Virus record (IMG/VR): IMGVR_UViG_3300045988_098479
Direction: 5' to 3' (one strand)
Length of the DNA: 36,690 nucleotides
Source: a virus
Part shown: one piece after another, positions 1 through 36,690 of the stretch
Layout of the letters: each line of letters starts with the position of its first letter
Numbering within the stretch: position 1 is the first letter of the stretch
Notes under the pieces: generated by a model
Told to the model about the DNA's origin: nothing
Database searches by the model: none
What the model saw: the letters and a program-made list of their open reading frames with translations, nothing else
Program-made: the position numbers and the translations under genes

Positions 1-141
1 CCAGCTCGGCGAACACGCCACGCGGCCCGTCCAGCTTGTAGATGCGCTCCATGCGGCCAGCGCTGCCGACAATGCAGTCGTAGATTTCGAGGTCCTGCGC
101 ATCGGCTCCCAATAGCTTCAGACTGAACAGAAGCCCGTAGG
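1..141. repeat. Terminal redundancy: identical to 36550..36690 (circular-assembly overlap)
   Basis: Base-by-base comparison shows 141/141 identity with the last 141 bases. A minus-strand CDS reads continuously across the 36549/1 junction. Confidence 0.95.
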
Positions 142-289
142 CGATGCCGCGCAGGCACGCGGGCTTAAGGCCCCTTTTCCCTATCTCAGCGCCCTCCTCG
201 TCCGCGACGAGGATTAAGTTCGTGGCAAACTCGTCAAGCACCTCGAACGCATCGCCATCGACTTGGACTTTTATGTGCATGTACTCCAT
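1..289 (-). CDS. Hypothetical protein, 5-prime part (continues across the circular junction to stop at 36491; 115 aa in total)
   Basis: ATG at 289 has GGAGAT just upstream and the frame is still open at base 1. Joined to 36549 it ends at TAA 36491-36493, overlapping the recT start by 8 nt. No recognisable motif. Confidence 0.7.
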   Translation of the reverse strand, partial: MEYMHIKVQVDGDAFEVLDEFATNLILVADEEGAEIGKRGLKPACLRGIAYGLLFSLKLLGADAQDLEIYDCIVGSAGRMERIYKLDGPRGVFAEL

Positions 290-305
290 TGCTTAATCTC
301 CGTTT

Positions 306-764
306 CTACTTTTTCTCTTCGGCTGGGTCTGCCCAGCCGCGATATACCTGTATGTCCATGTGCGGTTCGATGCCGCGCCGACGGGGCCACTTGACCACGT
401 GGACCTCGGCCACCTGGCTGTCGTCGCCCCAGACCGCCCCGTTCATCCCGTCCATCACAAGCTTGGCGATGTTGTCCGAATCCGGCTTGAACGTGTTCGG
501 CTCCGACGTGACGCGCTTCGGCCTCGATTTGGGCAGCGGCTCGTACACGTCAATGCGCACCGCGACGGGCACCCTGAACGGGAACAGCAGCCCCTCGAGC
601 TCCGGGTACGCCTCCCGCATGGCACCGAGCGCCGCGTCGCGGATGGCGGCCTCGTTGCGGATGGTCTCGTCGGGCGTGTACATCCGTGCGTGCCTGCGGT
701 CGAGCCTGTGGCGTTGCTTACCCGCCACGAACGGGACGGTGAACGCGAACCGCCCGCCGCTCAC
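306..764 (-). CDS. rusA: RusA-family Holliday junction resolvase
   Basis: The segment KPDSDNIAKLVMDGMNGAVWGDDSQV matches the RusA acidic catalytic signature. GTG 764 overlaps the TGA of the upstream micro-ORF (GTGA), so it is preferred over the ORF-track ATG 824. Confidence 0.8.
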   Translation of the reverse strand: MSGGRFAFTVPFVAGKQRHRLDRRHARMYTPDETIRNEAAIRDAALGAMREAYPELEGLLFPFRVPVAVRIDVYEPLPKSRPKRVTSEPNTFKPDSDNIAKLVMDGMNGAVWGDDSQVAEVHVVKWPRRRGIEPHMDIQVYRGWADPAEEKK

Positions 765-919
765 AGTACCGACCCCATCCCGAGCACAACGCTGATGCCG
801 TCGGCGAGGACGAGCACGGCCCACAGCACCGCCGGGATGGCCACATACTCGACGAGCCAGCAGGCGGCGACGAGACCCGCCGCGGCGCCCGCCGCCCTAA
901 GCGGCCCCGAAAAGCGCAC
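761..919 (-). CDS. Small hydrophobic protein (52 aa), tentative
   Basis: GTG 919 is preceded by GGGAGG with a 6-nt spacer. The C-terminal half is hydrophobic (LVAACWLVEYVAIPAVLWAVLVLADGISVVLG). The stop overlaps the rusA GTG. Confidence 0.4.
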   Translation of the reverse strand: MRFSGPLRAAGAAAGLVAACWLVEYVAIPAVLWAVLVLADGISVVLGMGSVL

Positions 920-1151
920 GGGACACCTCCCTGACCTCGACGGCGTCGGCGCGCAGCAGCTCGTCGATGTCGGCCTTGTTGACCAGCTTCGCGCGGTTAG
1001 GGCTGCGCGGGTCGCTGCCTGGCGACCAGTAGGCGCGGAGCCTGCCGGTCGCGATGAGCTGCGCGATGCGCTCCTTGCCGAGGCGGGCGTACGACGCGGC
1101 CTCGGACTGCGTGAGCCACGGGCTGCCGTAGCGTTCGGACTTCCCGTCCAT
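897..1151 (-). CDS. MerR/excisionase-type helix-turn-helix protein (possible Xis/RDF or early regulator)
   Basis: ATG 1151 is preceded by GGAGGAG. The 84-aa product contains WLTQSEAASYARLGKERIAQLIATGRLRAYW, which resembles an excisionase-family HTH. The ORF-track start at 1214 has no SD. Confidence 0.65.
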   Translation of the reverse strand: MDGKSERYGSPWLTQSEAASYARLGKERIAQLIATGRLRAYWSPGSDPRSPNRAKLVNKADIDELLRADAVEVREVSRALFGAA

Positions 1152-1367
1152 GCGATCTCCTCCATTTCGTTGATTCCTCCGTTTCGTGTTGGCCCCGCCG
1201 CCGGGCCGCGCCACCGAGTCGCCGGGCGCGGCCCCTCACAGGAGGCGGGGCGGGTGTAGGGACCCCGCCCCCGGCACGGCACCGGCTGGAACGTCCGCAG
1301 TGTTAGCTATCGGAGACCTGCGGAACCGGTGCCGCCCCGGGGACGGCCCGCGCGCGGCGGGCGGCCC

Positions 1368-2339
1368 CTACTTGGTGCCGACCAGCGGCTGGGAGCCCTC
1401 GGGCACGACGACGAGGTTGCCGTCCTTGCCGATGCCCTTGAGCGCGTCGATGTAGTTCTGCTGGATGACCTGGTCGTTGAGCGAGTTCGCGAGGACCGCG
1501 TTCGCGTCCGCCTCGCCCTGGGCCTCGATCTTCTTGGTCTCGGCCTGGACCTTGGCCGTCTCCTGCTCGTTCTGGGCCTTCTGCTTGGCGACCTCGGCCG
1601 CCTGCGCCTCGCTGTAGCTCTTGGTGATGTTCTTCGGGTAGCGGACGTCCTGCACGCTCACCTGCTCGACCGTGAGGCCTATGCCCTTCCACTTCTCGGT
1701 GAGGGCCTTCTGGACGGCCTTGGTGAACTGGGAGCGGTCGGTGAGCATCGTCACCGTGTCGAAGCCGCCCGAGACCTCGCGGGTGACGGCGCGGACGTCG
1801 TTGGAGATGTACTTCTCCACGAAGCTCTCCTGCGTGCCGTACTCGCTGTAGAGGCTGAGCGCGGCGTCGGGGTTCAGGGAGTAGTTGACCTGTATGTCGA
1901 TGTTGGCGCTGGCGCCCGACTTGTCGTTGATGGAGACCTGCTTGCCCTCGTAGGAGCCGCCGTCCACCTCGTAGTCGGTGTCCCCGTAGAAGTTGATGAG
2001 GTTGTTGCGGACGTCGTAGGTCACGACGTCCTGCCAGGGGGCCTTGGCGTGGAAACCGGCCTCGGAGGTCGAGCCGGCGAGCGAGCCGCCGAGGTTGCGG
2101 ATGACGCAGACCTCGCCGGTGTCCTGCGTGTAGAGGCAGGCGGTGGCGGCGATGACGGCACCCACAAGGATGAGGGGCAGGGCGCACGCGGGCGAGACGG
2201 TGCGGGCCTCGTGCTTGTTGCCCCAAATGTCCGCGGGCTCGGCAGCCTTCTCGCGCTCGACCTCGTTATACCGCTTGATGGCGACGGCGGCGGCCACGCC
2301 GCCGAGTCCCAGACCCGCTCCGATAATCAGTTGAATCAT
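1368..2339 (-). CDS. SPFH/band-7 (HflC/HflK/prohibitin-like) membrane protein
   Basis: ATG 2339 has AGGAGA upstream. Two N-terminal hydrophobic segments are followed by a band-7-like body and an A/E/K/Q-rich coiled-coil tail (EAQAAEVAKQKAQNEQETAKVQAETKKIEAQGEADA). The upstream part of ORF 1368..2756 is out of context. Confidence 0.75.
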   Translation of the reverse strand: MIQLIIGAGLGLGGVAAAVAIKRYNEVEREKAAEPADIWGNKHEARTVSPACALPLILVGAVIAATACLYTQDTGEVCVIRNLGGSLAGSTSEAGFHAKAPWQDVVTYDVRNNLINFYGDTDYEVDGGSYEGKQVSINDKSGASANIDIQVNYSLNPDAALSLYSEYGTQESFVEKYISNDVRAVTREVSGGFDTVTMLTDRSQFTKAVQKALTEKWKGIGLTVEQVSVQDVRYPKNITKSYSEAQAAEVAKQKAQNEQETAKVQAETKKIEAQGEADANAVLANSLNDQVIQQNYIDALKGIGKDGNLVVVPEGSQPLVGTK

Positions 2340-2368
2340 GTCTTTCTCCTTTTTGTTTGTGAAGTTAA

Positions 2369-2713
2369 TTAGCCGCGGGATCCATCCCGGGACTCTTTGC
2401 GCAGATAGCGCGTCCACTCGCCCGCGGCGACGCCCACCATCACCGGCTCGATGCAGGGGTCGATGGCGTCGGCGGTGTTCATGCAGACCGTGCGCTGGAC
2501 GTAGGCCATGACCGCCTCGCCGCGCAGCAGACCGTCCAGGCGCCCGCGGGCGTCGAGGAATGACTCGAAGGCCTCGCGGTGCCAGCCGCCGCCGGCGTCG
2601 CACCAGCAGACGATGGCCTCGATGCTCGCGAAGCCACTCGGGCACTCGATCTCGAAGGACTTCCCGCGCGCCTCGTACCTGATGTTCTCGCGGCGCATCT
2701 TCACGTCTCCCAT
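2369..2713 (-). CDS. Hypothetical protein (114 aa)
   Basis: ATG 2713 has GGGGAGGG upstream. Codon usage is coherent and the gene lies in the early operon between the cro-like and SPFH genes. No motif recognised. Confidence 0.65.
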   Translation of the reverse strand: MGDVKMRRENIRYEARGKSFEIECPSGFASIEAIVCWCDAGGGWHREAFESFLDARGRLDGLLRGEAVMAYVQRTVCMNTADAIDPCIEPVMVGVAAGEWTRYLRKESRDGSRG

Positions 2714-2724
2714 GTCGCCCTCCC

Positions 2725-2835
2725 CTACAGCTTGAAGTCGGAAAAGTCGCGGGCATCGACGGGCTCGGCCTCGACCGTGATGGCCTCGGGGATGTTCCAG
2801 CCGCCCAGCTCGATGTCGATGTAGTTCTCGTTCAT
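2725..2835 (-). CDS. Small acidic protein (36 aa), tentative
   Basis: ATG 2835 has GGAGAGAA upstream. The product is MNENYIDIELGGWNIPEAITVEAEPVDARDFSDFKL with stop TAG 2725-2727. It is not in the ORF track because it is under 60 aa. Confidence 0.4.
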   Translation of the reverse strand: MNENYIDIELGGWNIPEAITVEAEPVDARDFSDFKL

Positions 2836-2857
2836 GGTTCTCTCCGTTTCGCTTTGC

Positions 2858-2876
2858 ACCCTAATTTATTTAGGGT
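2858..2876. promoter_or_regulatory. Inverted repeat ACCCTAA-tttat-TTAGGGT spanning the cro-like stop codon
   Basis: Perfect 7-bp arms at 2858-2864 and 2870-2876. The right arm contains GGGTC, the half-site motif seen in the switch region. No U-run follows, so it is either an operator-like site or a weak attenuator. Confidence 0.4.
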
Positions 2877-3069
2877 CGATACCCAAAAAAATATTGCCGT
2901 CAATGCCGAAGTGCTTGCCTAGCTTGTCCGCCATTGTTGCCGTTAGCTTGTCTGCCTGCGCGTCCTCAATGGCTGTGAGCGTCGGCTCGGTAATTCCCAG
3001 AGCTGCGGCGATTTCCTTTTTCTGGAATCGCTTGGCCCCAGCTTCTCGAAACTCCTTAAGGTTCTGCAT
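2866..3069 (-). CDS. Cro-like XRE-family HTH regulator
   Basis: The 67-aa product contains FQKKEIAAALGITEPTLTAIE, an HTH_3-type motif. AGGAGG lies upstream of ATG 3069. The gene is divergent from the CI-like repressor. Confidence 0.8.
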   Translation of the reverse strand: MQNLKEFREAGAKRFQKKEIAAALGITEPTLTAIEDAQADKLTATMADKLGKHFGIDGNIFLGIDPK

Positions 3070-3186
3070 CCGTTCCTCCTTTCGTTGACCTAATCATAAT
3101 CTAATTTGGGTCAAACCACAATTACTTTTTGCTTTAAACCAAAATTATTTTTGCTTAGGATGAAAGTGACCCAGTTAGGAGGCACT
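3070..3186. promoter_or_regulatory. Divergent cI/cro-type switch region with repeated TGACC(C)/GGGTCA half-sites
   Basis: This is a 117-bp AT-rich spacer in a GC-rich genome. Half-sites are TTGACC 3085-3090, GGGTCA 3108-3113 and TGACCC 3167-3172. A minus-strand promoter candidate has -35 TTGTGG (3116-3121), a 17-bp spacer and -10 TATGAT (3093-3098). Confidence 0.55.
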
Positions 3187-3807
3187 ATGGAATTTGGTGA
3201 TAAGCTCCGGTCGCTACGCACAAAAGCAGGATTGACCCAGCTAGACATTGCCGAAAAGCTCGACGTGTCGGCAGCGGCCATCGGAGCATGGGAAAACGGC
3301 CGGGCGAAACCTCGCCTAACCAAGTTAGGGCAACTTGCCGAACTGCTCGGGACGAGCGCAGCCGACCTCATGGGAGAGGACGCCACCGAGACCGCGATCA
3401 GCGGCACCTCGCGCATGGTCCCCCTGCTGGGCTTCGCCCACATGGGCGAGCCGTGCGACGAGGGGAACCTCGCCGACGAGGTCGAGGTCCCCGCCTCCAT
3501 TGCCGACGCGCACCCGCGCGGCTTCATGGTCCACGCGCAGGGCGGCTGCATGGACAACCGTTTCCCCCACGACGCCCTGCTGCTGGTCGACCCCGACATG
3601 GAGCCGGTCAACGGCCAGCCCGTGCTCGCCGAGACGGCCGACTACGGCGCCGTGGTGCGCAACTACACCCGGGGCCGCTCCACGGTCATGCTCACGGCGG
3701 ACAGCCACAGCGGCGAGTACGACGACATCCTCGCCGGGCCGGGCGACGAGCCCGTGGTCTGCAAGGGCCGCGTGGTCTGGTACATGGGCGAGCGGGACGA
3801 GAGGTAG
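3187..3807 (+). CDS. CI-like repressor: XRE HTH plus S24 (LexA/CI) peptidase-like C-terminal domain
   Basis: ATG 3187 has AGGAGG upstream. The N-terminus has an HTH (LTQLDIAEKLDVSAAAIGAWENG). The C-terminus aligns to the lambda CI/LexA S24 fold, but with GGCMD in place of G(D/N)SM and VVRNY in place of the Lys motif. Confidence 0.8.
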   Translation: MEFGDKLRSLRTKAGLTQLDIAEKLDVSAAAIGAWENGRAKPRLTKLGQLAELLGTSAADLMGEDATETAISGTSRMVPLLGFAHMGEPCDEGNLADEVEVPASIADAHPRGFMVHAQGGCMDNRFPHDALLLVDPDMEPVNGQPVLAETADYGAVVRNYTRGRSTVMLTADSHSGEYDDILAGPGDEPVVCKGRVVWYMGERDER

Positions 3808-3811
3808 CGCC

Positions 3812-4402
3812 ATGGGTTTCTTCAGGGAGGCCCGCGACGCCTTCGTGACCGCCTGGCACGAGGAGTTCGACGGCAAGGACATCAAGAAGGAGCTCTGCGA
3901 CGCGATTATCGACGGCGCGAGCGGCGGCTCGGGGATATACGAGAACGGCCGCGAGGTCAGCAACGCCGAGATGGAGAGGCGGCGCCGGGCGCACGACGAG
4001 CAGAAGGCCGCATATATGCGCGAGCAGGTGGAGACGCGCAGGGCGCTCGCGGACGCCGGCGCCAACGTCGAGGCCATCGACGCGGCCCGCGTGCTGGCGG
4101 ACGCCCGCGACATAGCCGACGGCCTGTGCCGTGCCCGCATCGGGGAGGCCGCGGAGCCGCGCGAGCCGATCATCGACTGGAGGCCGCTCACGAAGGCCGG
4201 GAAGGCGCCGAAGTGCGTGGCCCGCGCCTCGGCGGTATGGGACCGCCCGAACGGCGACAGCGTGATAGTCCACATGGGTTACACGGCGGACGCGCGGCCC
4301 TACACGGCGGACGTCCACATATGGACGGCCGGCGAGCGCTACTCGTACAAGATCAGGACCGTCGGCGGCGAGCTCGCCGTCGCGGGCGAGGGGCCGGCAT
4401 AG
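3812..4402 (+). CDS. Hypothetical protein of the lysogeny operon (196 aa)
   Basis: ATG 3812 has GAGAGG upstream and lies 5 nt after the repressor stop, on the same strand as cI and int. No motif recognised. Confidence 0.65.
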   Translation: MGFFREARDAFVTAWHEEFDGKDIKKELCDAIIDGASGGSGIYENGREVSNAEMERRRRAHDEQKAAYMREQVETRRALADAGANVEAIDAARVLADARDIADGLCRARIGEAAEPREPIIDWRPLTKAGKAPKCVARASAVWDRPNGDSVIVHMGYTADARPYTADVHIWTAGERYSYKIRTVGGELAVAGEGPA

Positions 4403-4419
4403 CCCCTCGGCACAGAAAA

Positions 4420-4458
4420 GCCGCCCCGCGCATAGCTGGAACCATGGCGCGGGGCGGC
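4420..4458. promoter_or_regulatory. 12-bp-stem hairpin between the lysogeny gene and int
   Basis: GCCGCCCCGCGC (4420-4431) and GCGCGGGGCGGC (4447-4458) form a perfect inverted repeat with a 15-nt loop. An A-run lies on the 5-prime side, which is a T-run on the minus strand. No T-run follows on the plus strand. Confidence 0.45.
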
Positions 4459-4487
4459 GGCAGGAGAGCCGGGACGAAACGGAGATA

Positions 4488-5678
4488 ATGCCCGGGCAAC
4501 CCATAGGAGACATTATGGCACAGTCCGAACGCAAGCGAAGGCGGGCCGGCTCGTACCGCGAGGTCAGGCCGGGCGTCTGGGAGGTGAGGGCGAGCAAGGG
4601 GCGTCGCGCCGACGGCGGGCGCCGCACGGTTTCCCGCACGGTCGAGGGCAGCGAGCTCGACGCCGAGATAGAGGCCGCGCGCCTCGTGGCGGAGCTGGGC
4701 GGCGCGGCGAACCTCGGCGAGTCACTCACGCTCGAGCAGTTCTACTGGGGGATATTCAGGAAGTCGGACAGCAACCGGGGGAAGCCCCGCAGCGCGGCGA
4801 CGCTCAGGCAGTACGACTCCCAGATGGTGCGCAACGTCCTCCCCGCCATCGGGCACATACCGCTGTCCAAGCTCACGCACGGCGACATCAAGGCCGCGGT
4901 GCTGGCGTCGACGGCGCCGGCGCTCACCAAGCGGACGCTGCGCGCAGTGCTGCTGTCGGCATACGACGACGAGCTCATGGACGAGCGGCCGTTCCGGCGG
5001 CGCATAACCACGCCGCAGCGCAGGAAGCCGCAGCGCGCCCCGTGGACGGCGCAGGAGGCGGTAGCGGCGCTCGGGGCCATGAGGGGCCGCCCGCTGGAGG
5101 CGTACCTGATACTCGGCCTGTCGGGACTGCGCATGGAGGAGTCGCTCGGCATCTCCCCCGCCGACATCGTGCCCCAGGCGACCTACGACCTCGTGACCGG
5201 CACGGAGGTCCGCACGCTCACGCTCGTGGTCAGGCGGAAGTACACCGACGCCGACGGCCTGGTGGACGAGGCGAAGAACGAGGCGTCCGTGCGCGAGCGC
5301 CCCGCGATCGTGGCCGGGCGCGACCGGCTGCTCGCCATCGTCGCGGCGACGCGCCCCGACCCGGGCGACCCGACGGCCGTCGACGCCTGGCGCCGCTCGC
5401 GCCTCGTGCCCCTGCGCGGCGACACGCTCTACAAGAGGTGGAAGTCGGAGCTCGCGGCGCTGGGTCTGCGCTTCATCCCGCCGGACATGCTCCGGCACAC
5501 GTCCGAGACGCTGATGCAGGCCGCGGGCCTGCCCGACACGGTCACCTCGCGCTTCCACGGCCACGCGGAGCTCAAGACCGACTACGGCAACTACATGCGC
5601 CCCGGCGCGGCGACCATGGAGGACGCGGCGAGGAAAGTGCATAGACTGCTGTCGGGAGAGGACCCCAGTGGGGCGTAG
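4488..5678 (+). CDS. int: Tyrosine integrase (phage integrase family)
   Basis: Motifs LSGLRMEE (Arg), MLRHTSET (Arg) and FHGHAELKTDYGNY (His, Tyr) are present, together with an N-terminal SAM-like/arm-binding region. The gene is adjacent to attP. ATG 4515 (AGGAGA plus 5 nt) may be the true start. Confidence 0.85.
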   Translation: MPGQPIGDIMAQSERKRRRAGSYREVRPGVWEVRASKGRRADGGRRTVSRTVEGSELDAEIEAARLVAELGGAANLGESLTLEQFYWGIFRKSDSNRGKPRSAATLRQYDSQMVRNVLPAIGHIPLSKLTHGDIKAAVLASTAPALTKRTLRAVLLSAYDDELMDERPFRRRITTPQRRKPQRAPWTAQEAVAALGAMRGRPLEAYLILGLSGLRMEESLGISPADIVPQATYDLVTGTEVRTLTLVVRRKYTDADGLVDEAKNEASVRERPAIVAGRDRLLAIVAATRPDPGDPTAVDAWRRSRLVPLRGDTLYKRWKSELAALGLRFIPPDMLRHTSETLMQAAGLPDTVTSRFHGHAELKTDYGNYMRPGAATMEDAARKVHRLLSGEDPSGA

Positions 5679-5701
5679 TGGGGCGGCCCATTTTATGCAA
5701 A

Positions 5702-5731
5702 AGGCCGGGCACACGGCCCGGCCTGCTATTT
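5702..5731. terminator. Hairpin terminator after int (possibly bidirectional)
   Basis: AGGCCGGG (5702-5709) pairs with CCCGGCCT (5717-5724). It is followed by gcTATTTcgtt on the plus strand, and on the minus strand by TTTTGCATAAAAT. Confidence 0.5.
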
Positions 5732-5734
5732 CGT

Positions 5735-5779
5735 TGGTGCTCCATGGCGGATTCGAACCGTCGACCTTGGGATTAGAAG
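5735..5779 (-). other. attP core: 3-prime 45 nt of a tRNA-Arg(UCU)-like gene (not a complete tRNA)
   Basis: The minus strand reads CTTCTAA (anticodon loop, UCU), TCCCA, AGGTC (variable loop), GACGG-TTCGAAT-CCGCC (T arm with one A.C mismatch), ATGGAGC (acceptor), A, CCA. No D arm or 5-prime anticodon stem lies upstream. Confidence 0.7.
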
Positions 5780-5792
5780 TTTCTTCTAATCC
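5770..5792. repeat. Perfect 10-bp inverted repeat GGATTAGAAG-ttt-CTTCTAATCC at the edge of the tRNA homology
   Basis: Read directly from the sequence. One arm is the tRNA anticodon-loop/stem portion and the other is phage-specific. Candidate integrase core-type binding or crossover region. Confidence 0.6.
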
Positions 5793-5916
5793 TGTGCCAT
5801 GGAACCGCTAGCTGGCATTATACATTTTCGGTGTCGAAAAGCCACCCCTAGCCGACCTGCGTCGTCCCGTCCCTTGTGGGATGCAGAACGGAGCCGGCGC
5901 GCCCCCTGCCATCAAG

Positions 5917-5948
5917 TAAAAAGCCCGCCCGGGATAACCCGAGCGGGC
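5917..5948 (-). terminator. Rho-independent terminator ending the lysis/late transcription unit
   Basis: The minus strand reads GCCCGCTCGGG-TTAT-CCCGGGCGGGC followed by TTTTTAC, directly after the last lysis-cassette micro-ORF. Confidence 0.75.
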
Positions 5949-5953
5949 TGCGG

Positions 5954-6043
5954 CTAATGCCGGTTGATGCTCACGAGACACAGGCCGATTGTCGCCACGG
6001 TGCCGCCGAAGAGCGAGCCGAGCACGAACGCCAAAGCGACCAT
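5954..6043 (-). CDS. 29-aa hydrophobic peptide after the endolysin (tentative)
   Basis: ATG 6043 lies 8 nt after the endolysin TAG. The product is [29 protein letters not shown], a single transmembrane helix, and it is followed by the terminator. Confidence 0.35.
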
Positions 6044-6051
6044 GCCGTCAC

Positions 6052-7236
6052 CTAGCCCCTCTGGGCGTACGCGGCGCCCGATGCGGTGCCGACGGCGATC
6101 CAGCGCGTGTAGCCGGAATAGCTGGTATAGCGTCCCCATACGTAGCCGCCTGATGTCACGAACGTGCCATCGAGGTTGACGGTCTGGCCGCGATGGTAGC
6201 TGGCGACAACGCTGTAGCCGGTGCCCGCGCCGGAGCGAACGTTGAGCGTGTTCACCACGATGCGGTAGCGGCCGGCGGAACGGCCGGTGGATGCGGGGCG
6301 CGCCTGAGACGCGGCGGCGCCAACGCGAACGAGGTAGTCGTTCGGATCGTAGCCGCCGGTGGGCTTGCCGACAGCGACATAGCGGGTATAGCCGGAATAG
6401 CTGGTATATCGTCCCCAAACATAACCGTTCGAGACGCAATACCAATCGTCGAGCGTCACGGTCTGACCGTAGCCGTAGCCAGCCACAACAGCGCCGGACA
6501 TAGACGGCGCGGTACGCACGTTCAGGCGACTTGCGTTGCAGCGGTAGGTGCCGCCGAAGCCGGAGCCGGTCTTTGCAGTGGTGGTGGAAGATGCCACGGT
6601 GCCACCGTTTCCATCAGTCGGCGCGATAGGCGCGACATAGCCGCTGCCGAGGTAAGCTGCCACCGCCTGCTTGAACTCGTACCAAGTCTTGCCATAGGCG
6701 CGGAAATAACCGTTTGGGTCTGTATGGTCGGAACCGCCCCAGCGTTGGGCTGCTTCGTAGTGGCTTAGCAGGCGGGACGTATCCCAGCCATGGGCGCGAA
6801 GCTCATCGCCAGCCCACTTCACAGCTTCATTCCACTGCTTTGCGAAATCGGAAGCATTGGTGGCGTGGGCAAGCTCGATACCGATAGTGGCGTAGTTGCC
6901 ATTGCCAACATGCCAGCACAAGCGATTCTCGGGCACCGTGTTGTACACGGTGGAGCCGTCCAGCTCCATGACGTGATGCACGGCGTAGGTATCGTTGCGC
7001 GACCAAAGCAACGTGTGGTTGTAGGCAGACGCGCCGGGGTTCGCTGTCTCATGGATAACTAGGTAGCTCGCATTGAGATAGCCATGACCGTTGCTCACGT
7101 ACTTGTTCACGCTCTGGTAGGCTTCGGCGCTGAGCGGGGCGGCAAGCGCCGCCACAAGGGCGAGGACAACGGCGAAAACGCTGCGCATCGGCAGCTTGCG
7201 CTTAGCCTCGGCACTAGTCTCCGTCATGGTCGCCAC
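6052..7236 (-). CDS. Endolysin: signal peptide, N-acetylmuramoyl-L-alanine amidase (Amidase_2/PGRP-like), two SH3b-like repeats
   Basis: The N-terminus [23 protein letters not shown] looks like a Sec signal with an AxA site. The amidase block runs [11 protein letters not shown]...[17 protein letters not shown]...HTDP. The C-terminus has two 60-aa repeats. The start could instead be Met4 or Met17. Confidence 0.85.
6088..6546 (-). repeat. Two SH3b-like cell-wall-binding modules (coding tandem repeat)
   Basis: Residues 231-290 and 324-383 of the endolysin share YR...LNVR......G.VVA.Y..GQTV.LD......[15 protein letters not shown](Y/W)(V/I)AVG. Shared DNA stretches lie around 6108-6146 and 6383-6425. 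Confidence 0.85.
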
Positions 7237-7444
7237 CCGCCTTCAGGCGCGCGGAGTCCACTGCCTGCTCGGCCGCGGCGTAGATGGCCGCGCTCGCGAC
7301 CCCGCACACCGTGCCGATAGCGGCGACGGTCTGGTTATCCGTGGCGATGCCGGCCACGCTGGCCGCGACGGAGCCCAAAAAAGCCGCCGCACACAGCCAG
7401 AACTTGCGGCTCGTCAGCTTCTTGACGATCTCGTCTCTGGTCAT
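7214..7444 (-). CDS. Putative holin (76 aa, two hydrophobic segments)
   Basis: LTSRKFWLCAAAFLGSVAASVAGI and AAIGTVCGVASAAIYAAA are followed by a charged C-terminus. The gene is immediately upstream of, and overlaps, the endolysin. Confidence 0.65.
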   Translation of the reverse strand: MTRDEIVKKLTSRKFWLCAAAFLGSVAASVAGIATDNQTVAAIGTVCGVASAAIYAAAEQAVDSARLKAGGDHDGD

Positions 7445-7456
7445 TGATTCCTCCTC

Positions 7457-7795
7457 CTAATCGAGTACGGGCATGTTCATCGCGTCCGTGTACAGGCGCG
7501 TGCCGGTACCGTTGCCGCCCAGCCCGTGATAGGCGGCGTAGACGCTCTCCAGGTGGCGGCGCTCCTCGACGGTCAGGCCGTCCTGTGCCATCGCCCTCTC
7601 ATGGATGCGCTGCAATTCGGCCCACAGCAGCGCGCGCATCCCGGCCTTCATGGCCTCTGACTCAACGCGCTCGCGTTCAGATTTCTCTGATACCTTCCGC
7701 CCCTGGGCCTTGACGGTGGCCACGACCGACGCGACGCACGTCGCCACGACGCACGAGACGATGTCGGTTATGACGATGGCCGCCAGTGATTCCAC
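7457..7795 (-). CDS. N-terminally membrane-anchored lysis-cassette protein (holin/antiholin-like accessory)
   Basis: GTG 7795 has GGAGGG upstream. A transmembrane segment LAAIVITDIVSCVVATCVASVVATV precedes a soluble domain containing YAAYHGLGGNGTGT. It is the first gene of the lysis block. Confidence 0.55.
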   Translation of the reverse strand: MESLAAIVITDIVSCVVATCVASVVATVKAQGRKVSEKSERERVESEAMKAGMRALLWAELQRIHERAMAQDGLTVEERRHLESVYAAYHGLGGNGTGTRLYTDAMNMPVLD

Positions 7796-7875
7796 GCTCG
7801 GCCCTCCTTTCCTCTCGCTTTCCGCGCCATCCTGCGGGCGGCGTGAGATTGAGCCTCGCCGCCGCTACACGCAAT

Positions 7876-7924
7876 AAATCCCAGACGTAACGCAGCGGGC
7901 TACCATGCGAAGCGTCTGGGATTT
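7876..7924. promoter_or_regulatory. 12-bp perfect inverted repeat AAATCCCAGACG / CGTCTGGGATTT bracketing the first ATG of the recombinase ORF
   Basis: Arms are at 7876-7887 and 7913-7924 with a 25-nt loop that contains ATG 7905. T-runs follow on both strands. Function unknown. Confidence 0.5.
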
Positions 7925-8813
7925 TCGAGAGATTGGACTGTTCAAAATGCTGTTTTCCGATGCCATCACCGAGTACATGGCCGACAAGGGCAAGCGTCTC
8001 CGCGCCACCACGCTGGAGGGCTACCGCAGCGCCATCCGCTGCCACCTGATGCCGCAGTGGGGTAAGCGCGAGATTGAGACGATCAGCTTTGAGGAGGTAC
8101 AAGATTGGGTCGATTCGTTCGCCCTACCAGGTGCCGCCGAGAAGGCGTACAAGACCTTCCGACAGATTTACCGCTGGGTGCTTCGCCGACATCAGCTGCG
8201 AATCTGGGACGTGACGCAAGGTGTGGAGCTGCCCCAAAAGCCGACCGCGCGCCGACCGACGCTCACTGCCGAGCAGGAGCGCGTGACGCTCAAGGCCATC
8301 GTCGGCCAGCCCTTCGAGGCCGCAGTCCTGCTCGGTGCCGCGCTGGGCCTGCGCCGCTGCGAGGCCTGCGCGGTGAGAATCGAGGATGTGGATTGGCGTA
8401 GCGGCTGGGTACATGTGCAGCGCGGCCTGCACGTGGTGGGCGGCGAGGTCATCGAGACCGGATGCAAGACCAAGCTGTCAGACCGCAAGCTGAAACTGCC
8501 GCGATTCGCGCTTGAGCGCTTGCGTGCCATCCGTGGGACGCGCAGGTCTGGTCGTCTGTGCCTGCTTGACCCAAACGCCGTCGCCCGCAAGTTCCGCGCG
8601 TTCTGCAAGCGGCTCGACCTGCCGCATGTGCCGATGACGTGCCTTCGCCACAGCTGGGCGACGATCTCGCTGGAGCACGGTGCAGCTATCGAGGACATAG
8701 CCGTGGCGCTCGGGCATTCGACCGTCAACACGGCGATGGCGCACTACCTGCAATCATTCCGCACGGTCGTGGCCAGGGCGAGCGATTCATACACGGCGGC
8801 GATGGAGATGTAG
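7905..8813 (+). CDS. Tyrosine recombinase (XerC/D- or Rci-like), candidate shufflon invertase
   Basis: An N-terminal SAM-like domain (ITEYMADKGKRLRATTLEGYRSAIRCHL) is present. Catalytic-type motifs are LGLRRCE (Arg), LRHSWAT (Arg), LGHS (His) and AMAHY (Tyr). The TAG stop 8811-8813 is part of repeat site 1. The alternative start ATG 7947 lies downstream of the inverted repeat. Confidence 0.85.
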   Translation: MRSVWDFREIGLFKMLFSDAITEYMADKGKRLRATTLEGYRSAIRCHLMPQWGKREIETISFEEVQDWVDSFALPGAAEKAYKTFRQIYRWVLRRHQLRIWDVTQGVELPQKPTARRPTLTAEQERVTLKAIVGQPFEAAVLLGAALGLRRCEACAVRIEDVDWRSGWVHVQRGLHVVGGEVIETGCKTKLSDRKLKLPRFALERLRAIRGTRRSGRLCLLDPNAVARKFRAFCKRLDLPHVPMTCLRHSWATISLEHGAAIEDIAVALGHSTVNTAMAHYLQSFRTVVARASDSYTAAMEM

Positions 8814-8828
8814 GGCATTCCGTATCAC
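8811..8828 (+). repeat. Shufflon site 1 (variant): TAGGGCATTCCGTATCAC
   Basis: The first 10 bp of the core, ATTCCGTATC, are conserved (8817-8826) and the last 2 bp are AC instead of CC. The TAG is the recombinase stop codon. Confidence 0.8.
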
Positions 8829-9118
8829 ACGCCTCGGGCAAGGTAGGGTCAGTATCCTATTTCAAAACAGCCGGCATTGTTATCGTGAGCTGCCTTTTCG
8901 TAAGGGTTACGATTAGTTCGTCGTGGGGAAGCGCGACAATCGGGAGGCTTCCGGAGGGGTTTCGGCCAGCCATCAGGGTCATAGCGCCAATCGCGAGCGA
9001 CTGGGCGAGCGGAAACATGTCCATCGACGCGAACGGAACGGTCACCATTAACGCCAATAACGACACGATCTCCACCGCCTCGTCCATCTCTTCCATCGCT
9101 GTATTTCCGGCGGCGTAG
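8819..9118 (+). CDS. Silent tail-fibre C-terminal cassette 1 (99 codons, no own start at the site)
   Basis: The frame TCC GTA TCA opens at the core of site 1 and runs to the TAG of site 2. The product begins SVSHASGKVGSVSYFKTAG... and ends ...SSIAVFPAA. Confidence 0.7.
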   Translation, partial: SVSHASGKVGSVSYFKTAGIVIVSCLFVRVTISSSWGSATIGRLPEGFRPAIRVIAPIASDWASGNMSIDANGTVTINANNDTISTASSISSIAVFPAA

Positions 9119-9131
9119 CATTCCGTATCCC
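9116..9131 (+). repeat. Shufflon site 2: TAGCATTCCGTATCCC
   Basis: Exact 16-mer. The TAG is the stop of cassette 1. Confidence 0.9.
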
Positions 9132-9400
9132 GTGCGCCGAGAGTTTTTGTCGGTAACAAGATCGTGAACTTTAACGATGCGAATTACACGATGCTTTGGG
9201 ACAAGGTGGGCTTTGAGCGGGAGTTCGGGCGAGGCTTCGACAATTCCCGCGATTCCGTGTACGCGATGAACGGTGATGCGAGCTACGACTTCATGGTTTC
9301 CGGCGTGAATTTCTACCCACGCGACGGGAACCTCGTCGTCGCAATCAGCGGCGCACACACTGGTCCATTCCGAGTGAATTACATCGTTGTGCTTGGCTAG
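9122..9400 (+). CDS. Silent tail-fibre C-terminal cassette 2 (92 codons)
   Basis: The frame opens at TCC GTA TCC of site 2 and ends at the TAG of site 3. The product begins SVSRAPRVFVGNKIVNFNDANYTMLW... The ORF-track GTG 9164 is internal. Confidence 0.75.
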   Translation, partial: SVSRAPRVFVGNKIVNFNDANYTMLWDKVGFEREFGRGFDNSRDSVYAMNGDASYDFMVSGVNFYPRDGNLVVAISGAHTGPFRVNYIVVLG

Positions 9401-9413
9401 CATTCCGTATCCC
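9398..9413 (+). repeat. Shufflon site 3: TAGCATTCCGTATCCC
   Basis: Exact 16-mer. The TAG is the stop of cassette 2. Confidence 0.9.
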
Positions 9414-9643
9414 ATCTCACCCATATCGAGGTCGTGTCAGGCCAAAGCGACGGCACCGTGACCGCGCCGACGGTCGCGGGCTACCGCTTCTTGTGCTGGG
9501 TGGCATGCGTGTCCGTCGGCTGGGTCGGTATCTGCTACATCGAGCATCCAACGAACACGACATCGAAAATCTGGTACGTCACGCAGCTGCAGAATAGCGG
9601 CGGCGGCAGGGTGGATTGCTTCGCGCTTTACGTGCATCAGTAG
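9404..9643 (+). CDS. Silent tail-fibre C-terminal cassette 3 (79 codons)
   Basis: The frame opens at site 3. The product begins SVSHLTHIEVVSGQSDGTVTAP... and ends ...CFALYVHQ with TAG 9641-9643. It converges on, and overlaps by 7 nt, the end of cassette 4. Confidence 0.75.
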   Translation, partial: SVSHLTHIEVVSGQSDGTVTAPTVAGYRFLCWVACVSVGWVGICYIEHPTNTTSKIWYVTQLQNSGGGRVDCFALYVHQ

Positions 9644-9981
9644 GGGCGCACTTCGAGCAGCCATGAGAATGGCGTGCTCTTGGCCCACCCAGCGTTCGGC
9701 TTGTTTTCCGTCTTGAAGTAGTACGTCTTACCAGCTTCCACGCCCGCGAATACGGCCTTGGCCGTAACCATGCGCTGGACGCCGTCGCTGCCGTTGAGGC
9801 CAGTCGATACCTCCGCCACGCTTTGCAGCCCGCTCGGTGTCACCACATGGAGGCCGATCTCGCCGCCCCATGCGCCGTACGTCTCATACGCCCACACCTG
9901 TGCGACGATTACGCCGCTCACCTTGGGAGTGAATGAGAATTCGGCGCTTGAAGATGCGAAATACTCGGTCTGGGATACGGA
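9637..9981 (-). CDS. Silent tail-fibre C-terminal cassette 4 (114 codons)
   Basis: The frame opens at site 4. The product begins SVSQTEYFASSSAEFSFTPKVSGVIVAQVW... and ends ...SWLLEVRPY with TGA 9637-9639. Confidence 0.75.
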   Translation of the reverse strand, partial: SVSQTEYFASSSAEFSFTPKVSGVIVAQVWAYETYGAWGGEIGLHVVTPSGLQSVAEVSTGLNGSDGVQRMVTAKAVFAGVEAGKTYYFKTENKPNAGWAKSTPFSWLLEVRPY

Positions 9982-9987
9982 ATGCTA
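9972..9987 (-). repeat. Shufflon site 4: TAGCATTCCGTATCCC (minus orientation)
   Basis: The plus strand reads GGGATACGGAATGCTA. The TAG is the stop of cassette 5. Confidence 0.9.
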
Positions 9988-10314
9988 GCCGATAGCCCAC
10001 GAGCAGGCGCCCCTGTTTAAGGCTCCGGGCGTCGCGTTGGCGACCTTGAAGCCGACCGTGCCGTCATTGCCGACAAAGCAATATGCGCAGACATTGAGAA
10101 CGTAGCCGTCGTTGTTCGTCGCGCACCCCGGTGTGTAGATGTTGCCAGCGGGCCGCAGCTCTTCAGGGATGCGTTTGTCCACCTGCCAATATTCAGCAGT
10201 CGGCTGGATGACGCTCCAACTGAGCATACAGATGCGCCCGATGCGCCGCACGTAGATGTAAGACGGCTTGTCCGGTCCTCCGTATAGCACAATCGGGTCG
10301 CCGTGGGATACGGA
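9985..10314 (-). CDS. Silent tail-fibre C-terminal cassette 5 (109 codons)
   Basis: The frame opens at site 5. The product begins SVSHGDPIVLYGGPDKPSYIYVRR, contains KRIPEELRPAGNIY and ends CSWAIG. The stop is the TAG of site 4. Confidence 0.75.
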   Translation of the reverse strand, partial: SVSHGDPIVLYGGPDKPSYIYVRRIGRICMLSWSVIQPTAEYWQVDKRIPEELRPAGNIYTPGCATNNDGYVLNVCAYCFVGNDGTVGFKVANATPGALNRGACSWAIG

Positions 10315-10318
10315 ATCA
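10305..10318 (-). repeat. Shufflon site 5 (variant): TGATTCCGTATCCC (minus orientation)
   Basis: The 12-bp core is exact. The 5-prime flank is TGA (stop of cassette 6) instead of TAGC. Confidence 0.85.
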
Positions 10319-10615
10319 CATGCCGATGGGGTAGCTCAGCGAGGCGAAGTGGTTCCGATGGTCCGTCTTGCCGCCCATGCTATGCACTATGATGGTGCCG
10401 TCTGACATGACGAGCAGGCGGTACGAGTTGTCCACGCCTCCGTACTCGGTGACCATCGCCGCAGACCAGGCATGGGAGGGCCGCAGCTCCTCGGGAATGA
10501 CGTACGGACACTTGATGCCCTCAGCAGGATCAGCGATGATCTGCGTGGCGCGGACGTAGACCGTCATGCCCACGCGCACGACGCTCCAGTTTTTCGCCTC
10601 GTACAGGGATACGGA
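10316..10615 (-). CDS. Silent tail-fibre C-terminal cassette 6 (99 codons)
   Basis: The frame opens at site 6. The product begins SVSLYEAKNWSVVRVGMTVYV, contains YVIPEELRPSHAW and ends LSYPIGM. The stop is the TGA in site 5. It shares the IPEELRP motif with cassette 5. Confidence 0.75.
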   Translation of the reverse strand, partial: SVSLYEAKNWSVVRVGMTVYVRATQIIADPAEGIKCPYVIPEELRPSHAWSAAMVTEYGGVDNSYRLLVMSDGTIIVHSMGGKTDHRNHFASLSYPIGM

Positions 10616-10621
10616 ATGCTA
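10606..10621 (-). repeat. Shufflon site 6: TAGCATTCCGTATCCC (minus orientation)
   Basis: Exact 16-mer. The TAG is the stop of cassette 7. Confidence 0.9.
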
Positions 10622-10921
10622 CTCGAAATCGATAGCGACGATTTGAATGTTGACTCGTGCATAAATTCCCCTCGTGCCGCCCTCGATGTCCACCCAGAAG
10701 TTCCCTGAACTCCAATAAGCAAGATTGATTACATCGAACGCATTAGCAGTAATATCACCGTTAAACACTTGGACGATGTCGAAGCCGTTGAAGTCGCGGC
10801 CCACCAGATTCTTGTACTCGTCTTTGGTGATCGCGAGAAGCCTTCCGGAGGCATCCCATTGTGTGCCGGGGCGGACGATGGACGTGAAGAACTGACGTAT
10901 GCGCGGCGCCCGGGATACGGA
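10619..10921 (-). CDS. Silent tail-fibre C-terminal cassette 7 (100 codons)
   Basis: The frame opens at site 7. The product begins SVSRAPRIRQFFTSIVRPGTQWD... and ends ...NIQIVAIDFE. The stop is the TAG of site 6. It shares the SVSRAPR start with cassette 2 and is visibly AT-richer. Confidence 0.75.
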   Translation of the reverse strand, partial: SVSRAPRIRQFFTSIVRPGTQWDASGRLLAITKDEYKNLVGRDFNGFDIVQVFNGDITANAFDVINLAYWSSGNFWVDIEGGTRGIYARVNIQIVAIDFE

Positions 10922-10927
10922 ATGCTA
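10912..10927 (-). repeat. Shufflon site 7: TAGCATTCCGTATCCC (minus orientation)
   Basis: Exact 16-mer. The TAG is the stop of cassette 8. Confidence 0.9.
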
Positions 10928-11179
10928 GAGCTGGAAGGCAAACCAGACAATGTCAGTCGTTACCGCCTTCTTTGGTTCAGTCTCGTTGTAAACCCGAATC
11001 TTAAAGCCTGTCGGCGTGAGGCTGTGCGAGCTTAGCGACACTTGCGTCCAATACATCGGGATTCCGCCTCTTGACAGCATAACGGCGTAGTCGCCAGCAT
11101 ACGGCTTGTCGAAAGTGACATCTTTATCGATGTATTCGGTGGCGATCGTCGCGGTCAGCTTGCCCCGTCGGGATACGGA
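10925..11179 (-). CDS. Silent tail-fibre C-terminal cassette 8 (84 codons)
   Basis: Translated codon by codon: it begins SVSRRGKLTATIATEYIDKDVTFDKPYAGDYAVML... and ends ...TTDIVWFAFQL. The stop is the TAG of site 7. It is absent from the ORF track because it has no start codon. Confidence 0.75.
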   Translation of the reverse strand, partial: SVSRRGKLTATIATEYIDKDVTFDKPYAGDYAVMLSRGGIPMYWTQVSLSSHSLTPTGFKIRVYNETEPKKAVTTDIVWFAFQL

Positions 11180-11185
11180 ATGCTA
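11170..11185 (-). repeat. Shufflon site 8: TAGCATTCCGTATCCC (minus orientation)
   Basis: Exact 16-mer. The TAG is the stop of the currently expressed tail-fibre gene. Confidence 0.9.
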
Positions 11186-11998
11186 CAGGGGAATAAAGCC
11201 CATGGCCGAGGGCCATCCGAAACCGCGCATCGGCTCTGAAGAGGACACATCGAACATCGCGTCACCGTTGGTCTGAACCCTTAGCGCCACCCCAAATTTG
11301 AGCTGCATGTTTGCGCAGATGCACACGATCCGCTCATTGGTAGGCAGATAATTTGAAGGCAGCGTGAGCACCTTGGCCGAATAGCCGGTCTGAGTCCCGG
11401 TGGTCATGTAGCCGCTGCCTTTCGTCTCAAAAACAAGTGAGTGTATGGCGGGAATGTAGGAGACATCCAGAGTTGCGTCGCAGCCGTAGATATTCGCTCT
11501 GCCGCTGGCGATCTTCATTCGGGATACGGAATCCCCGAGGGTCGCGAGCGAGGCCACGGGGTCGAAGAGCCTCACGGGCGTGCCGGCGTTGATTCCATTC
11601 AGCGGCACGCGCCACAGCTTCAAGTCGTTCGCCGTCACCTTTGGGTCTGCGGCGGTACCCGTTGTGGGCGTGCCTTTGATTACGACGGGCGTGATGGATT
11701 CGATGCCCGCACTCGTCTTTGCGTAGCGCGCGACCACCAGGTCGTTGCGCTTCTGGCCTTGCGTACCAGATTGGATGGTCAAGCCAGTAGCCGCCTGGTT
11801 CCAGAAGCGCTTGCCGCCGACCATGCCCACGCCGGTGCCGAGCGTCGCTGAGTTCGCGCTCTGCATCGTCAGCTCGAAGTCGTCGCCGTACTCCAGCACG
11901 CAGTCGGCCCTGCCGACCGTCGCGGTGTTGAGCGCGGCCAGGTCGTCCGAGCTGATGTGCTTCGTGCCGGTCATTCCGTCCACTATCTCGAATGCCAT
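11183..11998 (-). CDS. Tail fibre / receptor-binding protein (constant N-terminal 156 aa plus currently expressed cassette 9)
   Basis: ATG 11998 has AAGGAG upstream. It is the last structural gene after the Dit/Tal/Zn-ribbon genes. The shufflon core lies at codons 157-160 and the stop is the TAG of site 8. Confidence 0.8.
   Translation of the reverse strand: MAFEIVDGMTGTKHISSDDLAALNTATVGRADCVLEYGDDFELTMQSANSATLGTGVGMVGGKRFWNQAATGLTIQSGTQGQKRNDLVVARYAKTSAGIESITPVVIKGTPTTGTAADPKVTANDLKLWRVPLNGINAGTPVRLFDPVASLATLGDSVSRMKIASGRANIYGCDATLDVSYIPAIHSLVFETKGSGYMTTGTQTGYSAKVLTLPSNYLPTNERIVCICANMQLKFGVALRVQTNGDAMFDVSSSEPMRGFGWPSAMGFIPL
11521..11532 (-). repeat. Shufflon site 9 (expression site) inside the tail-fibre gene: ATTCCGTATCCC
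   Basis: Exact 12-bp core, encoding (D)SVS(R) at codons 156-160 of the fibre. Its 5-prime flank is the constant region rather than TAGC. Confidence 0.9.
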
Positions 11999-11999
11999 G

Positions 12000-12233
12000 C
12001 TACTGCTCCTTCGCGTTGCTCATGAACTGTTGGAACTCGCCGTCGTGCTTGGCGGCGAGCTTCTTGTACTCGTCCGTGCACCCCTTGCACAGCAGGCGGG
12101 TCGCCCTGCTGCCGTACTGATCGAAGCGCTCGACCTCGCGCCAGTCCCCCGCCGCCGCAGCGCCTTGCTGCAGGTACGCGCTCTCGCCGCAGCGGTCGCA
12201 TGTGTACTTCGTGATGTTGTCTGTCTTGGACAT
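12000..12233 (-). CDS. Small CxxC...CxxC zinc-ribbon-like protein (77 aa)
   Basis: ATG 12233 has GAGGAGA upstream. The product contains YTCDRCGESAY...LLCKGCTDEY. It lies between Tal and the fibre. The remainder of ORF 12000..12572 is overprinted on Tal and is rejected. Confidence 0.6.
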   Translation of the reverse strand: MSKTDNITKYTCDRCGESAYLQQGAAAAGDWREVERFDQYGSRATRLLCKGCTDEYKKLAAKHDGEFQQFMSNAKEQ

Positions 12234-12244
12234 GCCTGTCTCCT

Positions 12245-13723
12245 CTACTTCGTCCTGAGCCACGTGTACGGGCCGATGCTCGGCACCATCCGCCATTCGC
12301 CGCCGTAGTCGGACGGGTCGTAGCCCTTCGTCTCGATGTAGGTGCCGACCGGGTGAGACGCCTCGAACATCTCCCTGACGGTCACCGCCGACGCGGTGCC
12401 GGGCGGCCCTTGCTCGCCGCGCTCGCCCTTCTCGCCGCGCTCGCCCTTCTCGCCGCGCGGGATGCCGAGCGAGAGCGTCTTGATCAGGCTCTCGCCCGCG
12501 AGAGCCGCCGTGGCGTTCGCGCCCGGCGGCAGCGTCTGGACCGCGCCGATCTCCAACGAGGCGCCTGCCCACGTCTGCACGGCTTTGGTCGCGTCCCTGC
12601 GGGCGGCCTCGGCGGTGCCGCGCACCTCAGTGAGCGCATCTGCGTCAACCTCCGCGCTGAATGTGTAGTTGCTCAGCGTCAGGCCTTTGCCGGCCAGGTA
12701 CGCGTGCCCGCCGCCTCCGCTGCCGCTGCCGCTGCTCTCGGCGACTCCGCTGCTGCTCATCTTGGTCGTGGTCTCGCCGCCGACCTCGTATGAGTACACG
12801 GCAACGCCGCGCGAGACCTTCACGATCTTCTTCGCTACCGTCGCGTTCACGGTGCGCCCGTGCGCGTTGTCGCGCGCCGAGATCATGTCTCCCACGTCCA
12901 CGTCGATATCGTCGTGGGTCGCAACCTCGACGCTGCCTTGGGTCTGATACTCTTGCAGCTTCTTGCGGCCCTCCTCCTCCAGCTTCGCCTCATCGGCGTT
13001 GCTGTAGTCGTAGAGCGCGCATATCTCGTCGACGCCGAAGAGGCTCTGGACGTGGCTGACGTTGCCCGCCGCGTCGGCGTAGAAGTGGACTACCGCGCGG
13101 TTCTCCAATTCGCCAGTTCCCGCGCAAACCAAATGGTTCACGCAGCGGTAGACAGACGTGAGCGTGAAATCCATAAGGTCGGAATCGACCTTATTCGCGT
13201 AGTCCACTATCGGCGGCAGCGACAGCTCGACCTTGCCGCCGAGGCGGCGCATCGAGACCTTTCGCCCGTTCGCCTTCGCCAGGGCCTTCAGGCCGCCGTA
13301 CCCGTCCGCGAAGCGGTCGATGGTGTAGCTGACCGCCGTATCGTCTACGGCGGCTGAAAACAGCCCGGACAGCCCCATGCGGGATATGAGGGACGCGACC
13401 ACCTCGCCCGCCTTGCCGCTCACTGCGAGGTAGCCGCTGCCCGAATCGGGCAGGAGGCGCTTGCCGGCCAGGATGCCGTGCCACGTGCGGCCCTTGCACA
13501 GGACGGTGCCGGAGGCGTCCCTGCCCGTATCGTAGGTGACCTCGTCGACGACGCCGCCGTACTCGGTCCCGTCGATGAATACGAATTGCCCCTCGGCGGG
13601 GGCCTCGCCGGCGCGCGCCTCGAGCTTCAGGGCGTTCTCGTCGCTGCCGAACGCGAGGTCGAGCTCGAATTCCTCGATCTCGCGGACGTCCCCGGCCGCC
13701 GGGTCGCTCACCACTAGGACCAT
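12245..13723 (-). CDS. Tail-associated (Tal / siphovirus Gp37-like) baseplate protein with a collagen-like Gly-X-Y stretch
   Basis: ATG 13723 overlaps the Dit stop. The gene is immediately after Dit. The product is 492 aa, with RGEKGERGEKGERGEQGPPG near the C-terminus. Confidence 0.7.
   Translation of the reverse strand: MVLVVSDPAAGDVREIEEFELDLAFGSDENALKLEARAGEAPAEGQFVFIDGTEYGGVVDEVTYDTGRDASGTVLCKGRTWHGILAGKRLLPDSGSGYLAVSGKAGEVVASLISRMGLSGLFSAAVDDTAVSYTIDRFADGYGGLKALAKANGRKVSMRRLGGKVELSLPPIVDYANKVDSDLMDFTLTSVYRCVNHLVCAGTGELENRAVVHFYADAAGNVSHVQSLFGVDEICALYDYSNADEAKLEEEGRKKLQEYQTQGSVEVATHDDIDVDVGDMISARDNAHGRTVNATVAKKIVKVSRGVAVYSYEVGGETTTKMSSSGVAESSGSGSGGGGHAYLAGKGLTLSNYTFSAEVDADALTEVRGTAEAARRDATKAVQTWAGASLEIGAVQTLPPGANATAALAGESLIKTLSLGIPRGEKGERGEKGERGEQGPPGTASAVTVREMFEASHPVGTYIETKGYDPSDYGGEWRMVPSIGPYTWLRTK
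12398..12463 (-). repeat. Collagen-like Gly-X-Y coding repeat (tandem 18-bp units)
   Basis: GEKGER is duplicated at the DNA level (cgccgcgctcgcccttct occurs twice on the plus strand). Confidence 0.8.
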
Positions 13724-14529
13724 GCCGGCTCCCCCTCCTCCTCGTAGAGCGTCAGGTCGAACCCGAAGCTGTTGTCCCACGAGACCTCGCAGGTGCCGGC
13801 CGGCACGCGCTCGAAGATGTACTCGCCCGAGCCGGCGCCGCTGCCTCGGTGCGCCTTGCCGAAGGCGTCGCGGACGTCGCCGTCTGCGGAGACCACGGAG
13901 ACGGTGCGCCGCAGCGGGTCGACCTCCATGTAGCCGCCGTCCGGCACCGATACGTCGACCTGGTACAGGTTCTCGCCGAGCCGGACCGCGGGATTGACCG
14001 CCGGCCCGTAGACGATGAACCGGGCGGGGCTGCCGGAATGCCCCGGGTTGCGCGCGTACCGCTTCGGCGGGGTCGCCCCGAGGTCATACGGGAGGTCATG
14101 CGGTAGGTCGAGGAACTCGTACCCGGACGAGCCCATGACGGGCGTGAACTCCGTCGTGACGCCCCTGCGCCACAGGCCGTCGAGCAGCACGACGGTGATC
14201 TTCGCGGTGAAGAGCCCGTCCCGCACCCCGTCGACCTTCGACGCGAGGACGAAGCAGCGCTGGAACCACAACCCGACCCTCAGCGTCCCGGGCGTGTTGC
14301 CCGAGACGTCGAGGTCCGCGCAGCGGCGGAACTCGTCGGCCAGCGCCATGTCGGCGAAGACCGCCCTGAACGAGGCCTTGCGGGCGCCGCGCGAGACGGT
14401 CGACAGCGCACGGTACCCGATCTTGTAGTCCCATTCGCGGCTGAAGAGGTCGTTCGGCGTGCCGACGTAGATGCCGGAATTGAGCGGGATGACCGCCCCC
14501 GCGCCCGATTCATATTCGATATCAGGCAT
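13714..14529 (-). CDS. Distal tail protein (Dit)
   Basis: ATG 14529 overlaps the TMP stop by 8 nt. The product is 271 aa and the gene sits in the canonical position directly after the tape measure gene. Confidence 0.7.
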   Translation of the reverse strand: MPDIEYESGAGAVIPLNSGIYVGTPNDLFSREWDYKIGYRALSTVSRGARKASFRAVFADMALADEFRRCADLDVSGNTPGTLRVGLWFQRCFVLASKVDGVRDGLFTAKITVVLLDGLWRRGVTTEFTPVMGSSGYEFLDLPHDLPYDLGATPPKRYARNPGHSGSPARFIVYGPAVNPAVRLGENLYQVDVSVPDGGYMEVDPLRRTVSVVSADGDVRDAFGKAHRGSGAGSGEYIFERVPAGTCEVSWDNSFGFDLTLYEEEGEPAWS

Positions 14530-16753
14530 ACGCGACCGCCTTCCTCGCCCTGCGCCCGAACTCCGACTCGCCCATGACGGGCGTGAACTCCGCGATGATG
14601 GAGGGCAGGTTCTCGGCCAGCCAGCCGATAACGGCCGACGCGCCGCCGTCCGCGACAACGCCCTCCCCGGTGCCGGAAATGGTCCGGTCGCCGTAACGCG
14701 GGCCGTCGGCCCTGACCGTCGCATCGAACGCCGCGGCGCGCTCGACCTTCCCGACGGCGGACTCCATTGACTTCACGGGCTCGTCCGCCGTGTCGTCGAT
14801 GCCGAGGGCCGCGCCCTGCATCACGTAGCCGAATATCTTGCGGAACACGCGCGAGGGCGAGTGGATGCCGAGCAGGTTCTTGGCTGCGTCGATGGCGCCG
14901 CCGACCACGCCGGTTATCTTGTTGACGACCACGCCGGCCGCGCCGCTGATTCCGTTTGCGATGCCCTGCACGATATTGCGGCCGATCGACACCACGCGGC
15001 CCGGCAAGCTAAGGAAGGCGGACTCGATGTTCGACGCGATGCGTAGCGCCGCGCCCTTCACTGCACCGACTGCGCCCGAGATGGCGCCCTGCAGGTTGTA
15101 CATGGCAACCTTGCCGAGGTTCGACAGCGTCGACGGCAGGTTCTGGATGGCGTCGCGGATGGCGGACACGATGTTGGTGCCGCACGTGCTGACGAAGCCG
15201 GCCATGCCGGCGATGCCGTTGCCCAGGAGCGTGATGGCGTTGCGGCCGAGGCTTATCCAGTCGAGAGCTGACCATGCCGCGAGTATTGCCGAGAAGATGG
15301 CCGGGATGTTCGCGATGAGCGTCGGTATCGCCTGCACGATGCCGAGCGCCAGCGTCACGATTGCCTGGATGCCGGCGCCCAGCAGCGTCGGCGCGTTGTC
15401 GTTGATCGCGTCGGCGAGGTTCTGCACGATGACCGGGGCCTGCTCGATGATGGTCGGCAGGCTGTCGGCGATACCCTGCGCCAGGCCGACTATGAGGTTC
15501 GCCGCGCCCTCGGCAAGAACGCCCGCGTTCTCGGCTATGGACTCTGAGAGGCCGGTGAGAATCTGCAGGCCGCTCTCCATGATGGAGGGAAGGTTCTCGG
15601 ACAGGTAGCCGCCGAGTTGGCTCATGATGTCGGCCGCCGCGCCGGAGAGGAACGACAGGCCGTTCACGATACCGTCGTAGAGCACCGGTCCGACCTGCGC
15701 GCCTATCTCGTCCAACCCGCCGAAGGCGCCCGAGAGCGCCGACATGGCGCTGTCGGCGATGGACATGAAGGCCTCGCCGGCGACCGGCGCCAGCGTCGCT
15801 ATGACCCCGGGGAGCTGCTCGACGGCCGTGGACACGATGGTCGCCACGCGCGGCACGATGTTGGAGGCCGCCGTCTCGACCGACTCGACCAGCTCGGTCG
15901 TGAGCTTGCCCATGTCGGCGTCGTCCTTGCCGAGCTCCGTCACCCAGTTCTCCCACGCGGCCTTGGCCATGTTGCAGGAGCCCTCGATGGTCGTCGCGGC
16001 CTCACGCGAGGTCGTGCCGGCGATCTGCATCTGCTCCTGCATCGTATGGATGGCGAGCACGATGTTGTCGAAGGACAGGCTCGACTCGTCCACGGCGGAG
16101 TTGACCGCGTGCGCGTCCGAGATGAGGCGCTGCATCTCCTCCTTGGTGCCGCCGTATCCCAGCTTCAAGTTGTCGAGCATGGTGTAGTTCTGTTTCGCAA
16201 ATCCCTGGTACGCGTTCTGGAGGTCCTCCATCGCCGTGCCGAAGGTGTTCGCGTTGTCGCTCATGTCGACCATTGCCGTGTCGGCGTACTCGGCGGCCTT
16301 GACCGTGTCGCCGCCGAGCGATTTGACGAGCGAGGCGGAGAAGCCCGTCACCTGCTCCATGTACCGGTTGGCGCTCAGGCCGGCCGTTATGTAGGCGCGG
16401 TCGGCATTTGCCAGCACCGTCGTCTGTGCCTGCTCGAGCTGCTGCCACTTGCCGGAGCACTGCTCGACGGTCTGGCCGGTCATGGCGGCGTAGTCCTCTA
16501 GGGACTTGCCCATGTTGCCGAAAATCTTCTGGATGCCGCCGACGTTCTGCTCGTACGCGGCGTAGGCGTTCATGCTCATGCCGGTCACCGCCGCGACGCC
16601 GGCAGCCACCGCCGTTACTCCGGCCGCGACAAGCGATGCGGCCGCGGCCGCCGCCTTGCCGAGCTTTCCCTCGATGCCGCCGGCGATGCCGTCGACCTTG
16701 CCGGATGCCTGGTCGTCGACGCCGATCTTGACCAAGAGATCGAGAAGGTCCAT
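14522..16753 (-). CDS. Tape measure protein
   Basis: The product is 743 aa, Ala/Gly/Ile-rich with repetitive helical and hydrophobic segments. Its ATG lies directly after the stop of the GT chaperone extension. Confidence 0.9.
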   Translation of the reverse strand: MDLLDLLVKIGVDDQASGKVDGIAGGIEGKLGKAAAAAASLVAAGVTAVAAGVAAVTGMSMNAYAAYEQNVGGIQKIFGNMGKSLEDYAAMTGQTVEQCSGKWQQLEQAQTTVLANADRAYITAGLSANRYMEQVTGFSASLVKSLGGDTVKAAEYADTAMVDMSDNANTFGTAMEDLQNAYQGFAKQNYTMLDNLKLGYGGTKEEMQRLISDAHAVNSAVDESSLSFDNIVLAIHTMQEQMQIAGTTSREAATTIEGSCNMAKAAWENWVTELGKDDADMGKLTTELVESVETAASNIVPRVATIVSTAVEQLPGVIATLAPVAGEAFMSIADSAMSALSGAFGGLDEIGAQVGPVLYDGIVNGLSFLSGAAADIMSQLGGYLSENLPSIMESGLQILTGLSESIAENAGVLAEGAANLIVGLAQGIADSLPTIIEQAPVIVQNLADAINDNAPTLLGAGIQAIVTLALGIVQAIPTLIANIPAIFSAILAAWSALDWISLGRNAITLLGNGIAGMAGFVSTCGTNIVSAIRDAIQNLPSTLSNLGKVAMYNLQGAISGAVGAVKGAALRIASNIESAFLSLPGRVVSIGRNIVQGIANGISGAAGVVVNKITGVVGGAIDAAKNLLGIHSPSRVFRKIFGYVMQGAALGIDDTADEPVKSMESAVGKVERAAAFDATVRADGPRYGDRTISGTGEGVVADGGASAVIGWLAENLPSIIAEFTPVMGESEFGRRARKAVAYA

Positions 16754-17436
16754 CTACAGCACCTCCAATCCCAGTTTGCCGATTACATCCGCCGCGATCT
16801 CGTCGCCGCTCCGGGTGTCCGCTGGCTCCGCTGCGCCTCGCACGAGCTCCAGGTAGGGCTTGGCGATGTAGCGCGACTGCACCGCGAGGCGGATGGACTC
16901 CGTCAGGTAGACCCTGTATGCGTCCTCCTCGGCCTCCCTGCGCCTGCGCGCGGTCAGGTACCTAGCAAAAGGGCGAGCACGCCGTGGTCCGGTGTACTCG
17001 CCCAGGTAGAGCCAGAGCAGCTCAGGATCGTCGGCGGCTACTGAAAAAAAGGGGCCGCGACCTCCTTGACGGTGTCGATGCCGCCAAGCGCGGCCTTGAT
17101 GTCGGCGGCGTACTTGGCCATGGTGAAGCAGGCCTTGTACTCGTCGAGGGTCTGGCCGTCCAGCGCGGCGAGGAGCTTGAGCGAGAGCTCGCCGCCCTCG
17201 CGCAGCAGGACGGGCAGCAGGCCGCCCAACATATCGACGGCCTGAACCTCGACCTTGGCCTTGACCTCGTCCTCGTCGCCGCCCTCGGCCTTGGCGGCCT
17301 TGGCCGCGGCGCGGTAGGACATGTAGGAGCGCTTGAGCTCCTCGCCGAGCTTGCCGCCCATGGCCTCCTCGGCCACCTCGGCAAGCAGCTGCGCCGAGGT
17401 CAGGAACTCATCCGCCGTGAACTCGTCGATTCGCAT
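16754..17436 (-). CDS. Tail assembly chaperone GT (product of a -1 programmed frameshift)
   Basis: The -1 frame is open for 96 codons from the slippery T TTT TTT (17044-17050) to TAG 16754-16756, which directly abuts the TMP ATG. Confidence 0.75.
17038..17436 (-). CDS. Tail assembly chaperone G
   Basis: ATG 17436 overlaps the major tail stop (TAATG). The acidic 132-aa product ends ...EVAAPFFQ immediately after the slippery run. Confidence 0.8.
   Translation of the reverse strand: MRIDEFTADEFLTSAQLLAEVAEEAMGGKLGEELKRSYMSYRAAAKAAKAEGGDEDEVKAKVEVQAVDMLGGLLPVLLREGGELSLKLLAALDGQTLDEYKACFTMAKYAADIKAALGGIDTVKEVAAPFFQ
17044..17050 (-). promoter_or_regulatory. Slippery heptamer T TTT TTT for the G/GT -1 frameshift
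   Basis: Seven A residues on the plus strand (17044-17050). The zero-frame codons are TTT TTT, two codons before the G stop. Confidence 0.75.
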
Positions 17437-18029
17437 TACGCAGCCGCCTCCGTTCCTTCCTTGATGTAGATCTCGAACGGCACCGTCTCGGGTTGCTTCA
17501 TCGAGTAGTGGCCGGTGAACTCGAAGGCGAACTGGCCTTTGCCCTTCTTGGAGGACTGAATCTGGAAGCCGCCGGTGCTCAGGGAGTTGAGTAGGCGGAT
17601 GGCGCAGAAGCCGGCGCTCGCGCCCTCGCTGCCGTCCTCGTTGACCGCGCTGTAGTCGCCGACCCACCACAGGTCGGCGAAGTCGGACACCTTGAGCTCG
17701 TTGCGCGGGGTGATCTTGCCTTCGGACTCGTCGGCGGCGCCGGTCAGCTTCACGGCCAGGCCGGCGGTCACGGTCACGAACGTGCCGGACATCTTGGCAT
17801 CCCAGCTGTCGAGCTGCTTGAGCTCCATCATGTTCGCCGAGCAGTTGTCAATGTCCTCGCTGAAGTCGATGAAGCTCGGCGTGGCGGTGAAGTTGGCACC
17901 GCCGGACGTCGCGCCGAGGATGTCGGTCGCCTTGAGCGTGCCGGTGTCCGGGACGAACTCCTTGAGCAGGACGCCGGCGTTCAGCTGGATGTTCTTGAAA
18001 GTGTCCTGCGGGATCTGGGTGTATTTCAT
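17436..18029 (-). CDS. Major tail protein
   Basis: ATG 18029 has AGGGGG upstream. The product is 197 aa. The gene lies between the tail terminator and the chaperones. Confidence 0.8.
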   Translation of the reverse strand: MKYTQIPQDTFKNIQLNAGVLLKEFVPDTGTLKATDILGATSGGANFTATPSFIDFSEDIDNCSANMMELKQLDSWDAKMSGTFVTVTAGLAVKLTGAADESEGKITPRNELKVSDFADLWWVGDYSAVNEDGSEGASAGFCAIRLLNSLSTGGFQIQSSKKGKGQFAFEFTGHYSMKQPETVPFEIYIKEGTEAAA

Positions 18030-18037
18030 TGGACCCC

Positions 18038-18409
18038 CTAAAAGGTCGTGATGTTCTCGATTGAGAGGTTGATGTGGCGGCGCTTGACGCCCGGCTCGCC
18101 CGAGTCGGCGGCCTGCCAGAACGGCGAGCCGCGCTTGACCCAAAGGCCGCCGCCGTCGCAGGGCAGCATCACGCCGCCGAGCCCAAGCGCGCGCCCGATG
18201 GCCTCGGCGTCGGCGTTGGCCCTCGCCTCGGACTCGGTGCGCCGCCAGGTCTCGACGGTGACGTTCTGATCGCCGTCGCCCCAGGCGCCCGAGACGGGCG
18301 TGAATGTGAGGTACGGGGGCTCGGTACCGTCCGGGACGGCCTGTGCCGCATAGGCGGGCATGTCGAAGCCGCCGAGCCATGCGGCGAGCGCCGCGGTCCT
18401 AGTCGGCAT
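18038..18409 (-). CDS. Tail terminator / tail completion protein (DUF3168-like)
   Basis: The product is 123 aa. The gene sits in the conserved position before the major tail protein and overlaps the upstream gene end. Confidence 0.6.
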   Translation of the reverse strand: MPTRTAALAAWLGGFDMPAYAAQAVPDGTEPPYLTFTPVSGAWGDGDQNVTVETWRRTESEARANADAEAIGRALGLGGVMLPCDGGGLWVKRGSPFWQAADSGEPGVKRRHINLSIENITTF

Positions 18410-18752
18410 CGGGCAGCCTCCACTCCTCGGCCGTGCACTGCGTGAAGCTGAACGTCGCGCACGCGGGCGGGCGTCCGTCGTCGGCGTTCGACGTGACGCG
18501 GAACACCTGACCGTCTGACACGCGCCTGAACACGTCGCCGTGGGACAGTTCCTCGGAGCACGTCACCGTGTAGGCGTTGGCCACTCCGGCCGCCTCGGCG
18601 ACGCGGGCCTCGGCCGAGGTGTCGCGGACGATGGAAGCGGAGAAGGCGCGGCCCGTGGCCCACGTCTCCGTCCAGCCGCCCTCGCCGTCCGGCACGCTCC
18701 TGCGGACCACATGGACGCACGGCACGCGCATGCGCTCGTACAGGCGGCTCAT
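18399..18752 (-). CDS. Head-tail joining / head closure protein
   Basis: ATG 18752 has GGAGGAAG upstream and overlaps the upstream stop as ATGA. The product is 117 aa. The call rests on position in the connector block. Confidence 0.6.
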   Translation of the reverse strand: MSRLYERMRVPCVHVVRRSVPDGEGGWTETWATGRAFSASIVRDTSAEARVAEAAGVANAYTVTCSEELSHGDVFRRVSDGQVFRVTSNADDGRPPACATFSFTQCTAEEWRLPDAD

Positions 18753-19168
18753 AGCTTCCTCCACGGGTCCATGCGCGCCTTGAACTGGTCGCGCCACGTC
18801 AGCGGTCGGCCGTCGGCGCCCATCACGCGCGTGTAGCTGTAACCGCCGAAGCTCTCGCTCGCATACGGGCTGTCCAGCTCCTCGGCGTGCTCGGCCTGCC
18901 ATGCCGCGATCTCGTCCGCGAGGTCGACCACGGCCTGCGGCACGGCGAGCGCCCAGACGGTGCCGACGAACTCCTCGTCCGTGAGGCCGTTGTAGGGCCA
19001 TGAGTGCAGCCCGTCGTTGAACGTCGAGCCTGTGATGCGGATGTACTGGCCCTCCTTGAGGTCGAGCCCCGCGGGCGGCACGAGGCGGCCGCCCTCGATG
19101 CGGACGCGCCCCGTGCGCTTGTCGGCGACGAACCAGTTGCGCAGCGACAGAAGCACCTGCTCGAGCAT
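18749..19168 (-). CDS. Head-tail connector (gp6-like) protein
   Basis: ATG 19168 lies 9 nt after the capsid stop. The product is 139 aa. The rest of ORF 18749..20713 is an off-frame product overprinted on the capsid gene. Confidence 0.6.
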   Translation of the reverse strand: MLEQVLLSLRNWFVADKRTGRVRIEGGRLVPPAGLDLKEGQYIRITGSTFNDGLHSWPYNGLTDEEFVGTVWALAVPQAVVDLADEIAAWQAEHAEELDSPYASESFGGYSYTRVMGADGRPLTWRDQFKARMDPWRKL

Positions 19169-19176
19169 CTCTGCGC

Positions 19177-20061
19177 CTATCGCTTGTCGGTGATGACGGC
19201 GGCAAGGCTCTTGTCGAGGGTCTTGACGCCGCAGAGCATGTCGATGGAAACGGTGTCGGTCTTGGTCTTCTGGTCGTAGCCCTGCACGACGCGCAGGCCG
19301 AAGCCGTCGTAGGAGGTGGAGTACGCCTTGGGGGCGCCGAGCGGCATCTCGAGCTGGCGGGTCACGAGCGCGAAGGCGTTCTTGTGGAACGCGATGGACG
19401 GCGTGTAGTTGGCAGTCTCTGCCGTGGTCTTCTGCACGTTCTGGTCGCAGTAGAAGTCGAGGCCGTACTTGCGGCCCAGCGACGCCTCCTTGAGGGCGGT
19501 GCCGTTGTCGCCGACGGCGGAGGCGTTGACGAACAGGTCGGTGTTGAGCAGGTCGGCCTCGGCCTGGGAGCCGTAGACGAAGCGGCGCTCCGTGGAGGGC
19601 GCCTTGGCGTCCACGAGGAACTTTCGGGCGGCGATGATGTCCGCCACGGCGAGGGCGCCCTTGGTGTGGTCGACGCGGTTGTCGGTGACGTCCTTCTCGA
19701 GCGCGAGCAGGTAGCCGTCGATCTTGTCGGCGAAGGCCCGCATCGCCGGGACGAGGAACTGCGCGGAGAAGTCGACGATGTTCATCGTCAGATCCTTGGA
19801 CGTGACGGAGAACGTCACATCGAGCAGCTTGTCCATCTTGACGGCGACCTTGTCCTCGGTGGCGTCCTGCACCTCGACCTCGGTGGTGAACTCCTTGGCC
19901 TCGAAGGTGGCGGGCTTGCGGATGGTGATGGTGTCGCCCACGCCCGCGACGAACTCGGAGGAGTAGTCGCGGTGGACGAGGTTGGCCATGACGGCGTTGG
20001 TGCGCAGAACGTCCAGCGCCTCGTTGGCGATGATGTTGGGTGTAAGGATGGTGTTCGGCAT
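19177..20061 (-). CDS. Major capsid protein
   Basis: The product is 294 aa. The gene follows the scaffold gene, and its composition and length are typical of small HK97-fold/P22-coat-like capsid proteins. Confidence 0.8.
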   Translation of the reverse strand: MPNTILTPNIIANEALDVLRTNAVMANLVHRDYSSEFVAGVGDTITIRKPATFEAKEFTTEVEVQDATEDKVAVKMDKLLDVTFSVTSKDLTMNIVDFSAQFLVPAMRAFADKIDGYLLALEKDVTDNRVDHTKGALAVADIIAARKFLVDAKAPSTERRFVYGSQAEADLLNTDLFVNASAVGDNGTALKEASLGRKYGLDFYCDQNVQKTTAETANYTPSIAFHKNAFALVTRQLEMPLGAPKAYSTSYDGFGLRVVQGYDQKTKTDTVSIDMLCGVKTLDKSLAAVITDKR

Positions 20062-20070
20062 AGAAACCCC

Positions 20071-20644
20071 TTAGCCTCTCTGCTCCGCCTTGTACTTCAT
20101 GTACTCGGCGGTGCTCATTTCGTTGATGTCCTTGCCGCCCTCGCCCTTGGGGGCGTGGGCCACATCGGCGCCCTTGACGGTCGTGGTTGCGATGAAGTCG
20201 GCCCAGTCGGCCTTGATGTCCTCGGTGAGCTTGTCCGCGCCCTCGATAGCGCCGTCCTTGACGGTCACGCCCTCGAGGTCGGAGACCTTGAGAACGGTGT
20301 CGATGCGCTTGGGGTCGACGCCCGCCGACTTGAGCAGCTCTCGGTACAGGCTGCGCTTCTCGGCTGCGGCCTTCTCGCCCTCGACCTTGGCCTTGTAGTC
20401 CTCTAGGTTCTTGACGGCGGCCTTGTACTTTTCCTCGTACTCGCCCGCGCCCTCGCCCTTGGCCTTGAGCGCGTCCAGCTCCTTCTTGTAGCCGTCCGCC
20501 TTGCCCGCGGCCTCCTTGAACTCGTCGCGCTGCGCCTTGAGCGCGTTCACGCTCTCGGCATGCTCGTCGATGATCTGGTCGATCTTCTCGTCCTCGATGC
20601 CCATTGCCTTGAGCATCTTTCGTGTGAGTGCCAACAGAATCTCC
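20071..20644 (-). CDS. Scaffolding protein (GP20-like)
   Basis: The product is a Lys/Glu/Ala-rich coiled coil (LKAMGIEDEKIDQIIDEHAESVNALKAQRDEFKEAAGK...). TTG 20644 has GGGAGA 5-6 nt upstream. ATG 20626 is the alternative start. Confidence 0.75.
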
Positions 20645-20743
20645 CTTGCTTCGGAATGGGCGGGTTCCCGCCTGTTGCCTCGGCAGGGCCCGCGCCGCAA
20701 TACCTCGCGGCAAGGGTGAGTATCCAAACGGCGTAACGCGGCA

Positions 20744-21217
20744 CTAGCCGCCCAGGTGCTTGCGGAAGATTGAGCGGTATGTGGATTCGTGGTCCTCGGC
20801 CGCCGGCTTGAGGTAGGGCTGCGGCTTCTGGTGCCTCGTTCCCAGTTCGACATATGGCGCGTACTCGACGTTCGTGCCGATGATGGCGCACTTGCCGTCC
20901 TCGTCGACGATATGGGTGATGGAGTTGCGCAACCGTCCCGTGTCGACCGGGCAGGCGCGCTTGGCGTAGCCCTCCGCGACGAGCCCGACCTCCTCCAGCG
21001 CGGCGACGAGCGCCCGGTCGATGGCGTTGGCGATGGCCTCGCGGTTGTCGGCGCGCACCTCGACAAGCCCGGAGATGTCTGAGGCGGTCAGGCCCTTGGC
21101 GCTACCGCGCGTGAAGCCCTTCTCCCTCATCCCACTGACGGTGTCGCCGTTTCGGTCGGTCCACGTGTCGTTCTTGGCGCTCCACTTCTCCTTGCCGACC
21201 CTTCGCGGCGCGGCCAT
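20744..21217 (-). CDS. HK97 gp10-family protein
   Basis: The segment CPVDTGRLRNSITHIVDEDG...GTNVEYAPYVELGTRHQKPQPYLKPA matches the gp10-family signature. ATG 21217 overlaps the upstream stop. Confidence 0.75.
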   Translation of the reverse strand: MAAPRRVGKEKWSAKNDTWTDRNGDTVSGMREKGFTRGSAKGLTASDISGLVEVRADNREAIANAIDRALVAALEEVGLVAEGYAKRACPVDTGRLRNSITHIVDEDGKCAIIGTNVEYAPYVELGTRHQKPQPYLKPAAEDHESTYRSIFRKHLGG

Positions 21218-21438
21218 CAGTCCAGCACCTCCGTGCCGTAGCCCACGCGGCCGGACACGTCCACCTCGCACGCCTCGACAGCCTGCACCGGCACGCCGGC
21301 GCACCCGAGCGTGCAGCCGTCGTCGGGCTCGACCTCGTCGCCGCGCTGCATGCAGATGTAGGTATCCGGGAACGTGAAGCCGAAACCGAGCCTCACGGCG
21401 CAGTCGCCGCAGCTCGCACATGTGAAAAGCTCTTTCAT
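21217..21438 (-). CDS. Small Cys-rich protein (73 aa)
   Basis: The product begins MKELFTCASCGDCAVRLGFGFTFPDTYICMQRGDEVEPDDGCTLGCAG... The start is uncertain, either 21438 or 21480. Confidence 0.5.
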   Translation of the reverse strand: MKELFTCASCGDCAVRLGFGFTFPDTYICMQRGDEVEPDDGCTLGCAGVPVQAVEACEVDVSGRVGYGTEVLD

Positions 21439-21487
21439 GCCTGTCCAATCTCTCTGCGGGCAGTGTCGCGGCACGGTCACGCGGCAT

Positions 21488-21512
21488 GAAAAAGCCCCGC
21501 CGAAGCGGGGCT
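21488..21512 (-). terminator. Rho-independent terminator after the immunity-like gene
   Basis: The minus strand reads AGCCCCGC-TTCG-GCGGGGCT followed by TTTTTC. Confidence 0.75.
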
Positions 21513-21521
21513 GGCTGTGGC

Positions 21522-21788
21522 CTATTTGACTTTTATCTCGTTGGCCTTGTCCATCTCAAGCTCGATAGCAGACGGGCTCTCGCCTCTGAGGAAAAACGGA
21601 ATCGGGAAGAAGTCAATCCTCCCCGTTTCCTTGTCGATGGCGTACGGAGTGTCGCCCGGGGCCATCTTTCCATCGAAACCGAAACCGACGAACCAATGGT
21701 ATTTGCCCTCGTATGCGCACACCGGGCCGTATCCGTCTACGGCCTCCTCTTCCAGAATCGGCTTTATGGCCTCTTCCAATGTGAGCAT
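21522..21788 (-). CDS. Immunity-protein-like small protein (YrhB/Imm35-like pattern), 88 aa
   Basis: The segment YEGKYHWFVGFGFDGKMAPGDTPYAIDKETGRIDFFPIP resembles, from memory only, polymorphic-toxin immunity proteins. AAGAGG lies upstream. GC content is lower than the surroundings. Confidence 0.55.
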   Translation of the reverse strand: MLTLEEAIKPILEEEAVDGYGPVCAYEGKYHWFVGFGFDGKMAPGDTPYAIDKETGRIDFFPIPFFLRGESPSAIELEMDKANEIKVK

Positions 21789-21841
21789 GTCAACCTCTTG
21801 TCGTCAGGCACTCGTCGATCTTGGTGATACGCCGTTGTACG

Positions 21842-22024
21842 CTAGAGACAGATTTCGGGGTCCTGCCTCTCGAGTTTTGGAACGCCAGAGTCGAGCGACT
21901 CCTTGAGGGCTGCATAGACCTCATCGACATTGCCGTACCATATCGGCTCATAGCCGAAACGTTCCTCGAACTTGGCCGCGAGCTTGTCGACCTGCTCCCA
22001 TGTATGCAATTCGGCAACCATCAC
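21842..22024 (-). CDS. Small acidic protein (59-60 aa), possible immunity/adaptor
   Basis: Its start (GTG 22024 or ATG 22021) overlaps the MuF-fusion stop. It lies in the AT-richer region. Confidence 0.55.
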   Translation of the reverse strand: MMVAELHTWEQVDKLAAKFEERFGYEPIWYGNVDEVYAALKESLDSGVPKLERQDPEICL

Positions 22025-24015
22025 AGCCCCTCCTTCATCATCTCGTCAAATATTTTACTCGATTCCGGTAGGTATTTGCGCAGGACGGCGAGAGATTCCG
22101 GGTTCGCGGTGCTTGCGCTGAAGAACTCGGCGAAGCCCTCTTGCGCAAGCCTTGCCAGCTGGTAGTCCTCGGACGCTCCCTTCGGCCGCCAATAACTCTT
22201 GCTGTGGCCCCATCCATCGTTGCACTTGTTCAGCGTTGCTCCGCCGAAAAGGTCGGAAAGGTCGGCCTTTTCGGCGTGGCTCATCTCCCCTATCTCGGAG
22301 GCGACGGAGCTATATGTGGCAGCCTTCGTGTGCTTGAGGCCCGAGAGCGCCTCGGCCACCTTGTCAGGATGTCTCCTTAGGTAGTCGGCGTGCCATTCCA
22401 TGAGGTAGCCGTTCGACTCGAGCCATCCGATGTCCTTTGACTTGACTGCCCGTTTGAGCCCGTCGCGCATCTCCTTGTGCCTTGCGTCAATGTAGGCTTC
22501 GACCTCGCTCTTTATGGTCTTGGCGAACACGCCGCCGCCGTACGTCCTCGAGATGTCCGCGTGCAGGCTGTCGATCATGTGCCCGAACTCATGGAACCAG
22601 GTCGTTCCTTGGGGTCTCAATCCATCTTTCGAAAACACTCTTTCAAGGTTGAGCCTCACGCCACCGTCCGTTGGGCTGTAGTGGGCGGTCCCGCCCCATC
22701 CGCCGTTCAGCAAAACGAAATCCCGCTCATGCTTCAGGTAAACGCTACGGGCAGCCTTGTCCGAACGCTTGAGAATGCCTTTCACCGCATCCCTTTGATC
22801 CCCATTGAGGCGCGAGTAGACGGAAGCAGACATATCAGGCTTGCCCGCGATGCGCCGAATTCGGGCCAGCGCCGCGTCCAGCACCTTCTGCTGGTCGCCG
22901 GCGCTCATCTTGCGGAACGAGCCGGACGGTATGCCGTACTCCTTGAGCTGCTCAGTGAGCCTCTTCCTCGCCTCGGTCGGCGACACGCCCGCCACGTCCA
23001 GCTTGCGTTTGGTGCCGGGCATGCCCATGAACTCGGAGATGGTGCGGTTCGCGGGTTTGGTGCCGGTGACGGCGGGCTTGCCCGCCTTCCATTCCTCGTA
23101 GGTCATGCCCTCGGGCAGCTTGCTCCACCTCTTGCCGTCGCTGTAGTCGACGCCCTCGACGGCCGCGATGAGCGTGCAGCGGCAGTTGCACGTCTCGGCA
23201 TACGGCGCCTCGGGGTCGCCCGGGTAGCGGCACCCGTTGCTGAACTTCTCCCCGACCTCCACCTTCTCGCCGTCGAGCTTCCTGTGGCTCGAGCGCGTGC
23301 GCCCGTCGAGCGTCGCCAGCCACTCCTGCTGCACCTTGATGCCGAGCCCCTTGGCCCTCTTGTAGCTGTCGACGCGCCCGGCGTTCTCCGCCGCCGTCGT
23401 CGAGGTCCGCGCCAGGCGCACCGCAGCCGCGCGGTTCGCCCCCGTCACGTCCTGGATGCGTCTGGCTATCTTGGGTATCGACTCGCCGAGCAGCACGCCC
23501 TGCGTGATCTGGTTGGCGATGAGCCGTCGGTTCCATGCCATGTCCTTGGCGACGTTGACGGACGGCTTGGGCAGGTAGCTGTCGTGGTCGGTGAGCAGGC
23601 GCTGCACGGTCGACGCGTCCTGCAGCGCGTAGGACGTGTCCCAGCCAACGGCGCTCTCGACCTGCCACGTGCCGTAGTTGTAGTTCTCGGCGTAGACCTC
23701 GGGCAGCCTGCCCTCGATGGCGGCGGCAGCGACGACGTTCGCGCGCGTCATGGCCTCGGCGCACTGCTTGAGGACGATTCGGTAGCGCCTGCCCGCCGCG
23801 ATCTTCCCGCTTCGCCAGGACCTGTATTGCGCCTTGGTGATCTCGCCGGCCTCGAGACGCCCGCGCATCTTCTCGTCGTCGACCTCGAACTGCGCAAGAT
23901 AGCGCTTGAGGTTGGCGTAGGCGGTCTTGCCCGCCTCGCCGTACACTCCAGCCACCTCGCGCTCGAACGCCCGAATCTCGGCGTCTGAGAAGTCGTGAGC
24001 GCTATCCCCTGCCAT
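22021..24015 (-). CDS. MuF / SPP1 gp7-like head morphogenesis protein fused to a C-terminal HExxH zincin-like domain
   Basis: The MuF core reads RLARTSTTAAENAGRVDSY...LATLDGRTRSSHRKLDGE...CNCRC. HEFGH lies at 22579-22593 and QEGFAEFF lies downstream. ATG 24015 (GGAGG plus 7 nt) is preferred over 24042. Confidence 0.8.
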   Translation of the reverse strand: MAGDSAHDFSDAEIRAFEREVAGVYGEAGKTAYANLKRYLAQFEVDDEKMRGRLEAGEITKAQYRSWRSGKIAAGRRYRIVLKQCAEAMTRANVVAAAAIEGRLPEVYAENYNYGTWQVESAVGWDTSYALQDASTVQRLLTDHDSYLPKPSVNVAKDMAWNRRLIANQITQGVLLGESIPKIARRIQDVTGANRAAAVRLARTSTTAAENAGRVDSYKRAKGLGIKVQQEWLATLDGRTRSSHRKLDGEKVEVGEKFSNGCRYPGDPEAPYAETCNCRCTLIAAVEGVDYSDGKRWSKLPEGMTYEEWKAGKPAVTGTKPANRTISEFMGMPGTKRKLDVAGVSPTEARKRLTEQLKEYGIPSGSFRKMSAGDQQKVLDAALARIRRIAGKPDMSASVYSRLNGDQRDAVKGILKRSDKAARSVYLKHERDFVLLNGGWGGTAHYSPTDGGVRLNLERVFSKDGLRPQGTTWFHEFGHMIDSLHADISRTYGGGVFAKTIKSEVEAYIDARHKEMRDGLKRAVKSKDIGWLESNGYLMEWHADYLRRHPDKVAEALSGLKHTKAATYSSVASEIGEMSHAEKADLSDLFGGATLNKCNDGWGHSKSYWRPKGASEDYQLARLAQEGFAEFFSASTANPESLAVLRKYLPESSKIFDEMMKEGL

Positions 24016-24059
24016 GCGCCGCCTCCAATCGTCGGCACGCATGGTCGCCCGCGCATAAC

Positions 24060-24091
24060 GGAAAAGGGCCCCGACCGAAGCCGGGGCCCTT
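24060..24091 (-). terminator. Rho-independent terminator between the fibre-like insert and the MuF gene
   Basis: The minus strand reads AAGGGCCCCG-GCTTCGGT-CGGGGCCCTT followed by TTCCGTTAT. The stem is 10 bp. Confidence 0.7.
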
Positions 24092-24093
24092 CC

Positions 24094-24315
24094 CTACTCG
24101 CCTTCCTGCTCGGTCGGCTCCTCCGCGCGGTCAAGCGCGTCGTAGTACGCGGCCGCGAGCTCCTCGACCTCGGCGATGTCGGCCTCGTCGAAAAGGCCGC
24201 TGTCCAGGTGCGCATAGGCCTTGTCAAGCCAGTACGCCACGTCGCGGCCAGCTTGGATCTCGCGCTTGATGCTGCGCAACGTCAGGTCGTGGCGGGCCTT
24301 GCTCTTAACTGCCAT
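24094..24315 (-). CDS. Hypothetical acidic protein (73 aa)
   Basis: ATG 24315 has TAGGAGA upstream, which overlaps the preceding stop. Confidence 0.6.
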   Translation of the reverse strand: MAVKSKARHDLTLRSIKREIQAGRDVAYWLDKAYAHLDSGLFDEADIAEVEELAAAYYDALDRAEEPTEQEGE

Positions 24316-24324
24316 GCTTGTCTC

Positions 24325-25587
24325 CTAACTGATAGATGCGATTGCCGCTTCCAGATTCGCGACGACGATGTTCACATCCCTCTGATACTTCAGCTTGACC
24401 CACGCACCGTCACCAGCCTGCACCACAGTGTCGGGGCCGTAAGCGGTGAGGGCTTTGTAGGCGGCGATTTCGGCAGGGGTGAGCGGGGTTTCGATGGGGG
24501 TGGCGAGACAGTAAAACATGCTCGCGTCTGGGCGCGCTTTGAGCCATTCAGAAAAGGCATCGACCGAGTCAACGCCCGAACCTGCCTTAAACTGCAGCGT
24601 TACGCTTTGAACCCACACATAGCATCTGCAAGCTTCTTTCATTTCGATGTCATAAGCGACACCGTCGAAAACAGCATACTGGCACAAGGAAAATCCTTGC
24701 GTTGTGCCGTATTGCGATGCAGGAGCGTCGGAAATAAAAGTGTCATTTTTGTTTGTCGGTGTGAGCTCATATCGCCACTGCAAGGCGTCCAGTTTCAGCT
24801 GATTCACCCTCTGCACCTTCACACCCCTTTCCAAGTCCACCTCGTCGCACACCCACTGCTGGCCCTGCGAGTCAGTGTAGTTGCCGCCAGAGGTGACAGG
24901 GATGCCGGGTAAGCCGTTGGGAGTGGGGAGCGTGAGGAGCTGTTCGCGATAGGGTTCATAATCGGGAGATGACGCGTCCCATGTCAGGCACACGTTTTCA
25001 CGGTTAGTCTCCGTTACCAGAAGATCCTGGAACTTTACTAAGTCCGCTTGAAACGTCGCATGGCATTCAGTCTTATTTGCATCAATACCAAACCAGTATT
25101 TATTGTCATTCTCGTCAAAGAATCTGATGTTCCCGCCTTGCGAGACTGTACCTTCCTTGAACACTAAAGTTATCGGCGTGTTTTTCTCGACATAGCACTC
25201 GACAATGTCTTTATATTTCAGGTTGGACGGCAGCCGATTTTTCCCCGTCACCTTCACCGCTACGCTCCCGCCATCGCCTGCGCTCACGATAGACACATGG
25301 TTATCCGGGCTGGGCGTGCCATCCTGTGTACTCTTACCGTACACTGTCAGGCCGCACAAGGGCGCAGGGAAAGCGTCGTCAACGTGGACGAAAGCGTCCT
25401 CGGCCGTGCCCTTTAGCGTGTTCTCCGCCACAGGATACAGCTTGGCTTCGGTGGCCTTGACGTCGGCGATGGCCTTGGTAGCCGCCTTGCTGGCGGCGTC
25501 GGCACGCTCGACCGCGTCGCTCACGCTCTTCTCCGCCTCGGCCTTGAGGTCGGTCCAGCCCTGCTCGCGCTCGCCCTCGGCCTCCAC
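24325..25587 (-). CDS. Fibre-like protein, C-terminal fragment (frame +1 relative to 25607..26410)
   Basis: This frame is open from the poly-G tract onward. It has a coiled-coil start and then a beta-rich, AT-richer domain. The ORF-track start GTG 25587 is probably not a real start. Confidence 0.6.
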   Translation of the reverse strand: MEAEGEREQGWTDLKAEAEKSVSDAVERADAASKAATKAIADVKATEAKLYPVAENTLKGTAEDAFVHVDDAFPAPLCGLTVYGKSTQDGTPSPDNHVSIVSAGDGGSVAVKVTGKNRLPSNLKYKDIVECYVEKNTPITLVFKEGTVSQGGNIRFFDENDNKYWFGIDANKTECHATFQADLVKFQDLLVTETNRENVCLTWDASSPDYEPYREQLLTLPTPNGLPGIPVTSGGNYTDSQGQQWVCDEVDLERGVKVQRVNQLKLDALQWRYELTPTNKNDTFISDAPASQYGTTQGFSLCQYAVFDGVAYDIEMKEACRCYVWVQSVTLQFKAGSGVDSVDAFSEWLKARPDASMFYCLATPIETPLTPAEIAAYKALTAYGPDTVVQAGDGAWVKLKYQRDVNIVVANLEAAIASIS

Positions 25588-25606
25588 ACGTGCCTTCTCA
25601 GCCGTA

Positions 25607-26410
25607 TCACGCTCCGTCTCGGCGGTCTTGCGCCCCCCCCTCGTTCTCGCCGCGCACGCGCTCGGCGGTCTGGCACTTGCCCTCGGCCTCGTTGTAGGCG
25701 GCGTTGCGGTCCGTCTCCGCCTTCGTGTACGCCTTGTCGCGGGTGCGCTCGGCGTCCGTATATGACTCGGCGCGCGCCTGCTGCGCGTCGCCGAAGGCCT
25801 TGGCCTGCTCGGTGAGCATGGCCTTGTACTCCTCGTTTGTCTTGCCGATCTCGGCCGCCGCGTCCGTTGCGGGCTTCTTGAGCTCCGCCACCTGCTCGTC
25901 GGTGAGGTCGCTGTACCTCAGCGCGTCGCCCTTCGGTACGCCGACGACAAGCACGTTGCCCTCCATCGCCGCCGTGGCATCCGAGCCAGAGGCGAGCGTC
26001 GTGGCGCGCGCCCCCTTGACCTCGGCGGCGACAGCCCTGTCGCGCGCGGCCTCCGCCGCCTTCTGCGCGGCCTTGGCCTCGTCTCGCGCCGTCTCCGCGT
26101 CCTTGATGGTGCGCTGGTCGCTCGGCTCGTAGACGTACTCGGCGGGCTTGGCTCGCCTCTTCACGTCCCAGAGCGCCTCGATGCGCGTGCGCCCGCCGTA
26201 GGCCTCGTCCGTGATGTAGGCCCATGCGTACACGCGCCCGGCCGCCTGGAGCAGCTCGTCGGGAATCTTCGCCTTGTCTCCGGCCACCTCGACCGTGTAG
26301 CACGTCCCCGTGGTCGACTTGGCGAAATGCACCTGCTCGCAGCCGGCAGCCTCGACCTCGCGCCCCGTGTCCCACTGCCACAGGTCGCCATCCATGATGT
26401 CCAGCGTCAT
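25607..26410 (-). CDS. Fibre-like protein, N-terminal fragment (BppU_N-like domain plus coiled coil)
   Basis: ATG 26410 overlaps the portal stop as ATGA. An N-terminal beta domain is followed by Ala/Glu/Lys/Arg-rich heptad-like sequence. The frame terminates 8 codons after the G8 tract. Confidence 0.65.
   Translation of the reverse strand: MTLDIMDGDLWQWDTGREVEAAGCEQVHFAKSTTGTCYTVEVAGDKAKIPDELLQAAGRVYAWAYITDEAYGGRTRIEALWDVKRRAKPAEYVYEPSDQRTIKDAETARDEAKAAQKAAEAARDRAVAAEVKGARATTLASGSDATAAMEGNVLVVGVPKGDALRYSDLTDEQVAELKKPATDAAAEIGKTNEEYKAMLTEQAKAFGDAQQARAESYTDAERTRDKAYTKAETDRNAAYNEAEGKCQTAERVRGENEGGAQDRRDGA
25633..25640 (-). repeat. Poly-G(8) tract (C8 on the plus strand) at the frame break of the fibre-like gene
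   Basis: Read directly from the sequence. With G7 or G10 the ORFs 25607..26410 and 24325..25587 fuse into a single ORF of about 690 aa. Confidence 0.9.
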
Positions 26411-27858
26411 TCCTCGCCCTCCTCATCCTCGTCATCCTCGTCGCCTGCACCCGCACCGCCGGCGTTTGCCGCGAGCGCAGGCGGCAGCGCGGCCATGCGC
26501 TCCTCCTGCTCCCGCTGCTTGCGCTCCAAAATCTTCGCCCTCTCGTCGGGCGTGATGTTCGGCAGCTTTCGCAGGATCGTCTCGTCGTCCAGATACTCGG
26601 CCTCCAGGCACACGGTCTCGACCTGCTCTTTGGTGTTGCTGATGCGAGTGTGCGTGAACACGGGCGTGTCCTCGATGCCCTGCAATGCGAGGATGTCCAT
26701 GATGCCCTCGCGGATGTGGCGCTCGAACTCGGCGGCCTCCTCGTCCATCGGCTGGTATGCCGCGTCGATATGGTCGTTGGTCGCCCCCGCCGCGATGGTG
26801 TGGACGTCCAGCGCGCCGAAGTCCTCGTAGATGTCGGCCTTGATCTGCGCTAGCGTCTCCTTGCGGCCCTCGACGGGCACCTCCTGCGTGTACGGCGTCA
26901 CGGACTGCCCCTGCTCGGCGTCGACCTCTGCCACGTGCGTCAGCTTGAGCTTCGCCCTCCACAGGTCGAGGTCCCTGTCGTCCATGCCGCCGGCTCCGTT
27001 GATGAGCCAGTAGATCTGCGCGCAGTCGCGCGTGTCGTTCACCAGGCCGCTCTTGATGAGGTCGTAGGCGTCGATGCTCTCGCGCATGCCGACGAGCGTG
27101 CTCTGGTGCGCATCGCTGCCCCAGACCGCCACGATGGGCAGGCGGGAGTAGTTCTCCGCATCGACGGCCAGCTTCATCCCGTCCGCCGGTATCTCCTGAT
27201 ACGTGACCTTGTAAGCACGCTTGGCCTCGGCCACCTCGAAGTCGAAGCCGCTGCCGCCCGACACCATCTCCGTGTAGCCGTCCTGCTCGTAGAGGGTCGC
27301 GTGCCACGGGTGGTCGGAGTCGAGCCGCCAGAACCTCACGCCGGCGTATAGCGCCCCCGAGTACTCATCCCACACCGGACAGAACTCGTCGGCGGTGAAA
27401 ACGTCGATGTGGTCGAGGTTCCAGAACGGGAATGACACACCGTGGATGAGCGCCTTGAGCCCCATCTCCATGACGTCGTCGTCGAAGCGGTCGCCAAGCC
27501 CCTCCTTGGTCGTGTCCTTGCCGCCCGCCGAGACGTCCACGAAGCTCACGCCCTTACCGAGCGAGTACGTGCAGCGCTGGACATTTAGGCGCTTGAACAG
27601 GTTACTCGCCAGCCTCAACTTCGAGGCCGTGAAGTCCTCGGCCTCGGCACCGGAGCACGAGTAGATCTTCTGCACGAAACGGTTGATCGTGACGTTGTGC
27701 TGGCGGTAGTACTCGTTCGCGGTGACGGCGTTGCGGTATATCTCGCTCGACATGTGCCGCTCGATGGCATCTGCCGCGAACGCCGTCGCCGACGCCGCCG
27801 CCTTGAGGTCGCCATCGGTCACCAAAGGCCCCTTAGACAAGCCGCTACCTCCCTCCAA
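26407..27858 (-). CDS. Portal protein (SPP1 gp6-like)
   Basis: The product is about 480 aa and the gene follows terL. The acidic C-terminal tail reads GDEDDEDEEGEE. The start is uncertain: TTG 27858, or TTG 27840 after GGAGGGAGG. Confidence 0.85.
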   Translation of the reverse strand: MEGGSGLSKGPLVTDGDLKAAASATAFAADAIERHMSSEIYRNAVTANEYYRQHNVTINRFVQKIYSCSGAEAEDFTASKLRLASNLFKRLNVQRCTYSLGKGVSFVDVSAGGKDTTKEGLGDRFDDDVMEMGLKALIHGVSFPFWNLDHIDVFTADEFCPVWDEYSGALYAGVRFWRLDSDHPWHATLYEQDGYTEMVSGGSGFDFEVAEAKRAYKVTYQEIPADGMKLAVDAENYSRLPIVAVWGSDAHQSTLVGMRESIDAYDLIKSGLVNDTRDCAQIYWLINGAGGMDDRDLDLWRAKLKLTHVAEVDAEQGQSVTPYTQEVPVEGRKETLAQIKADIYEDFGALDVHTIAAGATNDHIDAAYQPMDEEAAEFERHIREGIMDILALQGIEDTPVFTHTRISNTKEQVETVCLEAEYLDDETILRKLPNITPDERAKILERKQREQEERMAALPPALAANAGGAGAGDEDDEDEEGEE

Positions 27859-29041
27859 AGAATGGGTTTACCTGCTCTTTCGCAGGCTTGTACATGCGCA
27901 GTGTTGCCACGCCGTAACGGAGCGCGTCGCAGCTGTGGTCCTCGACCTTAACGGGTTTGTCGCCGTCCGCCTTGGCGTCCCAGCAGTAGCCGCCGAGCTC
28001 ACCTATCAGCCCCGCGCAGGCGTCAGAGATGCGCACCGTGCCGTTGCCCAGGCACACCCCCGTCTCTCGTATGCCGTCCGCGACGTCGTTGCGCCCCTTC
28101 TTGGTCTTGAACCCAGCCTGCCGCATCGCGGCGATGAAGCTCGTGGCGCTCGGGTCGATGATGAACGTGGGCGGCTTGCTCAGCCCGCCCACGAAGTCGG
28201 CCATGTCGGCCACGTAGTCGGCGTCCGTCTTCTGGTGCCCCGTGTCGCGGCCCGAGTAGCGGTACTCGTCCACCACGTGCCACACCTTGCCGTCAAACGC
28301 CCACAGCAGCGCCGCGAAGGCGTTCTGAGTGCCGTAGTCGCAAGACACCGCGTACTTGACGGCGCCGCCCGTATACCGGCTCTCGAGTGCGCCCTCCCAC
28401 CCGGGGTAGACCAGGCCCTCGGCCAGCGTCCACTTGCCCAAGATGTAGCGGTCGTAGTACACGCCGCTGCCGTAGTCCTTGATGAGGGCCTCGATGACAT
28501 CCGGTGCCAGCGCACCGTCCCAGATCGTGTAGTCCTGCCTGTAGATGTCGCTGTCGCCGTCGAGGAACCGCTTGAACCAGTGGTTGGGGCTGTCGGGGTT
28601 ACAGGTGCCGTCGAAGCGGCTGTGCTCGCAGCGCAGGCGGCTCTTGAGCATCTGGAACACGTCTTCGCTCCACGTGGCGACCTCGTCGCCGTAGACCCAC
28701 TCGAACGTGGCGCCCTGAATCTTGGATACGCTTGTCTTCTTGTCCGCCCCGAGGCAGTAGACCTTGCGTCCGAATATCTGGGCCGTGTTGTCCCGCCCGA
28801 TCTGGCTGACGACGTCTTCGCTGTAGAGCGAGCGCATCGGCTCGAGGATGTTGCGCTCGAGCGTCGAGCGGGTGTTCCCGATCATCACCGCCAGCCCCTC
28901 GCCCCTCATGGCGAGAAGCCTCTGCGGTATGGTCACGGCTATGTCGACGTAGCTCTTGCCCGAGCCCGTCGCCCCGCACTTCACGTTGTAGCGGTGCGTG
29001 CAGTTGGCGAGGTACTCGCGCTGCATCCTCGTGAGCGGCAT
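27845..29041 (-). CDS. terL: Terminase large subunit (PBSX-type)
   Basis: A Walker A motif (KCGATGSGKS) lies near the N-terminus. The product is 398 aa and the gene precedes the portal gene. Confidence 0.9.
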   Translation of the reverse strand: MPLTRMQREYLANCTHRYNVKCGATGSGKSYVDIAVTIPQRLLAMRGEGLAVMIGNTRSTLERNILEPMRSLYSEDVVSQIGRDNTAQIFGRKVYCLGADKKTSVSKIQGATFEWVYGDEVATWSEDVFQMLKSRLRCEHSRFDGTCNPDSPNHWFKRFLDGDSDIYRQDYTIWDGALAPDVIEALIKDYGSGVYYDRYILGKWTLAEGLVYPGWEGALESRYTGGAVKYAVSCDYGTQNAFAALLWAFDGKVWHVVDEYRYSGRDTGHQKTDADYVADMADFVGGLSKPPTFIIDPSATSFIAAMRQAGFKTKKGRNDVADGIRETGVCLGNGTVRISDACAGLIGELGGYCWDAKADGDKPVKVEDHSCDALRYGVATLRMYKPAKEQVNPFFGGR

Positions 29042-29044
29042 CGG

Positions 29045-29530
29045 CTACTCGTCCCCGCCGATTGAGGACGGCACGGACAGCACGAGCTCCTTGGCGGCCT
29101 TGAGTACCGCCGTGTCGGTGGTGTCCATGATGCGCTGCGCCTTGGCGTACTCCTGCGGGTACTTGCGCTCCAAAAGCCACGCCGCCGCCTGCCAGCTGTC
29201 GCCGCTCGCGTCCATGATGCGGCCCACGAGCGTCGCCTTGCGCTCCACCTCGGCCTTTTTTAGAACGTGACACAGTTGACGCTGATTGTCTGTTCTGGGG
29301 TGGTTGATCCAGCGGCTGTATGTCTCGCGTGCGACCCCGAGATATGCGGCTATGTCCCTGTCGGTCATTCCGGCACGGCACAGGCGGACGGCATCCTCGA
29401 TGCCCTCCTTGGTCAGTTTTTCACGCCCTTTTCCCGCCACAAAATCACGTTTCCGCTGGTAGATAGCCCTATGGAAACGCGCACGTTCCCACCTTTTTAC
29501 GCACGTGGACAAGCGCGTGCGTTTGCCCAC
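29045..29530 (-). CDS. terS: Terminase small subunit (HTH-containing)
   Basis: The HTH reads MTDRDIAAYLGVARETYSRWI, and SWQAAAWLLERKYPQEY is typical of small terminases. The start is uncertain because GTG 29530 has no clear SD. Confidence 0.7.
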   Translation of the reverse strand: MGKRTRLSTCVKRWERARFHRAIYQRKRDFVAGKGREKLTKEGIEDAVRLCRAGMTDRDIAAYLGVARETYSRWINHPRTDNQRQLCHVLKKAEVERKATLVGRIMDASGDSWQAAAWLLERKYPQEYAKAQRIMDTTDTAVLKAAKELVLSVPSSIGGDE

Positions 29531-29553
29531 GAGCGTAAAAAGGGGGTAACGTT

Positions 29554-29583
29554 TAAAGAAAAGGCCCCGGAAACCGGGGCCTT
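29554..29583 (-). terminator. Strong rho-independent terminator just upstream of terS
   Basis: The minus strand reads AAGGCCCCGG-TTT-CCGGGGCCTT followed by TTCTTTAAA. The stem is 10 bp. Confidence 0.8.
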
Positions 29584-29587
29584 TCGG

Positions 29588-30010
29588 CTACTCGACCTTC
29601 TTCCTGTGCGCGGCCTGACGTATGCGGTTGCTCTCAGCCTCCTCCTCGAGCCGTCTCTTCCGCTCCGCCAGATAGCACCCCTTGCACAGCCTCCACTTCT
29701 TCGCCTGCGCCGAAGTGTCGAACACGGGCCGCGCGTCGCACGCGATGCACAGACCGTCCGTTCCGGTCGAGAAGCGCCCGTACCGCTGCCGCGCGTGCCT
29801 CACGGCGCTCGGCGTCACCCTGAGGTCCGCCGCGATCTCCGCCGCCGTCCGCTCCGGGTGCGCCTGCATCCGCCTTATCATCTCGTCCGTCCAAAGGACG
29901 TAAGAGGAGCGCCCCTTACGGAGCGCCCACTCGTCCCTCAACGGATGTGCTGACTTTGTGGATGGGCCTTTTGGCCCATCTCCTACAGGCTGCCTACACG
30001 CCATTCGCAT
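29588..30010 (-). CDS. HTH plus zinc-ribbon protein (candidate late-gene regulator)
   Basis: The HTH-like segment reads RTAAEIAADLRVTPSAVRHARQRYG. The Zn-ribbon-like segment reads CIACDARP...CKGCY, followed by a basic tail. The true start is probably internal, since a hairpin at 29959-29978 lies in the annotated N-terminus. Confidence 0.55.
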   Translation of the reverse strand: MRMACRQPVGDGPKGPSTKSAHPLRDEWALRKGRSSYVLWTDEMIRRMQAHPERTAAEIAADLRVTPSAVRHARQRYGRFSTGTDGLCIACDARPVFDTSAQAKKWRLCKGCYLAERKRRLEEEAESNRIRQAAHRKKVE

Positions 30011-30064
30011 ACCCCCTAAAGCTCAACCGCCACGGCAGAACCTTATCAGGCGCCGGGGACCAAC

Positions 30065-30433
30065 TCACCGACGACGCTCGATCTTCTCCCCGCACTTCGG
30101 GCAGTGAACAGGCTCGTAGGCCAACATGTCTCCGAAGCCGATGTACTCCCAGAGCTGCCCGCTCCAATCGCAGCTTGAGCAGTGGAAGTAGCCGTCGGCC
30201 ATCTGCTTGCCCGGGATGAACGGGTCCTGCTTGTGCTCGACAAGGTCGTGGCAGGTCGGGCGGTCAATGAGGTCGGCAATTGCTCGGTATGTCTCCTGTG
30301 GATTGGCGAAGTCAACTTCGCCGGTCACTGTCTCCTGCAGGCGTTGCCACCACTCGCCAAGCGAGCCGCTGCTGTACGCCGCTTGCCTGCGCAGCTCATT
30401 GGCTATCTCCCGCCGCTCCTCATCGGTAATCAT
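30065..30433 (-). CDS. Hypothetical protein with C-terminal CxxC...CxxC (122 aa)
   Basis: The frame is coherent and overlaps the upstream gene stop. The product contains HCSSCDW...HCPKCG. Confidence 0.6.
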   Translation of the reverse strand: MITDEERREIANELRRQAAYSSGSLGEWWQRLQETVTGEVDFANPQETYRAIADLIDRPTCHDLVEHKQDPFIPGKQMADGYFHCSSCDWSGQLWEYIGFGDMLAYEPVHCPKCGEKIERRR

Positions 30434-30660
30434 TCGTCCACCTTCTCCAAGAAGACGCGAATATCCATATGCGTCTCTTCTGCAATCGAGAACATGTTGC
30501 TGATTGATATGCTTTTTCGCCCGTTCATCAGCTCGTTGAAATAAGACGGTGAGATGCCCAGTATCTCAGCAAAGTCGGCTTGGGTGAGATCATGGTCAAT
30601 CAGGTAGTGCTGCAAGGCCTTCTTGTTGAGCACGTAGCGTGGTTTTGTCTTATTCGTCAT
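30430..30660 (-). CDS. XRE-family HTH protein (76 aa)
   Basis: ATG 30660 has AGGAGG upstream and overlaps the lar stop as TAATG. The HTH reads LTQADFAEILGISPSYFNELMNG. The region is AT-rich. Confidence 0.75.
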   Translation of the reverse strand: MTNKTKPRYVLNKKALQHYLIDHDLTQADFAEILGISPSYFNELMNGRKSISISNMFSIAEETHMDIRVFLEKVDE

Positions 30661-30875
30661 TACATCCTCCTGTTCCATGCTTCGCGCGCTTTGTCCCATC
30701 TGCATTCATCAGGCTCAACCTCGTTCCCGGTGATAACCGGGCCGGACGCCTTACACTTTCGACAGTAGACGAAGTGTGCGTAGTTGTCGGCATCTGCTTC
30801 CCTGCTGTAGAGATTTGAGAGGACCATTTTGCTACCGCAGAACGGACAGGGTTTCAGCTTGATTTTGTCGGTCAT
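30660..30875 (-). CDS. lar: Lar-family restriction alleviation-like protein (71 aa)
   Basis: The product begins MTDKIKLKPCPFCGSK, contains CRKCKASGP and ends AREAWNRRM, which fits the Lar-family pattern. GAAGGAGG lies upstream of ATG 30875. Confidence 0.65.
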   Translation of the reverse strand: MTDKIKLKPCPFCGSKMVLSNLYSREADADNYAHFVYCRKCKASGPVITGNEVEPDECRWDKAREAWNRRM

Positions 30876-31066
30876 TCGTCCTCCTTCTCCAGCTTGCGCC
30901 CGCAGAACGGGCAGAAGCAAATCGGAAAGCTTTCAACAAACAGTTCTCCAACGGCTATGACATATTTGCCGTTGTCGTTGTTCTCGATCCACATACCGTA
31001 GTCATCGTCTCGGCTGAAATTGAAGCGAATCTTGCCGCAGTAGACGCATGTGTTTTGCTGCAACAT
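30872..31066 (-). CDS. Small zinc-finger protein (64 aa)
   Basis: The product contains CVYCGK...CFCPFCGRK. It overlaps both neighbouring genes. Confidence 0.55.
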   Translation of the reverse strand: MLQQNTCVYCGKIRFNFSRDDDYGMWIENNDNGKYVIAVGELFVESFPICFCPFCGRKLEKEDE

Positions 31067-31467
31067 CAGTCCTCACCCCTCAGCTTGTGGATGCGCTTCT
31101 TGATGTCCTCAAGCGCTATCGAAGTGCAGCCACGAGATTCATTGCCGGAGATGGTGCAATTATTACAGTCCAAATTCTGGTTGTAGTACATGCAAAGGTT
31201 GCTCTCTTCAATGCACCTGTCCAAGTCCTCCTCCAATTTCTCCCATGTGTCGGGCTCGGGCGTGGTGAGGTACACGAGTGCTGGGTCGAGCGCAAATCCA
31301 CGGTCGGTAATCGCACGCCATTTGTTCGACCATCCGTCACTCAAATCAAAGTCCGTGGTGAATGTCCAGCGCACGATGCTATATACGTTCCCGTCACGGT
31401 TGAACAGCGCCACGGTATCAAGCGGTATCTCGCGGCCCTCGGCATCTCTCGGCAACTCGACACTCAT
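31066..31467 (-). CDS. Hypothetical protein (133 aa)
   Basis: ATG 31467 overlaps the upstream TGA. The region is AT-richer. The product has a Cys cluster, CMYYNQNLDCNNC. Confidence 0.6.
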   Translation of the reverse strand: MSVELPRDAEGREIPLDTVALFNRDGNVYSIVRWTFTTDFDLSDGWSNKWRAITDRGFALDPALVYLTTPEPDTWEKLEEDLDRCIEESNLCMYYNQNLDCNNCTISGNESRGCTSIALEDIKKRIHKLRGED

Positions 31468-31769
31468 CACTCAAACTCCTCGTAGTCGCGGCACTCGCCG
31501 CACTCGTCCTCGCAGTACAGCAGGTTCCCCGTGAGCCACGCCGCGGCCCACTTCGCCAGGCGCCAGCGTCCCTCCTTGCGGTCGGGCGCCTCCGTGTCGT
31601 AGGCGCGCTCGAACGCGAGGTGGCAGTAGCCGTAGTCGACGTGGATGTCGCATCCGCAGAAGTGCCTGCAGTTCCCGCACATCCTGGGCTCGCAGGCCCC
31701 GCCGAAGTGACGCTCGATGGCGGCGTCCGTCACCCCCATCGGGTAGCCGCCGACCCTCGAGTCACTCAT
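31467..31769 (-). CDS. Cys-rich hypothetical protein (100 aa)
   Basis: The product contains CGNCRHFCGCD...CHLAF...CEDECGEC. The frame is coherent and the start overlaps the upstream gene. Confidence 0.6.
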   Translation of the reverse strand: MSDSRVGGYPMGVTDAAIERHFGGACEPRMCGNCRHFCGCDIHVDYGYCHLAFERAYDTEAPDRKEGRWRLAKWAAAWLTGNLLYCEDECGECRDYEEFE

Positions 31770-32070
31770 CGCAGTCCGCCCCCCCTACGCTATCGTCGAG
31801 CAGGTCGATGGCATCCCCGACGGTCGCCTCGATGCTCGTCAGCTGGCGGCGCAGGTTCTGCACGAGGTTCGCGCCGGCGACCTCCGCCCTTCCCGCCTCG
31901 TAGGCGCGCTCGATCATGTCGGTCACCGCGACCTGCATCGCCGTGTCGTTGTAGCCGCGCCTGACGCGGTACTTCCCCAGGTAGGCGTGCGCCCTGTCCT
32001 GCGGCCTGCACTCGCGGTCGAAATGGAACACCTCGACCGCGTCGGCCTTGATCTGCTCCAAAGTCTCCAT
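31762..32070 (-). CDS. Hypothetical protein (102 aa)
   Basis: ATG 32070 overlaps the MazG-like stop. The upstream part of ORF 31762..32268 is off-context. Confidence 0.55.
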   Translation of the reverse strand: METLEQIKADAVEVFHFDRECRPQDRAHAYLGKYRVRRGYNDTAMQVAVTDMIERAYEAGRAEVAGANLVQNLRRQLTSIEATVGDAIDLLDDSVGGADCDE

Positions 32071-32372
32071 CACAAACGTCCCCTCTCTCGGTTCCTCTCG
32101 TTGCAGCGCTCGATTGCCGCGTCCACGTCCTCCTGCGTGAACCCCTCGGCGTCGAGCAGGCTGACGACCGCCTGGACCACGTCCATGCACTCGTCGATGA
32201 GGTCGCGTCTTAGCTCGTCGCAAAAGGCCGCGATCCGGCAGTCCCGGTAGTCGTCGCAATCCTGCCAAGCGCCGTATACCTCGGCCGCCTCCTCGAGCGG
32301 CTTGAGCGCCTGCACCTTGGGTGCATCCGGCTCATCGAGCGCCCCGAACTCGAACCTGTATCCGTCGCGCAT
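32070..32372 (-). CDS. MazG-like nucleotide pyrophosphohydrolase (small all-alpha NTP-PPase)
   Basis: The segment KPLEEAAEVYGAW...RRDLIDECMDVVQAVVSLLDAEG...IERCNERNRERG fits the MazG EEAAE...DE..D helix pattern. Confidence 0.65.
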   Translation of the reverse strand: MRDGYRFEFGALDEPDAPKVQALKPLEEAAEVYGAWQDCDDYRDCRIAAFCDELRRDLIDECMDVVQAVVSLLDAEGFTQEDVDAAIERCNERNRERGRL

Positions 32373-32605
32373 CAGATGCGCCTCCCCTCCGCCAGCGCCG
32401 CACGCATGGCGTTGACCTCTCGGCCCGTCTCACTCCTCGTTCCGAGGTACACGTCCACGGGCCGCTTGCTCGCGTCCCTTCGCGCCACGTTCTCGCACCA
32501 CCCGCAGCAGTACCTCTGGTTCCTGTACGCCGTGCGGAACCGCCTGCCGCACTGCCTGCACTCGAGCACGTAGCCACCGCGCCTGTCCCACGACTCAGCC
32601 CTCAT
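32372..32605 (-). CDS. Hypothetical Zn-ribbon-like protein (77 aa)
   Basis: The product contains CRQCGRRF...YCCGWCEN. It is coupled to both neighbouring genes. Confidence 0.55.
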   Translation of the reverse strand: MRAESWDRRGGYVLECRQCGRRFRTAYRNQRYCCGWCENVARRDASKRPVDVYLGTRSETGREVNAMRAALAEGRRI

Positions 32606-32837
32606 GTCGCGCCTCCCAGTAGTTGCACCTCGCGAGCCCCTGCGTGGCGTGCACGAAGTCGGGGCAGCGCATGCACGTGCACCGCTTGCGGCCCTCGCCC
32701 GACTCCGACATGACCGTCTCGCTCACGGCGCAGAACCCGCATGTCTCGCAGCGGGCGCTGCGCGGCCCCTCGTCGTAGATGCTTGCTGACCCCTTCGGTC
32801 TGCCCATGTTCTCGCTCCTCTCGTCGTCCAAGCTCAT
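32595..32837 (-). CDS. Cys-rich hypothetical protein (80 aa)
   Basis: ATG 32837 has GGAGGG upstream and overlaps the upstream stop as ATGA. The product contains CETCGFC...CTCMRC. Confidence 0.55.
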   Translation of the reverse strand: MSLDDERSENMGRPKGSASIYDEGPRSARCETCGFCAVSETVMSESGEGRKRCTCMRCPDFVHATQGLARCNYWEARHEG

Positions 32838-33706
32838 GACGCCCTCCTCTCGCATGCGGCCCTCGCGTCCAGCAGGCGCCGCGCGTCCTGGTACGCCTTG
32901 AGCGCCACCGGGTCGGCGGTCGTCCCCCTCGGGGCCTTCACCTTCGCCGGGTCGATGCCCGGGTGCTCCTCGCGCCACCTGCGCTCGAGCTCCGACCTCG
33001 TCTGCTCGGGCGTCCTCGTGGGCCTGAACGTGGCCGCCTCGACCTCCGAGGCGGTGGGCTTGCCCCTCGCCCGGTCGTCGGCGTCGATGCGCTTCTGGCG
33101 CCTGGACCAGTCGAGCGCGAGGGCGCCCCAGTTGCTCACCGGCTGGCCGTTGCCCTTGACCCAGCCCTGGGACTCGAAGTAGGCCCAGAAGGCGTCCGGG
33201 TCGCCGCTCAGGCAGTTGGCGCCGAAGTACCCGCGGGCCTCCTCCAGCGACGGCGGCTCGAACTCGGGCGGCGCGGCGGGGGCATCGCCCCCATCACAGG
33301 ACAGCTCAGCACAATCCAGTTCAGGACAGGACAGGCTAGGGTAGGTTAGGTTAGGGTTTTCGCTTTCCGAAACCTGCGTTTCGAGTTTGTCGGAAACTGG
33401 TTTCCCGTTTGAAAAACCTAGGTTTTCACTTTCCGAAACCGGGGTTTCGGGTTTGTCGGAAACTGGTTTCTTGCGCGGGCGGCCTCCCTTGCCGCCCCTG
33501 CCGCGCGCGTCCTTGGAGTTGTCGATGGCGTTCTTCATCGCCTTGAAAACGCGGCGGAGGTGCTTAGGAAGGTCGGCCTCGACGCCGTGCAGCCCGTACA
33601 TCATGATCGCGTCGGCGAGCATCGCGCGGTCGCGCAGGTCCTCGGGGTCGCTCGCGTCGAAGTCGTCGTAGACCTCGGCAAAGCTGTCGAACACGGTGAA
33701 GGCCAT
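32834..33706 (-). CDS. Replisome organiser / replication initiator-like protein carrying internal iterons
   Basis: ATG 33706 is the start. The N-terminus reads FDSFAEVYDDFDASD...AIMMYGLHG...FKAMKNAIDNSKD. The C-terminus reads FWAYFESQGWVKGNGQPVSNWGALALDWSRRQ, which is DnaD/phage-O-like. The central low-complexity linker is encoded by the repeats. Confidence 0.65.
   Translation of the reverse strand: MAFTVFDSFAEVYDDFDASDPEDLRDRAMLADAIMMYGLHGVEADLPKHLRRVFKAMKNAIDNSKDARGRGGKGGRPRKKPVSDKPETPVSESENLGFSNGKPVSDKLETQVSESENPNLTYPSLSCPELDCAELSCDGGDAPAAPPEFEPPSLEEARGYFGANCLSGDPDAFWAYFESQGWVKGNGQPVSNWGALALDWSRRQKRIDADDRARGKPTASEVEAATFRPTRTPEQTRSELERRWREEHPGIDPAKVKAPRGTTADPVALKAYQDARRLLDARAACERRAS
33354..33470. 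repeat. Two 51-bp direct repeats (period 66 bp) rich in GAAAC/GTTTC: candidate origin iterons
   Basis: 33354-33404 and 33420-33470 differ at only 4 positions. Each contains short palindromes (CGAAAC-ctgc-GTTTCG, CCGAAACC-gg-GGTTTCGG, GAAAC-tg-GTTTC). The region forms an AT-rich island inside the gene. Confidence 0.65.
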
Positions 33707-33816
33707 CAGAACCACCCCCATAGAAGCGAAGAGAAGAACAGGAAACCCGCGGAGAAGGAGGCGGCGAACAGGGCCGCCTCCCAGTGGTCGCGGATGATGT
33801 CGGGTACGTGCCTCAT
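33706..33816 (-). CDS. 36-aa hydrophobic micro-protein (tentative)
   Basis: ATG 33816 overlaps the ssb TGA and its own TGA overlaps ATG 33706. The product is MRHVPDIIRDHWEAALFAASFSAGFLFFSSLLWGWF. Confidence 0.35.
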   Translation of the reverse strand: MRHVPDIIRDHWEAALFAASFSAGFLFFSSLLWGWF

Positions 33817-34292
33817 CAGAACGGCACGTCCTCGTCGTAGAACTCGGACTGCGGGACCGCGGCGTAGGCCTGCTGGGCGCTCCACTGCGGCGCTGCCTGC
33901 GCCCGGGACTGCACGGGTACCGTGTCCGCGAGGCTCTGCTGCGGCTGGGCCTGCGTCTGCCCCTCACGGCGCACCATGACCTCGATCTCGTCGACGATAA
34001 CCTCGAGCTTGCTGCGCTTCTGCCCGTCGCGCTCCCAGGAGCTGTAGCGCAGCTTGCCCTCGATCGCGACCTTCATGCCCTTGGCAAGGAAACGGCCCAC
34101 GGCCTCGGCGCGGTTACCGAACATCGTGCAGTCGACGAAGTTGGGGTAGTCCTCCCACTCGCCCGTCTGCGCGTTGCGTCGGCGGTCGTTCACGGCGACG
34201 CCGAAGGACAGGACCTGCGTCCCGCTCGCCGTGGCGCGCAGCTCGGGGTCGCGGGTCAGGTTGCCGGTGATGTTCACTCGGTTGATGCTCAC
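33816..34292 (-). CDS. ssb: Single-stranded DNA-binding protein
   Basis: GTG 34292 has AAAGGAGG upstream. The OB-fold N-terminus reads INRVNITGNLTRDPELR. A Gln/Ala-rich linker leads to the acidic tip DEDVPF. Confidence 0.9.
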   Translation of the reverse strand: MSINRVNITGNLTRDPELRATASGTQVLSFGVAVNDRRRNAQTGEWEDYPNFVDCTMFGNRAEAVGRFLAKGMKVAIEGKLRYSSWERDGQKRSKLEVIVDEIEVMVRREGQTQAQPQQSLADTVPVQSRAQAAPQWSAQQAYAAVPQSEFYDEDVPF

Positions 34293-34630
34293 TGCCCGTC
34301 CTCCTTTGCGGTCATGCAGCCCTTGATGGCATCGACGAGGCGCGGCCCCTGCATGTAGCCCAGGCCGCTCACGCGGCGGCCGTCGCGGATATGGCACGCC
34401 TCGACGATCTTCTGCGCCGTGACCGGGCCGATGCCCGGGAACGAGCGGGCGAACTCCTCGACCTTGAGCCTCTGCGCGATGGGCGCCTCGATGGCGACCT
34501 CGGGCGGGATGTTGCCCGCCTTGCAGGCGGCCTTGAACGCGGCGCGCTCGCGGCGCGTGTGGACGGCCTTCGCCATCGCCTCCTTGCGCTGCTCCGGCGT
34601 TCGGAGCGGCGGTAGGTTTTTCTCCTCCAT
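34289..34630 (-). CDS. Actinobacterial IHF (mIHF)-like helix-hairpin-helix DNA-binding protein
   Basis: The segment PLRTPEQRKEAMAKAVHTRRERAAFKAACKAG...FPGIGPVTAQKIVEA...RRVSGLG resembles the mIHF pattern (from memory only). Confidence 0.6.
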   Translation of the reverse strand: MEEKNLPPLRTPEQRKEAMAKAVHTRRERAAFKAACKAGNIPPEVAIEAPIAQRLKVEEFARSFPGIGPVTAQKIVEACHIRDGRRVSGLGYMQGPRLVDAIKGCMTAKEDGQ

Positions 34631-34633
34631 GTC

Positions 34634-35599
34634 CTACATCCTCTCGACGTATCCGTGAATGCCGTTCTCGACCATGACGGCCCTCGCGCGGCGAAGCTCG
34701 TCCGCCGTGGCACACTCGATGACCACGCGGTAGCCCCTCTGCGGCGCTGGGGCCGCATCCTCGGCCATATCCGGCTCGGGGCGCGACGGGACCGCCCGCA
34801 CACACCTCGGCACGCCCAAGGGCGGCTCAGGTTCCTCGACGGGCAGCGGCTCGGGCTCCGGCTCGGGCTCCGGTGCGGGCGCCATCGCCTGCTCGTAGGT
34901 CGCCGCGAGTGCGGCGGCCTTGGCGACCTCCTCGCGATGCGCGGCGACCGCAGCCGCAACCTCGCCCGAGTCCGCCGGCAGCGTCCTCGTCCACCACGCG
35001 ACGGCCCACGCCTTCTCGGACTCGTCCGCGTAGTCCAGCCCGTTGACGAACTTGAACTGGTGCAGCAGCTCGCCCACGCGGCGCTCGATGACGTTCTTGG
35101 CCTTGACCTCGCCGAAGCTCGCGTTGAGCCACTTGTCGTCGGCGATGCGCTCGTAGGGCACCAGCGGCCCCATCTCGCCCGCGAGGTCGTAGTAGTGGCC
35201 CTTGAGCGCGGTGAGGCGGCGCTTCCTGCACTCGCCGTCGTATCGGTCGATTTCGGCCTTGTACTCATCGGAGAGCTTGTCGATGGGCGTCGTGATCTCG
35301 CCAATGGTCTTGTCGAACGTCTTGAGCAGGTCGCTATACTTCTTCTTCGCGGCCTTGCGCTGCTCCTCGATGGGCTTCTTCATGTCGTTGACCGCCGCGC
35401 GGTACTTCTTCGCCGCCTTGAAGTCCTCGTCCTTCTCGATGTGCTTGACGTCCATGTAGTCCGCCAGCTTCTCGTCCACGTTCTTCTTGAGCTTCGCCAG
35501 CTTGTCCTCGAGCGTGTCGTCGATGGCGAGCGACGCCACCAGAGTGTCGAAGTCCTCCTCGAGCGGCACGGCCTCGACTGCCAAAACCTCATCTGCCAT
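34634..35599 (-). CDS. DUF1351-like protein of the RecT recombination module
   Basis: The product is 321 aa and Lys/Glu/Asp-rich, with a (PE)n linker. The gene lies immediately downstream of recT, which is typical for this family. Confidence 0.55.
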   Translation of the reverse strand: MADEVLAVEAVPLEEDFDTLVASLAIDDTLEDKLAKLKKNVDEKLADYMDVKHIEKDEDFKAAKKYRAAVNDMKKPIEEQRKAAKKKYSDLLKTFDKTIGEITTPIDKLSDEYKAEIDRYDGECRKRRLTALKGHYYDLAGEMGPLVPYERIADDKWLNASFGEVKAKNVIERRVGELLHQFKFVNGLDYADESEKAWAVAWWTRTLPADSGEVAAAVAAHREEVAKAAALAATYEQAMAPAPEPEPEPEPLPVEEPEPPLGVPRCVRAVPSRPEPDMAEDAAPAPQRGYRVVIECATADELRRARAVMVENGIHGYVERM

Positions 35600-36498
35600 C
35601 AGAAGCCTCCCAGAAGGTCGTCGTCGGTCGCATACTCGGCGGGCGCGGGCTCATAGACGGGCGCGGGCTCCGGCTCGGGGATGGCGGGCTCGGGCTGCGC
35701 CTTGCGTGCCGCGATCTTCTCCTCCATCCACGAGGCCGCGCGGCGCGCCTGCATCTGCGTCATGTCGCGCATGCTGCCCGACGAGCAGCCCACGGCGGCG
35801 CAGATGGCGGCCATGGCCCCGGCGCTGTCGAGCCCAGTCGCCGCCATGAACAGCTTGAACAGGTCGCGCACGGGCTGCAGGTCGGCCACGGGCTCGACGC
35901 TCTCGGCCTCGACAGCCTGAGTGCCGGCGCGCATGTCCTGCGCGACCTTCTGGTCCATCTCCTCGCCCGTGTACATCCCGCCGAACTCGTCGGGATAGGC
36001 CAGACGCCACGCGCCGGCCTTGGCGCACTTCTCGATCATGACGCCCGGCATCTTCGCCCAGTTGCTCTTGCCGGTGCTGTAGTCGGTTAGCGCCAGCTCC
36101 ACGTAGGCCGGCTCCTTGCCGTCCTTGAACTGCACCTCGGCCCAGCCGCCGAGAAGCTGCTCGCCCACCTGCTTGTAGACGGCGCTGCCGCGCTTCTTGA
36201 CGATCTGCCCCTCGCGCATCACCACGACGCCGCTCTTGATGCCGCCGTAGCTCTCCTGGCGGTTGGCGCGTCGGTTGAACACCTGGTAGGAAGTGATGAT
36301 GCTCGCCGGCGCGTTGCCGTACTTGATGAGGTAGACCTCCTTGGTGAAGGGGTTCAGGTGCTGGCGGTTGCAAAGCTCCACGCACAGCGCCAGCTCGCTG
36401 TCGGTCGCGTTGGGGCACAGGCGCTCGCGGATGTCCTGCGAGGTGAACTTGACGGGCATGCCCGCGTCGTCCTTGAACTCGATGATCTCGTTACTCAT
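35599..36498 (-). CDS. recT: RecT-family single-strand annealing recombinase
   Basis: The segments LALCVELCNRQHLNPFTKEVYLIKYGNAPASIITSYQVF and MPGVMIEKCAKAGAWRLAYPDEF match the conserved RecT/Bet core. Confidence 0.85.
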   Translation of the reverse strand: MSNEIIEFKDDAGMPVKFTSQDIRERLCPNATDSELALCVELCNRQHLNPFTKEVYLIKYGNAPASIITSYQVFNRRANRQESYGGIKSGVVVMREGQIVKKRGSAVYKQVGEQLLGGWAEVQFKDGKEPAYVELALTDYSTGKSNWAKMPGVMIEKCAKAGAWRLAYPDEFGGMYTGEEMDQKVAQDMRAGTQAVEAESVEPVADLQPVRDLFKLFMAATGLDSAGAMAAICAAVGCSSGSMRDMTQMQARRAASWMEEKIAARKAQPEPAIPEPEPAPVYEPAPAEYATDDDLLGGF

Positions 36499-36690
36499 TG
36501 ATGGTCACCTCTCCGTCCTTGATCTCGACCTTCTCGATGTTCACGCCTGCCAGCTCGGCGAACACGCCACGCGGCCCGTCCAGCTTGTAGATGCGCTCCA
36601 TGCGGCCAGCGCTGCCGACAATGCAGTCGTAGATTTCGAGGTCCTGCGCATCGGCTCCCAATAGCTTCAGACTGAACAGAAGCCCGTAGG
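36491..36690 (-). CDS. Hypothetical protein, 3-prime part (the same gene as 1..289 across the circular junction)
   Basis: The frame is open from the window end to TAA 36491-36493. Bases 36550-36690 duplicate 1-141. Confidence 0.7.
   Translation of the reverse strand, partial: YGLLFSLKLLGADAQDLEIYDCIVGSAGRMERIYKLDGPRGVFAELAGVNIEKVEIKDGEVTINE
36550..36690. repeat. Terminal redundancy: identical to 1..141
   Basis: 141/141 identity to the start of the window. Confidence 0.95.

Follow-up and report, generated by a model that had tools for sequence, protein, structure and literature searches.

Introduction

The closest described relatives of the locus that we consider here are the Rin shufflons, which were described in 2018 in prophages of Bifidobacterium breve and B. 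longum (Bb423phi1, Bl157phi1, and Bl30698phi1; Sci Rep 2018, PMC6109161). In these prophages, sequencing reads showed inversions at the rix sites. The same family was reported in 2022 for prophages of Eggerthella lenta, with the core ttccgtat (PMC8778435).

Our subject is the viral record IMGVR_UViG_3300045988_098479. By the window, we mean the whole stretch of 36,690 nucleotides (36.7 kb) that was analyzed, which is a metagenome-style circular assembly with a terminal repeat of 141 nt. A first-pass annotation had read part of the window as a tail-fiber shufflon and had asked if a tyrosine-recombinase version in a phage had been described. It has: the locus belongs to the Rin shufflon family (PMC6109161, PMC8778435). 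As in Bifidobacterium, its components are Rc, Rv, rix, and rin, and the locus lies behind the tape-measure and tail genes. In both, a short asymmetric site stands before each Rv, one site lies inside the receptor-binding gene (a putative one here) and another right behind its stop codon, and the recombinase is an armless, XerD-like tyrosine recombinase that is separate from the integrase. The identity among the Rv segments is 6–30% in Bifidobacterium and 11–28% here. The Bifidobacterium rix, TTCCCTAACCC, is two positions off TTCCGTATCCC here, and the published loci have 5 Rv and an Rc of 168 residues, as compared to 9 cassettes and 156 residues here (PMC6109161). Bifidobacterium phage PMBT6, which is not one of those prophages, has the same layout as well. 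Its Rc is 36% identical to ours over residues 1–159, with the alignment ending at DSVS/DSVT, and the recombinase in the matching position is 39% identical to ours (E = 1e-56). The PMBT6 site is TAGC[AT]TTCCGTAACCC, in which TTCCGTAACCC is one position off the core here.

In the clade 1 prophages of E. lenta, as here, a tyrosine recombinase lies beside a tandem row of small Rv genes; one repeat falls within the larger Rc gene and another straight after its stop (PMC8778435). The E. lenta core is contained in our 12-mer, ATTCCGTATCCC; an 8-bp repeat was defined there, whereas the conserved core here is 12 nt, or 16 nt with the preceding TAGC. Some E. lenta cassettes are H-type lectin-like (PMC8778435), and one of ours, C1, has a weak match to this family (0.004, which is under the curated cutoff). 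The host genus here is the gut bacterium Collinsella instead of Eggerthella. The Eggerthella genome that we compared (L024) has a Rin that is 80% identical and an Rc that is 90% identical to ours, but it has 3 rix sites at the locus rather than 9.

Results

Nine repeats, each followed by an open frame

The window contains eight exact copies of ATTCCGTATCCC and one copy with a single mismatch (ATTCCGTATCAC, at 8817). No copy with up to two mismatches lies elsewhere in the window, and none of 100 shuffled sequences reached nine copies of the 12-mer. Similarly, the 9-mer TTCCGTATC has nine exact copies, as compared to 0.12 expected, all of them within 8817–11532. Across the nine rix sites, only one of the 12 core positions varies, and six sites are in direct orientation. 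The extended form of the site is TAGC-ATTCCGTATCCC. The first-pass annotation had confined nine copies to this array, which is correct, and most of its coordinates stand. The exceptions are 9116 and 9398, where the extended 16-mer TAGCATTCCGTATCCC starts; the 12-mers inside it start at 9120 and 9402. Also, the copy at 8817 had been said to differ by 2 bp (it is 1 base), and the TAG stop of rin (8811–8813) had been put inside the outermost repeat. This stop ends 3 nt upstream of the 12-mer of rix9 and touches only the register of the extended repeat.

In the same phase (TCC-GTA-TCn), all nine copies are followed by an open frame of 79–115 codons (Table 1), and these frames have no start codon of their own at the rix site, which is a feature of Rin shufflons. 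Both points had been made in the first-pass annotation. C6 and C5 are convergent and have one invertible segment in common.

Table 1. Features of the array and its flanks, by position in the window
Feature	Positions	Strand	Basis or remark	Homologue joined elsewhere (amino acid junction, genome)
Predicted hairpin, 13-bp stem then U-run	7876..7924	.	Inverted repeat I8; overlaps annotated rin ATG	
rin, putative shufflon tyrosine recombinase, 302 aa	7905..8813	+	Pfam, PHROG, PMBT6 homology	
rix9, recombinase-proximal crossover site	8817..8828	+	ATTCCGTATCAC, 1 mismatch	
C8, silent, 99 codons from SVS	8819..9118	+	Range includes stop	98% identical; to Rc at residue 157; P0004 and P0092
rix8	9120..9131	+	12-mer search	
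C7, silent, 92 codons	9122..9400	+	In-phase open frame	91% identical; to Rc; P0003
rix7	9402..9413	+	12-mer search	
C6, silent, 79 codons	9404..9643	+	In-phase open frame	82% identical; to Rc; P0037
C5, silent, 114 codons	9637..9981	-	In-phase open frame	97% identical; to Rc; P0097/L064
rix6	9972..9983	-	12-mer search	
C4, silent, 109 codons	9985..10314	-	In-phase open frame	81% identical; to Rc; P0109
rix5	10305..10316	-	Left flank TGTG replaces the TAGC of other sites	
C3, silent, 99 codons	10316..10615	-	In-phase open frame	97% identical; to Rc; P0017/L063
rix4	10606..10617	-	12-mer search	
C2, silent, 100 codons	10619..10921	-	In-phase open frame	93% identical; after GDSVS; P0121
rix3	10912..10923	-	12-mer search	
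C1, silent, 84 codons	10925..11179	-	In-phase open frame	77% identical; after DSVS; P0137 and P0138
rix2	11170..11181	-	Immediately 3' of expressed gene's stop	
C0, expressed variable C-terminus, residues 157-271	11183..11530	-	In-phase open frame, 115 codons	
rix1, expression-site crossover within the putative receptor-binding gene	11521..11532	-	Encodes D-S-V-S	
Rc, N-terminal constant 156 codons of the putative receptor-binding protein	11531..11998	-		

The recombinase

As first described, rin abuts the array. Its true start may be M15, at 7947, which would give 288 aa instead of 302, because the gene call in another assembly and many homologue alignments begin there. The profile search, which had been suggested for PF00589, placed Rin in this family (5.5e-11) and also identified a SAM-like N-domain (PF14659); no arm-binding domain was found by the Pfam search. 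Rin also matches a PHROG integrase (5e-44), and it shares only 22% identity with the 396-aa integrase of the phage itself (4488–5678). All of the catalytic motifs are present (R150, K188, R248, H271, and Y281). We infer that Rin is the enzyme that acts on the rix sites. In the divergent region that separates rin from the lysis genes, the sequence around the predicted hairpin (7860–7960) folds as RNA at -34.6 kcal/mol (z = -2.5). This hairpin could possibly be regulatory or a terminator.

The constant part and the variable tips

The tape-measure and minor-tail genes are followed by Rc and the array of cassettes, then by rin, which is encoded on the other strand, and then by the holin and endolysin genes. 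Within the 271-aa gene, the 12-mer encodes S157-V158-S159, and the constant part comprises residues 1–156, as was originally proposed: in an alignment of 32 homologues, the sequence is invariant through residue 159 and variable beyond, so that conservation stops at S157–S159. In total, we found 1829 homologues of Rc.

Structure prediction, which had been suggested for the constant part fused to each tip, was informative for the tip that is expressed. The AlphaFold2 model of C0 is a confident beta-sandwich (pLDDT about 80–95), and it has weak fold matches to the fiber heads of adenovirus and reovirus (E about 0.01, target-normalized TM-score about 0.5), with none at E <= 0.001. For Rc, pLDDT was below 50 and the model was not usable. 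C5 has a match to the Pfam jelly-roll family MSP1_barrel (7e-7). Searching by sequence against solved phage receptor-binding proteins gave no significant match for the variable protein. From the position of the gene, the weak fold matches, and the analogy to published systems, the variable protein is probably a tail receptor-binding protein.

Rearrangements in related genomes

Permuted cassette orders, which had been suggested as something to look for, occur in related phages. First, the genomes L044 and L045 are 100% identical except that a 1277-bp block is inverted and a 975-bp block has moved, with the breakpoints at rix. Second, in L001, C5 adjoins rin, which is one inversion away from the arrangement in the window. 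Third, in L062, L063, and L064, Rc is joined to C8, C3, and C5, respectively. In all of these last four genomes, the breakpoints are exactly at rix sites. Also, each of the eight silent cassettes has homologues elsewhere that are joined in frame straight after an SVS junction (Table 1); for C3–C8, the fusion is to Rc at residue 157. The relatives support the view that inversion truly occurs at these sites, and this particular phage presumably switches too. Two contigs with the identical protein (L060 and L061) match the window at 100% identity, with the order unchanged, and among these we found no other arrangement of this exact phage; they may share a sample.

Among 51 related contigs, 14 end at most 150 nt past a rix site. 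This suggests that the reads contain mixed junctions, because a 12–16-nt repeat should not by itself break a k-mer assembly. These contig ends, and the fact that the window itself is a circular metagenome assembly, could also lead one to suspect an artifact, i.e., a chimera of phage variants that were collapsed or concatenated at the short repeat. We consider this highly improbable. Repeats of only 12–16 nt are too short for concatenation, the same arrangement is present in two separate assemblies (from ENA and Logan), and Collinsella isolates have comparable arrays of 5 to 13 sites, including the complete chromosome L004.

Open frames are maintained across the family. For a non-redundant set of 207 sites from relatives, the median length of the in-phase frame is 83 codons, and 84% of the sites are open for at least 60 codons in phase, versus 12–17% in other frames. 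Decay of the cassettes in relatives, which would have spoken against a shufflon, is not what we saw. Together with L044/L045 and the alternative fusions at SVS, these frames support the shufflon reading. They also make it quite unlikely that the array is a fossil, that is, remnants of past recombination or duplication in a fixed arrangement, beside a recombinase that is inactive or otherwise employed. The site-bounded inversions between identical genomes, the full-length Rin with its intact motifs, and the combination of nine open frames and a nearly invariant core with such divergent cassettes all argue against a fossil. In its favor, a single arrangement was recovered for this exact genome, one published Bifidobacterium rin is interrupted by a stop codon (PMC6109161), and some relatives look static: for example, L067 has a direct pair of sites and no inverted one, and rin does not adjoin them.

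A shared pool of cassettes

C3, C5, and C8 have 96–99% nucleotide identity between phages whose Rc are only 87–89% identical. Homologous cassettes are joined to five or more constant regions that are unrelated to one another, invariably after DSVS, and the identical 12-mer is also used with a Rin of only 38% identity. Furthermore, L031 lacks C8, with a gap that runs exactly from one rix site to the next, which could be a deletion between direct sites. These observations would fit a platform for cassette exchange, instead of or besides an inversion switch: Rin would excise cassettes at direct rix sites and capture others intermolecularly from co-resident phages, and the array would be mainly a horizontally reshuffled store, like an integron. 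Direct repeats do flank five of the silent cassettes, and Rin has weak, sub-threshold matches to the XerA and integron-integrase models, although the NCBIfam scores are far under the curated cutoffs. On the other hand, the well-resolved differences between near-identical genomes (L044 versus L045) are all explained by inversions at inverted sites, and ordinary homologous recombination in the flanks of related prophages would account for cassette sharing equally well. Neither a circular cassette nor an insertion event was seen in the genomes that we compared. We view exchange of this kind as possible but rather unlikely.

Discussion

We think it very likely that the locus is a Rin-type multiple-inversion shufflon in the complete genome of a temperate siphophage of Collinsella (Coriobacteriaceae). 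The receptor-binding tail protein would consist of Rc plus one of nine tips, joined at D-S-V-S, and this junction would be encoded by rix, with its core TTCCGTATC. By recombining inverted pairs of rix sites, Rin would flip the intervening DNA and bring a different cassette, which has neither a promoter nor a start codon, into the reading frame of Rc. Starting from the order seen in the window, a single inversion would suffice for C6, C7, or C8, and C1–C5 would each need two. In a simulation, 80,640 arrangements were reachable, and all nine tips could be expressed in at most two inversions. In every reachable arrangement, the cassette at the expression site would be in frame, so the phage population should have mixed tail tips and, presumably, mixed host or receptor specificities. 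The tips would probably alter the host range. Rin also presumably prefers inversion to deletion. One point that weighs against the reading is that, with six of nine sites in direct orientation, a recombinase without a directional bias would delete cassettes; the absence of C8 from L031 could be a case of this. This problem of avoiding deletion was also raised for the Bifidobacterium prophages (PMC6109161).

The first-pass annotation had matched the locus to the R64 (IncI) shufflon, with Rci, sfx, and pilV. The functional likeness holds up. Like the mechanism that we propose, R64 involves multiple inversions by a tyrosine recombinase at short asymmetric sites, and C-terminal segments of a recognition protein are exchanged behind a constant N-terminus. 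Homology does not hold up. When Rin was compared to 72,556 plasmids by tblastn, 45 records matched at E <= 1e-5, and none of them is IncI or enterobacterial, which is where Rci would be expected, so we rejected an R64-type (Rci-family) recombinase. The likeness is an analogy of mechanism. The target in R64 is a plasmid's pilus adhesin, whereas the gene targeted here encodes a phage tail protein and belongs to a phage genome. Also, most R64 segments contain two opposed cassettes, while here this is true only of C5/C6, and the other cassettes are single and in tandem.

Gin of Mu, Cin of P1, and Min of p15B are phage-encoded and switch the C-termini of tail fibers through DNA inversion, and Min is a multi-segment shufflon. 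These enzymes are serine invertases that work with an enhancer and Fis. We rejected a switch of this type because the adjacent recombinase is a tyrosine recombinase (PF00589). Relative to the Rin shufflons themselves, what is new here is modest: the host is Collinsella, and there are nine cassettes as opposed to the five published for Bifidobacterium. A further modest novelty is that one site, with its junction peptide, is used by several constant regions that are not related to each other, with a large pool of cassettes in common.

Crossover sites and cassettes

The 12-mer ATTCCGTATCCC occurs in the 36,690-base window as eight exact copies and one copy with a single mismatch at 8817 (ATTCCGTATCAC), and we found no further copies in the window when allowing up to two mismatches. 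This agrees with the nine-copy repeat of the first-pass annotation, but some details need correction: the copy at 8817 had been given two differing bases; a 16-mer starts at 9116 and 9398, and the 12-mer itself at 9120 and 9402; and the recombinase's stop codon (8811-8813), which had been placed inside the outermost repeat, sits 3 nt ahead of the 12-mer. We reject chance repeats as an explanation, as none of 100 shuffles reached nine copies of the 12-mer, and for the 9-mer TTCCGTATC there are nine exact copies where 0.12 would be expected. Across all nine sites (rix1-rix9), 11 of the 12 core positions do not vary. The sites are asymmetric, with a variable left flank and a conserved right part. 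In six of the nine copies the repeat is longer, reading TAGCATTCCGTATCCC, and the TAG within this extension terminates the preceding cassette.

After each copy, the frame that begins at TCC-GTA-TCn is open, for 99, 92, 79, 114, 109, 99, 100, 84, and 115 codons, so translation of all nine reproduced the annotated range of 79-115 codons. In the 271-aa putative receptor-binding tail gene, rix encodes S157-V158-S159, and therefore the constant part (Rc) is residues 1-156. The cassettes are only 11-28% identical to each other; judging from sequence, divergent cassettes with conserved sites are a pattern unlike that of decaying duplicates. Decay of the cassettes in relatives, which had been named as evidence against a shufflon, is not what we found: at 207 non-redundant sites of related loci, in-phase frames have a median length of 83 codons and 84% of them reach 60 codons, as compared to 12-17% in the other two frames.

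We also note that the silent cassette C1 (minus strand, in the 10925-11998 region) is in frame with the expressed gene, with one TAG between them (TAG-CAT-TCC-GTA-TCC). Four other sites are preceded by the same stop-plus-site layout. Among the cassette junctions, only rix5 departs from this: there, the stop codon of C3 (TGA) overlaps the site in another frame.

Features of the array and its surroundings, with gene order from PHROG matches
Feature	Position	Strand	Basis
Tape-measure protein	14522..16753	-	PHROG
Minor tail protein	12245..13780	-	PHROG
271-aa putative receptor-binding gene, then cassette array (between minor tail protein and recombinase)	11183..11998	-	
12-mer copies	9972, 10305, 10606, 10912, 11170, 11521	-	
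12-mer copies	8817, 9120, 9402	+	
Array recombinase (rin)	7905..8813	+	PHROG
Holin	7214..7444	-	PHROG
Endolysin	6052..7236	-	PHROG
Integrase (second tyrosine recombinase)	4488..5678	+	PHROG

The recombinase and its genome

The window begins and ends with an exact direct repeat of 141 nt (1-141 and 36550-36690), which marks it as a complete phage genome of about 36.55 kb, assembled as a circle. Its G+C content is 64.5%, and scans of the window with Rfam and for tRNAs found nothing.

Gin, Cin, and Min are serine invertases. We reject a system of that kind here because the adjacent recombinase belongs to PF00589: a profile search bore out its annotation as a tyrosine recombinase. Rin has a SAM-like N-domain and the catalytic domain (motif residues R150, K188, R248, H271, and Y281) and no arm-binding domain; it is 22% identical to the phage's own integrase, and its only matches in NCBIfam are sub-threshold ones to Xer and integron-integrase families. 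Relatives of Rin at 92-98% identity are found in Collinsella genomes, including isolates and one complete chromosome, so the host is Collinsella or a close relative. An Eggerthella genome encodes a copy that is 80% identical.

Between rin and the lysis genes, in the region where they diverge, a strong hairpin (7876-7924, a 13-bp stem and then a U-run) overlaps the rin start codon as annotated (ATG at 7905). It may act as a terminator or as a control element in the 5' leader. A second in-frame ATG lies at 7947 (M15). It gives the 288-aa gene call in L061, another contig with the identical receptor-binding protein, and many homologue alignments start there.

Fusions and rearrangements in related phages

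A search with the constant part yielded 1829 homologues, and the 120 listed are 212-279 residues long, except for one of 160. In an alignment of 32 of them, nearly all columns are invariant as far as S157-S159, beyond which there is no consensus. We looked among the 120 listed for silent cassettes fused to Rc exactly at residue 157 and found homologues of C3 (97% identity), C4 (81%), C5 (97%), C6 (82%), C7 (91%), and C8 (98%). A further search placed homologues of C2 (93%) and C1 (77%) directly behind DSVS. So each of the eight silent cassettes has an expressed counterpart somewhere.

Permuted cassette orders, which the first-pass annotation proposed looking for, are also present in relatives. 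L044 and L045, viral contigs that come from different metagenomes, are 100% identical except that a 1277-bp block is inverted and a 975-bp block is relocated; all of the breakpoints are at rix sites, and two inversions between inverted sites account for the difference. In L001, C5 adjoins the recombinase, which is one inversion away from the order in the window. Rc is joined to C8 in L062, to C3 in L063, and to C5 in L064. In each of these four loci, the point at which the sequence switches is exactly a rix site. Together, the fusions, the site-bounded rearrangements, and the open frames in relatives support the interpretation of the array as a shufflon, with Rin as the predicted enzyme acting on rix.

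An assembly chimera might give a similar picture, and we reject it: two other contigs (L060 and L061) have the same order, and related loci from isolates carry such arrays. These two contigs are 100% identical to the window with the cassette order unchanged, and a look-up of identical proteins found only this arrangement, so switching in this exact phage is inferred rather than observed. Also, 14 of 51 related contigs (from loci L001-L059) end within 150 nt past a crossover site, for example L003, L010, L014, and L022, which end 10-11 nt beyond it. Because a repeat of 12-16 nt is too short to break k-mer assembly, these contig ends probably reflect mixed junctions in the reads.

If any two inverted sites may invert, then in simulation 80,640 arrangements can be reached, and every one has an in-frame cassette behind Rc. 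Expression takes one step for C6, C7, and C8 and two for C1-C5. In R64, asymmetry of this kind reportedly prevents recombination between directly oriented sites. In L031 (5493-5789, versus 8826-9118 in the window), the recombinase-proximal site runs directly into C7, without C8, and Rin is 99% identical. This resembles the loss or gain of precisely one cassette between two direct sites, so such events may happen there occasionally. The authors who described the Rin shufflon also asked why directly oriented sites, of which there are six here, escape deletion (PMC6109161).

Possible role in receptor binding

The putative role in receptor binding is supported only by the position of the gene and by predicted folds. 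With AlphaFold2 and a 32-sequence alignment, only the head formed by C0, the tip that is expressed at present, was modelled with confidence, as a beta-sandwich, and Foldseek gave weak matches between this model and the fibre heads of adenovirus and reovirus. In the constant part pLDDT stayed below 50, probably a result of the homologues being about 90% identical in that region. When single cassettes were compared to Pfam, the one match above the curated cut-off was C5 to MSP1_barrel (a jelly-roll); C1 had a weak match to H_lectin. The receptor-binding protein had no meaningful match in a sequence search of the PDB and none in NCBIfam.

A possible shared pool of cassettes

Homologous cassettes occur on different scaffolds. 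The same site, phase, and peptide serve at least five unrelated constant regions, of about 45, 51, 98, 118, and 156-167 residues. Homologues of C1 and C2 lie behind DSVS on at least three of the N-terminal regions unrelated to Rc: those of 51 residues (P0122, with an identical 12-mer and a neighbouring Rin that is only 38% identical), 98 residues (P0137), and 118 residues (P0132 and P0138). The fetched loci contain 431 cassette frames with 314 distinct sequences, which form at least 92 families when clustered at 30% identity, and 52 of the 56 complete expression-site fusions that share the window's 17-nt junction sequence have tips that resemble none of the window's. From this we hypothesize a large pool of cassettes that is shared horizontally. 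Furthermore, when we compare L062-L064 to the window (8813-10617 and 11521-12355), nucleotide identity is 96-99% for C3, C5/C6, and C8 but 87-89% for the constant region, which hints that cassettes are exchanged between phages, possibly by the recombinase.

Some related loci are organized differently. A contig from a Collinsella aerofaciens isolate (L006, 7900-11900) has 13 sites with the same core and a Rin that is 95% identical; its expressed gene is only 139 aa long, about 45 of these residues form an unrelated constant part, and the GDSVS junction is kept. The window's type of Rc is also absent from L004, L007, L025, L032, and L040. L068 has a four-site array with the identical 12-mer and a Rin that is 38% identical to the window's. 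L067, which has just two direct sites, no rin beside them, and a large serine recombinase in the vicinity, may be a fixed derivative.

A broader idea, which we consider rather unlikely, is that rix and D-S-V-S form a universal joint, so that Coriobacteriia phages with unrelated scaffolds share a very large pool of tail tips horizontally and Rin also loses and captures cassettes between genomes, as in an integron. On that reading, the locus would not be a closed switch but a phage host-range integron.

Relation to known systems

The first-pass annotation left it undecided whether a phage version with a tyrosine recombinase had been described. It has: the Rin shufflon was reported in 2018 in Scientific Reports from Bifidobacterium prophages, with Rc of 168 residues, five variable cassettes (Rv) that share 6-30% identity, an asymmetric site of 11 bp (TTCCCTAACCC) ahead of each Rv, within the gene and just past its stop, and an armless tyrosine recombinase separate from the integrase; reads showed inversions at rix (PMC6109161). 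The same system is known from clade 1 prophages of Eggerthella lenta (Microorganisms 2022; PMC8778435), whose repeat, the 8-bp ttccgtat, forms the core of the window's repeat.

The comparison can be made directly with Bifidobacterium phage PMBT6. It has the same locus layout; its recombinase is 39% identical to Rin (E = 1e-56); its Rc is 36% identical over residues 1-159, with the alignment stopping at DSVS/DSVT; and the core of its site, TAGC[AT]TTCCGTAACCC, differs from the window's by one base. Judging by these matches in layout, recombinase, Rc, and site, the locus is a member of the Rin family. Rin-type shufflons that are not annotated as such lie in PMBT6 (MH444512, 5380-6904) and in Siphoviridae sp. 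ctl617 (OY725605, 2960-5300), with four and seven copies of that site, respectively. As both records illustrate, GenBank labels such loci just "integrase" and "hypothetical protein". The near-identical rix core in phages of Eggerthella, Collinsella, and Bifidobacterium can serve as a search key for them.

The first-pass annotation had likened the array to the shufflon of R64. The likeness in mechanism stands, but it is functional only: no product of IncI plasmids matches Rin at E ≤ 1e-5, so we reject membership in the R64/Rci family. A megablast search with 7800-12100 turned up no match among 50,697 phage records, and a literature search for Collinsella and shufflon found no report in the library searched.

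Studies of gut phage host range can make use of two further points: assemblies tend to break at rix sites, and a single phage genome may represent many receptor specificities. Our finding extends a published but little-studied system, whose name "Rin shufflon" occurs in just three papers of the library searched, to a new host, Collinsella, which is an abundant genus in the human gut; the concept of 2018 is unchanged. The array has nine cassettes, as compared to the five described in Bifidobacterium, and as some relatives (L006, L025, and L032) have 10-13 sites, nine is no record. Rin arrays can far exceed the size of those first reported.

Follow-up and report, generated by a model that had tools for sequence, protein, structure and literature searches.

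Gene content and layout of the locus

The window, the whole stretch of 36,690 nucleotides of viral DNA that was analysed, contains an Xer-like tyrosine recombinase gene (rin, 7905-8813), nine unrelated C-terminal cassettes and the constant part (Rc, 11998-11533) of a receptor-binding protein gene, together with nine sites built around the 12-mer ATTCCGTATCCC. The surrounding genes form a tail and lysis context in which Rc follows the tape measure and minor tail genes. An integrase gene of the prophage, distinct from rin, is found at 4488-5678. Rin is 94-98% identical to Collinsella contigs, which assigns the host to Collinsella, and three other contigs with an identical Rin show the same arrangement as the window. 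The features are:

7905..8813, + strand: rin, Xer-like tyrosine recombinase, 302 aa (Pfam Phage_integrase 5.5e-11, Phage_int_SAM_3 1.5e-9)
8817..8828, + strand: site 1, rin-proximal, ATTCCGTATCAC, with A at position 11, elsewhere an invariant C
8819..9118, + strand: cassette 1, silent, open frame of 99 aa from Ser-Val-Ser to TAG
9116..9131, + strand: site 2, TAGC plus ATTCCGTATCCC
9122..9400, + strand: cassette 2, silent, 92 aa
9398..9413, + strand: site 3, TAGC plus the 12-mer
9404..9643, + strand: cassette 3, 79 aa, forming the left half of the convergent segment in the centre (9414-9971)
9637..9981, - strand: cassette 4, 114 aa, forming the right half of that segment
9972..9987, - strand: site 4, TAGC plus the 12-mer
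9985..10314, - strand: cassette 5, silent, 109 aa
10305..10318, - strand: site 5, TGA stop of cassette 6 overlapping the 12-mer (TGATTCC...), phase different
10316..10615, - strand: cassette 6, silent, 99 aa
10606..10621, - strand: site 6, TAGC plus the 12-mer
10619..10921, - strand: cassette 7, silent, 100 aa
10912..10927, - strand: site 7, TAGC plus the 12-mer
10925..11179, - strand: cassette 8, silent, 84 aa
11170..11185, - strand: site 8, TAGC plus the 12-mer, TAG being the stop of the expressed gene
11183..11530, - strand: cassette 9, currently expressed as head domain, 115 aa, AlphaFold2 C-terminal beta domain
11521..11535, - strand: site 9, expression site, GGG plus ATTCCGTATCCC (GGGA/TTCCGTA/TCCC), encoding Gly-Asp-Ser-Val-Ser within the interdomain linker
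11533..11998, - strand: Rc, constant N-terminal part of the receptor-binding protein, 155 aa plus Asp156, 2,085 homologues

The type of recombinase is established by its sequence. The best PDB match of Rin was XerC-like 4a8e (3.9e-8), and XerA and integron-integrase models of NCBIfam matched far under cut-off. The motifs GLRRCE, KT, LRH, LGHS and HY are kept as far as Bifidobacterium phage PMBT6, the first His of the usual HxxR motif is absent, and the protein ends about 20 residues past the catalytic Tyr without an extra C-terminal domain. Most homologues start at Met15 (7947), which gives 288 aa. The rin stop (TAG, 8811-8813) abuts site 1, where it lies 3 nt further upstream.

The gene at 11998-11183 is predicted to encode a receptor-binding tail protein in which a linker joins a constant "shoulder" domain to a head domain. 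Its best Foldseek match was the receptor-binding protein of lactococcal phage p2 (2bsd, E 7.8e-5), and AlphaFold2 modelled a C-terminal beta domain at residues 160-270 and a linker of low pLDDT at residues 149-156. Among the top 120 of the Rc homologues, 87 carry G[DN]SVS at residues 155-159, behind which the C-terminal part begins in at least 51 different ways. Between the cassettes of the window there is no similarity at the nucleotide level, and past Ser-Val-Ser they are 11-28% identical in amino acids. Cassette 4 matches the Pfam MSP1_barrel jelly-roll over cut-off (7.4e-7), and cassette 8 gives a weak H-type lectin match under cut-off (4e-3). The ends of cassettes 3 and 4 overlap, and no site separates them.

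Site anatomy, stop codons and reading phase

Allowing up to two mismatches, the 12-mer has nine matches in the window against 1.6 expected, a number reached by none of 100 shuffles. All nine fall within 8817-11532, three on the + strand (sites 1-3 at 8817, 9120 and 9402) and six on the - strand (sites 4-9 at 9972, 10305, 10606, 10912, 11170 and 11521), and the match is exact at every site except site 1. The nine sites and their flanks were as given in the original prediction, including an in-frame TAG just upstream of six of them, and TAGC precedes sites 2, 3, 4, 6, 7 and 8.

The proposed division into one conserved and one non-conserved arm did not hold, because conserved letters lie on both sides of an 8-bp invariant core and the expression site is near-symmetric. 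Judged by sequence conservation, the site is this core flanked by two short half-sites. Silent sites have (A/G)TAG(C/T)(A/T) on the left and CCC on the right, and for them the description as non-palindromic stands; it fails for the expression site, a 4+4 dyad GGGA-TTCCGTA-TCCC (GGG-N9-CCC). GGGG precedes site 9, and ctcGGGG-ATTCCGTATCCC was found at essentially all of the 18 expression sites scanned, with GGG at -3 to -1 invariant and retained in PMBT6, ctl617 and L027 despite different codons.

The earlier claim of a built-in stop is supported: of 108 silent cassettes drawn from 27 loci, 88 have TAG at -4 to -2 of the next site as their first in-frame stop. Reading phase is likewise preserved, inter-site distances being multiples of 3 in 97/108 cases, and all 108 silent cassettes are open from Ser to at most 46 nt before the next site. 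TAGC recurs in Bifidobacterium-type systems with a recombinase 36-38% identical, and TAG(C/T) persists at silent sites where the recombinase is just 38% identical. The deviating end of site 5, ggcatgTGATTCC, moves along with cassette 6 in L050, L051, L053 and L055. A TAG in the site is not required for terminating the incoming cassette; since crossover takes place 3' of the stop, each cassette always takes its own stop along.

Reassortment and a proposed inversion switch

Comparison with related contigs established that cassettes are reassorted at the sites, in agreement with their prediction as site-specific recombination sites: the same cassettes recur in a different order with all breakpoints at sites, the comparison loci being mostly metagenome assemblies, in which paths through mixed arrays can be chimeric. 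Three loci (L053, L051 and L055) whose rin genes are 99.6% identical mutually and 97% identical to the window have cassettes 1, 2, 6 and 9 in common as mutual block permutations or inversions, with block overlaps of 12-16 nt that correspond to the site. Overall, 23 of 77 upstream-flank families were paired with two or more different downstream flanks. In L050 the complete 558-nt central segment persists at 94.6% identity, inverted with respect to the constant part, while L001 has the rin-proximal site joined to cassette 4 (98% identity). Array-internal breaks were present in 11 of 30 genome contigs; four lie at or within 1 nt of a site's last base, including those of isolates L001 and L021.

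The same comparison established that silent cassettes are expressed elsewhere, since other contigs or proteins have homologues of cassettes 1, 2, 5, 6 and 7 joined to Rc at residue 157. Cassette 1 is 98% identical to the C-terminus (residues 157-255) of full-length protein P0172 and has homologues joined to the constant part in L051, L055, L056 and L062. Homologues of cassette 2 (87-91%) form the C-termini of P0155, P0160 and P0178, with joined copies in L040, L053 and L054, and an 88% homologue of cassette 5 is joined in L071. Cassette 6 is joined at the 12-mer in L038, L042, L046, L047 and L050 (92-97% nt; protein homologues P0216, 97%, and P0191, 93%), and a 77% homologue of cassette 7 adjoins the expression site in L020 and L065. 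No expressed homologue of cassette 8 was found among the comparison contigs and proteins. Our summary tally of silent cassettes with homologues joined to the constant part elsewhere is six. Homologues of the expressed cassette 9 are silent behind TAG-type ends, tgacTAGC in L040 and ggcatgTGATTCC in L050.

Natural variants place the exchange inside rather than outside the 12-mer. Site positions -1 and 1 track the upstream flank and positions 10 and 12 the downstream flank; positions 2-9 were polymorphic within a locus in 0/23 cases, with locus-wide changes in L016, L027 and L048/49. These variants point to strand exchange inside TTCCGTAT, the exact cleavage positions being presumptive.

Based on these findings, we propose, with a probability of about 0.9, that the locus is a Rin-type multiple-inversion switch (shufflon) in a temperate siphovirus-like Collinsella prophage. 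The nine repeats are very probably its crossover sites, at which the recombinase would flip DNA so that the tail protein receives one of nine possible tips. Downstream of the receptor-binding gene, with the same 12-mer in front of each, lie eight more head-domain cassettes that lack promoters, and rin is at the far end. The cassettes form two stacks that point to one convergent central segment, sites 1-3 being inverted relative to sites 4-9. Rin, presumably the catalyst, would pair a + strand site with a - strand site, be it the expression site or another, and exchange strands in the invariant core, thereby inverting the DNA between them and swapping the inner "tails" of both stacks. A crossover within the TCC GTA T codons would keep every fusion in frame, and the stop of each cassette, usually a TAG within the following site's left half-site, would move with it. 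In the present state, a single inversion would bring cassette 2 or 3 into expression, and cassette 1 too if variant site 1 still recombines; cassettes 4-8 would need two. Site 1 may be inactive, given the change at an otherwise invariant position; cassette 1 homologues in L050 and L051 have CCC at the site. Besides this variant, the missing His of Rin, the unaltered order in the three contigs with an identical Rin and the possible chimerism of metagenome assemblies count against the proposal.

Related systems and alternative explanations

Rin shufflons of gut Actinobacteria prophages have been described in Bifidobacterium (2018, PMC6109161) and Eggerthella lenta (2022, PMC8778435); these publications already cover the system, its asymmetric repeat, the repeat's place behind a stop codon and the deletion puzzle, and the site anatomy is resolved more finely here. 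The E. lenta clade-1 prophage shufflon (Buttimer et al. 2022, PMC8778435) resembles the window in host class (Coriobacteriia), a tyrosine recombinase adjoining tandem Rv cassettes and an Rc gene, H-type lectin cassettes, and a rix repeat, 5'-ttccgtat-3', which equals the core (positions 2-9) of the 12-mer and is placed "just after a stop codon" and inside Rc. In an Eggerthella genome (L024), Rin and Rc are 80% and 82% identical to ours at the nucleotide level. The window differs in its Collinsella host, its nine cassettes and a conserved block of 12-16 bp rather than 8, and the E. lenta description does not include crossover mapping, stop-codon and phase analysis or the expression-site dyad.

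The Bifidobacterium breve/longum system (Mavrich et al. 2018, PMC6109161) likewise combines an Rc of ~168 aa with Rv cassettes of 95-100 aa, an armless tyrosine recombinase, and one site within the gene and another directly past the stop. Its asymmetric 11-bp rix, TTCCCTAACCC, matches TTCCGTATCCC at 9/11 positions when compared via the published repeat, the core letters differing at positions 6 and 9. Inversions at rix were reported at read level for this homologous system, in a different phage (PMC6109161). PMBT6 and Siphoviridae ctl617 share the layout of the window, with TAGC-N-TTCCGTAACCC sites, Rin homologues 36-38% identical (E 1e-42; 38% for PMBT6) and Rc homologues 35-37% identical (35% for PMBT6). 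Bifidobacterium arrays hold 3-5 cassettes, against nine here and up to 17 in relatives of the window. The serine-invertase switches Gin of Mu, Cin of P1 and Min of p15B, the last a multi-segment shufflon, also alter a tail-fibre C-terminus, and hence host range, by inversion; they differ in their serine recombinase, Fis-dependent enhancer and sites, with no homology to Rin.

The R64/IncI shufflon (Rci, sfx, pilV) offers another parallel, in which a tyrosine recombinase encoded at the array end shuffles alternative adhesin C-terminal segments through many asymmetric sites with little deletion. By analogy, a conserved and a non-conserved arm might restrict Rin to inversion and spare direct repeats from deletion, as the R64 model summarised in PMC11852207 holds for sfx (7-bp core, 12-bp conserved right arm, random left arm). 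Silent sites here are indeed asymmetric, and as many as 16 directly repeated sites endure in one array (L006), which means that deletion must be rare, a puzzle also raised for Rin by Mavrich et al. (PMC6109161). A bias toward inversion can be presumed. However, the R64 restriction is ascribed to cooperative binding via an extra C-terminal domain of Rci (PMC11852207), which the minimal Xer-like Rin lacks. The recombinase is not Rci-like: we detected no similarity of Rin to Rci, and a tblastn search of 72,556 plasmids had no typical IncI host genus in its match list. Moreover, conservation lies on both sides of the core, the most important site is the near-symmetric one, and in R64 each segment has inverted sites at its ends, whereas the sites here make up two stacks of direct repeats about a single convergent centre. 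Arrays contain between 3 and 17 cassettes, joined cleanly, and five of the 12 cassettes of L004 recur in L011, a metagenome assembly, at 99-100% identity, a hint that cassettes are lost or gained at direct sites. We thus consider an R64-like restriction doubtful, and the analogy weak as a statement of homology.

Such variation in cassette number would also fit integron-like behaviour, with Rin excising cassettes as circles and inserting them at sites of co-resident phages, so that cassettes move among backbones. L004 shares cassettes 97-100% identical with L009, L011 and L012 although the divergence of Rc reaches as far as the expression site and rin differs by ~15% in its 5' half, the window's cassettes range from 75 to 98% identity to those of L050 in one array, and back-to-back non-canonical sites occur in L051, L053 and L067. 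Yet the rin-side identity boundary falls inside rin rather than at a site, the pattern of common homologous mosaicism, by which entire arrays could be transferred; cassettes may be missed in metagenome assemblies, and neither excised circle nor empty site was observed among the comparison loci, making this reading unlikely. Rearrangement without any dedicated recombination, the 12-mer being a coding Ser-Val-Ser linker in tandem duplicated gene fragments subject to homologous recombination or gene conversion, would account for a motif in a linker and for the common phase of all cassettes. It is contradicted by data already in hand and highly improbable: TCC GTA TCC is invariant at synonymous positions, the untranslated rin-proximal site retains the 12-mer too, the expression-site GGG is kept while the encoded residues vary (LGD, LWD, RG), no DNA similarity between cassettes could support homologous recombination, and breakpoints are limited to 8 bp. 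Exchange is also reciprocal and not a copy, because the expressed cassette has no silent copy. Equally improbable is TAG readthrough or recoding to produce one 560-residue multi-head protein from the constant part and cassettes 9-8-7-6. The predicted 1,683-nt frame (11998 to 10316) exists, with stops at codons 272, 358, 460 and 561, and L050 has CAG and TGG in place of two cassette-end TAGs, which fuses neighbours in frame. However, no tRNA gene, hence no suppressor, was found in the window, TAG terminates 14 of 29 other predicted genes, rin included, and the continuity of the frame follows automatically because stop position and phase are both fixed.

Nine repeated sites in a Rin-type locus

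A pattern search of the window for the 12-mer ATTCCGTATCCC, allowing up to two mismatches, returned nine copies, all within 8817-11532, against 1.6 expected; none of the shuffles gave nine. The nine repeated sites of the original prediction are therefore real, and the flanks quoted for them match the window exactly. Numbered by position, sites 1-3 lie on the plus strand and sites 4-9 on the minus strand; eight carry the exact 12-mer and site 1 ends in ...TCAC. Read in the cassette direction, TAGC directly precedes sites 2, 3, 4, 6, 7 and 8, site 5 is overlapped by a TGA, site 9 (the expression site) has GGGG before it, and at site 1 the upstream gene ends with its stop codon three bases further off. 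The predicted 1,683-nt frame from 11998 to 10316 is also present, with stops at codons 272, 358, 460 and 561. The nine segments behind the sites share 11-28% amino-acid identity and no nucleotide similarity. The surrounding genes are as follows.

4488-5678, separate prophage integrase, 396 aa
6052-7236, amidase endolysin
7905-8813, plus strand, Rin, tyrosine recombinase of the Phage_integrase family, 302 aa, SAM-like and catalytic domains only
11998-11183, gene containing site 9 (receptor-binding protein), 271 aa
12245-13780, minor tail gene, upstream of the site 9 gene
14522-16753, tape measure gene, upstream of the site 9 gene

Rin is encoded at one end of the array, lacks an arm-type N-terminal domain and is distinct from the prophage integrase. 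It scored weakly, far below the cut-offs, against models of XerA, XerC, XerD and integron integrases, and its closest solved structure is a XerC-like protein. The first His of the HxxR active-site motif is absent (residues ~245-250), as it is in the Bifidobacterium-phage homologues (MTCLRH, PRNLRH), while Arg, Lys, Arg, His and Tyr are kept in all of these proteins. The model of the 271-aa protein consists of two beta domains and a low-confidence linker at residues 149-156, just before Ser-Val-Ser, and the structure it resembles most is the lactococcal phage p2 receptor-binding protein (E 7.8e-5). Based on the recombinase, integrase, tail-gene and fold context, we regard the window as a prophage in which the nine sites part alternative head domains of a receptor-binding protein. 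Of the nine cassettes, only two had a Pfam match: cassette 4 (MSP1_barrel) and, below threshold, cassette 8 (H_lectin). A small gene of ~77 aa sits immediately upstream of Rc, the constant N-terminal part of the receptor-binding protein (window 12000-12233; 2470-2703 in L048, a Bifidobacterium-type locus), and its position is kept across Collinsella, metagenome and Bifidobacterium-phage loci.

This organization is that of the Rin shufflon described in Bifidobacterium prophages by Mavrich et al. (PMC6109161), which comprises the armless tyrosine invertase gene rin, a constant Rc, tandem variable Rv cassettes and an asymmetric 11-bp site, rix (TTCCCTAACCC), and in which inversions were observed in sequencing reads. 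Eggerthella lenta prophages carry the same system, with an 8-bp repeat, ttccgtat, before each cassette, within Rc and 'just after a stop codon' (Buttimer et al., PMC8778435). The E. lenta 8-mer equals positions 2-9 of our 12-mer, and the Bifidobacterium 11-mer is matched by the window site at 9 of 11 positions. In the window, rix stands before every Rv cassette; one copy falls within the receptor-binding-protein gene and another directly follows its stop. Homology was compared with Bifidobacterium phage PMBT6, Siphoviridae ctl617 and the Eggerthella locus L024; PMBT6 and ctl617 have the same gene order, with Rin 36-38% (E 1e-42) and Rc 35-37% (E 2e-20) identical to the window. Rin of related genome loci, nearly all from Collinsella, is 83-98% identical, and that of L024 is 80% identical. 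As in other Rin-type shufflons, a constant receptor-binding-protein N-terminus is fused to dissimilar C-terminal cassettes. The recombinase, its homology, the placement of rix, the Rc-cassette fusion and the inversion breakpoints all match, and we assign the locus to the Rin type; reading the sites as a recombination system was correct. The tail-fibre switches of the Gin/Cin/Min kind differ in using a serine recombinase, whereas Rin is a tyrosine recombinase.

The system, its asymmetric repeat and the deletion puzzle are thus already published. Searches of the literature library returned no report of a shufflon in Collinsella, and megablast of 7800-12100 against GenBank phages gave no match. 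New here are the Collinsella host range and abundance of the system (about 2,000 Rc homologues, arrays of 3-17 cassettes), a 16-bp site definition, a stop codon conserved across genera, a crossover mapped to 8 bp by natural variants and an expression-site dyad. Rin shufflons let gut Actinobacteria prophages hedge their host range.

Exchange at the sites and position of the crossover

Related loci document rearrangement at rix. In 27 loci, upstream 8-mers pair freely with different downstream 8-mers at the sites, and 23 of 77 upstream families have at least two downstream partners. Three metagenome contigs (L051, L053 and L055), whose rin genes share 99.6% identity with each other and 97% with that of the window, hold homologues of window cassettes 1, 2, 6 and 9 and are block permutations and inversions of one another, the blocks overlapping by 12-16 nt, that is, by the site itself. 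In L001 (Rin 97% identical), window cassette 4 is attached to the rin-proximal site; in L050, the central segment with cassettes 3 and 4 is flipped, cassette 6 is expressed and cassette 9 lies behind it. These contig-against-contig comparisons place inversion breakpoints at rix. Homologues of the silent cassettes 1, 2, 5, 6 and 7 are joined to Rc at residue 157 in database proteins or in other contigs; G[DN]SVS occupies residues 155-159 in 87 of the 120 best Rc homologues, and at least 51 different sequences continue from it. Of 30 genome contigs, eleven (L001, L002, L003, L005, L009, L010, L012, L014, L018, L021 and L022) end within the array, as expected when an assembler meets a mixed population of isomers; four of them stop on the final base of a 12-mer or no more than 1 nt from it and the remainder 41-115 nt beyond one, and two are assemblies of pure-culture isolates. 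An isomer of this exact phage was not found among the loci with identical Rin (L031-L033), which show the window's arrangement.

We then used variant letters within the sites as natural markers of the exchange point. Positions -1 (C/T) and 1 (A/T) go with the upstream flank, so that, for example, tgcttagtTTTCC occurs with five different cassettes, while positions 10 and 12 go with the downstream cassette (...GCCagctcgac, ...TTCCagacttcc, ...CCTcgatggtc, ...CCAagctatat). No locus of 23 was polymorphic at positions 2-9, in sites found with a pattern that held positions 2-4 and 7-9 fixed; a looser scan added just two matches with a core mismatch inside arrays; these are both in L006 and were regarded as chance. 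Core changes occur locus-wide instead: T at position 5 in L016, C at position 6 in L027 and A at position 9 in Bifidobacterium-type loci. Such concerted change is expected of an overlap region that has to match between partner sites, and together with the variant-letter pattern it puts strand exchange within the 8-bp core TTCCGTAT. The exchange had been predicted to lie inside the 12-mer, with exchange points outside it indicating homologous recombination, and the natural variants, which map it to positions 2-9, agree with this.

Two left half-sites and the stop codon

All 18 expression sites carry GGG at -3 to -1, nearly all of them as cTCGGGG-ATTCCGTATCCC. The triplet is also kept in PMBT6, ctl617 and L027 although the encoded residues change (Leu-Gly-Asp, Leu-Trp-Asp, Arg-Gly), which suggests that the DNA sequence itself is constrained. 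At silent sites, AGC or AGT takes the place of GGG, and the two left half-site classes never mix because the crossover lies to their right. The expression site, on which every productive reaction draws, reads GGGA-TTCCGTA-TCCC and is close to a dyad. The description of the sites as asymmetric and not palindromic consequently holds for the silent sites and fails for the expression site.

The logo of the silent site is (A/G)TAG(C/T)(A/T)-TTCCGTAT-C/g/t-C-C, followed by weak preferences only (+1 purine, +2 G, +4 T). Of 108 silent, non-central cassettes, 88 have as their first in-frame stop the TAG at -4 to -2 of the next site, the inter-site distance is a multiple of three in 97, and all 108 are open from the Ser up to 46 nt or less from the next site. 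TAGC-N-TTCC is found at 10 of 11 sites of PMBT6 and ctl617, that is, at every site besides both expression sites. Since TAG terminates only about half of the window's other genes, its fixed position is a property of the site rather than of codon usage, and because the crossover lies 3' of it, each stop moves with its own cassette. With stop position and phase fixed, the long uninterrupted frame is an automatic by-product. Recoding or read-through of TAG was considered and rejected, as a search of the window found no tRNA gene, and hence no suppressor, and TAG is a normal terminator here. Taken together, the alignments give a sharper overall site than before, (GGG or TAG(C/T))-N-TTCCGTAT-CCC.

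Departures from the usual site were also seen. The rin-proximal site of the window is the degenerate one (8817-8828, CAC for the invariant CCC), and that of PMBT6 is degenerate as well (L048 4213-4230, TTCCGTAATCA); cassette 1 may be barred from expression. In L050, the cassette-end TAGs at 7689-7700 and 7992-8003 are replaced by CAG and TGG (ggcgCAGCATTCC, tggcTGGCATTCC), and the homologues of cassettes 2, 1 and 4 would form one in-frame multi-head ORF if placed at the expression site.

Inversion, deletion and the R64 comparison

How deletion between direct sites is avoided was asked by Mavrich et al. (PMC6109161). In the R64 shufflon, restriction to inversion is ascribed to a conserved 7-bp core with a 12-bp arm, a left arm of random sequence and the cooperative way in which Rci binds through its additional C-terminal domain (PMC11852207). 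The same logic, with one conserved and one non-conserved arm, had been suggested as a possibility for the window, where the site anatomy differs: next to the 7-bp core, 12-bp conserved arm and non-conserved arm of R64, the window has an 8-bp invariant core with 3-5 conserved bases on each side, and the expression site has its GGG/CCC dyad. Unlike Rci, Rin stops about 20 residues past the catalytic Tyr and has no extra C-terminal domain. A tblastn search of Rin against 72,556 plasmids (PLSDB) gave 84 records naming no typical IncI host genus, and likeness to Rci was judged by the absence of these genera. Moreover, each R64 segment is bounded by inverted sites, whereas here only the central one is. 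Wherever a GTDB locus has sites on the two strands, all plus sites precede all minus sites around one convergent segment, and inversion therefore exchanges the inner tails of two stacks and keeps the topology. The R64 analogy is functional at most, and the cause of the inversion bias is a proposal.

A more novel reading, to which we give about one chance in five, is that rix is bipartite, with an 8-bp exchange core flanked by a canonical CCC half-site on one side and, on the other, GGG (expression) or AGC (silent, with the stop codon). The difference between the half-sites, and not an Rci-like extra domain, would steer a minimal Xer-like Rin to expression-site inversions and away from deletions, and cassettes could use these sites to pass as units from one phage backbone to another. 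Deletion is evidently rare, because arrays with 16 direct sites exist (L006). In metagenome assemblies, arrays nevertheless hold anywhere between 3 and 17 cassettes, and the content of one is cleanly nested in that of another. We set aside the differences in cassette number among the identical-rin loci L009, L011 and L012 as proof of deletion, since such assemblies may thread chimeric paths through mixed isomers. Compared with these three loci, L004 is ~15% diverged in the 5' 450 nt of rin and 97-100% identical in the 3' 450 nt and the cassettes, with an Rc whose divergence extends as far as the expression site. Together with half of rin, the array has moved between phage backbones. We rejected site-specific transfer as the reason why the cassettes are more conserved than the backbone, because the rin-side boundary falls inside rin, as in ordinary homologous mosaicism. 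The sharper site definition bears on how a tyrosine recombinase that is armless and poor in domains keeps its array from being deleted, and a compact inversion-only recombinase would serve DNA barcoding.

Some loci depart from the usual layout. L036 (920-2841; IMG/VR UViG_3300015187_000060) has a pair of different Rc-type genes arranged face to face, each with a ctcggggATTCCGTATCCC site of its own and with one additional site in the middle, and lacks a rin gene within 14 kb; either heads are exchanged between two receptor-binding proteins or the contig is a chimeric assembly. The extreme end of contig L069 (1-160), behind a cassette 9 homologue, joins 84 nt of cassette 4 directly to an oppositely oriented internal piece of cassette 8. 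No site separates the two, and the junction is either illegitimate or an artefact of assembly. Back-to-back, outward-facing sites create two convergent sub-arrays in L051 (7607-7667), L053 (2725-2785) and L067 (1937-1970), a topology not obtainable from the usual layout by inversion alone. Between L051 and L053, a 62-nt block over both back-to-back sites is 100% identical, while the attached cassettes differ.

Follow-up and report, generated by a model that had tools for sequence, protein, structure and literature searches.

The window analysed here, a stretch of 36,690 nucleotides from a virus (IMG/VR record IMGVR_UViG_3300045988_098479), carries a tyrosine recombinase gene (rin), nine copies of a short repeat, a series of small open cassettes and the gene for a tail protein (Table 1). 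The latter encodes 271 amino acids (11183-11998, - strand) and contains the last - site; a further site copy directly follows its stop codon, a placing reminiscent of rix sites. The stop codon of rin (TAG, 8811-8813) abuts site 1. The gene probably starts at the ATG at 7947; relatives do not conserve the ATG at 7905.

Table 1. Coordinates of the array and its flanking features in the window.
Feature	Coordinates	Strand	Remarks
Conserved hairpin, bidirectional-terminator-like	7876..7924	.	between rin and lysis block; putative function
rin, tyrosine recombinase (presumed shufflon invertase)	7905..8813	+	Pfam Phage_integrase and Phage_int_SAM_3
Site 1 (GCATTCCGTATCAC)	8815..8828	+	adjoins rin; 10-mer begins at 8817
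Silent cassette c50	8829..9118	+	open in site frame; 100 codons from site
Site 2	9118..9131	+	10-mer begins at 9120
Silent cassette c51	9132..9400	+	open in site frame
Site 3	9400..9413	+	10-mer begins at 9402
Silent cassette c110	9414..9643	+	+ half of convergent central pair; open frame
Silent cassette c81	9637..9971	-	- half of central pair; open frame
Site 4	9972..9985	-	10-mer 9974-9983
Silent cassette c24	9985..10304	-	open in site frame
Site 5 (TGATTCCGTATCCC)	10305..10318	-	preceded by TGA stop; 10-mer 10307-10316
Silent cassette c20	10316..10605	-	open in site frame
Site 6	10606..10619	-	10-mer 10608-10617
Silent cassette c82	10619..10911	-	open in site frame
Site 7	10912..10925	-	10-mer 10914-10923
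Silent cassette c83	10925..11169	-	open in site frame
Site 8	11170..11183	-	directly after stop codon of expressed gene; 10-mer 11172-11181
Currently expressed cassette c84	11183..11520	-	tail protein residues 160-271
Site 9, expression site	11521..11534	-	reads GGGGATTCCGTATCCC in context, near-palindrome; encodes G-D-S-V-S; 10-mer 11523-11532
Constant N-terminal part (Rc), putative receptor-binding tail protein	11535..11998	-	PHROG matches

Sites, cassettes and flanking hairpin

The window contains nine copies of the 10-mer ATTCCGTATC, all of them within the array, against 0.05 expected by chance; none of 100 shuffled sequences reached nine. The three + copies (8817-9402) precede the six - copies (9974-11532), so that every + site lies to the left of every - site, as a sequence-only reading of this DNA had stated. 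That reading gave the interval as 9116-11532; site 1 (8815-8828) falls outside it, yet is part of the array. An open cassette of 80-116 codons follows each of the nine sites in the frame xAT TCC GTA TCx, and in seven of nine cassettes the stop codon abuts the next site (TAG-CATTCC or TGA-TTCC). The remaining two form the convergent pair, whose reading frames, stops included, share 9637-9643 (TCA at 9637-9639, which is TGA on the - strand, and TAG at 9641-9643), and the 7-nt overlap proposed earlier is confirmed. Strands and frames likewise bear out the claim that each of the five silent - sites repeats the expression site (11521-11534) in direct orientation and that their cassettes are open.

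Over 10 nt, the nine cores do not differ at all, wobble positions included, while the cassettes have no detectable mutual similarity, no two falling in one cluster. The sites follow the consensus (T/G)(A/G)G-N-A-TTCCGTAT-CCC and are asymmetric: conservation covers the core and the right-hand CCC, the left arm of the silent sites is degenerate, and the expression site is nearly palindromic. The left arm of the expression site is the same in all 53 relatives counted as complete arrays, an identity that was also the criterion for selecting them.

The hairpin beyond rin is preceded by an A-rich tract and followed by a T-tract (ΔG -29.9 kcal/mol, z = -5.6). Its outer stem is essentially invariant over 66 distinct relatives; no covariation was found within 7876-7924. 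The sequence-only reading had offered two possibilities, late transcripts that traverse the array or a lysis block with its own promoter, and because this conserved, terminator-like hairpin separates rin from the lysis block, the sequence leans towards the second.

Rin, strand exchange and inversion isoforms

Rin is a Xer-like tyrosine recombinase that lacks an arm-binding domain and ends about 20 residues past the catalytic Tyr; its best sequence matches in the PDB are XerC-like, XerA and XerD proteins, which cover residues 106-280 of 302. Collinsella genomes carry Rin proteins 88-98% identical to this one, and an Eggerthella locus (L024) carries one that is 80% identical. Homology to Bifidobacterium phage Rin rests on the comparison with the 'integrase' of Bifidobacterium phage PMBT6, which is 39% identical over 90% of the length and adjoins an equivalent four-site array with the core TTCCGTAACCC. 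Rin would be the enzyme that acts on the sites described here, and this copy of the array is presumably active.

In the mechanism that we propose, Rin would recombine any + site with any - site, exchanging strands within the 8-bp core TTCCGTAT and inverting the intervening DNA; the left arm of each site would stay put, and the cassette to its right would move. The site in the tail gene would join the constant 156-residue N-terminal part, via the linker (D)SVS, to the cassette behind it. Since the expression site could join the constant part to any cassette, a single tail gene would have nine alternative C-terminal receptor-binding domains at its disposal. Comparison across loci locates the exchange: positions -8 to -1 go with the left context, +9 to +15 with the cassette, which places it inside TTCCGTAT.

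Breadth-first enumeration of the legal inversions puts the three + cassettes one step, and the five silent - cassettes two steps, from expression, the path lengths that the sequence-only reading had given. The enumeration also upholds its claim that inversion keeps all + sites ahead of all - sites, an order closed under this operation. In total, 80,640 arrangements are reachable, and the convergent pair lies at the convergence point in all of them.

The same order is found in 43 of the 46 distinct complete arrays of relatives, and site number per array in relatives runs from 2 to 17. Differences between these genomes are exact inversions that end at the repeats: L090/L092 are one inversion away from L091, L124/L063 are two from L123, L032 is five from L144, and L004 is six from L051. 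Most array structures in relatives derive from short reads, whose assembly can join shufflons wrongly. Core variants (TTCTGTAT, TTCCCTAT and TTCCGTAA) change in concert over whole arrays. In addition, 32 related contigs, including the isolate genome L001, break off within the array, often 10-12, 53 or 125 nt beyond a site, a pattern expected of mixed isoforms within one sample. We consider it roughly 85% probable that a siphovirus-like prophage of Collinsella type carries a Rin-type shufflon at 7905-11998, with which it exchanges tail-tip versions by inversion.

Possible inversion bias and rival readings

It is reasonable to suppose that deletion between direct repeats would have to be suppressed, as the sequence-only reading had argued. 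The idea is already in the literature and is not new: Mavrich 2018 asks the same question of deletion avoidance for Rin (PMC6109161), and for Rci of R64, asymmetry of the sites is the established answer (PMC11852207). As many as 16 direct repeats are retained in one array (L006); the enzyme would favour inversion over deletion. A different account, which we regard as possible though unlikely, is that Rin has no intrinsic bias and, like Cre, is as ready to resolve direct repeats as to invert inverted ones, with deletants being outcompeted and lost cassettes regained from other phages. Isolate and complete genomes, L006 and L004 among them, contain intact arrays with 9-16 direct sites, which speaks against such behaviour, although site number in close relatives does span 2 to 17. 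The four-site array of L031, with clean site junctions, is what an L144-type array would become through a single inversion and a single direct-site deletion; a short-read assembly shortcut could also yield this contig. Similarly, the cassettes in L011 and in L047 form subsets of the 12 found in L004, but such apparent subset arrays may be shortcuts of assembly through mixed isoforms. Regain of cassettes is consistent with cassettes that are 99-100% identical beside rin genes that are just 82-86% identical, from which it follows that cassettes move between phages. Rin also lacks the extra C-terminal domain that has been tied to the inversion-only behaviour of Rci; on the other hand, the silent sites, with their degenerate left and conserved right arms, have the type of asymmetry that prevents recombination between direct repeats in R64 (PMC11852207).

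Along with the inversion-biased reading preferred here, we would entertain, with considerable reserve, the idea that Rin sites may also excise and capture cassette circles, the bias towards inversion being strong but incomplete and arising from site asymmetry alone, with perfect arms at the expression site and degenerate left arms at the silent sites, and without an Rci-type C-terminal domain. If this were so, Rin arrays would be integron-like platforms for the exchange of receptor-binding domains among co-resident Coriobacteriia phages.

It is improbable that the array is a frozen relic in this prophage, in which shuffling has stopped or is too rare to matter. No inversion was seen in this exact phage: L139-L141, which come from three separate assemblies, match the window at 100% identity throughout the array and share its one arrangement; further contigs with the same proteins were grouped as similar places. 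At least two of these three assemblies, however, share a project (their names start with LIUW16-1), and a consensus assembly shows the majority isoform only. The eight alternative fusion proteins that are predicted have no exact match among 15 billion proteins, and some relatives pair a truncated rin with solely - sites (L026/L086, L132/L135 and L137/L138); here, by contrast, rin is full length, the cores are invariant and every cassette is open. Finally, that the repeats are a mere coding motif (H/D-S-V-S, in frame at each cassette start) opening tandemly duplicated small genes, and not recombination sites, is scarcely credible, given nucleotide identity down to the wobble positions between otherwise dissimilar cassettes, exact inversions at the motif between relatives, core variants that shift together across entire arrays, and an upstream gene body that could supply a start for the last - cassette only.

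Cassette products and comparison with known systems

Rc matches PHROG families that include tail protein and virion structural protein, and many of the 2085 homologues are alike over residues 1-160 and divergent thereafter. An AF2 model predicts that residues 160-271 form an all-beta domain (pLDDT >90) beginning right after the site; the best fold matches of this c84 domain, adenovirus fibre knobs, are not significant (E ~0.01). Cassette c81 matches the Pfam MSP1_barrel jelly-roll just above the cut-off (29.8 versus 27.8 bits), and c83 has a weak H-type lectin match (E = 0.004) under the Pfam cut-off.

Several cassettes that are silent here have counterparts in the expressed position elsewhere: homologues of c50 in L031 and L144, of c51 in L032 and of c82 in L020, as well as c20 in L143. 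Protein P0052 carries a 98% identical c50 cassette and P0096 a 97% identical c20 cassette, each fused at residue 160; P0040 has a cassette 91% identical to c51, and L019 has one 90% identical to c24. The start of c81 (38 residues, 100% identical) directly follows rin in + orientation in L001 until the contig ends, and the central pair c110/c81 is retained but flipped in L143. Ratios of dN/dS (~0.4 for c50, 0.39 for c24 and 0.29 for c82) lie at 0.2-0.4 in the more diverged pairs and indicate purifying selection on the silent cassettes; the ratio is uninformative for nearly identical pairs. Mutually dissimilar and, in relatives, fused at residue 160 to the constant part, the cassettes are alternative C-termini of the tail protein; the weak domain and fold matches suggest that it may bind receptors, in which case the cassettes would set host range.

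The idea has been published for related phages, and the present array is a further instance of the Rin shufflon, a type described in Bifidobacterium prophages in 2018 (PMC6109161). Bb423phi1, Bl157phi1, Bl30698phi1 and PMBT6 share with it the layout of rin, Rv cassettes and Rc and an armless, Xer-like recombinase, and inversions at rix sites in Bifidobacterium prophages were seen in reads (PMC6109161). They differ in the core (TTCCCTAACCC in Bifidobacterium rix and TTCCGTAACCC in PMBT6 versus TTCCGTATCCC here) and in having at most 5 cassettes, whereas this array has 9 and those of relatives as many as 17. In prophages of Eggerthella lenta clade 1, the Rin shufflon (Buttimer et al. 2022, PMC8778435) is built on an identical 8-bp repeat, ttccgtat, of which one copy occurs within the large Rc gene and another just past its stop; a tyrosine recombinase likewise lies next to small tandem Rv cassettes, some of which give H-type lectin matches. 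The host differs, being of Collinsella type on the basis of the Rin identities in Collinsella genomes; our literature search found no paper linking Collinsella with shufflons. Beyond the E. lenta account, the present work maps the interval of exchange, describes how the sites are asymmetric, and gives the span of array sizes and the number of inversions between isoforms.

The R64/IncI shufflon (Rci, sfx, PilV) likewise combines a tyrosine recombinase, multiple inversions and alternative adhesin C-termini with asymmetric sites that have a conserved core and one conserved arm, and segment number in R64-type shufflons differs between plasmids (PMC5430464). In contrast to Rin, Rci has an extra C-terminal domain, and the short stretch of Rin after the catalytic Tyr sets it apart from R64-type Rci recombinases; the conserved right arm of sfx spans 12 bp versus 3 bp (CCC) here, and R64 sites alternate in orientation, whereas those here form one + and one - block. 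A tblastn search of Rin against plasmid records gave no match among those listed at E ≤ 1e-8. Min (p15B), Gin (Mu) and Cin (P1) are phage-encoded enzymes whose inversions exchange the C-terminal part of a tail fibre and alter host range, and Min performs multiple inversions, as proposed here. These are serine invertases that require an enhancer and Fis, so that inversion is enforced through topology; the tyrosine-family enzyme adjacent to the array rules out a switch of this kind. An integron was also rejected, with integron-integrase models scoring 46.7 bits against a cut-off of 265, cassettes that are gene fragments in both orientations and no attC-like structured sites.

Shufflon regions commonly mis-assemble or break contigs, and recognizing them therefore improves the annotation of phages in metagenomes. 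The many natural arrays are good material for studying how an armless Xer-like recombinase avoids deletion between direct repeats, and they could yield small multiplex inversion tools for synthetic biology. For the phage itself, the array would provide nine receptor-binding tips to one temperate gut virus, and up to 17 to its relatives, which bears on host range; such switching of tips would be relevant to the dynamics between phages and bacteria in the human gut.

Layout of the array and its place among known systems

The window carries nine copies of the 10-mer ATTCCGTATC in its 36,690 bases, none of them outside the array, against 0.05 expected from shuffles; none of 100 shuffles reached nine. 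The mapped positions of the three plus and six minus copies place every plus site to the left of every minus site. Each site is read in the frame xAT TCC GTA TCx, encoding (H/D)-S-V-S, with an open cassette of 80–116 codons behind it. For seven of the nine cassettes the stop codon lies immediately against the next site (TAG-CATTCC, or TGA-TTCC at 10316–10318), and the other two are a convergent pair whose frames, stops included, overlap at 9637–9643. The sequence-only reading had described these copies, orientations, open frames and overlap, and all were recovered; its coordinates hold for the array with the sole exception of site 1 (8815–8828), the site beside the recombinase gene rin, which falls outside the range it gave. 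The G+C content of the array (8750–11450) is 52–60%, that of the flanking tail and lysis genes 62–74%.

Features of the window and of related loci
Feature	Position	Strand	Remark
Sites, plus orientation	8817, 9120, 9402	+	10-mer search
Sites, minus orientation	ends 9983, 10316, 10617, 10923, 11181, 11532	-	10-mer search
Terminase, portal and head genes		-	in window
Tape measure protein	14522-16753	-	
Minor tail proteins	12245-13780	-	
271-aa protein containing ninth site	11183-11998	-	comes after minor tail genes
Tyrosine recombinase gene rin	7905-8813	+	beyond array
112-aa gene, holin-like gene, then amidase endolysin	endolysin 6052-7236	-	minus strand resumes past rin
Strong terminator	5949-5922		after endolysin
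Separate integrase gene	4488-5678		past terminator
Two-module relatives, back-to-back sites	L032 2735-2775; L144; L062 4453-4481; L136 4143-4171; L076 4138-4153; L105 1924-1939		
Related contigs ending in array, examples	L001 (isolate genome), L003, L010, L014, L022, L043, L117		

The surrounding genome is that of a siphovirus-like prophage. Within the minor tail gene at 12245–13780 (minus strand), upstream of the shufflon target gene, an 18-nt tandem repeat (12398–12458) encodes a collagen-like G-E-K-G-E-R sequence. The recombinase Rin consists of the SAM-like and catalytic domains seen in Xer-type enzymes. An arm-binding N-domain is absent, and about 20 residues follow the catalytic tyrosine. 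When its motif VPMTCLRHSWAT (8630–8650) is aligned with XerA and XerC-like proteins, Rin appears to have T-C-L-R where the catalytic motif is usually H-x-x-R, so that the first histidine is replaced. Proteins 88–98% identical to Rin come almost exclusively from Collinsella genomes; one further relative, 80% identical, is encoded in an Eggerthella genome, and another in an isolate labelled Olsenella uli. A database entry identical to the 271-aa protein, DAL46897.1, derives from a Caudoviricetes sp. assembly. A blastn search of GenBank phages with bases 7800–12300 gave zero matches, and thus there is no annotated near relative among them.

The window system is a Rin shufflon. This type of system was defined in Bifidobacterium prophages, where it comprises the tyrosine invertase gene rin, variable C-terminal cassettes (Rv), a constant N-terminal gene (Rc) and 11-bp rix sites (Mavrich et al., 2018; PMC6109161). 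Clade 1 prophages of Eggerthella lenta carry a Rin shufflon with the 8-bp repeat 5'-ttccgtat-3' (Buttimer et al., 2022; PMC8778435), identical to the window core, and in Bifidobacterium phage PMBT6 a recombinase 39% identical to Rin adjoins a four-site array with the core TTCCGTAACCC. Because the literature already describes the system, the window array is a further Rin shufflon rather than a new type. Its host genus is not yet reported in the literature searched, which held no paper linking Collinsella with a shufflon. A serine invertase, a diversity-generating retroelement (DGR) and an integron were rejected because the recombinase family and site anatomy do not fit them; the view that the sites are a coding motif only was likewise rejected.

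Site anatomy and the point of exchange

Alignment of 494 distinct site contexts gives the consensus (T/G)(A/G)G-N-A-TTCCGTAT-CCC, beyond which nothing is conserved. Positions -8 to -1 track the left context and positions +9 to +15 track the cassette, which places the exchange inside the 8-bp core. The overlap region of tyrosine recombinases is typically 6–8 bp, and exchange within an 8-bp core fits this range. Several relatives carry core variants in concert over whole arrays: TTCTGTAT in L016, L059, L068 and L089, TTCCCTAT in L027, and TTCCGTAA in the array of phage PMBT6 (L142, 5336–6363). Such concerted variants are expected if partner sites need identical overlap regions, and they suggest that the sites of one array co-evolve, along with their recombinase.

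At the expression site, GGGGATTCCGTATCCC, the sequence comes close to a palindrome (GGGAT-TCCGT-ATCCC). In the silent sites the left arm is degenerate, mostly TAGCA, and includes the stop codon of the cassette before it. A similar asymmetry is found in the sfx sites of plasmid R64.

Inversion paths, natural isoforms and deletion

The array was treated as a signed permutation, with recombination allowed between every plus site and every minus site, and its arrangements were enumerated by breadth-first search. Each of the three plus cassettes reaches the expression site in one inversion and each of the five silent minus cassettes in two, the step counts that the sequence-only reading had proposed. 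Every inversion keeps the order of plus sites followed by minus sites. The reachable arrangements number 80,640 (7! x 8 x 2) and encode only nine proteins; in all of them the convergent pair stays at the convergence point because no site lies between its two cassettes.

Natural isoforms in relatives bear out this topological reasoning together with the computation. Plus sites are followed by minus sites in 43 of the 46 distinct complete arrays found among 138 related loci, which were fetched from genomes, metagenomes and IMG/VR. Among loci with the same cassette set, L090/L092 and L091 are separated by a single inversion with the outermost sites as its end points, L124/L063 and L123 by two inversions, and L004, a complete chromosome, shares 12 cassette types with L051 at a distance of six inversions. 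Central pairs, c9-c15 and c18-c11 among them, remain joined across loci, flipped or not; L143, in which seven of the window's nine cassette types recur, carries the central pair c81-c110 flipped relative to the window. Three complete arrays and several partial ones consist of two modules joined by back-to-back sites 15–40 nt apart, and five inversions, spacer flip included, separate two of these arrays, L032 and L144. The single-convergence topology is therefore true of the window and not of the whole family. Two-module arrays, with their two convergence points, occur also in the closest relatives (Rin 97–99% identical).

For the window phage itself, contigs of three separate assemblies (L139–L141) are 100% identical to the window over the array and have the same arrangement. 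Look-ups with the exact Rin and tail-protein sequences returned only same-arrangement copies, with further contigs holding the same proteins merged as similar places, and exact-sequence look-ups of eight predicted alternative fusion proteins found none on record. From its intact parts and its relatives, we infer that the window copy would be active. Thirty-two related contigs break off inside the array, often 10–12, 53 or 125 nt beyond a site, a pattern expected if mixed isoforms in one sample branch the assembly graph at the sites. The loci L026/L086, L132/L135 and L137/L138, in which rin is truncated to residues 1–246, 1–206 or 1–112, have minus-strand sites only and look like inactivated, frozen arrays.

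Several sites of the window are direct repeats, and it had been argued from the sequence that their retention calls for an inversion-biased enzyme or for selection against deletants. This inference is plausible and sound but not new; how deletion between direct sites is avoided was asked of Rin by Mavrich et al. (PMC6109161). For Rci of R64, site asymmetry limits the enzyme to inversions, symmetric sites permitting excision too, and an extra C-terminal domain has been implicated in this restriction (PMC11852207). Rin, unlike Rci, is without that domain, so any bias must arise otherwise, perhaps from the asymmetry of its sites. The plasmid records listed included no match to Rin. The comparative evidence on bias is mixed. 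Arrays with up to 16 direct-orientation sites persist, one of them in an isolate genome (L006), which favours a bias; against a strict one, close relatives have anywhere from 2 to 17 sites per array, the cassette sets of L011 and L047 are subsets of the 12 in L004, and an L144-type array would turn into L031, clean junctions included, through a single inversion plus a single direct-site deletion. These three loci were rejected as proof of deletion, as all their junctions are possible in an inversion-only mixture, where a short-read assembler could join them as shortcuts.

Expression and exchange of the cassettes

The sequence-only reading had left two alternatives for the lysis genes, late transcripts that traverse the array or a promoter of their own. 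A promoter and terminator scan, uninformative for a high-GC actinobacterial host, found no sigma-70-like promoter and no convincing minus-strand terminator inside the array. A hairpin at 7876–7924 (dG -29.9 kcal/mol, z = -5.6) is preceded by an A-rich tract and followed by a T-tract, and therefore resembles a bidirectional intrinsic terminator. Its outer stem is essentially invariant in 66 distinct relatives; a covariation test accordingly returned zero compensatory pairs, since a stem that hardly varies leaves nothing to test. The start of rin is more likely ATG 7947 than ATG 7905, because the latter falls within the loop of the hairpin and many relatives have ATT there. With the lysis block beginning at 7795, the hairpin sits between that block and the likely rin start, a position that leans towards a promoter for the lysis block itself. 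Low expression of rin may be a further effect of the hairpin.

The silent cassettes of the window have same-length homologues in relatives, with dN/dS of 0.2–0.4 in the more diverged pairs, the ratio being uninformative for nearly identical ones. In relatives, the expressed position is occupied by homologues of cassette types c50, c51, c20 and c82, and full-length proteins exist with a cassette 91–98% identical behind a constant part 91–96% identical, the fusion point being residue 160. AlphaFold2 predicts residues 160–271 as an all-beta domain (pLDDT >90) that begins directly behind the DSVS linker; the constant N-terminal part is poorly modelled as a monomer. A search of the PDB with this model gave no match at E <= 0.001, the best being adenovirus fibre knobs (E ~0.01, not significant). 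One cassette matches an MSP1 jelly-roll domain just over the cut-off, and another weakly matches an H-type lectin domain. At L143 4485–5070, in the flipped orientation, two inter-cassette stops have changed from TAG, one to TGG and the other to CAG, so that three cassettes form one 310-codon open frame; if this run-on site were expressed, the protein would extend through the following cassettes.

Cassettes 99–100% identical in nucleotide sequence lie beside rin genes only 82–86% identical (for example L004 10176(-) versus L061 7204(+), and L006 versus L056). Cassettes or whole arrays therefore pass between phage lineages. To the Rin shufflon as already described, the present analysis adds where within the site the exchange falls, how the two arms of the sites differ, how widely arrays vary in size and topology, and evidence that phages exchange cassettes.

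Follow-up and report, generated by a model that had tools for sequence, protein, structure and literature searches.

We consider it reasonably probable that the locus described here is a polymorphic toxin/effector cassette of the MuF family, situated in the head-morphogenesis module of a temperate siphovirus (prophage) of Collinsella: a MuF minor head protein carries a C-terminal domain (CT) that is predicted to be a zincin-like metallopeptidase, the small gene that directly follows encodes a predicted inhibitor of this domain, and a second small gene appears to be the orphan partner of a displaced toxin. The DNA that we have analysed, referred to as the window, is a viral stretch of 36,690 nucleotides (IMG/VR record IMGVR_UViG_3300045988_098479); its genes include portal, TerL, scaffold, MCP, TMP, endolysin, integrase and RecT, i.e. 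the head module and other genes of a temperate phage, and relatives of this phage sit within Collinsella genome contigs. The phage GenBank collection has returned three weak matches only, none of which is to a cultured phage whose bacterial host is named, and Rfam and tRNA scans of the window have given no match. Phage-borne polymorphic toxins are a known kind of locus, of which this is a clear example, with precedent; the toxicity of CT and its neutralisation by the downstream protein are predicted. The coordinates of all features are listed in Table 1.

Table 1. Features of the MuF locus and their positions in the window (residue numbers refer to the 673-aa reading frame).
Feature	Position	Strand	Basis or content
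MuF (SPP1 gp7-like) minor head protein fused to the HExxH CT	22021..24042	-	673 aa from the first ATG (ORF list)
MuF core domain, aa 175-292	23167..23520	-	Pfam, PHROG and NCBIfam matches
Conserved 68-aa linker, aa 325-392, ending in QQKVLDAAL	22867..23070	-	junction before the divergent C-termini
CT, aa 393-673, ~280 aa, predicted zincin-like (HExxH + Glu) metallopeptidase	22024..22866	-	MuF-associated family
HEFGHMID, aa 484-491	22570..22593	-	two predicted zinc ligands, catalytic Glu, Asp at +3
Conserved loop, aa 602-620 (C607, D609, W611, H613, Y617, W618)	22183..22239	-	invariant residues
EGFAE, aa 635-639	22126..22140	-	E635, predicted third zinc ligand
Cognate partner, predicted inhibitor/immunity protein of the HExxH CT	21842..22024	-	59 aa (ATG 22021) / 60 aa (GTG 22024)
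Remnant of the displaced Tox-PL1/Gln_amidase 3' end (IDECLTTRG + stop), 30 nt	21790..21819	-	alignment to L001
88-aa acidic protein, putative orphan immunity-like partner of a Tox-PL1/Gln_amidase CT	21522..21788	-	genomic context
GC-rich hairpin and T-run, terminator-like, 3' boundary of the variable cassette	21488..21512	-	scan and fold

The MuF head protein and its exchangeable C-terminus

The true start of the MuF protein is probably M10, at position 24015, where the homologues begin. The gene had been described in a first-pass annotation as 22021..24015 with a standard MuF core, and this description agrees with the matches to Pfam (PF04233 Phage_Mu_F, aa 175-292, 2.5e-19, 70.5 bits against a cut-off of 29.6) and to NCBIfam (TIGR01641, SPP1 gp7, 49.5 bits against a cut-off of 39.65). 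By analogy with SPP1 gp7 (PMC5576092), the core would target the protein to the head via the portal, and the fusion may be packaged in the virion.

Residues 10-392 are 91-95% identical to the homologues P0098, P0117, P0093 and P0105, but the similarity ends after KVLDAAL, i.e. at the end of the linker, and the DNA homology to locus L001 stops at 22852. At least seven unrelated C-terminal families have been found after the junction motif QQKVLDxAL, one of which is Pfam Gln_amidase, above the gathering score; the linker is missing from P0005 and P0007. Since the N-terminus and the linker are so similar but the ends are unrelated, we conclude that the C-terminus is exchanged by recombination at the junction. 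The small ORFs that follow are specific to the C-terminus: the HExxH CT is accompanied by an ORF of 59 aa, the Gln_amidase CT by one of 88 aa, an HEYYGH CT by two of 63 and 113 aa, a JAB-like CT by one of 80 aa, and two other CTs by ORFs of 65 and 70 aa, respectively.

The other boundary of the variable cassette is formed by the hairpin at 21493-21512 of the minus strand, with an 8-bp stem that has 7 G-C pairs, a UUCG loop and a TTTTT tail; its predicted fold (-26.5 kcal/mol, z = -3.6) is matched in stability by none of 200 shuffled sequences. The arrangement CCCCGC-N4/5-GCGGGG(C)TTTT recurs behind the cassette in some 60 related loci, whatever their C-terminus, with the stem kept and the loop variable; the terminator that had been placed at 21488-21512 is confirmed as a terminator-like hairpin with a T-run. 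The base composition changes between the same boundaries: the G+C content is 57.6% in the cassette (21820-22852) and 54.7% at 21513-21819, compared with 67.7% in the MuF N-terminal part and 65.3% downstream, and the value of 45% at 22021-22080, which had been given as an example of AT-richer DNA, has been reproduced. Altogether, the proposal of a swappable, toxin-like MuF C-terminus has gained support from the unrelated ends on near-identical N-termini, from the small genes downstream and from the boundary hairpin.

The HExxH domain

The HEFGH motif (aa 484-488, 22579-22593) lies within a predicted helix (residues 81-94) of the AF2 model of CT, and the H, E, H and D residues of the pattern HExxHxxD are invariant in family alignments of 76 and 91 members, divergent ones included, as are further H and E residues. 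The downstream QEGFAEFF (aa 634-641, 22120-22143) had been suggested to hold a third ligand; in the family E635 never varies and the conservation of E639 is at least 90%, both being located in predicted helix 226-247, so that the two motifs and the candidate ligand stand as they had been proposed, with E635 as the predicted metal ligand. The model (pLDDT 86, pTM 0.84) runs from N-terminal helices through three strands to the HExxH helix, an insert and the Glu helix, an order that agrees with the zincin core described in PMC5512222. Judged by the alignments and the model, CT has the invariant residues and the secondary-structure order of a gluzincin-type metallopeptidase, and zinc binding and peptide-bond hydrolysis are predicted for it.

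The closest likeness in the literature is to the zincins of polyvalent proteins (Iyer et al. 2017, PMC5512222), which share with CT the HExxH motif on one helix and the Glu on a later helix, the N-terminal helix, the three-stranded sheet, the variable insert between the active-site helices and the fusion to MuF; in one phage clade of that study an Asp also occurs three residues past HExxH, as in CT. Unlike the known zincins, however, CT has an insert of about 130 residues and an extra loop with invariant C/D/W/H/Y/W residues, and no conserved His has been seen in strand 2. The extra loop, modelled with low confidence (domain residues 203-221, pLDDT < 50), may form either a flap at the active site or a second binding site.

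In Pfam, zincin models included, CT has no HMM match at E <= 10, and none has been found in NCBIfam or among PDB sequences; no profile threshold is exceeded for M34 ATLF, M90, M91, Tox-MPTase or MPTase-PolyVal (Pfam, NCBIfam). Weak matches of about 1e-3 occur in relatives, to Peptidase_M90 in one of the 76 members and to M91 in one of the 76, and a PDB profile search with the 76-member alignment gives only insignificant matches at the motif (E = 0.4-8), oligopeptidase A among them. Likewise, the comparison of the CT model with the PDB by Foldseek has yielded no match at E <= 0.001: the best interpretable fold matches, all non-significant, are the gluzincins Zmp1/PPEP-1 (probability 0.72, target-normalised TM 0.48) and anthrax lethal factor, LF (probability 0.23), with the zincin-like matches scoring E about 1 and TM 0.36-0.48, while the only matches among viral models are other MuF minor capsid proteins. 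The sole non-trivial fold and HMM hints are zincins, in line with the earlier zincin-like assignment, but no significant family or fold match has been obtained.

This lack of a significant peptidase match, together with the large helical insert and the extra invariant Cys/Asp/His/Tyr loop, which are atypical of the named zincin families searched, would fit a domain that is no peptidase at all, whose HExxH and Glu form a structural metal site or serve another hydrolytic chemistry in a variable MuF cargo. We regard this as very improbable, because more than 90 divergent members all retain the full HExxH + Glu set, the order of the secondary-structure elements fits the zincin core (PMC5512222) and every non-trivial fold or HMM hint is a zincin (Zmp1/PPEP-1, LF, M90, M91, oligopeptidase A).

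The two small downstream genes

Both small ORFs, 21842..22024, which overlaps the MuF stop, and 21522..21788, are present as annotated in the first pass and are conserved as proteins across many genomes; their suggested role as immunity-like partners of CT is retained for the first, which co-varies with the HEFGH domain, but not for the second, which follows the Gln_amidase CT.

The start of the first gene is likely to be the ATG at 22021 rather than the GTG at 22024; this ATG overlaps the TGA of the MuF gene (TGATG), and an AGGAGG is located 7 nt upstream. No promoter-like site has been found for the gene, which is translationally coupled inside the late operon. Its product is acidic (pI 4.4), and an acidic partner of about 55 aa is encoded directly 3' of CT in essentially every member of the family, including members whose CT identity is down to 32-35%; the partner homologues also span different N-terminal head-protein families. 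In one set of viral contigs, the partner gene is present in 36 of the 37 loci with CT, compared with 0 of the 75 loci without it (p = 1.3e-28). A word-indexed search with the 60-aa protein has retrieved close relatives only, and the wider family has been collected with a custom-built HMM and from the genomic context; a search aimed at additional orphan genes of the partner family has returned only loci already known. In the decayed prophage L078, an intact 87-aa gene and two intact partner-family genes are found together with a frameshifted toxin gene, in the absence of an HExxH CT, which suggests, for this single locus, that the small genes outlive the toxin genes.

The tight linkage of CT to its carrier and its partner may also be read in another way, namely that CT is a morphogenetic or self-processing protease, which trims MuF, the scaffold or the capsid, or releases itself after ejection, with the ~55-aa protein acting as an assembly chaperone or as a pro-peptide in trans. 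The family is indeed almost confined to MuF-like head proteins (71 of the 76 members sampled have MuF-like N-termini; the family comprises 1336 clusters), the partner gene shows strict linkage and translational coupling, a separate prohead protease gene is not seen between the portal and capsid genes, and autoprocessing by zincin domains of packaged polyvalent proteins has been proposed (PMC5512222). We nevertheless find this reading unlikely: phages with 91-95% identical MuF N-termini and about 92% identical flanking DNA have unrelated C-termini or none, therefore CT is not essential for head assembly; moreover, a chaperone would be useless in L078, where the partner-family genes are intact without an HExxH domain, and the base composition of the cassette is foreign. 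The case for a conserved structural extension, which the first-pass annotation had named as one that would overturn its interpretation, applies in part: the domain is widespread and almost MuF-only, but it has a dedicated small gene and is missing from near-identical phages, therefore it is no structural part of MuF. The reading of CT as a part of MuF that is indispensable for structure or maturation has been rejected, given that related phages carry unrelated C-termini or none.

The second gene has a different history. In 34 of 34 GTDB Collinsella loci the 88-aa gene is located directly 3' of a Gln_amidase-MuF gene and the 59-aa gene is missing; in L001 and L002, too, it comes directly after such a MuF gene. 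Positions 21819-21213 of the window align with positions 5711-6319 of L001 at 92%, an alignment whose start lies 30 nt ahead of the Gln_amidase-MuF stop; the protein P0105, whose CT matches PF15644 with 43 bits, ends in ...LIDECLTTRG. The 34 loci with the Gln_amidase CT and the 30-nt toxin remnant immediately upstream therefore identify the 88-aa gene as an orphan, and not as a second partner of the metallopeptidase: an intact immunity-type gene stands behind the fragment of a toxin that is its full-length neighbour elsewhere.

That the 59-aa and the 88-aa ORFs are both immunity proteins of the HExxH CT, as in the two-immunity Apk2 and Bxa loci, is suggested by their small size, acidity, adjacency and AT-richer DNA, by the existence of two-immunity MuF loci (PMC11699363) and by the fact that every locus of the window's lineage has both genes intact. 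We give this next to no credence, because the 88-aa gene is missing from the HExxH loci of other lineages (Collinsella aerofaciens-type, Slackia-type, Ellagibacter, Adlercreutzia and distant phages), and because of its constant association with the Gln_amidase CT, without the 59-aa gene, and the toxin remnant next to it. A partnership of both ORFs with the HExxH domain has accordingly been rejected; only the 59/60-aa ORF co-varies with it.

The 88-aa protein has no Pfam, NCBIfam or PDB fold match, despite an AF2 pLDDT of 91; with no known immunity family or fold matched, its putative immunity-like status derives from the genomic context, and the sequence motif that had been put forward for it is unsupported. 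Protection against the Tox-PL1 toxin is predicted for this orphan. As a mild caveat, a 64%-identical homologue, P0314, adjoins a sortase-anchored surface protein and no toxin; a non-MuF Gln_amidase toxin had been looked for beside it, and the neighbourhood is uninformative.

Relation to known systems and meaning

In the CDI and Rhs systems, an incoming toxin-CT/immunity cassette displaces the old one, with the old immunity gene and a 3' fragment of the toxin staying downstream, and in CdiA the variable C-terminus comes after the VENN motif; for both CDI (CdiA-CT/CdiI) and Rhs, orphan toxin-CT/immunity modules were reportedly described by Poole and colleagues in 2011. The locus in the window is similar in its conserved junction motif and in the displaced cassette that has left an immunity gene and a toxin 3' fragment. 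It differs in its carrier, which is a phage head protein instead of a secreted filament or an Rhs cage, in the length of the old toxin that is left, just 30 nt, and in its downstream boundary, a conserved hairpin.

MuF toxins with adjacent immunity genes have been described, metallopeptidases amounting to 20% of the MuF toxins (Jamet et al. 2017, PMC5576092), as have Tox-PL1-MuF fusions (Zhang et al. 2012, PMC3482391), and experiments have demonstrated immunity to the MuF toxins Apk2 and Bxa (PMC11699363). The MuF N-terminus, the temperate head module, the variable enzymatic CT and the co-varying small ORF directly downstream, which mark the MuF polymorphic toxin family, are all found at the present locus, as are unrelated C-termini on near-identical N-termini. 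It is unlike the known MuF toxins in that CT has no Pfam toxin or peptidase match and seems restricted to MuF-like proteins, in that the ~55-aa partner is a single conserved family, and in that a displaced-toxin remnant accompanies an orphan immunity-like gene, which for MuF loci has been raised merely as a possibility (PMC11699363).

According to the mechanism that we propose, the MuF part would dock the fusion at the portal, so that virions contain a few copies and eject them together with the DNA, as in the analogy with SPP1 gp7, and the zincin domain would cleave a target protein inside the recipient cell. In the producing cell or lysogen, the 59-aa partner would bind the protease 1:1 and hold it inactive, its conserved acidic-hydrophobic C-terminal tail perhaps filling the active-site cleft. 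The HExxH cassette, partner gene included, would have displaced an ancestral Tox-PL1 cassette, and the old 88-aa immunity gene, once retained, may shield lysogens from the Tox-PL1-MuF phages, which are frequent in Collinsella.

Most MuF toxin domains occur in other toxin delivery systems too (PMC5576092); CT is almost MuF-only, which leaves room for a phage-specific role. It is conceivable, if doubtful, that the HExxH CT and its ~55-aa partner form an old module specific to phage heads, i.e. a virion-delivered protease that acts at DNA entry and a trans-encoded inhibitor, in which the target would be, for example, a host defence or envelope protein and the partner tail would plug the active site. 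If so, the two would represent new families of peptidases and inhibitors, comprising over 1000 sequence clusters, and packaged anti-host effectors of a new class.

For the toxin/effector cassette that we favour, the meaning lies within a family that is widespread among the prophages of gut bacteria. In the MuF-toxin literature (PMC5576092, PMC3482391, PMC11699363), the only enzymes studied experimentally are Apk2, a (p)ppApp synthetase, and Bxa, an ADP-ribosyltransferase, and none of the characterised members has a peptidase domain; the present locus defines a large unannotated peptidase-like family and its dedicated small partner family as a concrete pair. Its exact recombination scar shows that MuF loci, like those of CDI and Rhs, swap toxin-immunity cassettes and retain old immunity genes. 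For Collinsella, a common genus of the human gut, this implies that prophages shape the resistance of strains to phage-borne effectors.

The exchangeable C-terminus of the MuF protein

The window is a temperate siphovirus, whose genes and local sequence features are collected in the table below. The MuF gene is listed as an ORF of 673 residues, and its homologues begin at the equivalent of M10, i.e. at 24015, the coordinate used in the first-pass annotation. The Pfam model Phage_Mu_F matches residues 175-292 (2.5e-19), TIGR01641 (SPP1 gp7) is matched in NCBIfam, and numerous PHROG head families hit this region as well; no Pfam, NCBIfam or PHROG match reaches past approximately residue 346. The GC content is 67.7% in the N-terminal part of the gene, 57.6% in 21820-22852, 54.7% in 21513-21819 and 65.3% downstream of the cassette. 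The Pfam match, the motif positions and the GC figures bear out the MuF core, the HEFGH and QEGFAEFF motifs and the AT-richer stretch of the first-pass annotation, while the ORF list and the hairpin scan and folding place the two small ORFs and the hairpin where it had put them.

Features of the window with their positions and strands
Feature	Coordinates	Strand	Remarks
RecT		-
TerL	27845-29041	-
Portal	26407-27858	-
Second variable slot, portal to MuF	24094-26410	-	three genes of 267, 420 and 73 aa
MuF ORF	22021-24042	-	673 aa, ORF list
HEFGH	22579-22593	-	MuF aa 484-488
QEGFAEFF	22120-22143	-	MuF aa 634-641
59/60-aa partner ORF	21842-22021/22024	-
Toxin remnant, IDECLTTRG + stop	21790-21819	-	30 nt ahead of the 88-aa start codon
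88-aa ORF	21522-21788	-
Hairpin	21493-21512	-	8 bp, UUCG loop, then TTTTT
73-aa Cys-rich protein	21217-21438	-	between hairpin and gp10-like gene
HK97-gp10-like gene, scaffold		-
Major capsid	19177-20061	-
Tape measure	14522-16753	-
Minor tail protein		-
Endolysin	6052-7236	-
Integrase	4488-5678	+

Residues 10-392 of the MuF protein are 91-95% identical to four related proteins (P0098, P0117, P0093 and P0105), and the similarity ends in all four at QQKVLDAAL. Across 30 proteins that share this junction (QQKVLDxAL), the part beyond it belongs to seven or more unrelated C-terminal families, among them Pfam Gln_amidase / Tox-PL1 (43 bits, cut-off 24.1), a weakly JAB-like family and one with a distinct HExxH motif, HEYYGH. 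When the window is aligned with L001, a phage with the Gln_amidase domain on its MuF protein, the DNA is approximately 92% identical from 24109 to 22852 and then again from 21819 to 21213; the drop in GC content corresponds to the non-homologous segment between these two blocks. An exchange of C-termini in this way is what defines polymorphic toxins. Fusions of MuF with variable C-termini are known from earlier work, Tox-PL1 and metallopeptidase domains among them (PMC3482391; PMC5576092); among 191 MuF toxins, a metallopeptidase domain occurs in 20% and a small ORF comes next in 89% (PMC5576092). The junction and the families that follow it agree with the kind of system named in the first-pass annotation, a MuF protein with an exchangeable, toxin-like C-terminus and small downstream genes.

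Mosaicism is also seen within the HExxH domain (22693-23072, in comparison with the related locus L003): the L003 protein (P0007) is without a 68-aa linker, and the first third of its HExxH domain has diverged, the rest being approximately 92% identical in DNA, while the related protein P0003 has the reverse pattern, which suggests recombination among alleles of the domain. The slot between portal and MuF is occupied in L001 and L003 by other genes (545/541, 343 and 113 aa) and is empty in L004, L005 and L007, where MuF directly follows the portal. The three slot genes of the window have no Pfam match; in the 420-aa gene, GC is markedly lower (47-56%), and its only match is a weak one to a PHROG "virion structural protein". 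On the other side of the hairpin, the 73-aa Cys-rich protein (MKELFTCASCGDCAV..., with CxxCxDC and further cysteines) is kept in nearly all Collinsella-type relatives, whichever C-terminus their MuF protein has. A 247-aa ORF of the mechanical list (20744-21487, minus strand) was rejected as extended too far upstream, its N-terminal part being Arg-rich in high-GC DNA; 21217 is the most likely start of the true HK97-gp10-like gene (MAAPRRVGKEKW..., 157 aa), as in relatives.

Family and predicted fold of the HExxH domain

For residues 393-673, searches of Pfam (E <= 10), NCBIfam and the PDB sequences gave no match. A profile built from nine relatives of the domain has been searched against 1.84 billion representative proteins, retrieving 1336 clusters at E <= 1e-3 (599 at the stricter E <= 1e-10), with nearly all of the matches at the extreme C-terminus of proteins of 500-940 aa. 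A Pfam scan of 76 long members gave an N-terminal Phage_Mu_F match in 51, Phage_min_cap2 in 12 and VG15 in 8. In one 922-aa member (P0162, L040 2501-5269), an intein-splicing domain lies inside the MuF protein, yet neither the HExxH domain nor the small partner gene is missing. Copies that are 98-99% identical to the domain of the window are present in contigs of many Collinsella genomes, and remoter copies occur in Slackia, Ellagibacter, Adlercreutzia and other Eggerthellaceae. It is unusual for a polymorphic toxin domain to be confined so strictly to MuF-like proteins, and a more specialised role during infection is therefore possible.

Across 91 members, the H, E and H of HExxH, D491, D597, H613 and E635 are invariant, while Y617, W618 and E639 are conserved in 90% or more. 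In the AF2 model of the domain (pLDDT 86, pTM 0.84), N-terminal helices come first, then three short strands, the HExxH helix, a helical insert of approximately 130 residues and, last, the helix of E635 and E639; the loop of residues 602-620 is conserved, yet poorly predicted. This order of elements is that of the zincin core of phage polyvalent-protein metallopeptidases, one clade of which shares the Asp three residues past HExxH (PMC5512222), here D491. Foldseek returned no significant match in the PDB, the only interpretable ones being Zmp1/PPEP-1 (probability 0.72, target-normalised TM-score 0.48) and anthrax lethal factor (probability 0.23); the viral models that resemble the domain are other MuF minor capsid proteins. 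The invariant residues and the model make a gluzincin-type metallopeptidase very probable, from a family without annotation in current libraries; the domain does not qualify as a member of any named peptidase family.

The small genes and their boundary

The start codon of the 59/60-aa ORF overlaps the MuF stop codon (TGATG), with AGGAGG 7 nt upstream, within the last MuF codons, and its product is acidic (pI 4.4). Which small ORF comes after MuF depends, among related phages, on the type of C-terminus: the HExxH domain is followed by a 59-aa protein (95% identical in L003; 54% identical in a Slackia-type phage, where the domain is 62% identical), the Gln_amidase domain by 88 aa, the HEYYGH domain by 63 and 113 aa, the JAB-like domain by 80 aa, and two others by 65 and 70 aa. 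A partner homologue of 53-67 aa abuts or overlaps the stop codon in every examined GTDB HExxH locus, even where the domain is 32-35% identical, and the partner also occurs with four distant representatives of the family (HMM E 1.6e-6 to 3e-14), two of which have Phage_min_cap2 N-termini and one an intein. Three elements are conserved in the alignment of the partner: F-G/D...P, L/I-x-x-S/C-L/I-x-x-G-x-P and an extreme C-terminus that is acidic, then hydrophobic.

Co-occurrence has been scored in 113 IMG/VR loci with related MuF N-termini, one of which ends too near the domain to be judged: with the domain, the partner is present in 36 loci and absent from one; without it, the partner is present in none and absent from 75 (Fisher's exact test, p = 1.3e-28). 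The single exception, L088, matches the profile partially, over approximately 100 positions, so that its domain is perhaps truncated or decayed. These associations identify the 59/60-aa ORF as the putative cognate partner of the HExxH domain.

The 88-aa gene was found in no examined HExxH locus beyond the lineage of the window itself. It is directly preceded by a Gln_amidase-MuF gene in L001, in L002 and in 34/34 complete GTDB Collinsella loci (93-100% identity), and the IDECLTTRG remnant ahead of it matches the C-terminus of the Gln_amidase toxin P0105 exactly, the second block of the alignment with L001 beginning at this remnant. Consequently, of the two immunity-like genes that the first-pass annotation had placed after the HExxH domain, the 59-aa gene co-varies with that domain and the 88-aa gene does not; the latter appears to be an orphan of a displaced Gln_amidase cassette. 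In the simplest history, the HExxH domain and its partner gene would have replaced the Gln_amidase domain, from the QQKVLDxAL junction to a point 30 nt ahead of the old stop codon, with the old partner gene being retained. Orphan modules of C-terminal domains and immunity genes are a feature of CDI and Rhs loci, mirrored here by the toxin remnant and the retained gene. For MuF clusters, extra, non-cognate immunity genes have been raised as a possibility in the study of the MuF toxin Bxa (PMC11699363).

The model of the 88-aa protein is confident (pLDDT 91) and corresponds to no known family (Pfam, NCBIfam) or fold. In L042 (1708-3884), a C-terminally extended homologue (127 aa, 64% identical) overlaps the end of a gene for a repeat-rich surface protein of 599 aa, with a signal peptide and an LAATG anchor, and there is no toxin gene beside it. 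In L078 (2000-4000; Collinsella MAG DBFAQQ010000032.1), a decayed prophage, the Gln_amidase-MuF gene is frameshifted and the 87-aa gene is intact; the opposite strand carries two intact partner-family genes of approximately 55 aa (3725-3904 and 3385-3567), with no HExxH domain near them, so that the intact genes seem to form a small orphan cluster of the immunity type.

The hairpin (-26.5 kcal/mol, z = -3.6) follows the last small ORF, as CCCCGC-N4/5-GCGGGG(C)TTTT, in approximately 60 related loci; since it is present whichever C-terminus occurs, with the stem fixed and the loop variable, it is a conserved feature that closes the variable region at its 3' end. It could serve in transcription termination, in mRNA stabilisation or as a recombination arm; no sigma-70-like promoter was found near it.

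Proposed roles of the fusion and of its small genes

We moderately favour a joint reading, in which the fusion would enter the capsid by way of its MuF part, the zincin domain would be ejected as an effector or toxin, the 59/60-aa partner would act as its stoichiometric inhibitor, and the 88-aa protein may be a retained immunity protein, directed at the Tox-PL1-MuF phages often found in Collinsella. In the main alternative, the domain would be a protease of head morphogenesis or of self-processing, and the small partner its chaperone; against this, near-identical phages manage without the HExxH domain and, at one locus (L078), both partner-family genes and the 87-aa gene have stayed intact next to a frameshifted toxin gene, where no HExxH domain is present. 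Those near-identical phages and the linkage of the partner likewise speak against a conserved structural part of MuF with no associated small genes, the outcome that the first-pass annotation had set against its own proposal.

While this kind of system is already known, the analysis adds a very large, unannotated, peptidase-like family with a conserved family of small partners, the QQKVLDxAL junction and the conserved hairpin as boundaries, and what appears to be a clear scar of orphan immunity in a MuF locus.
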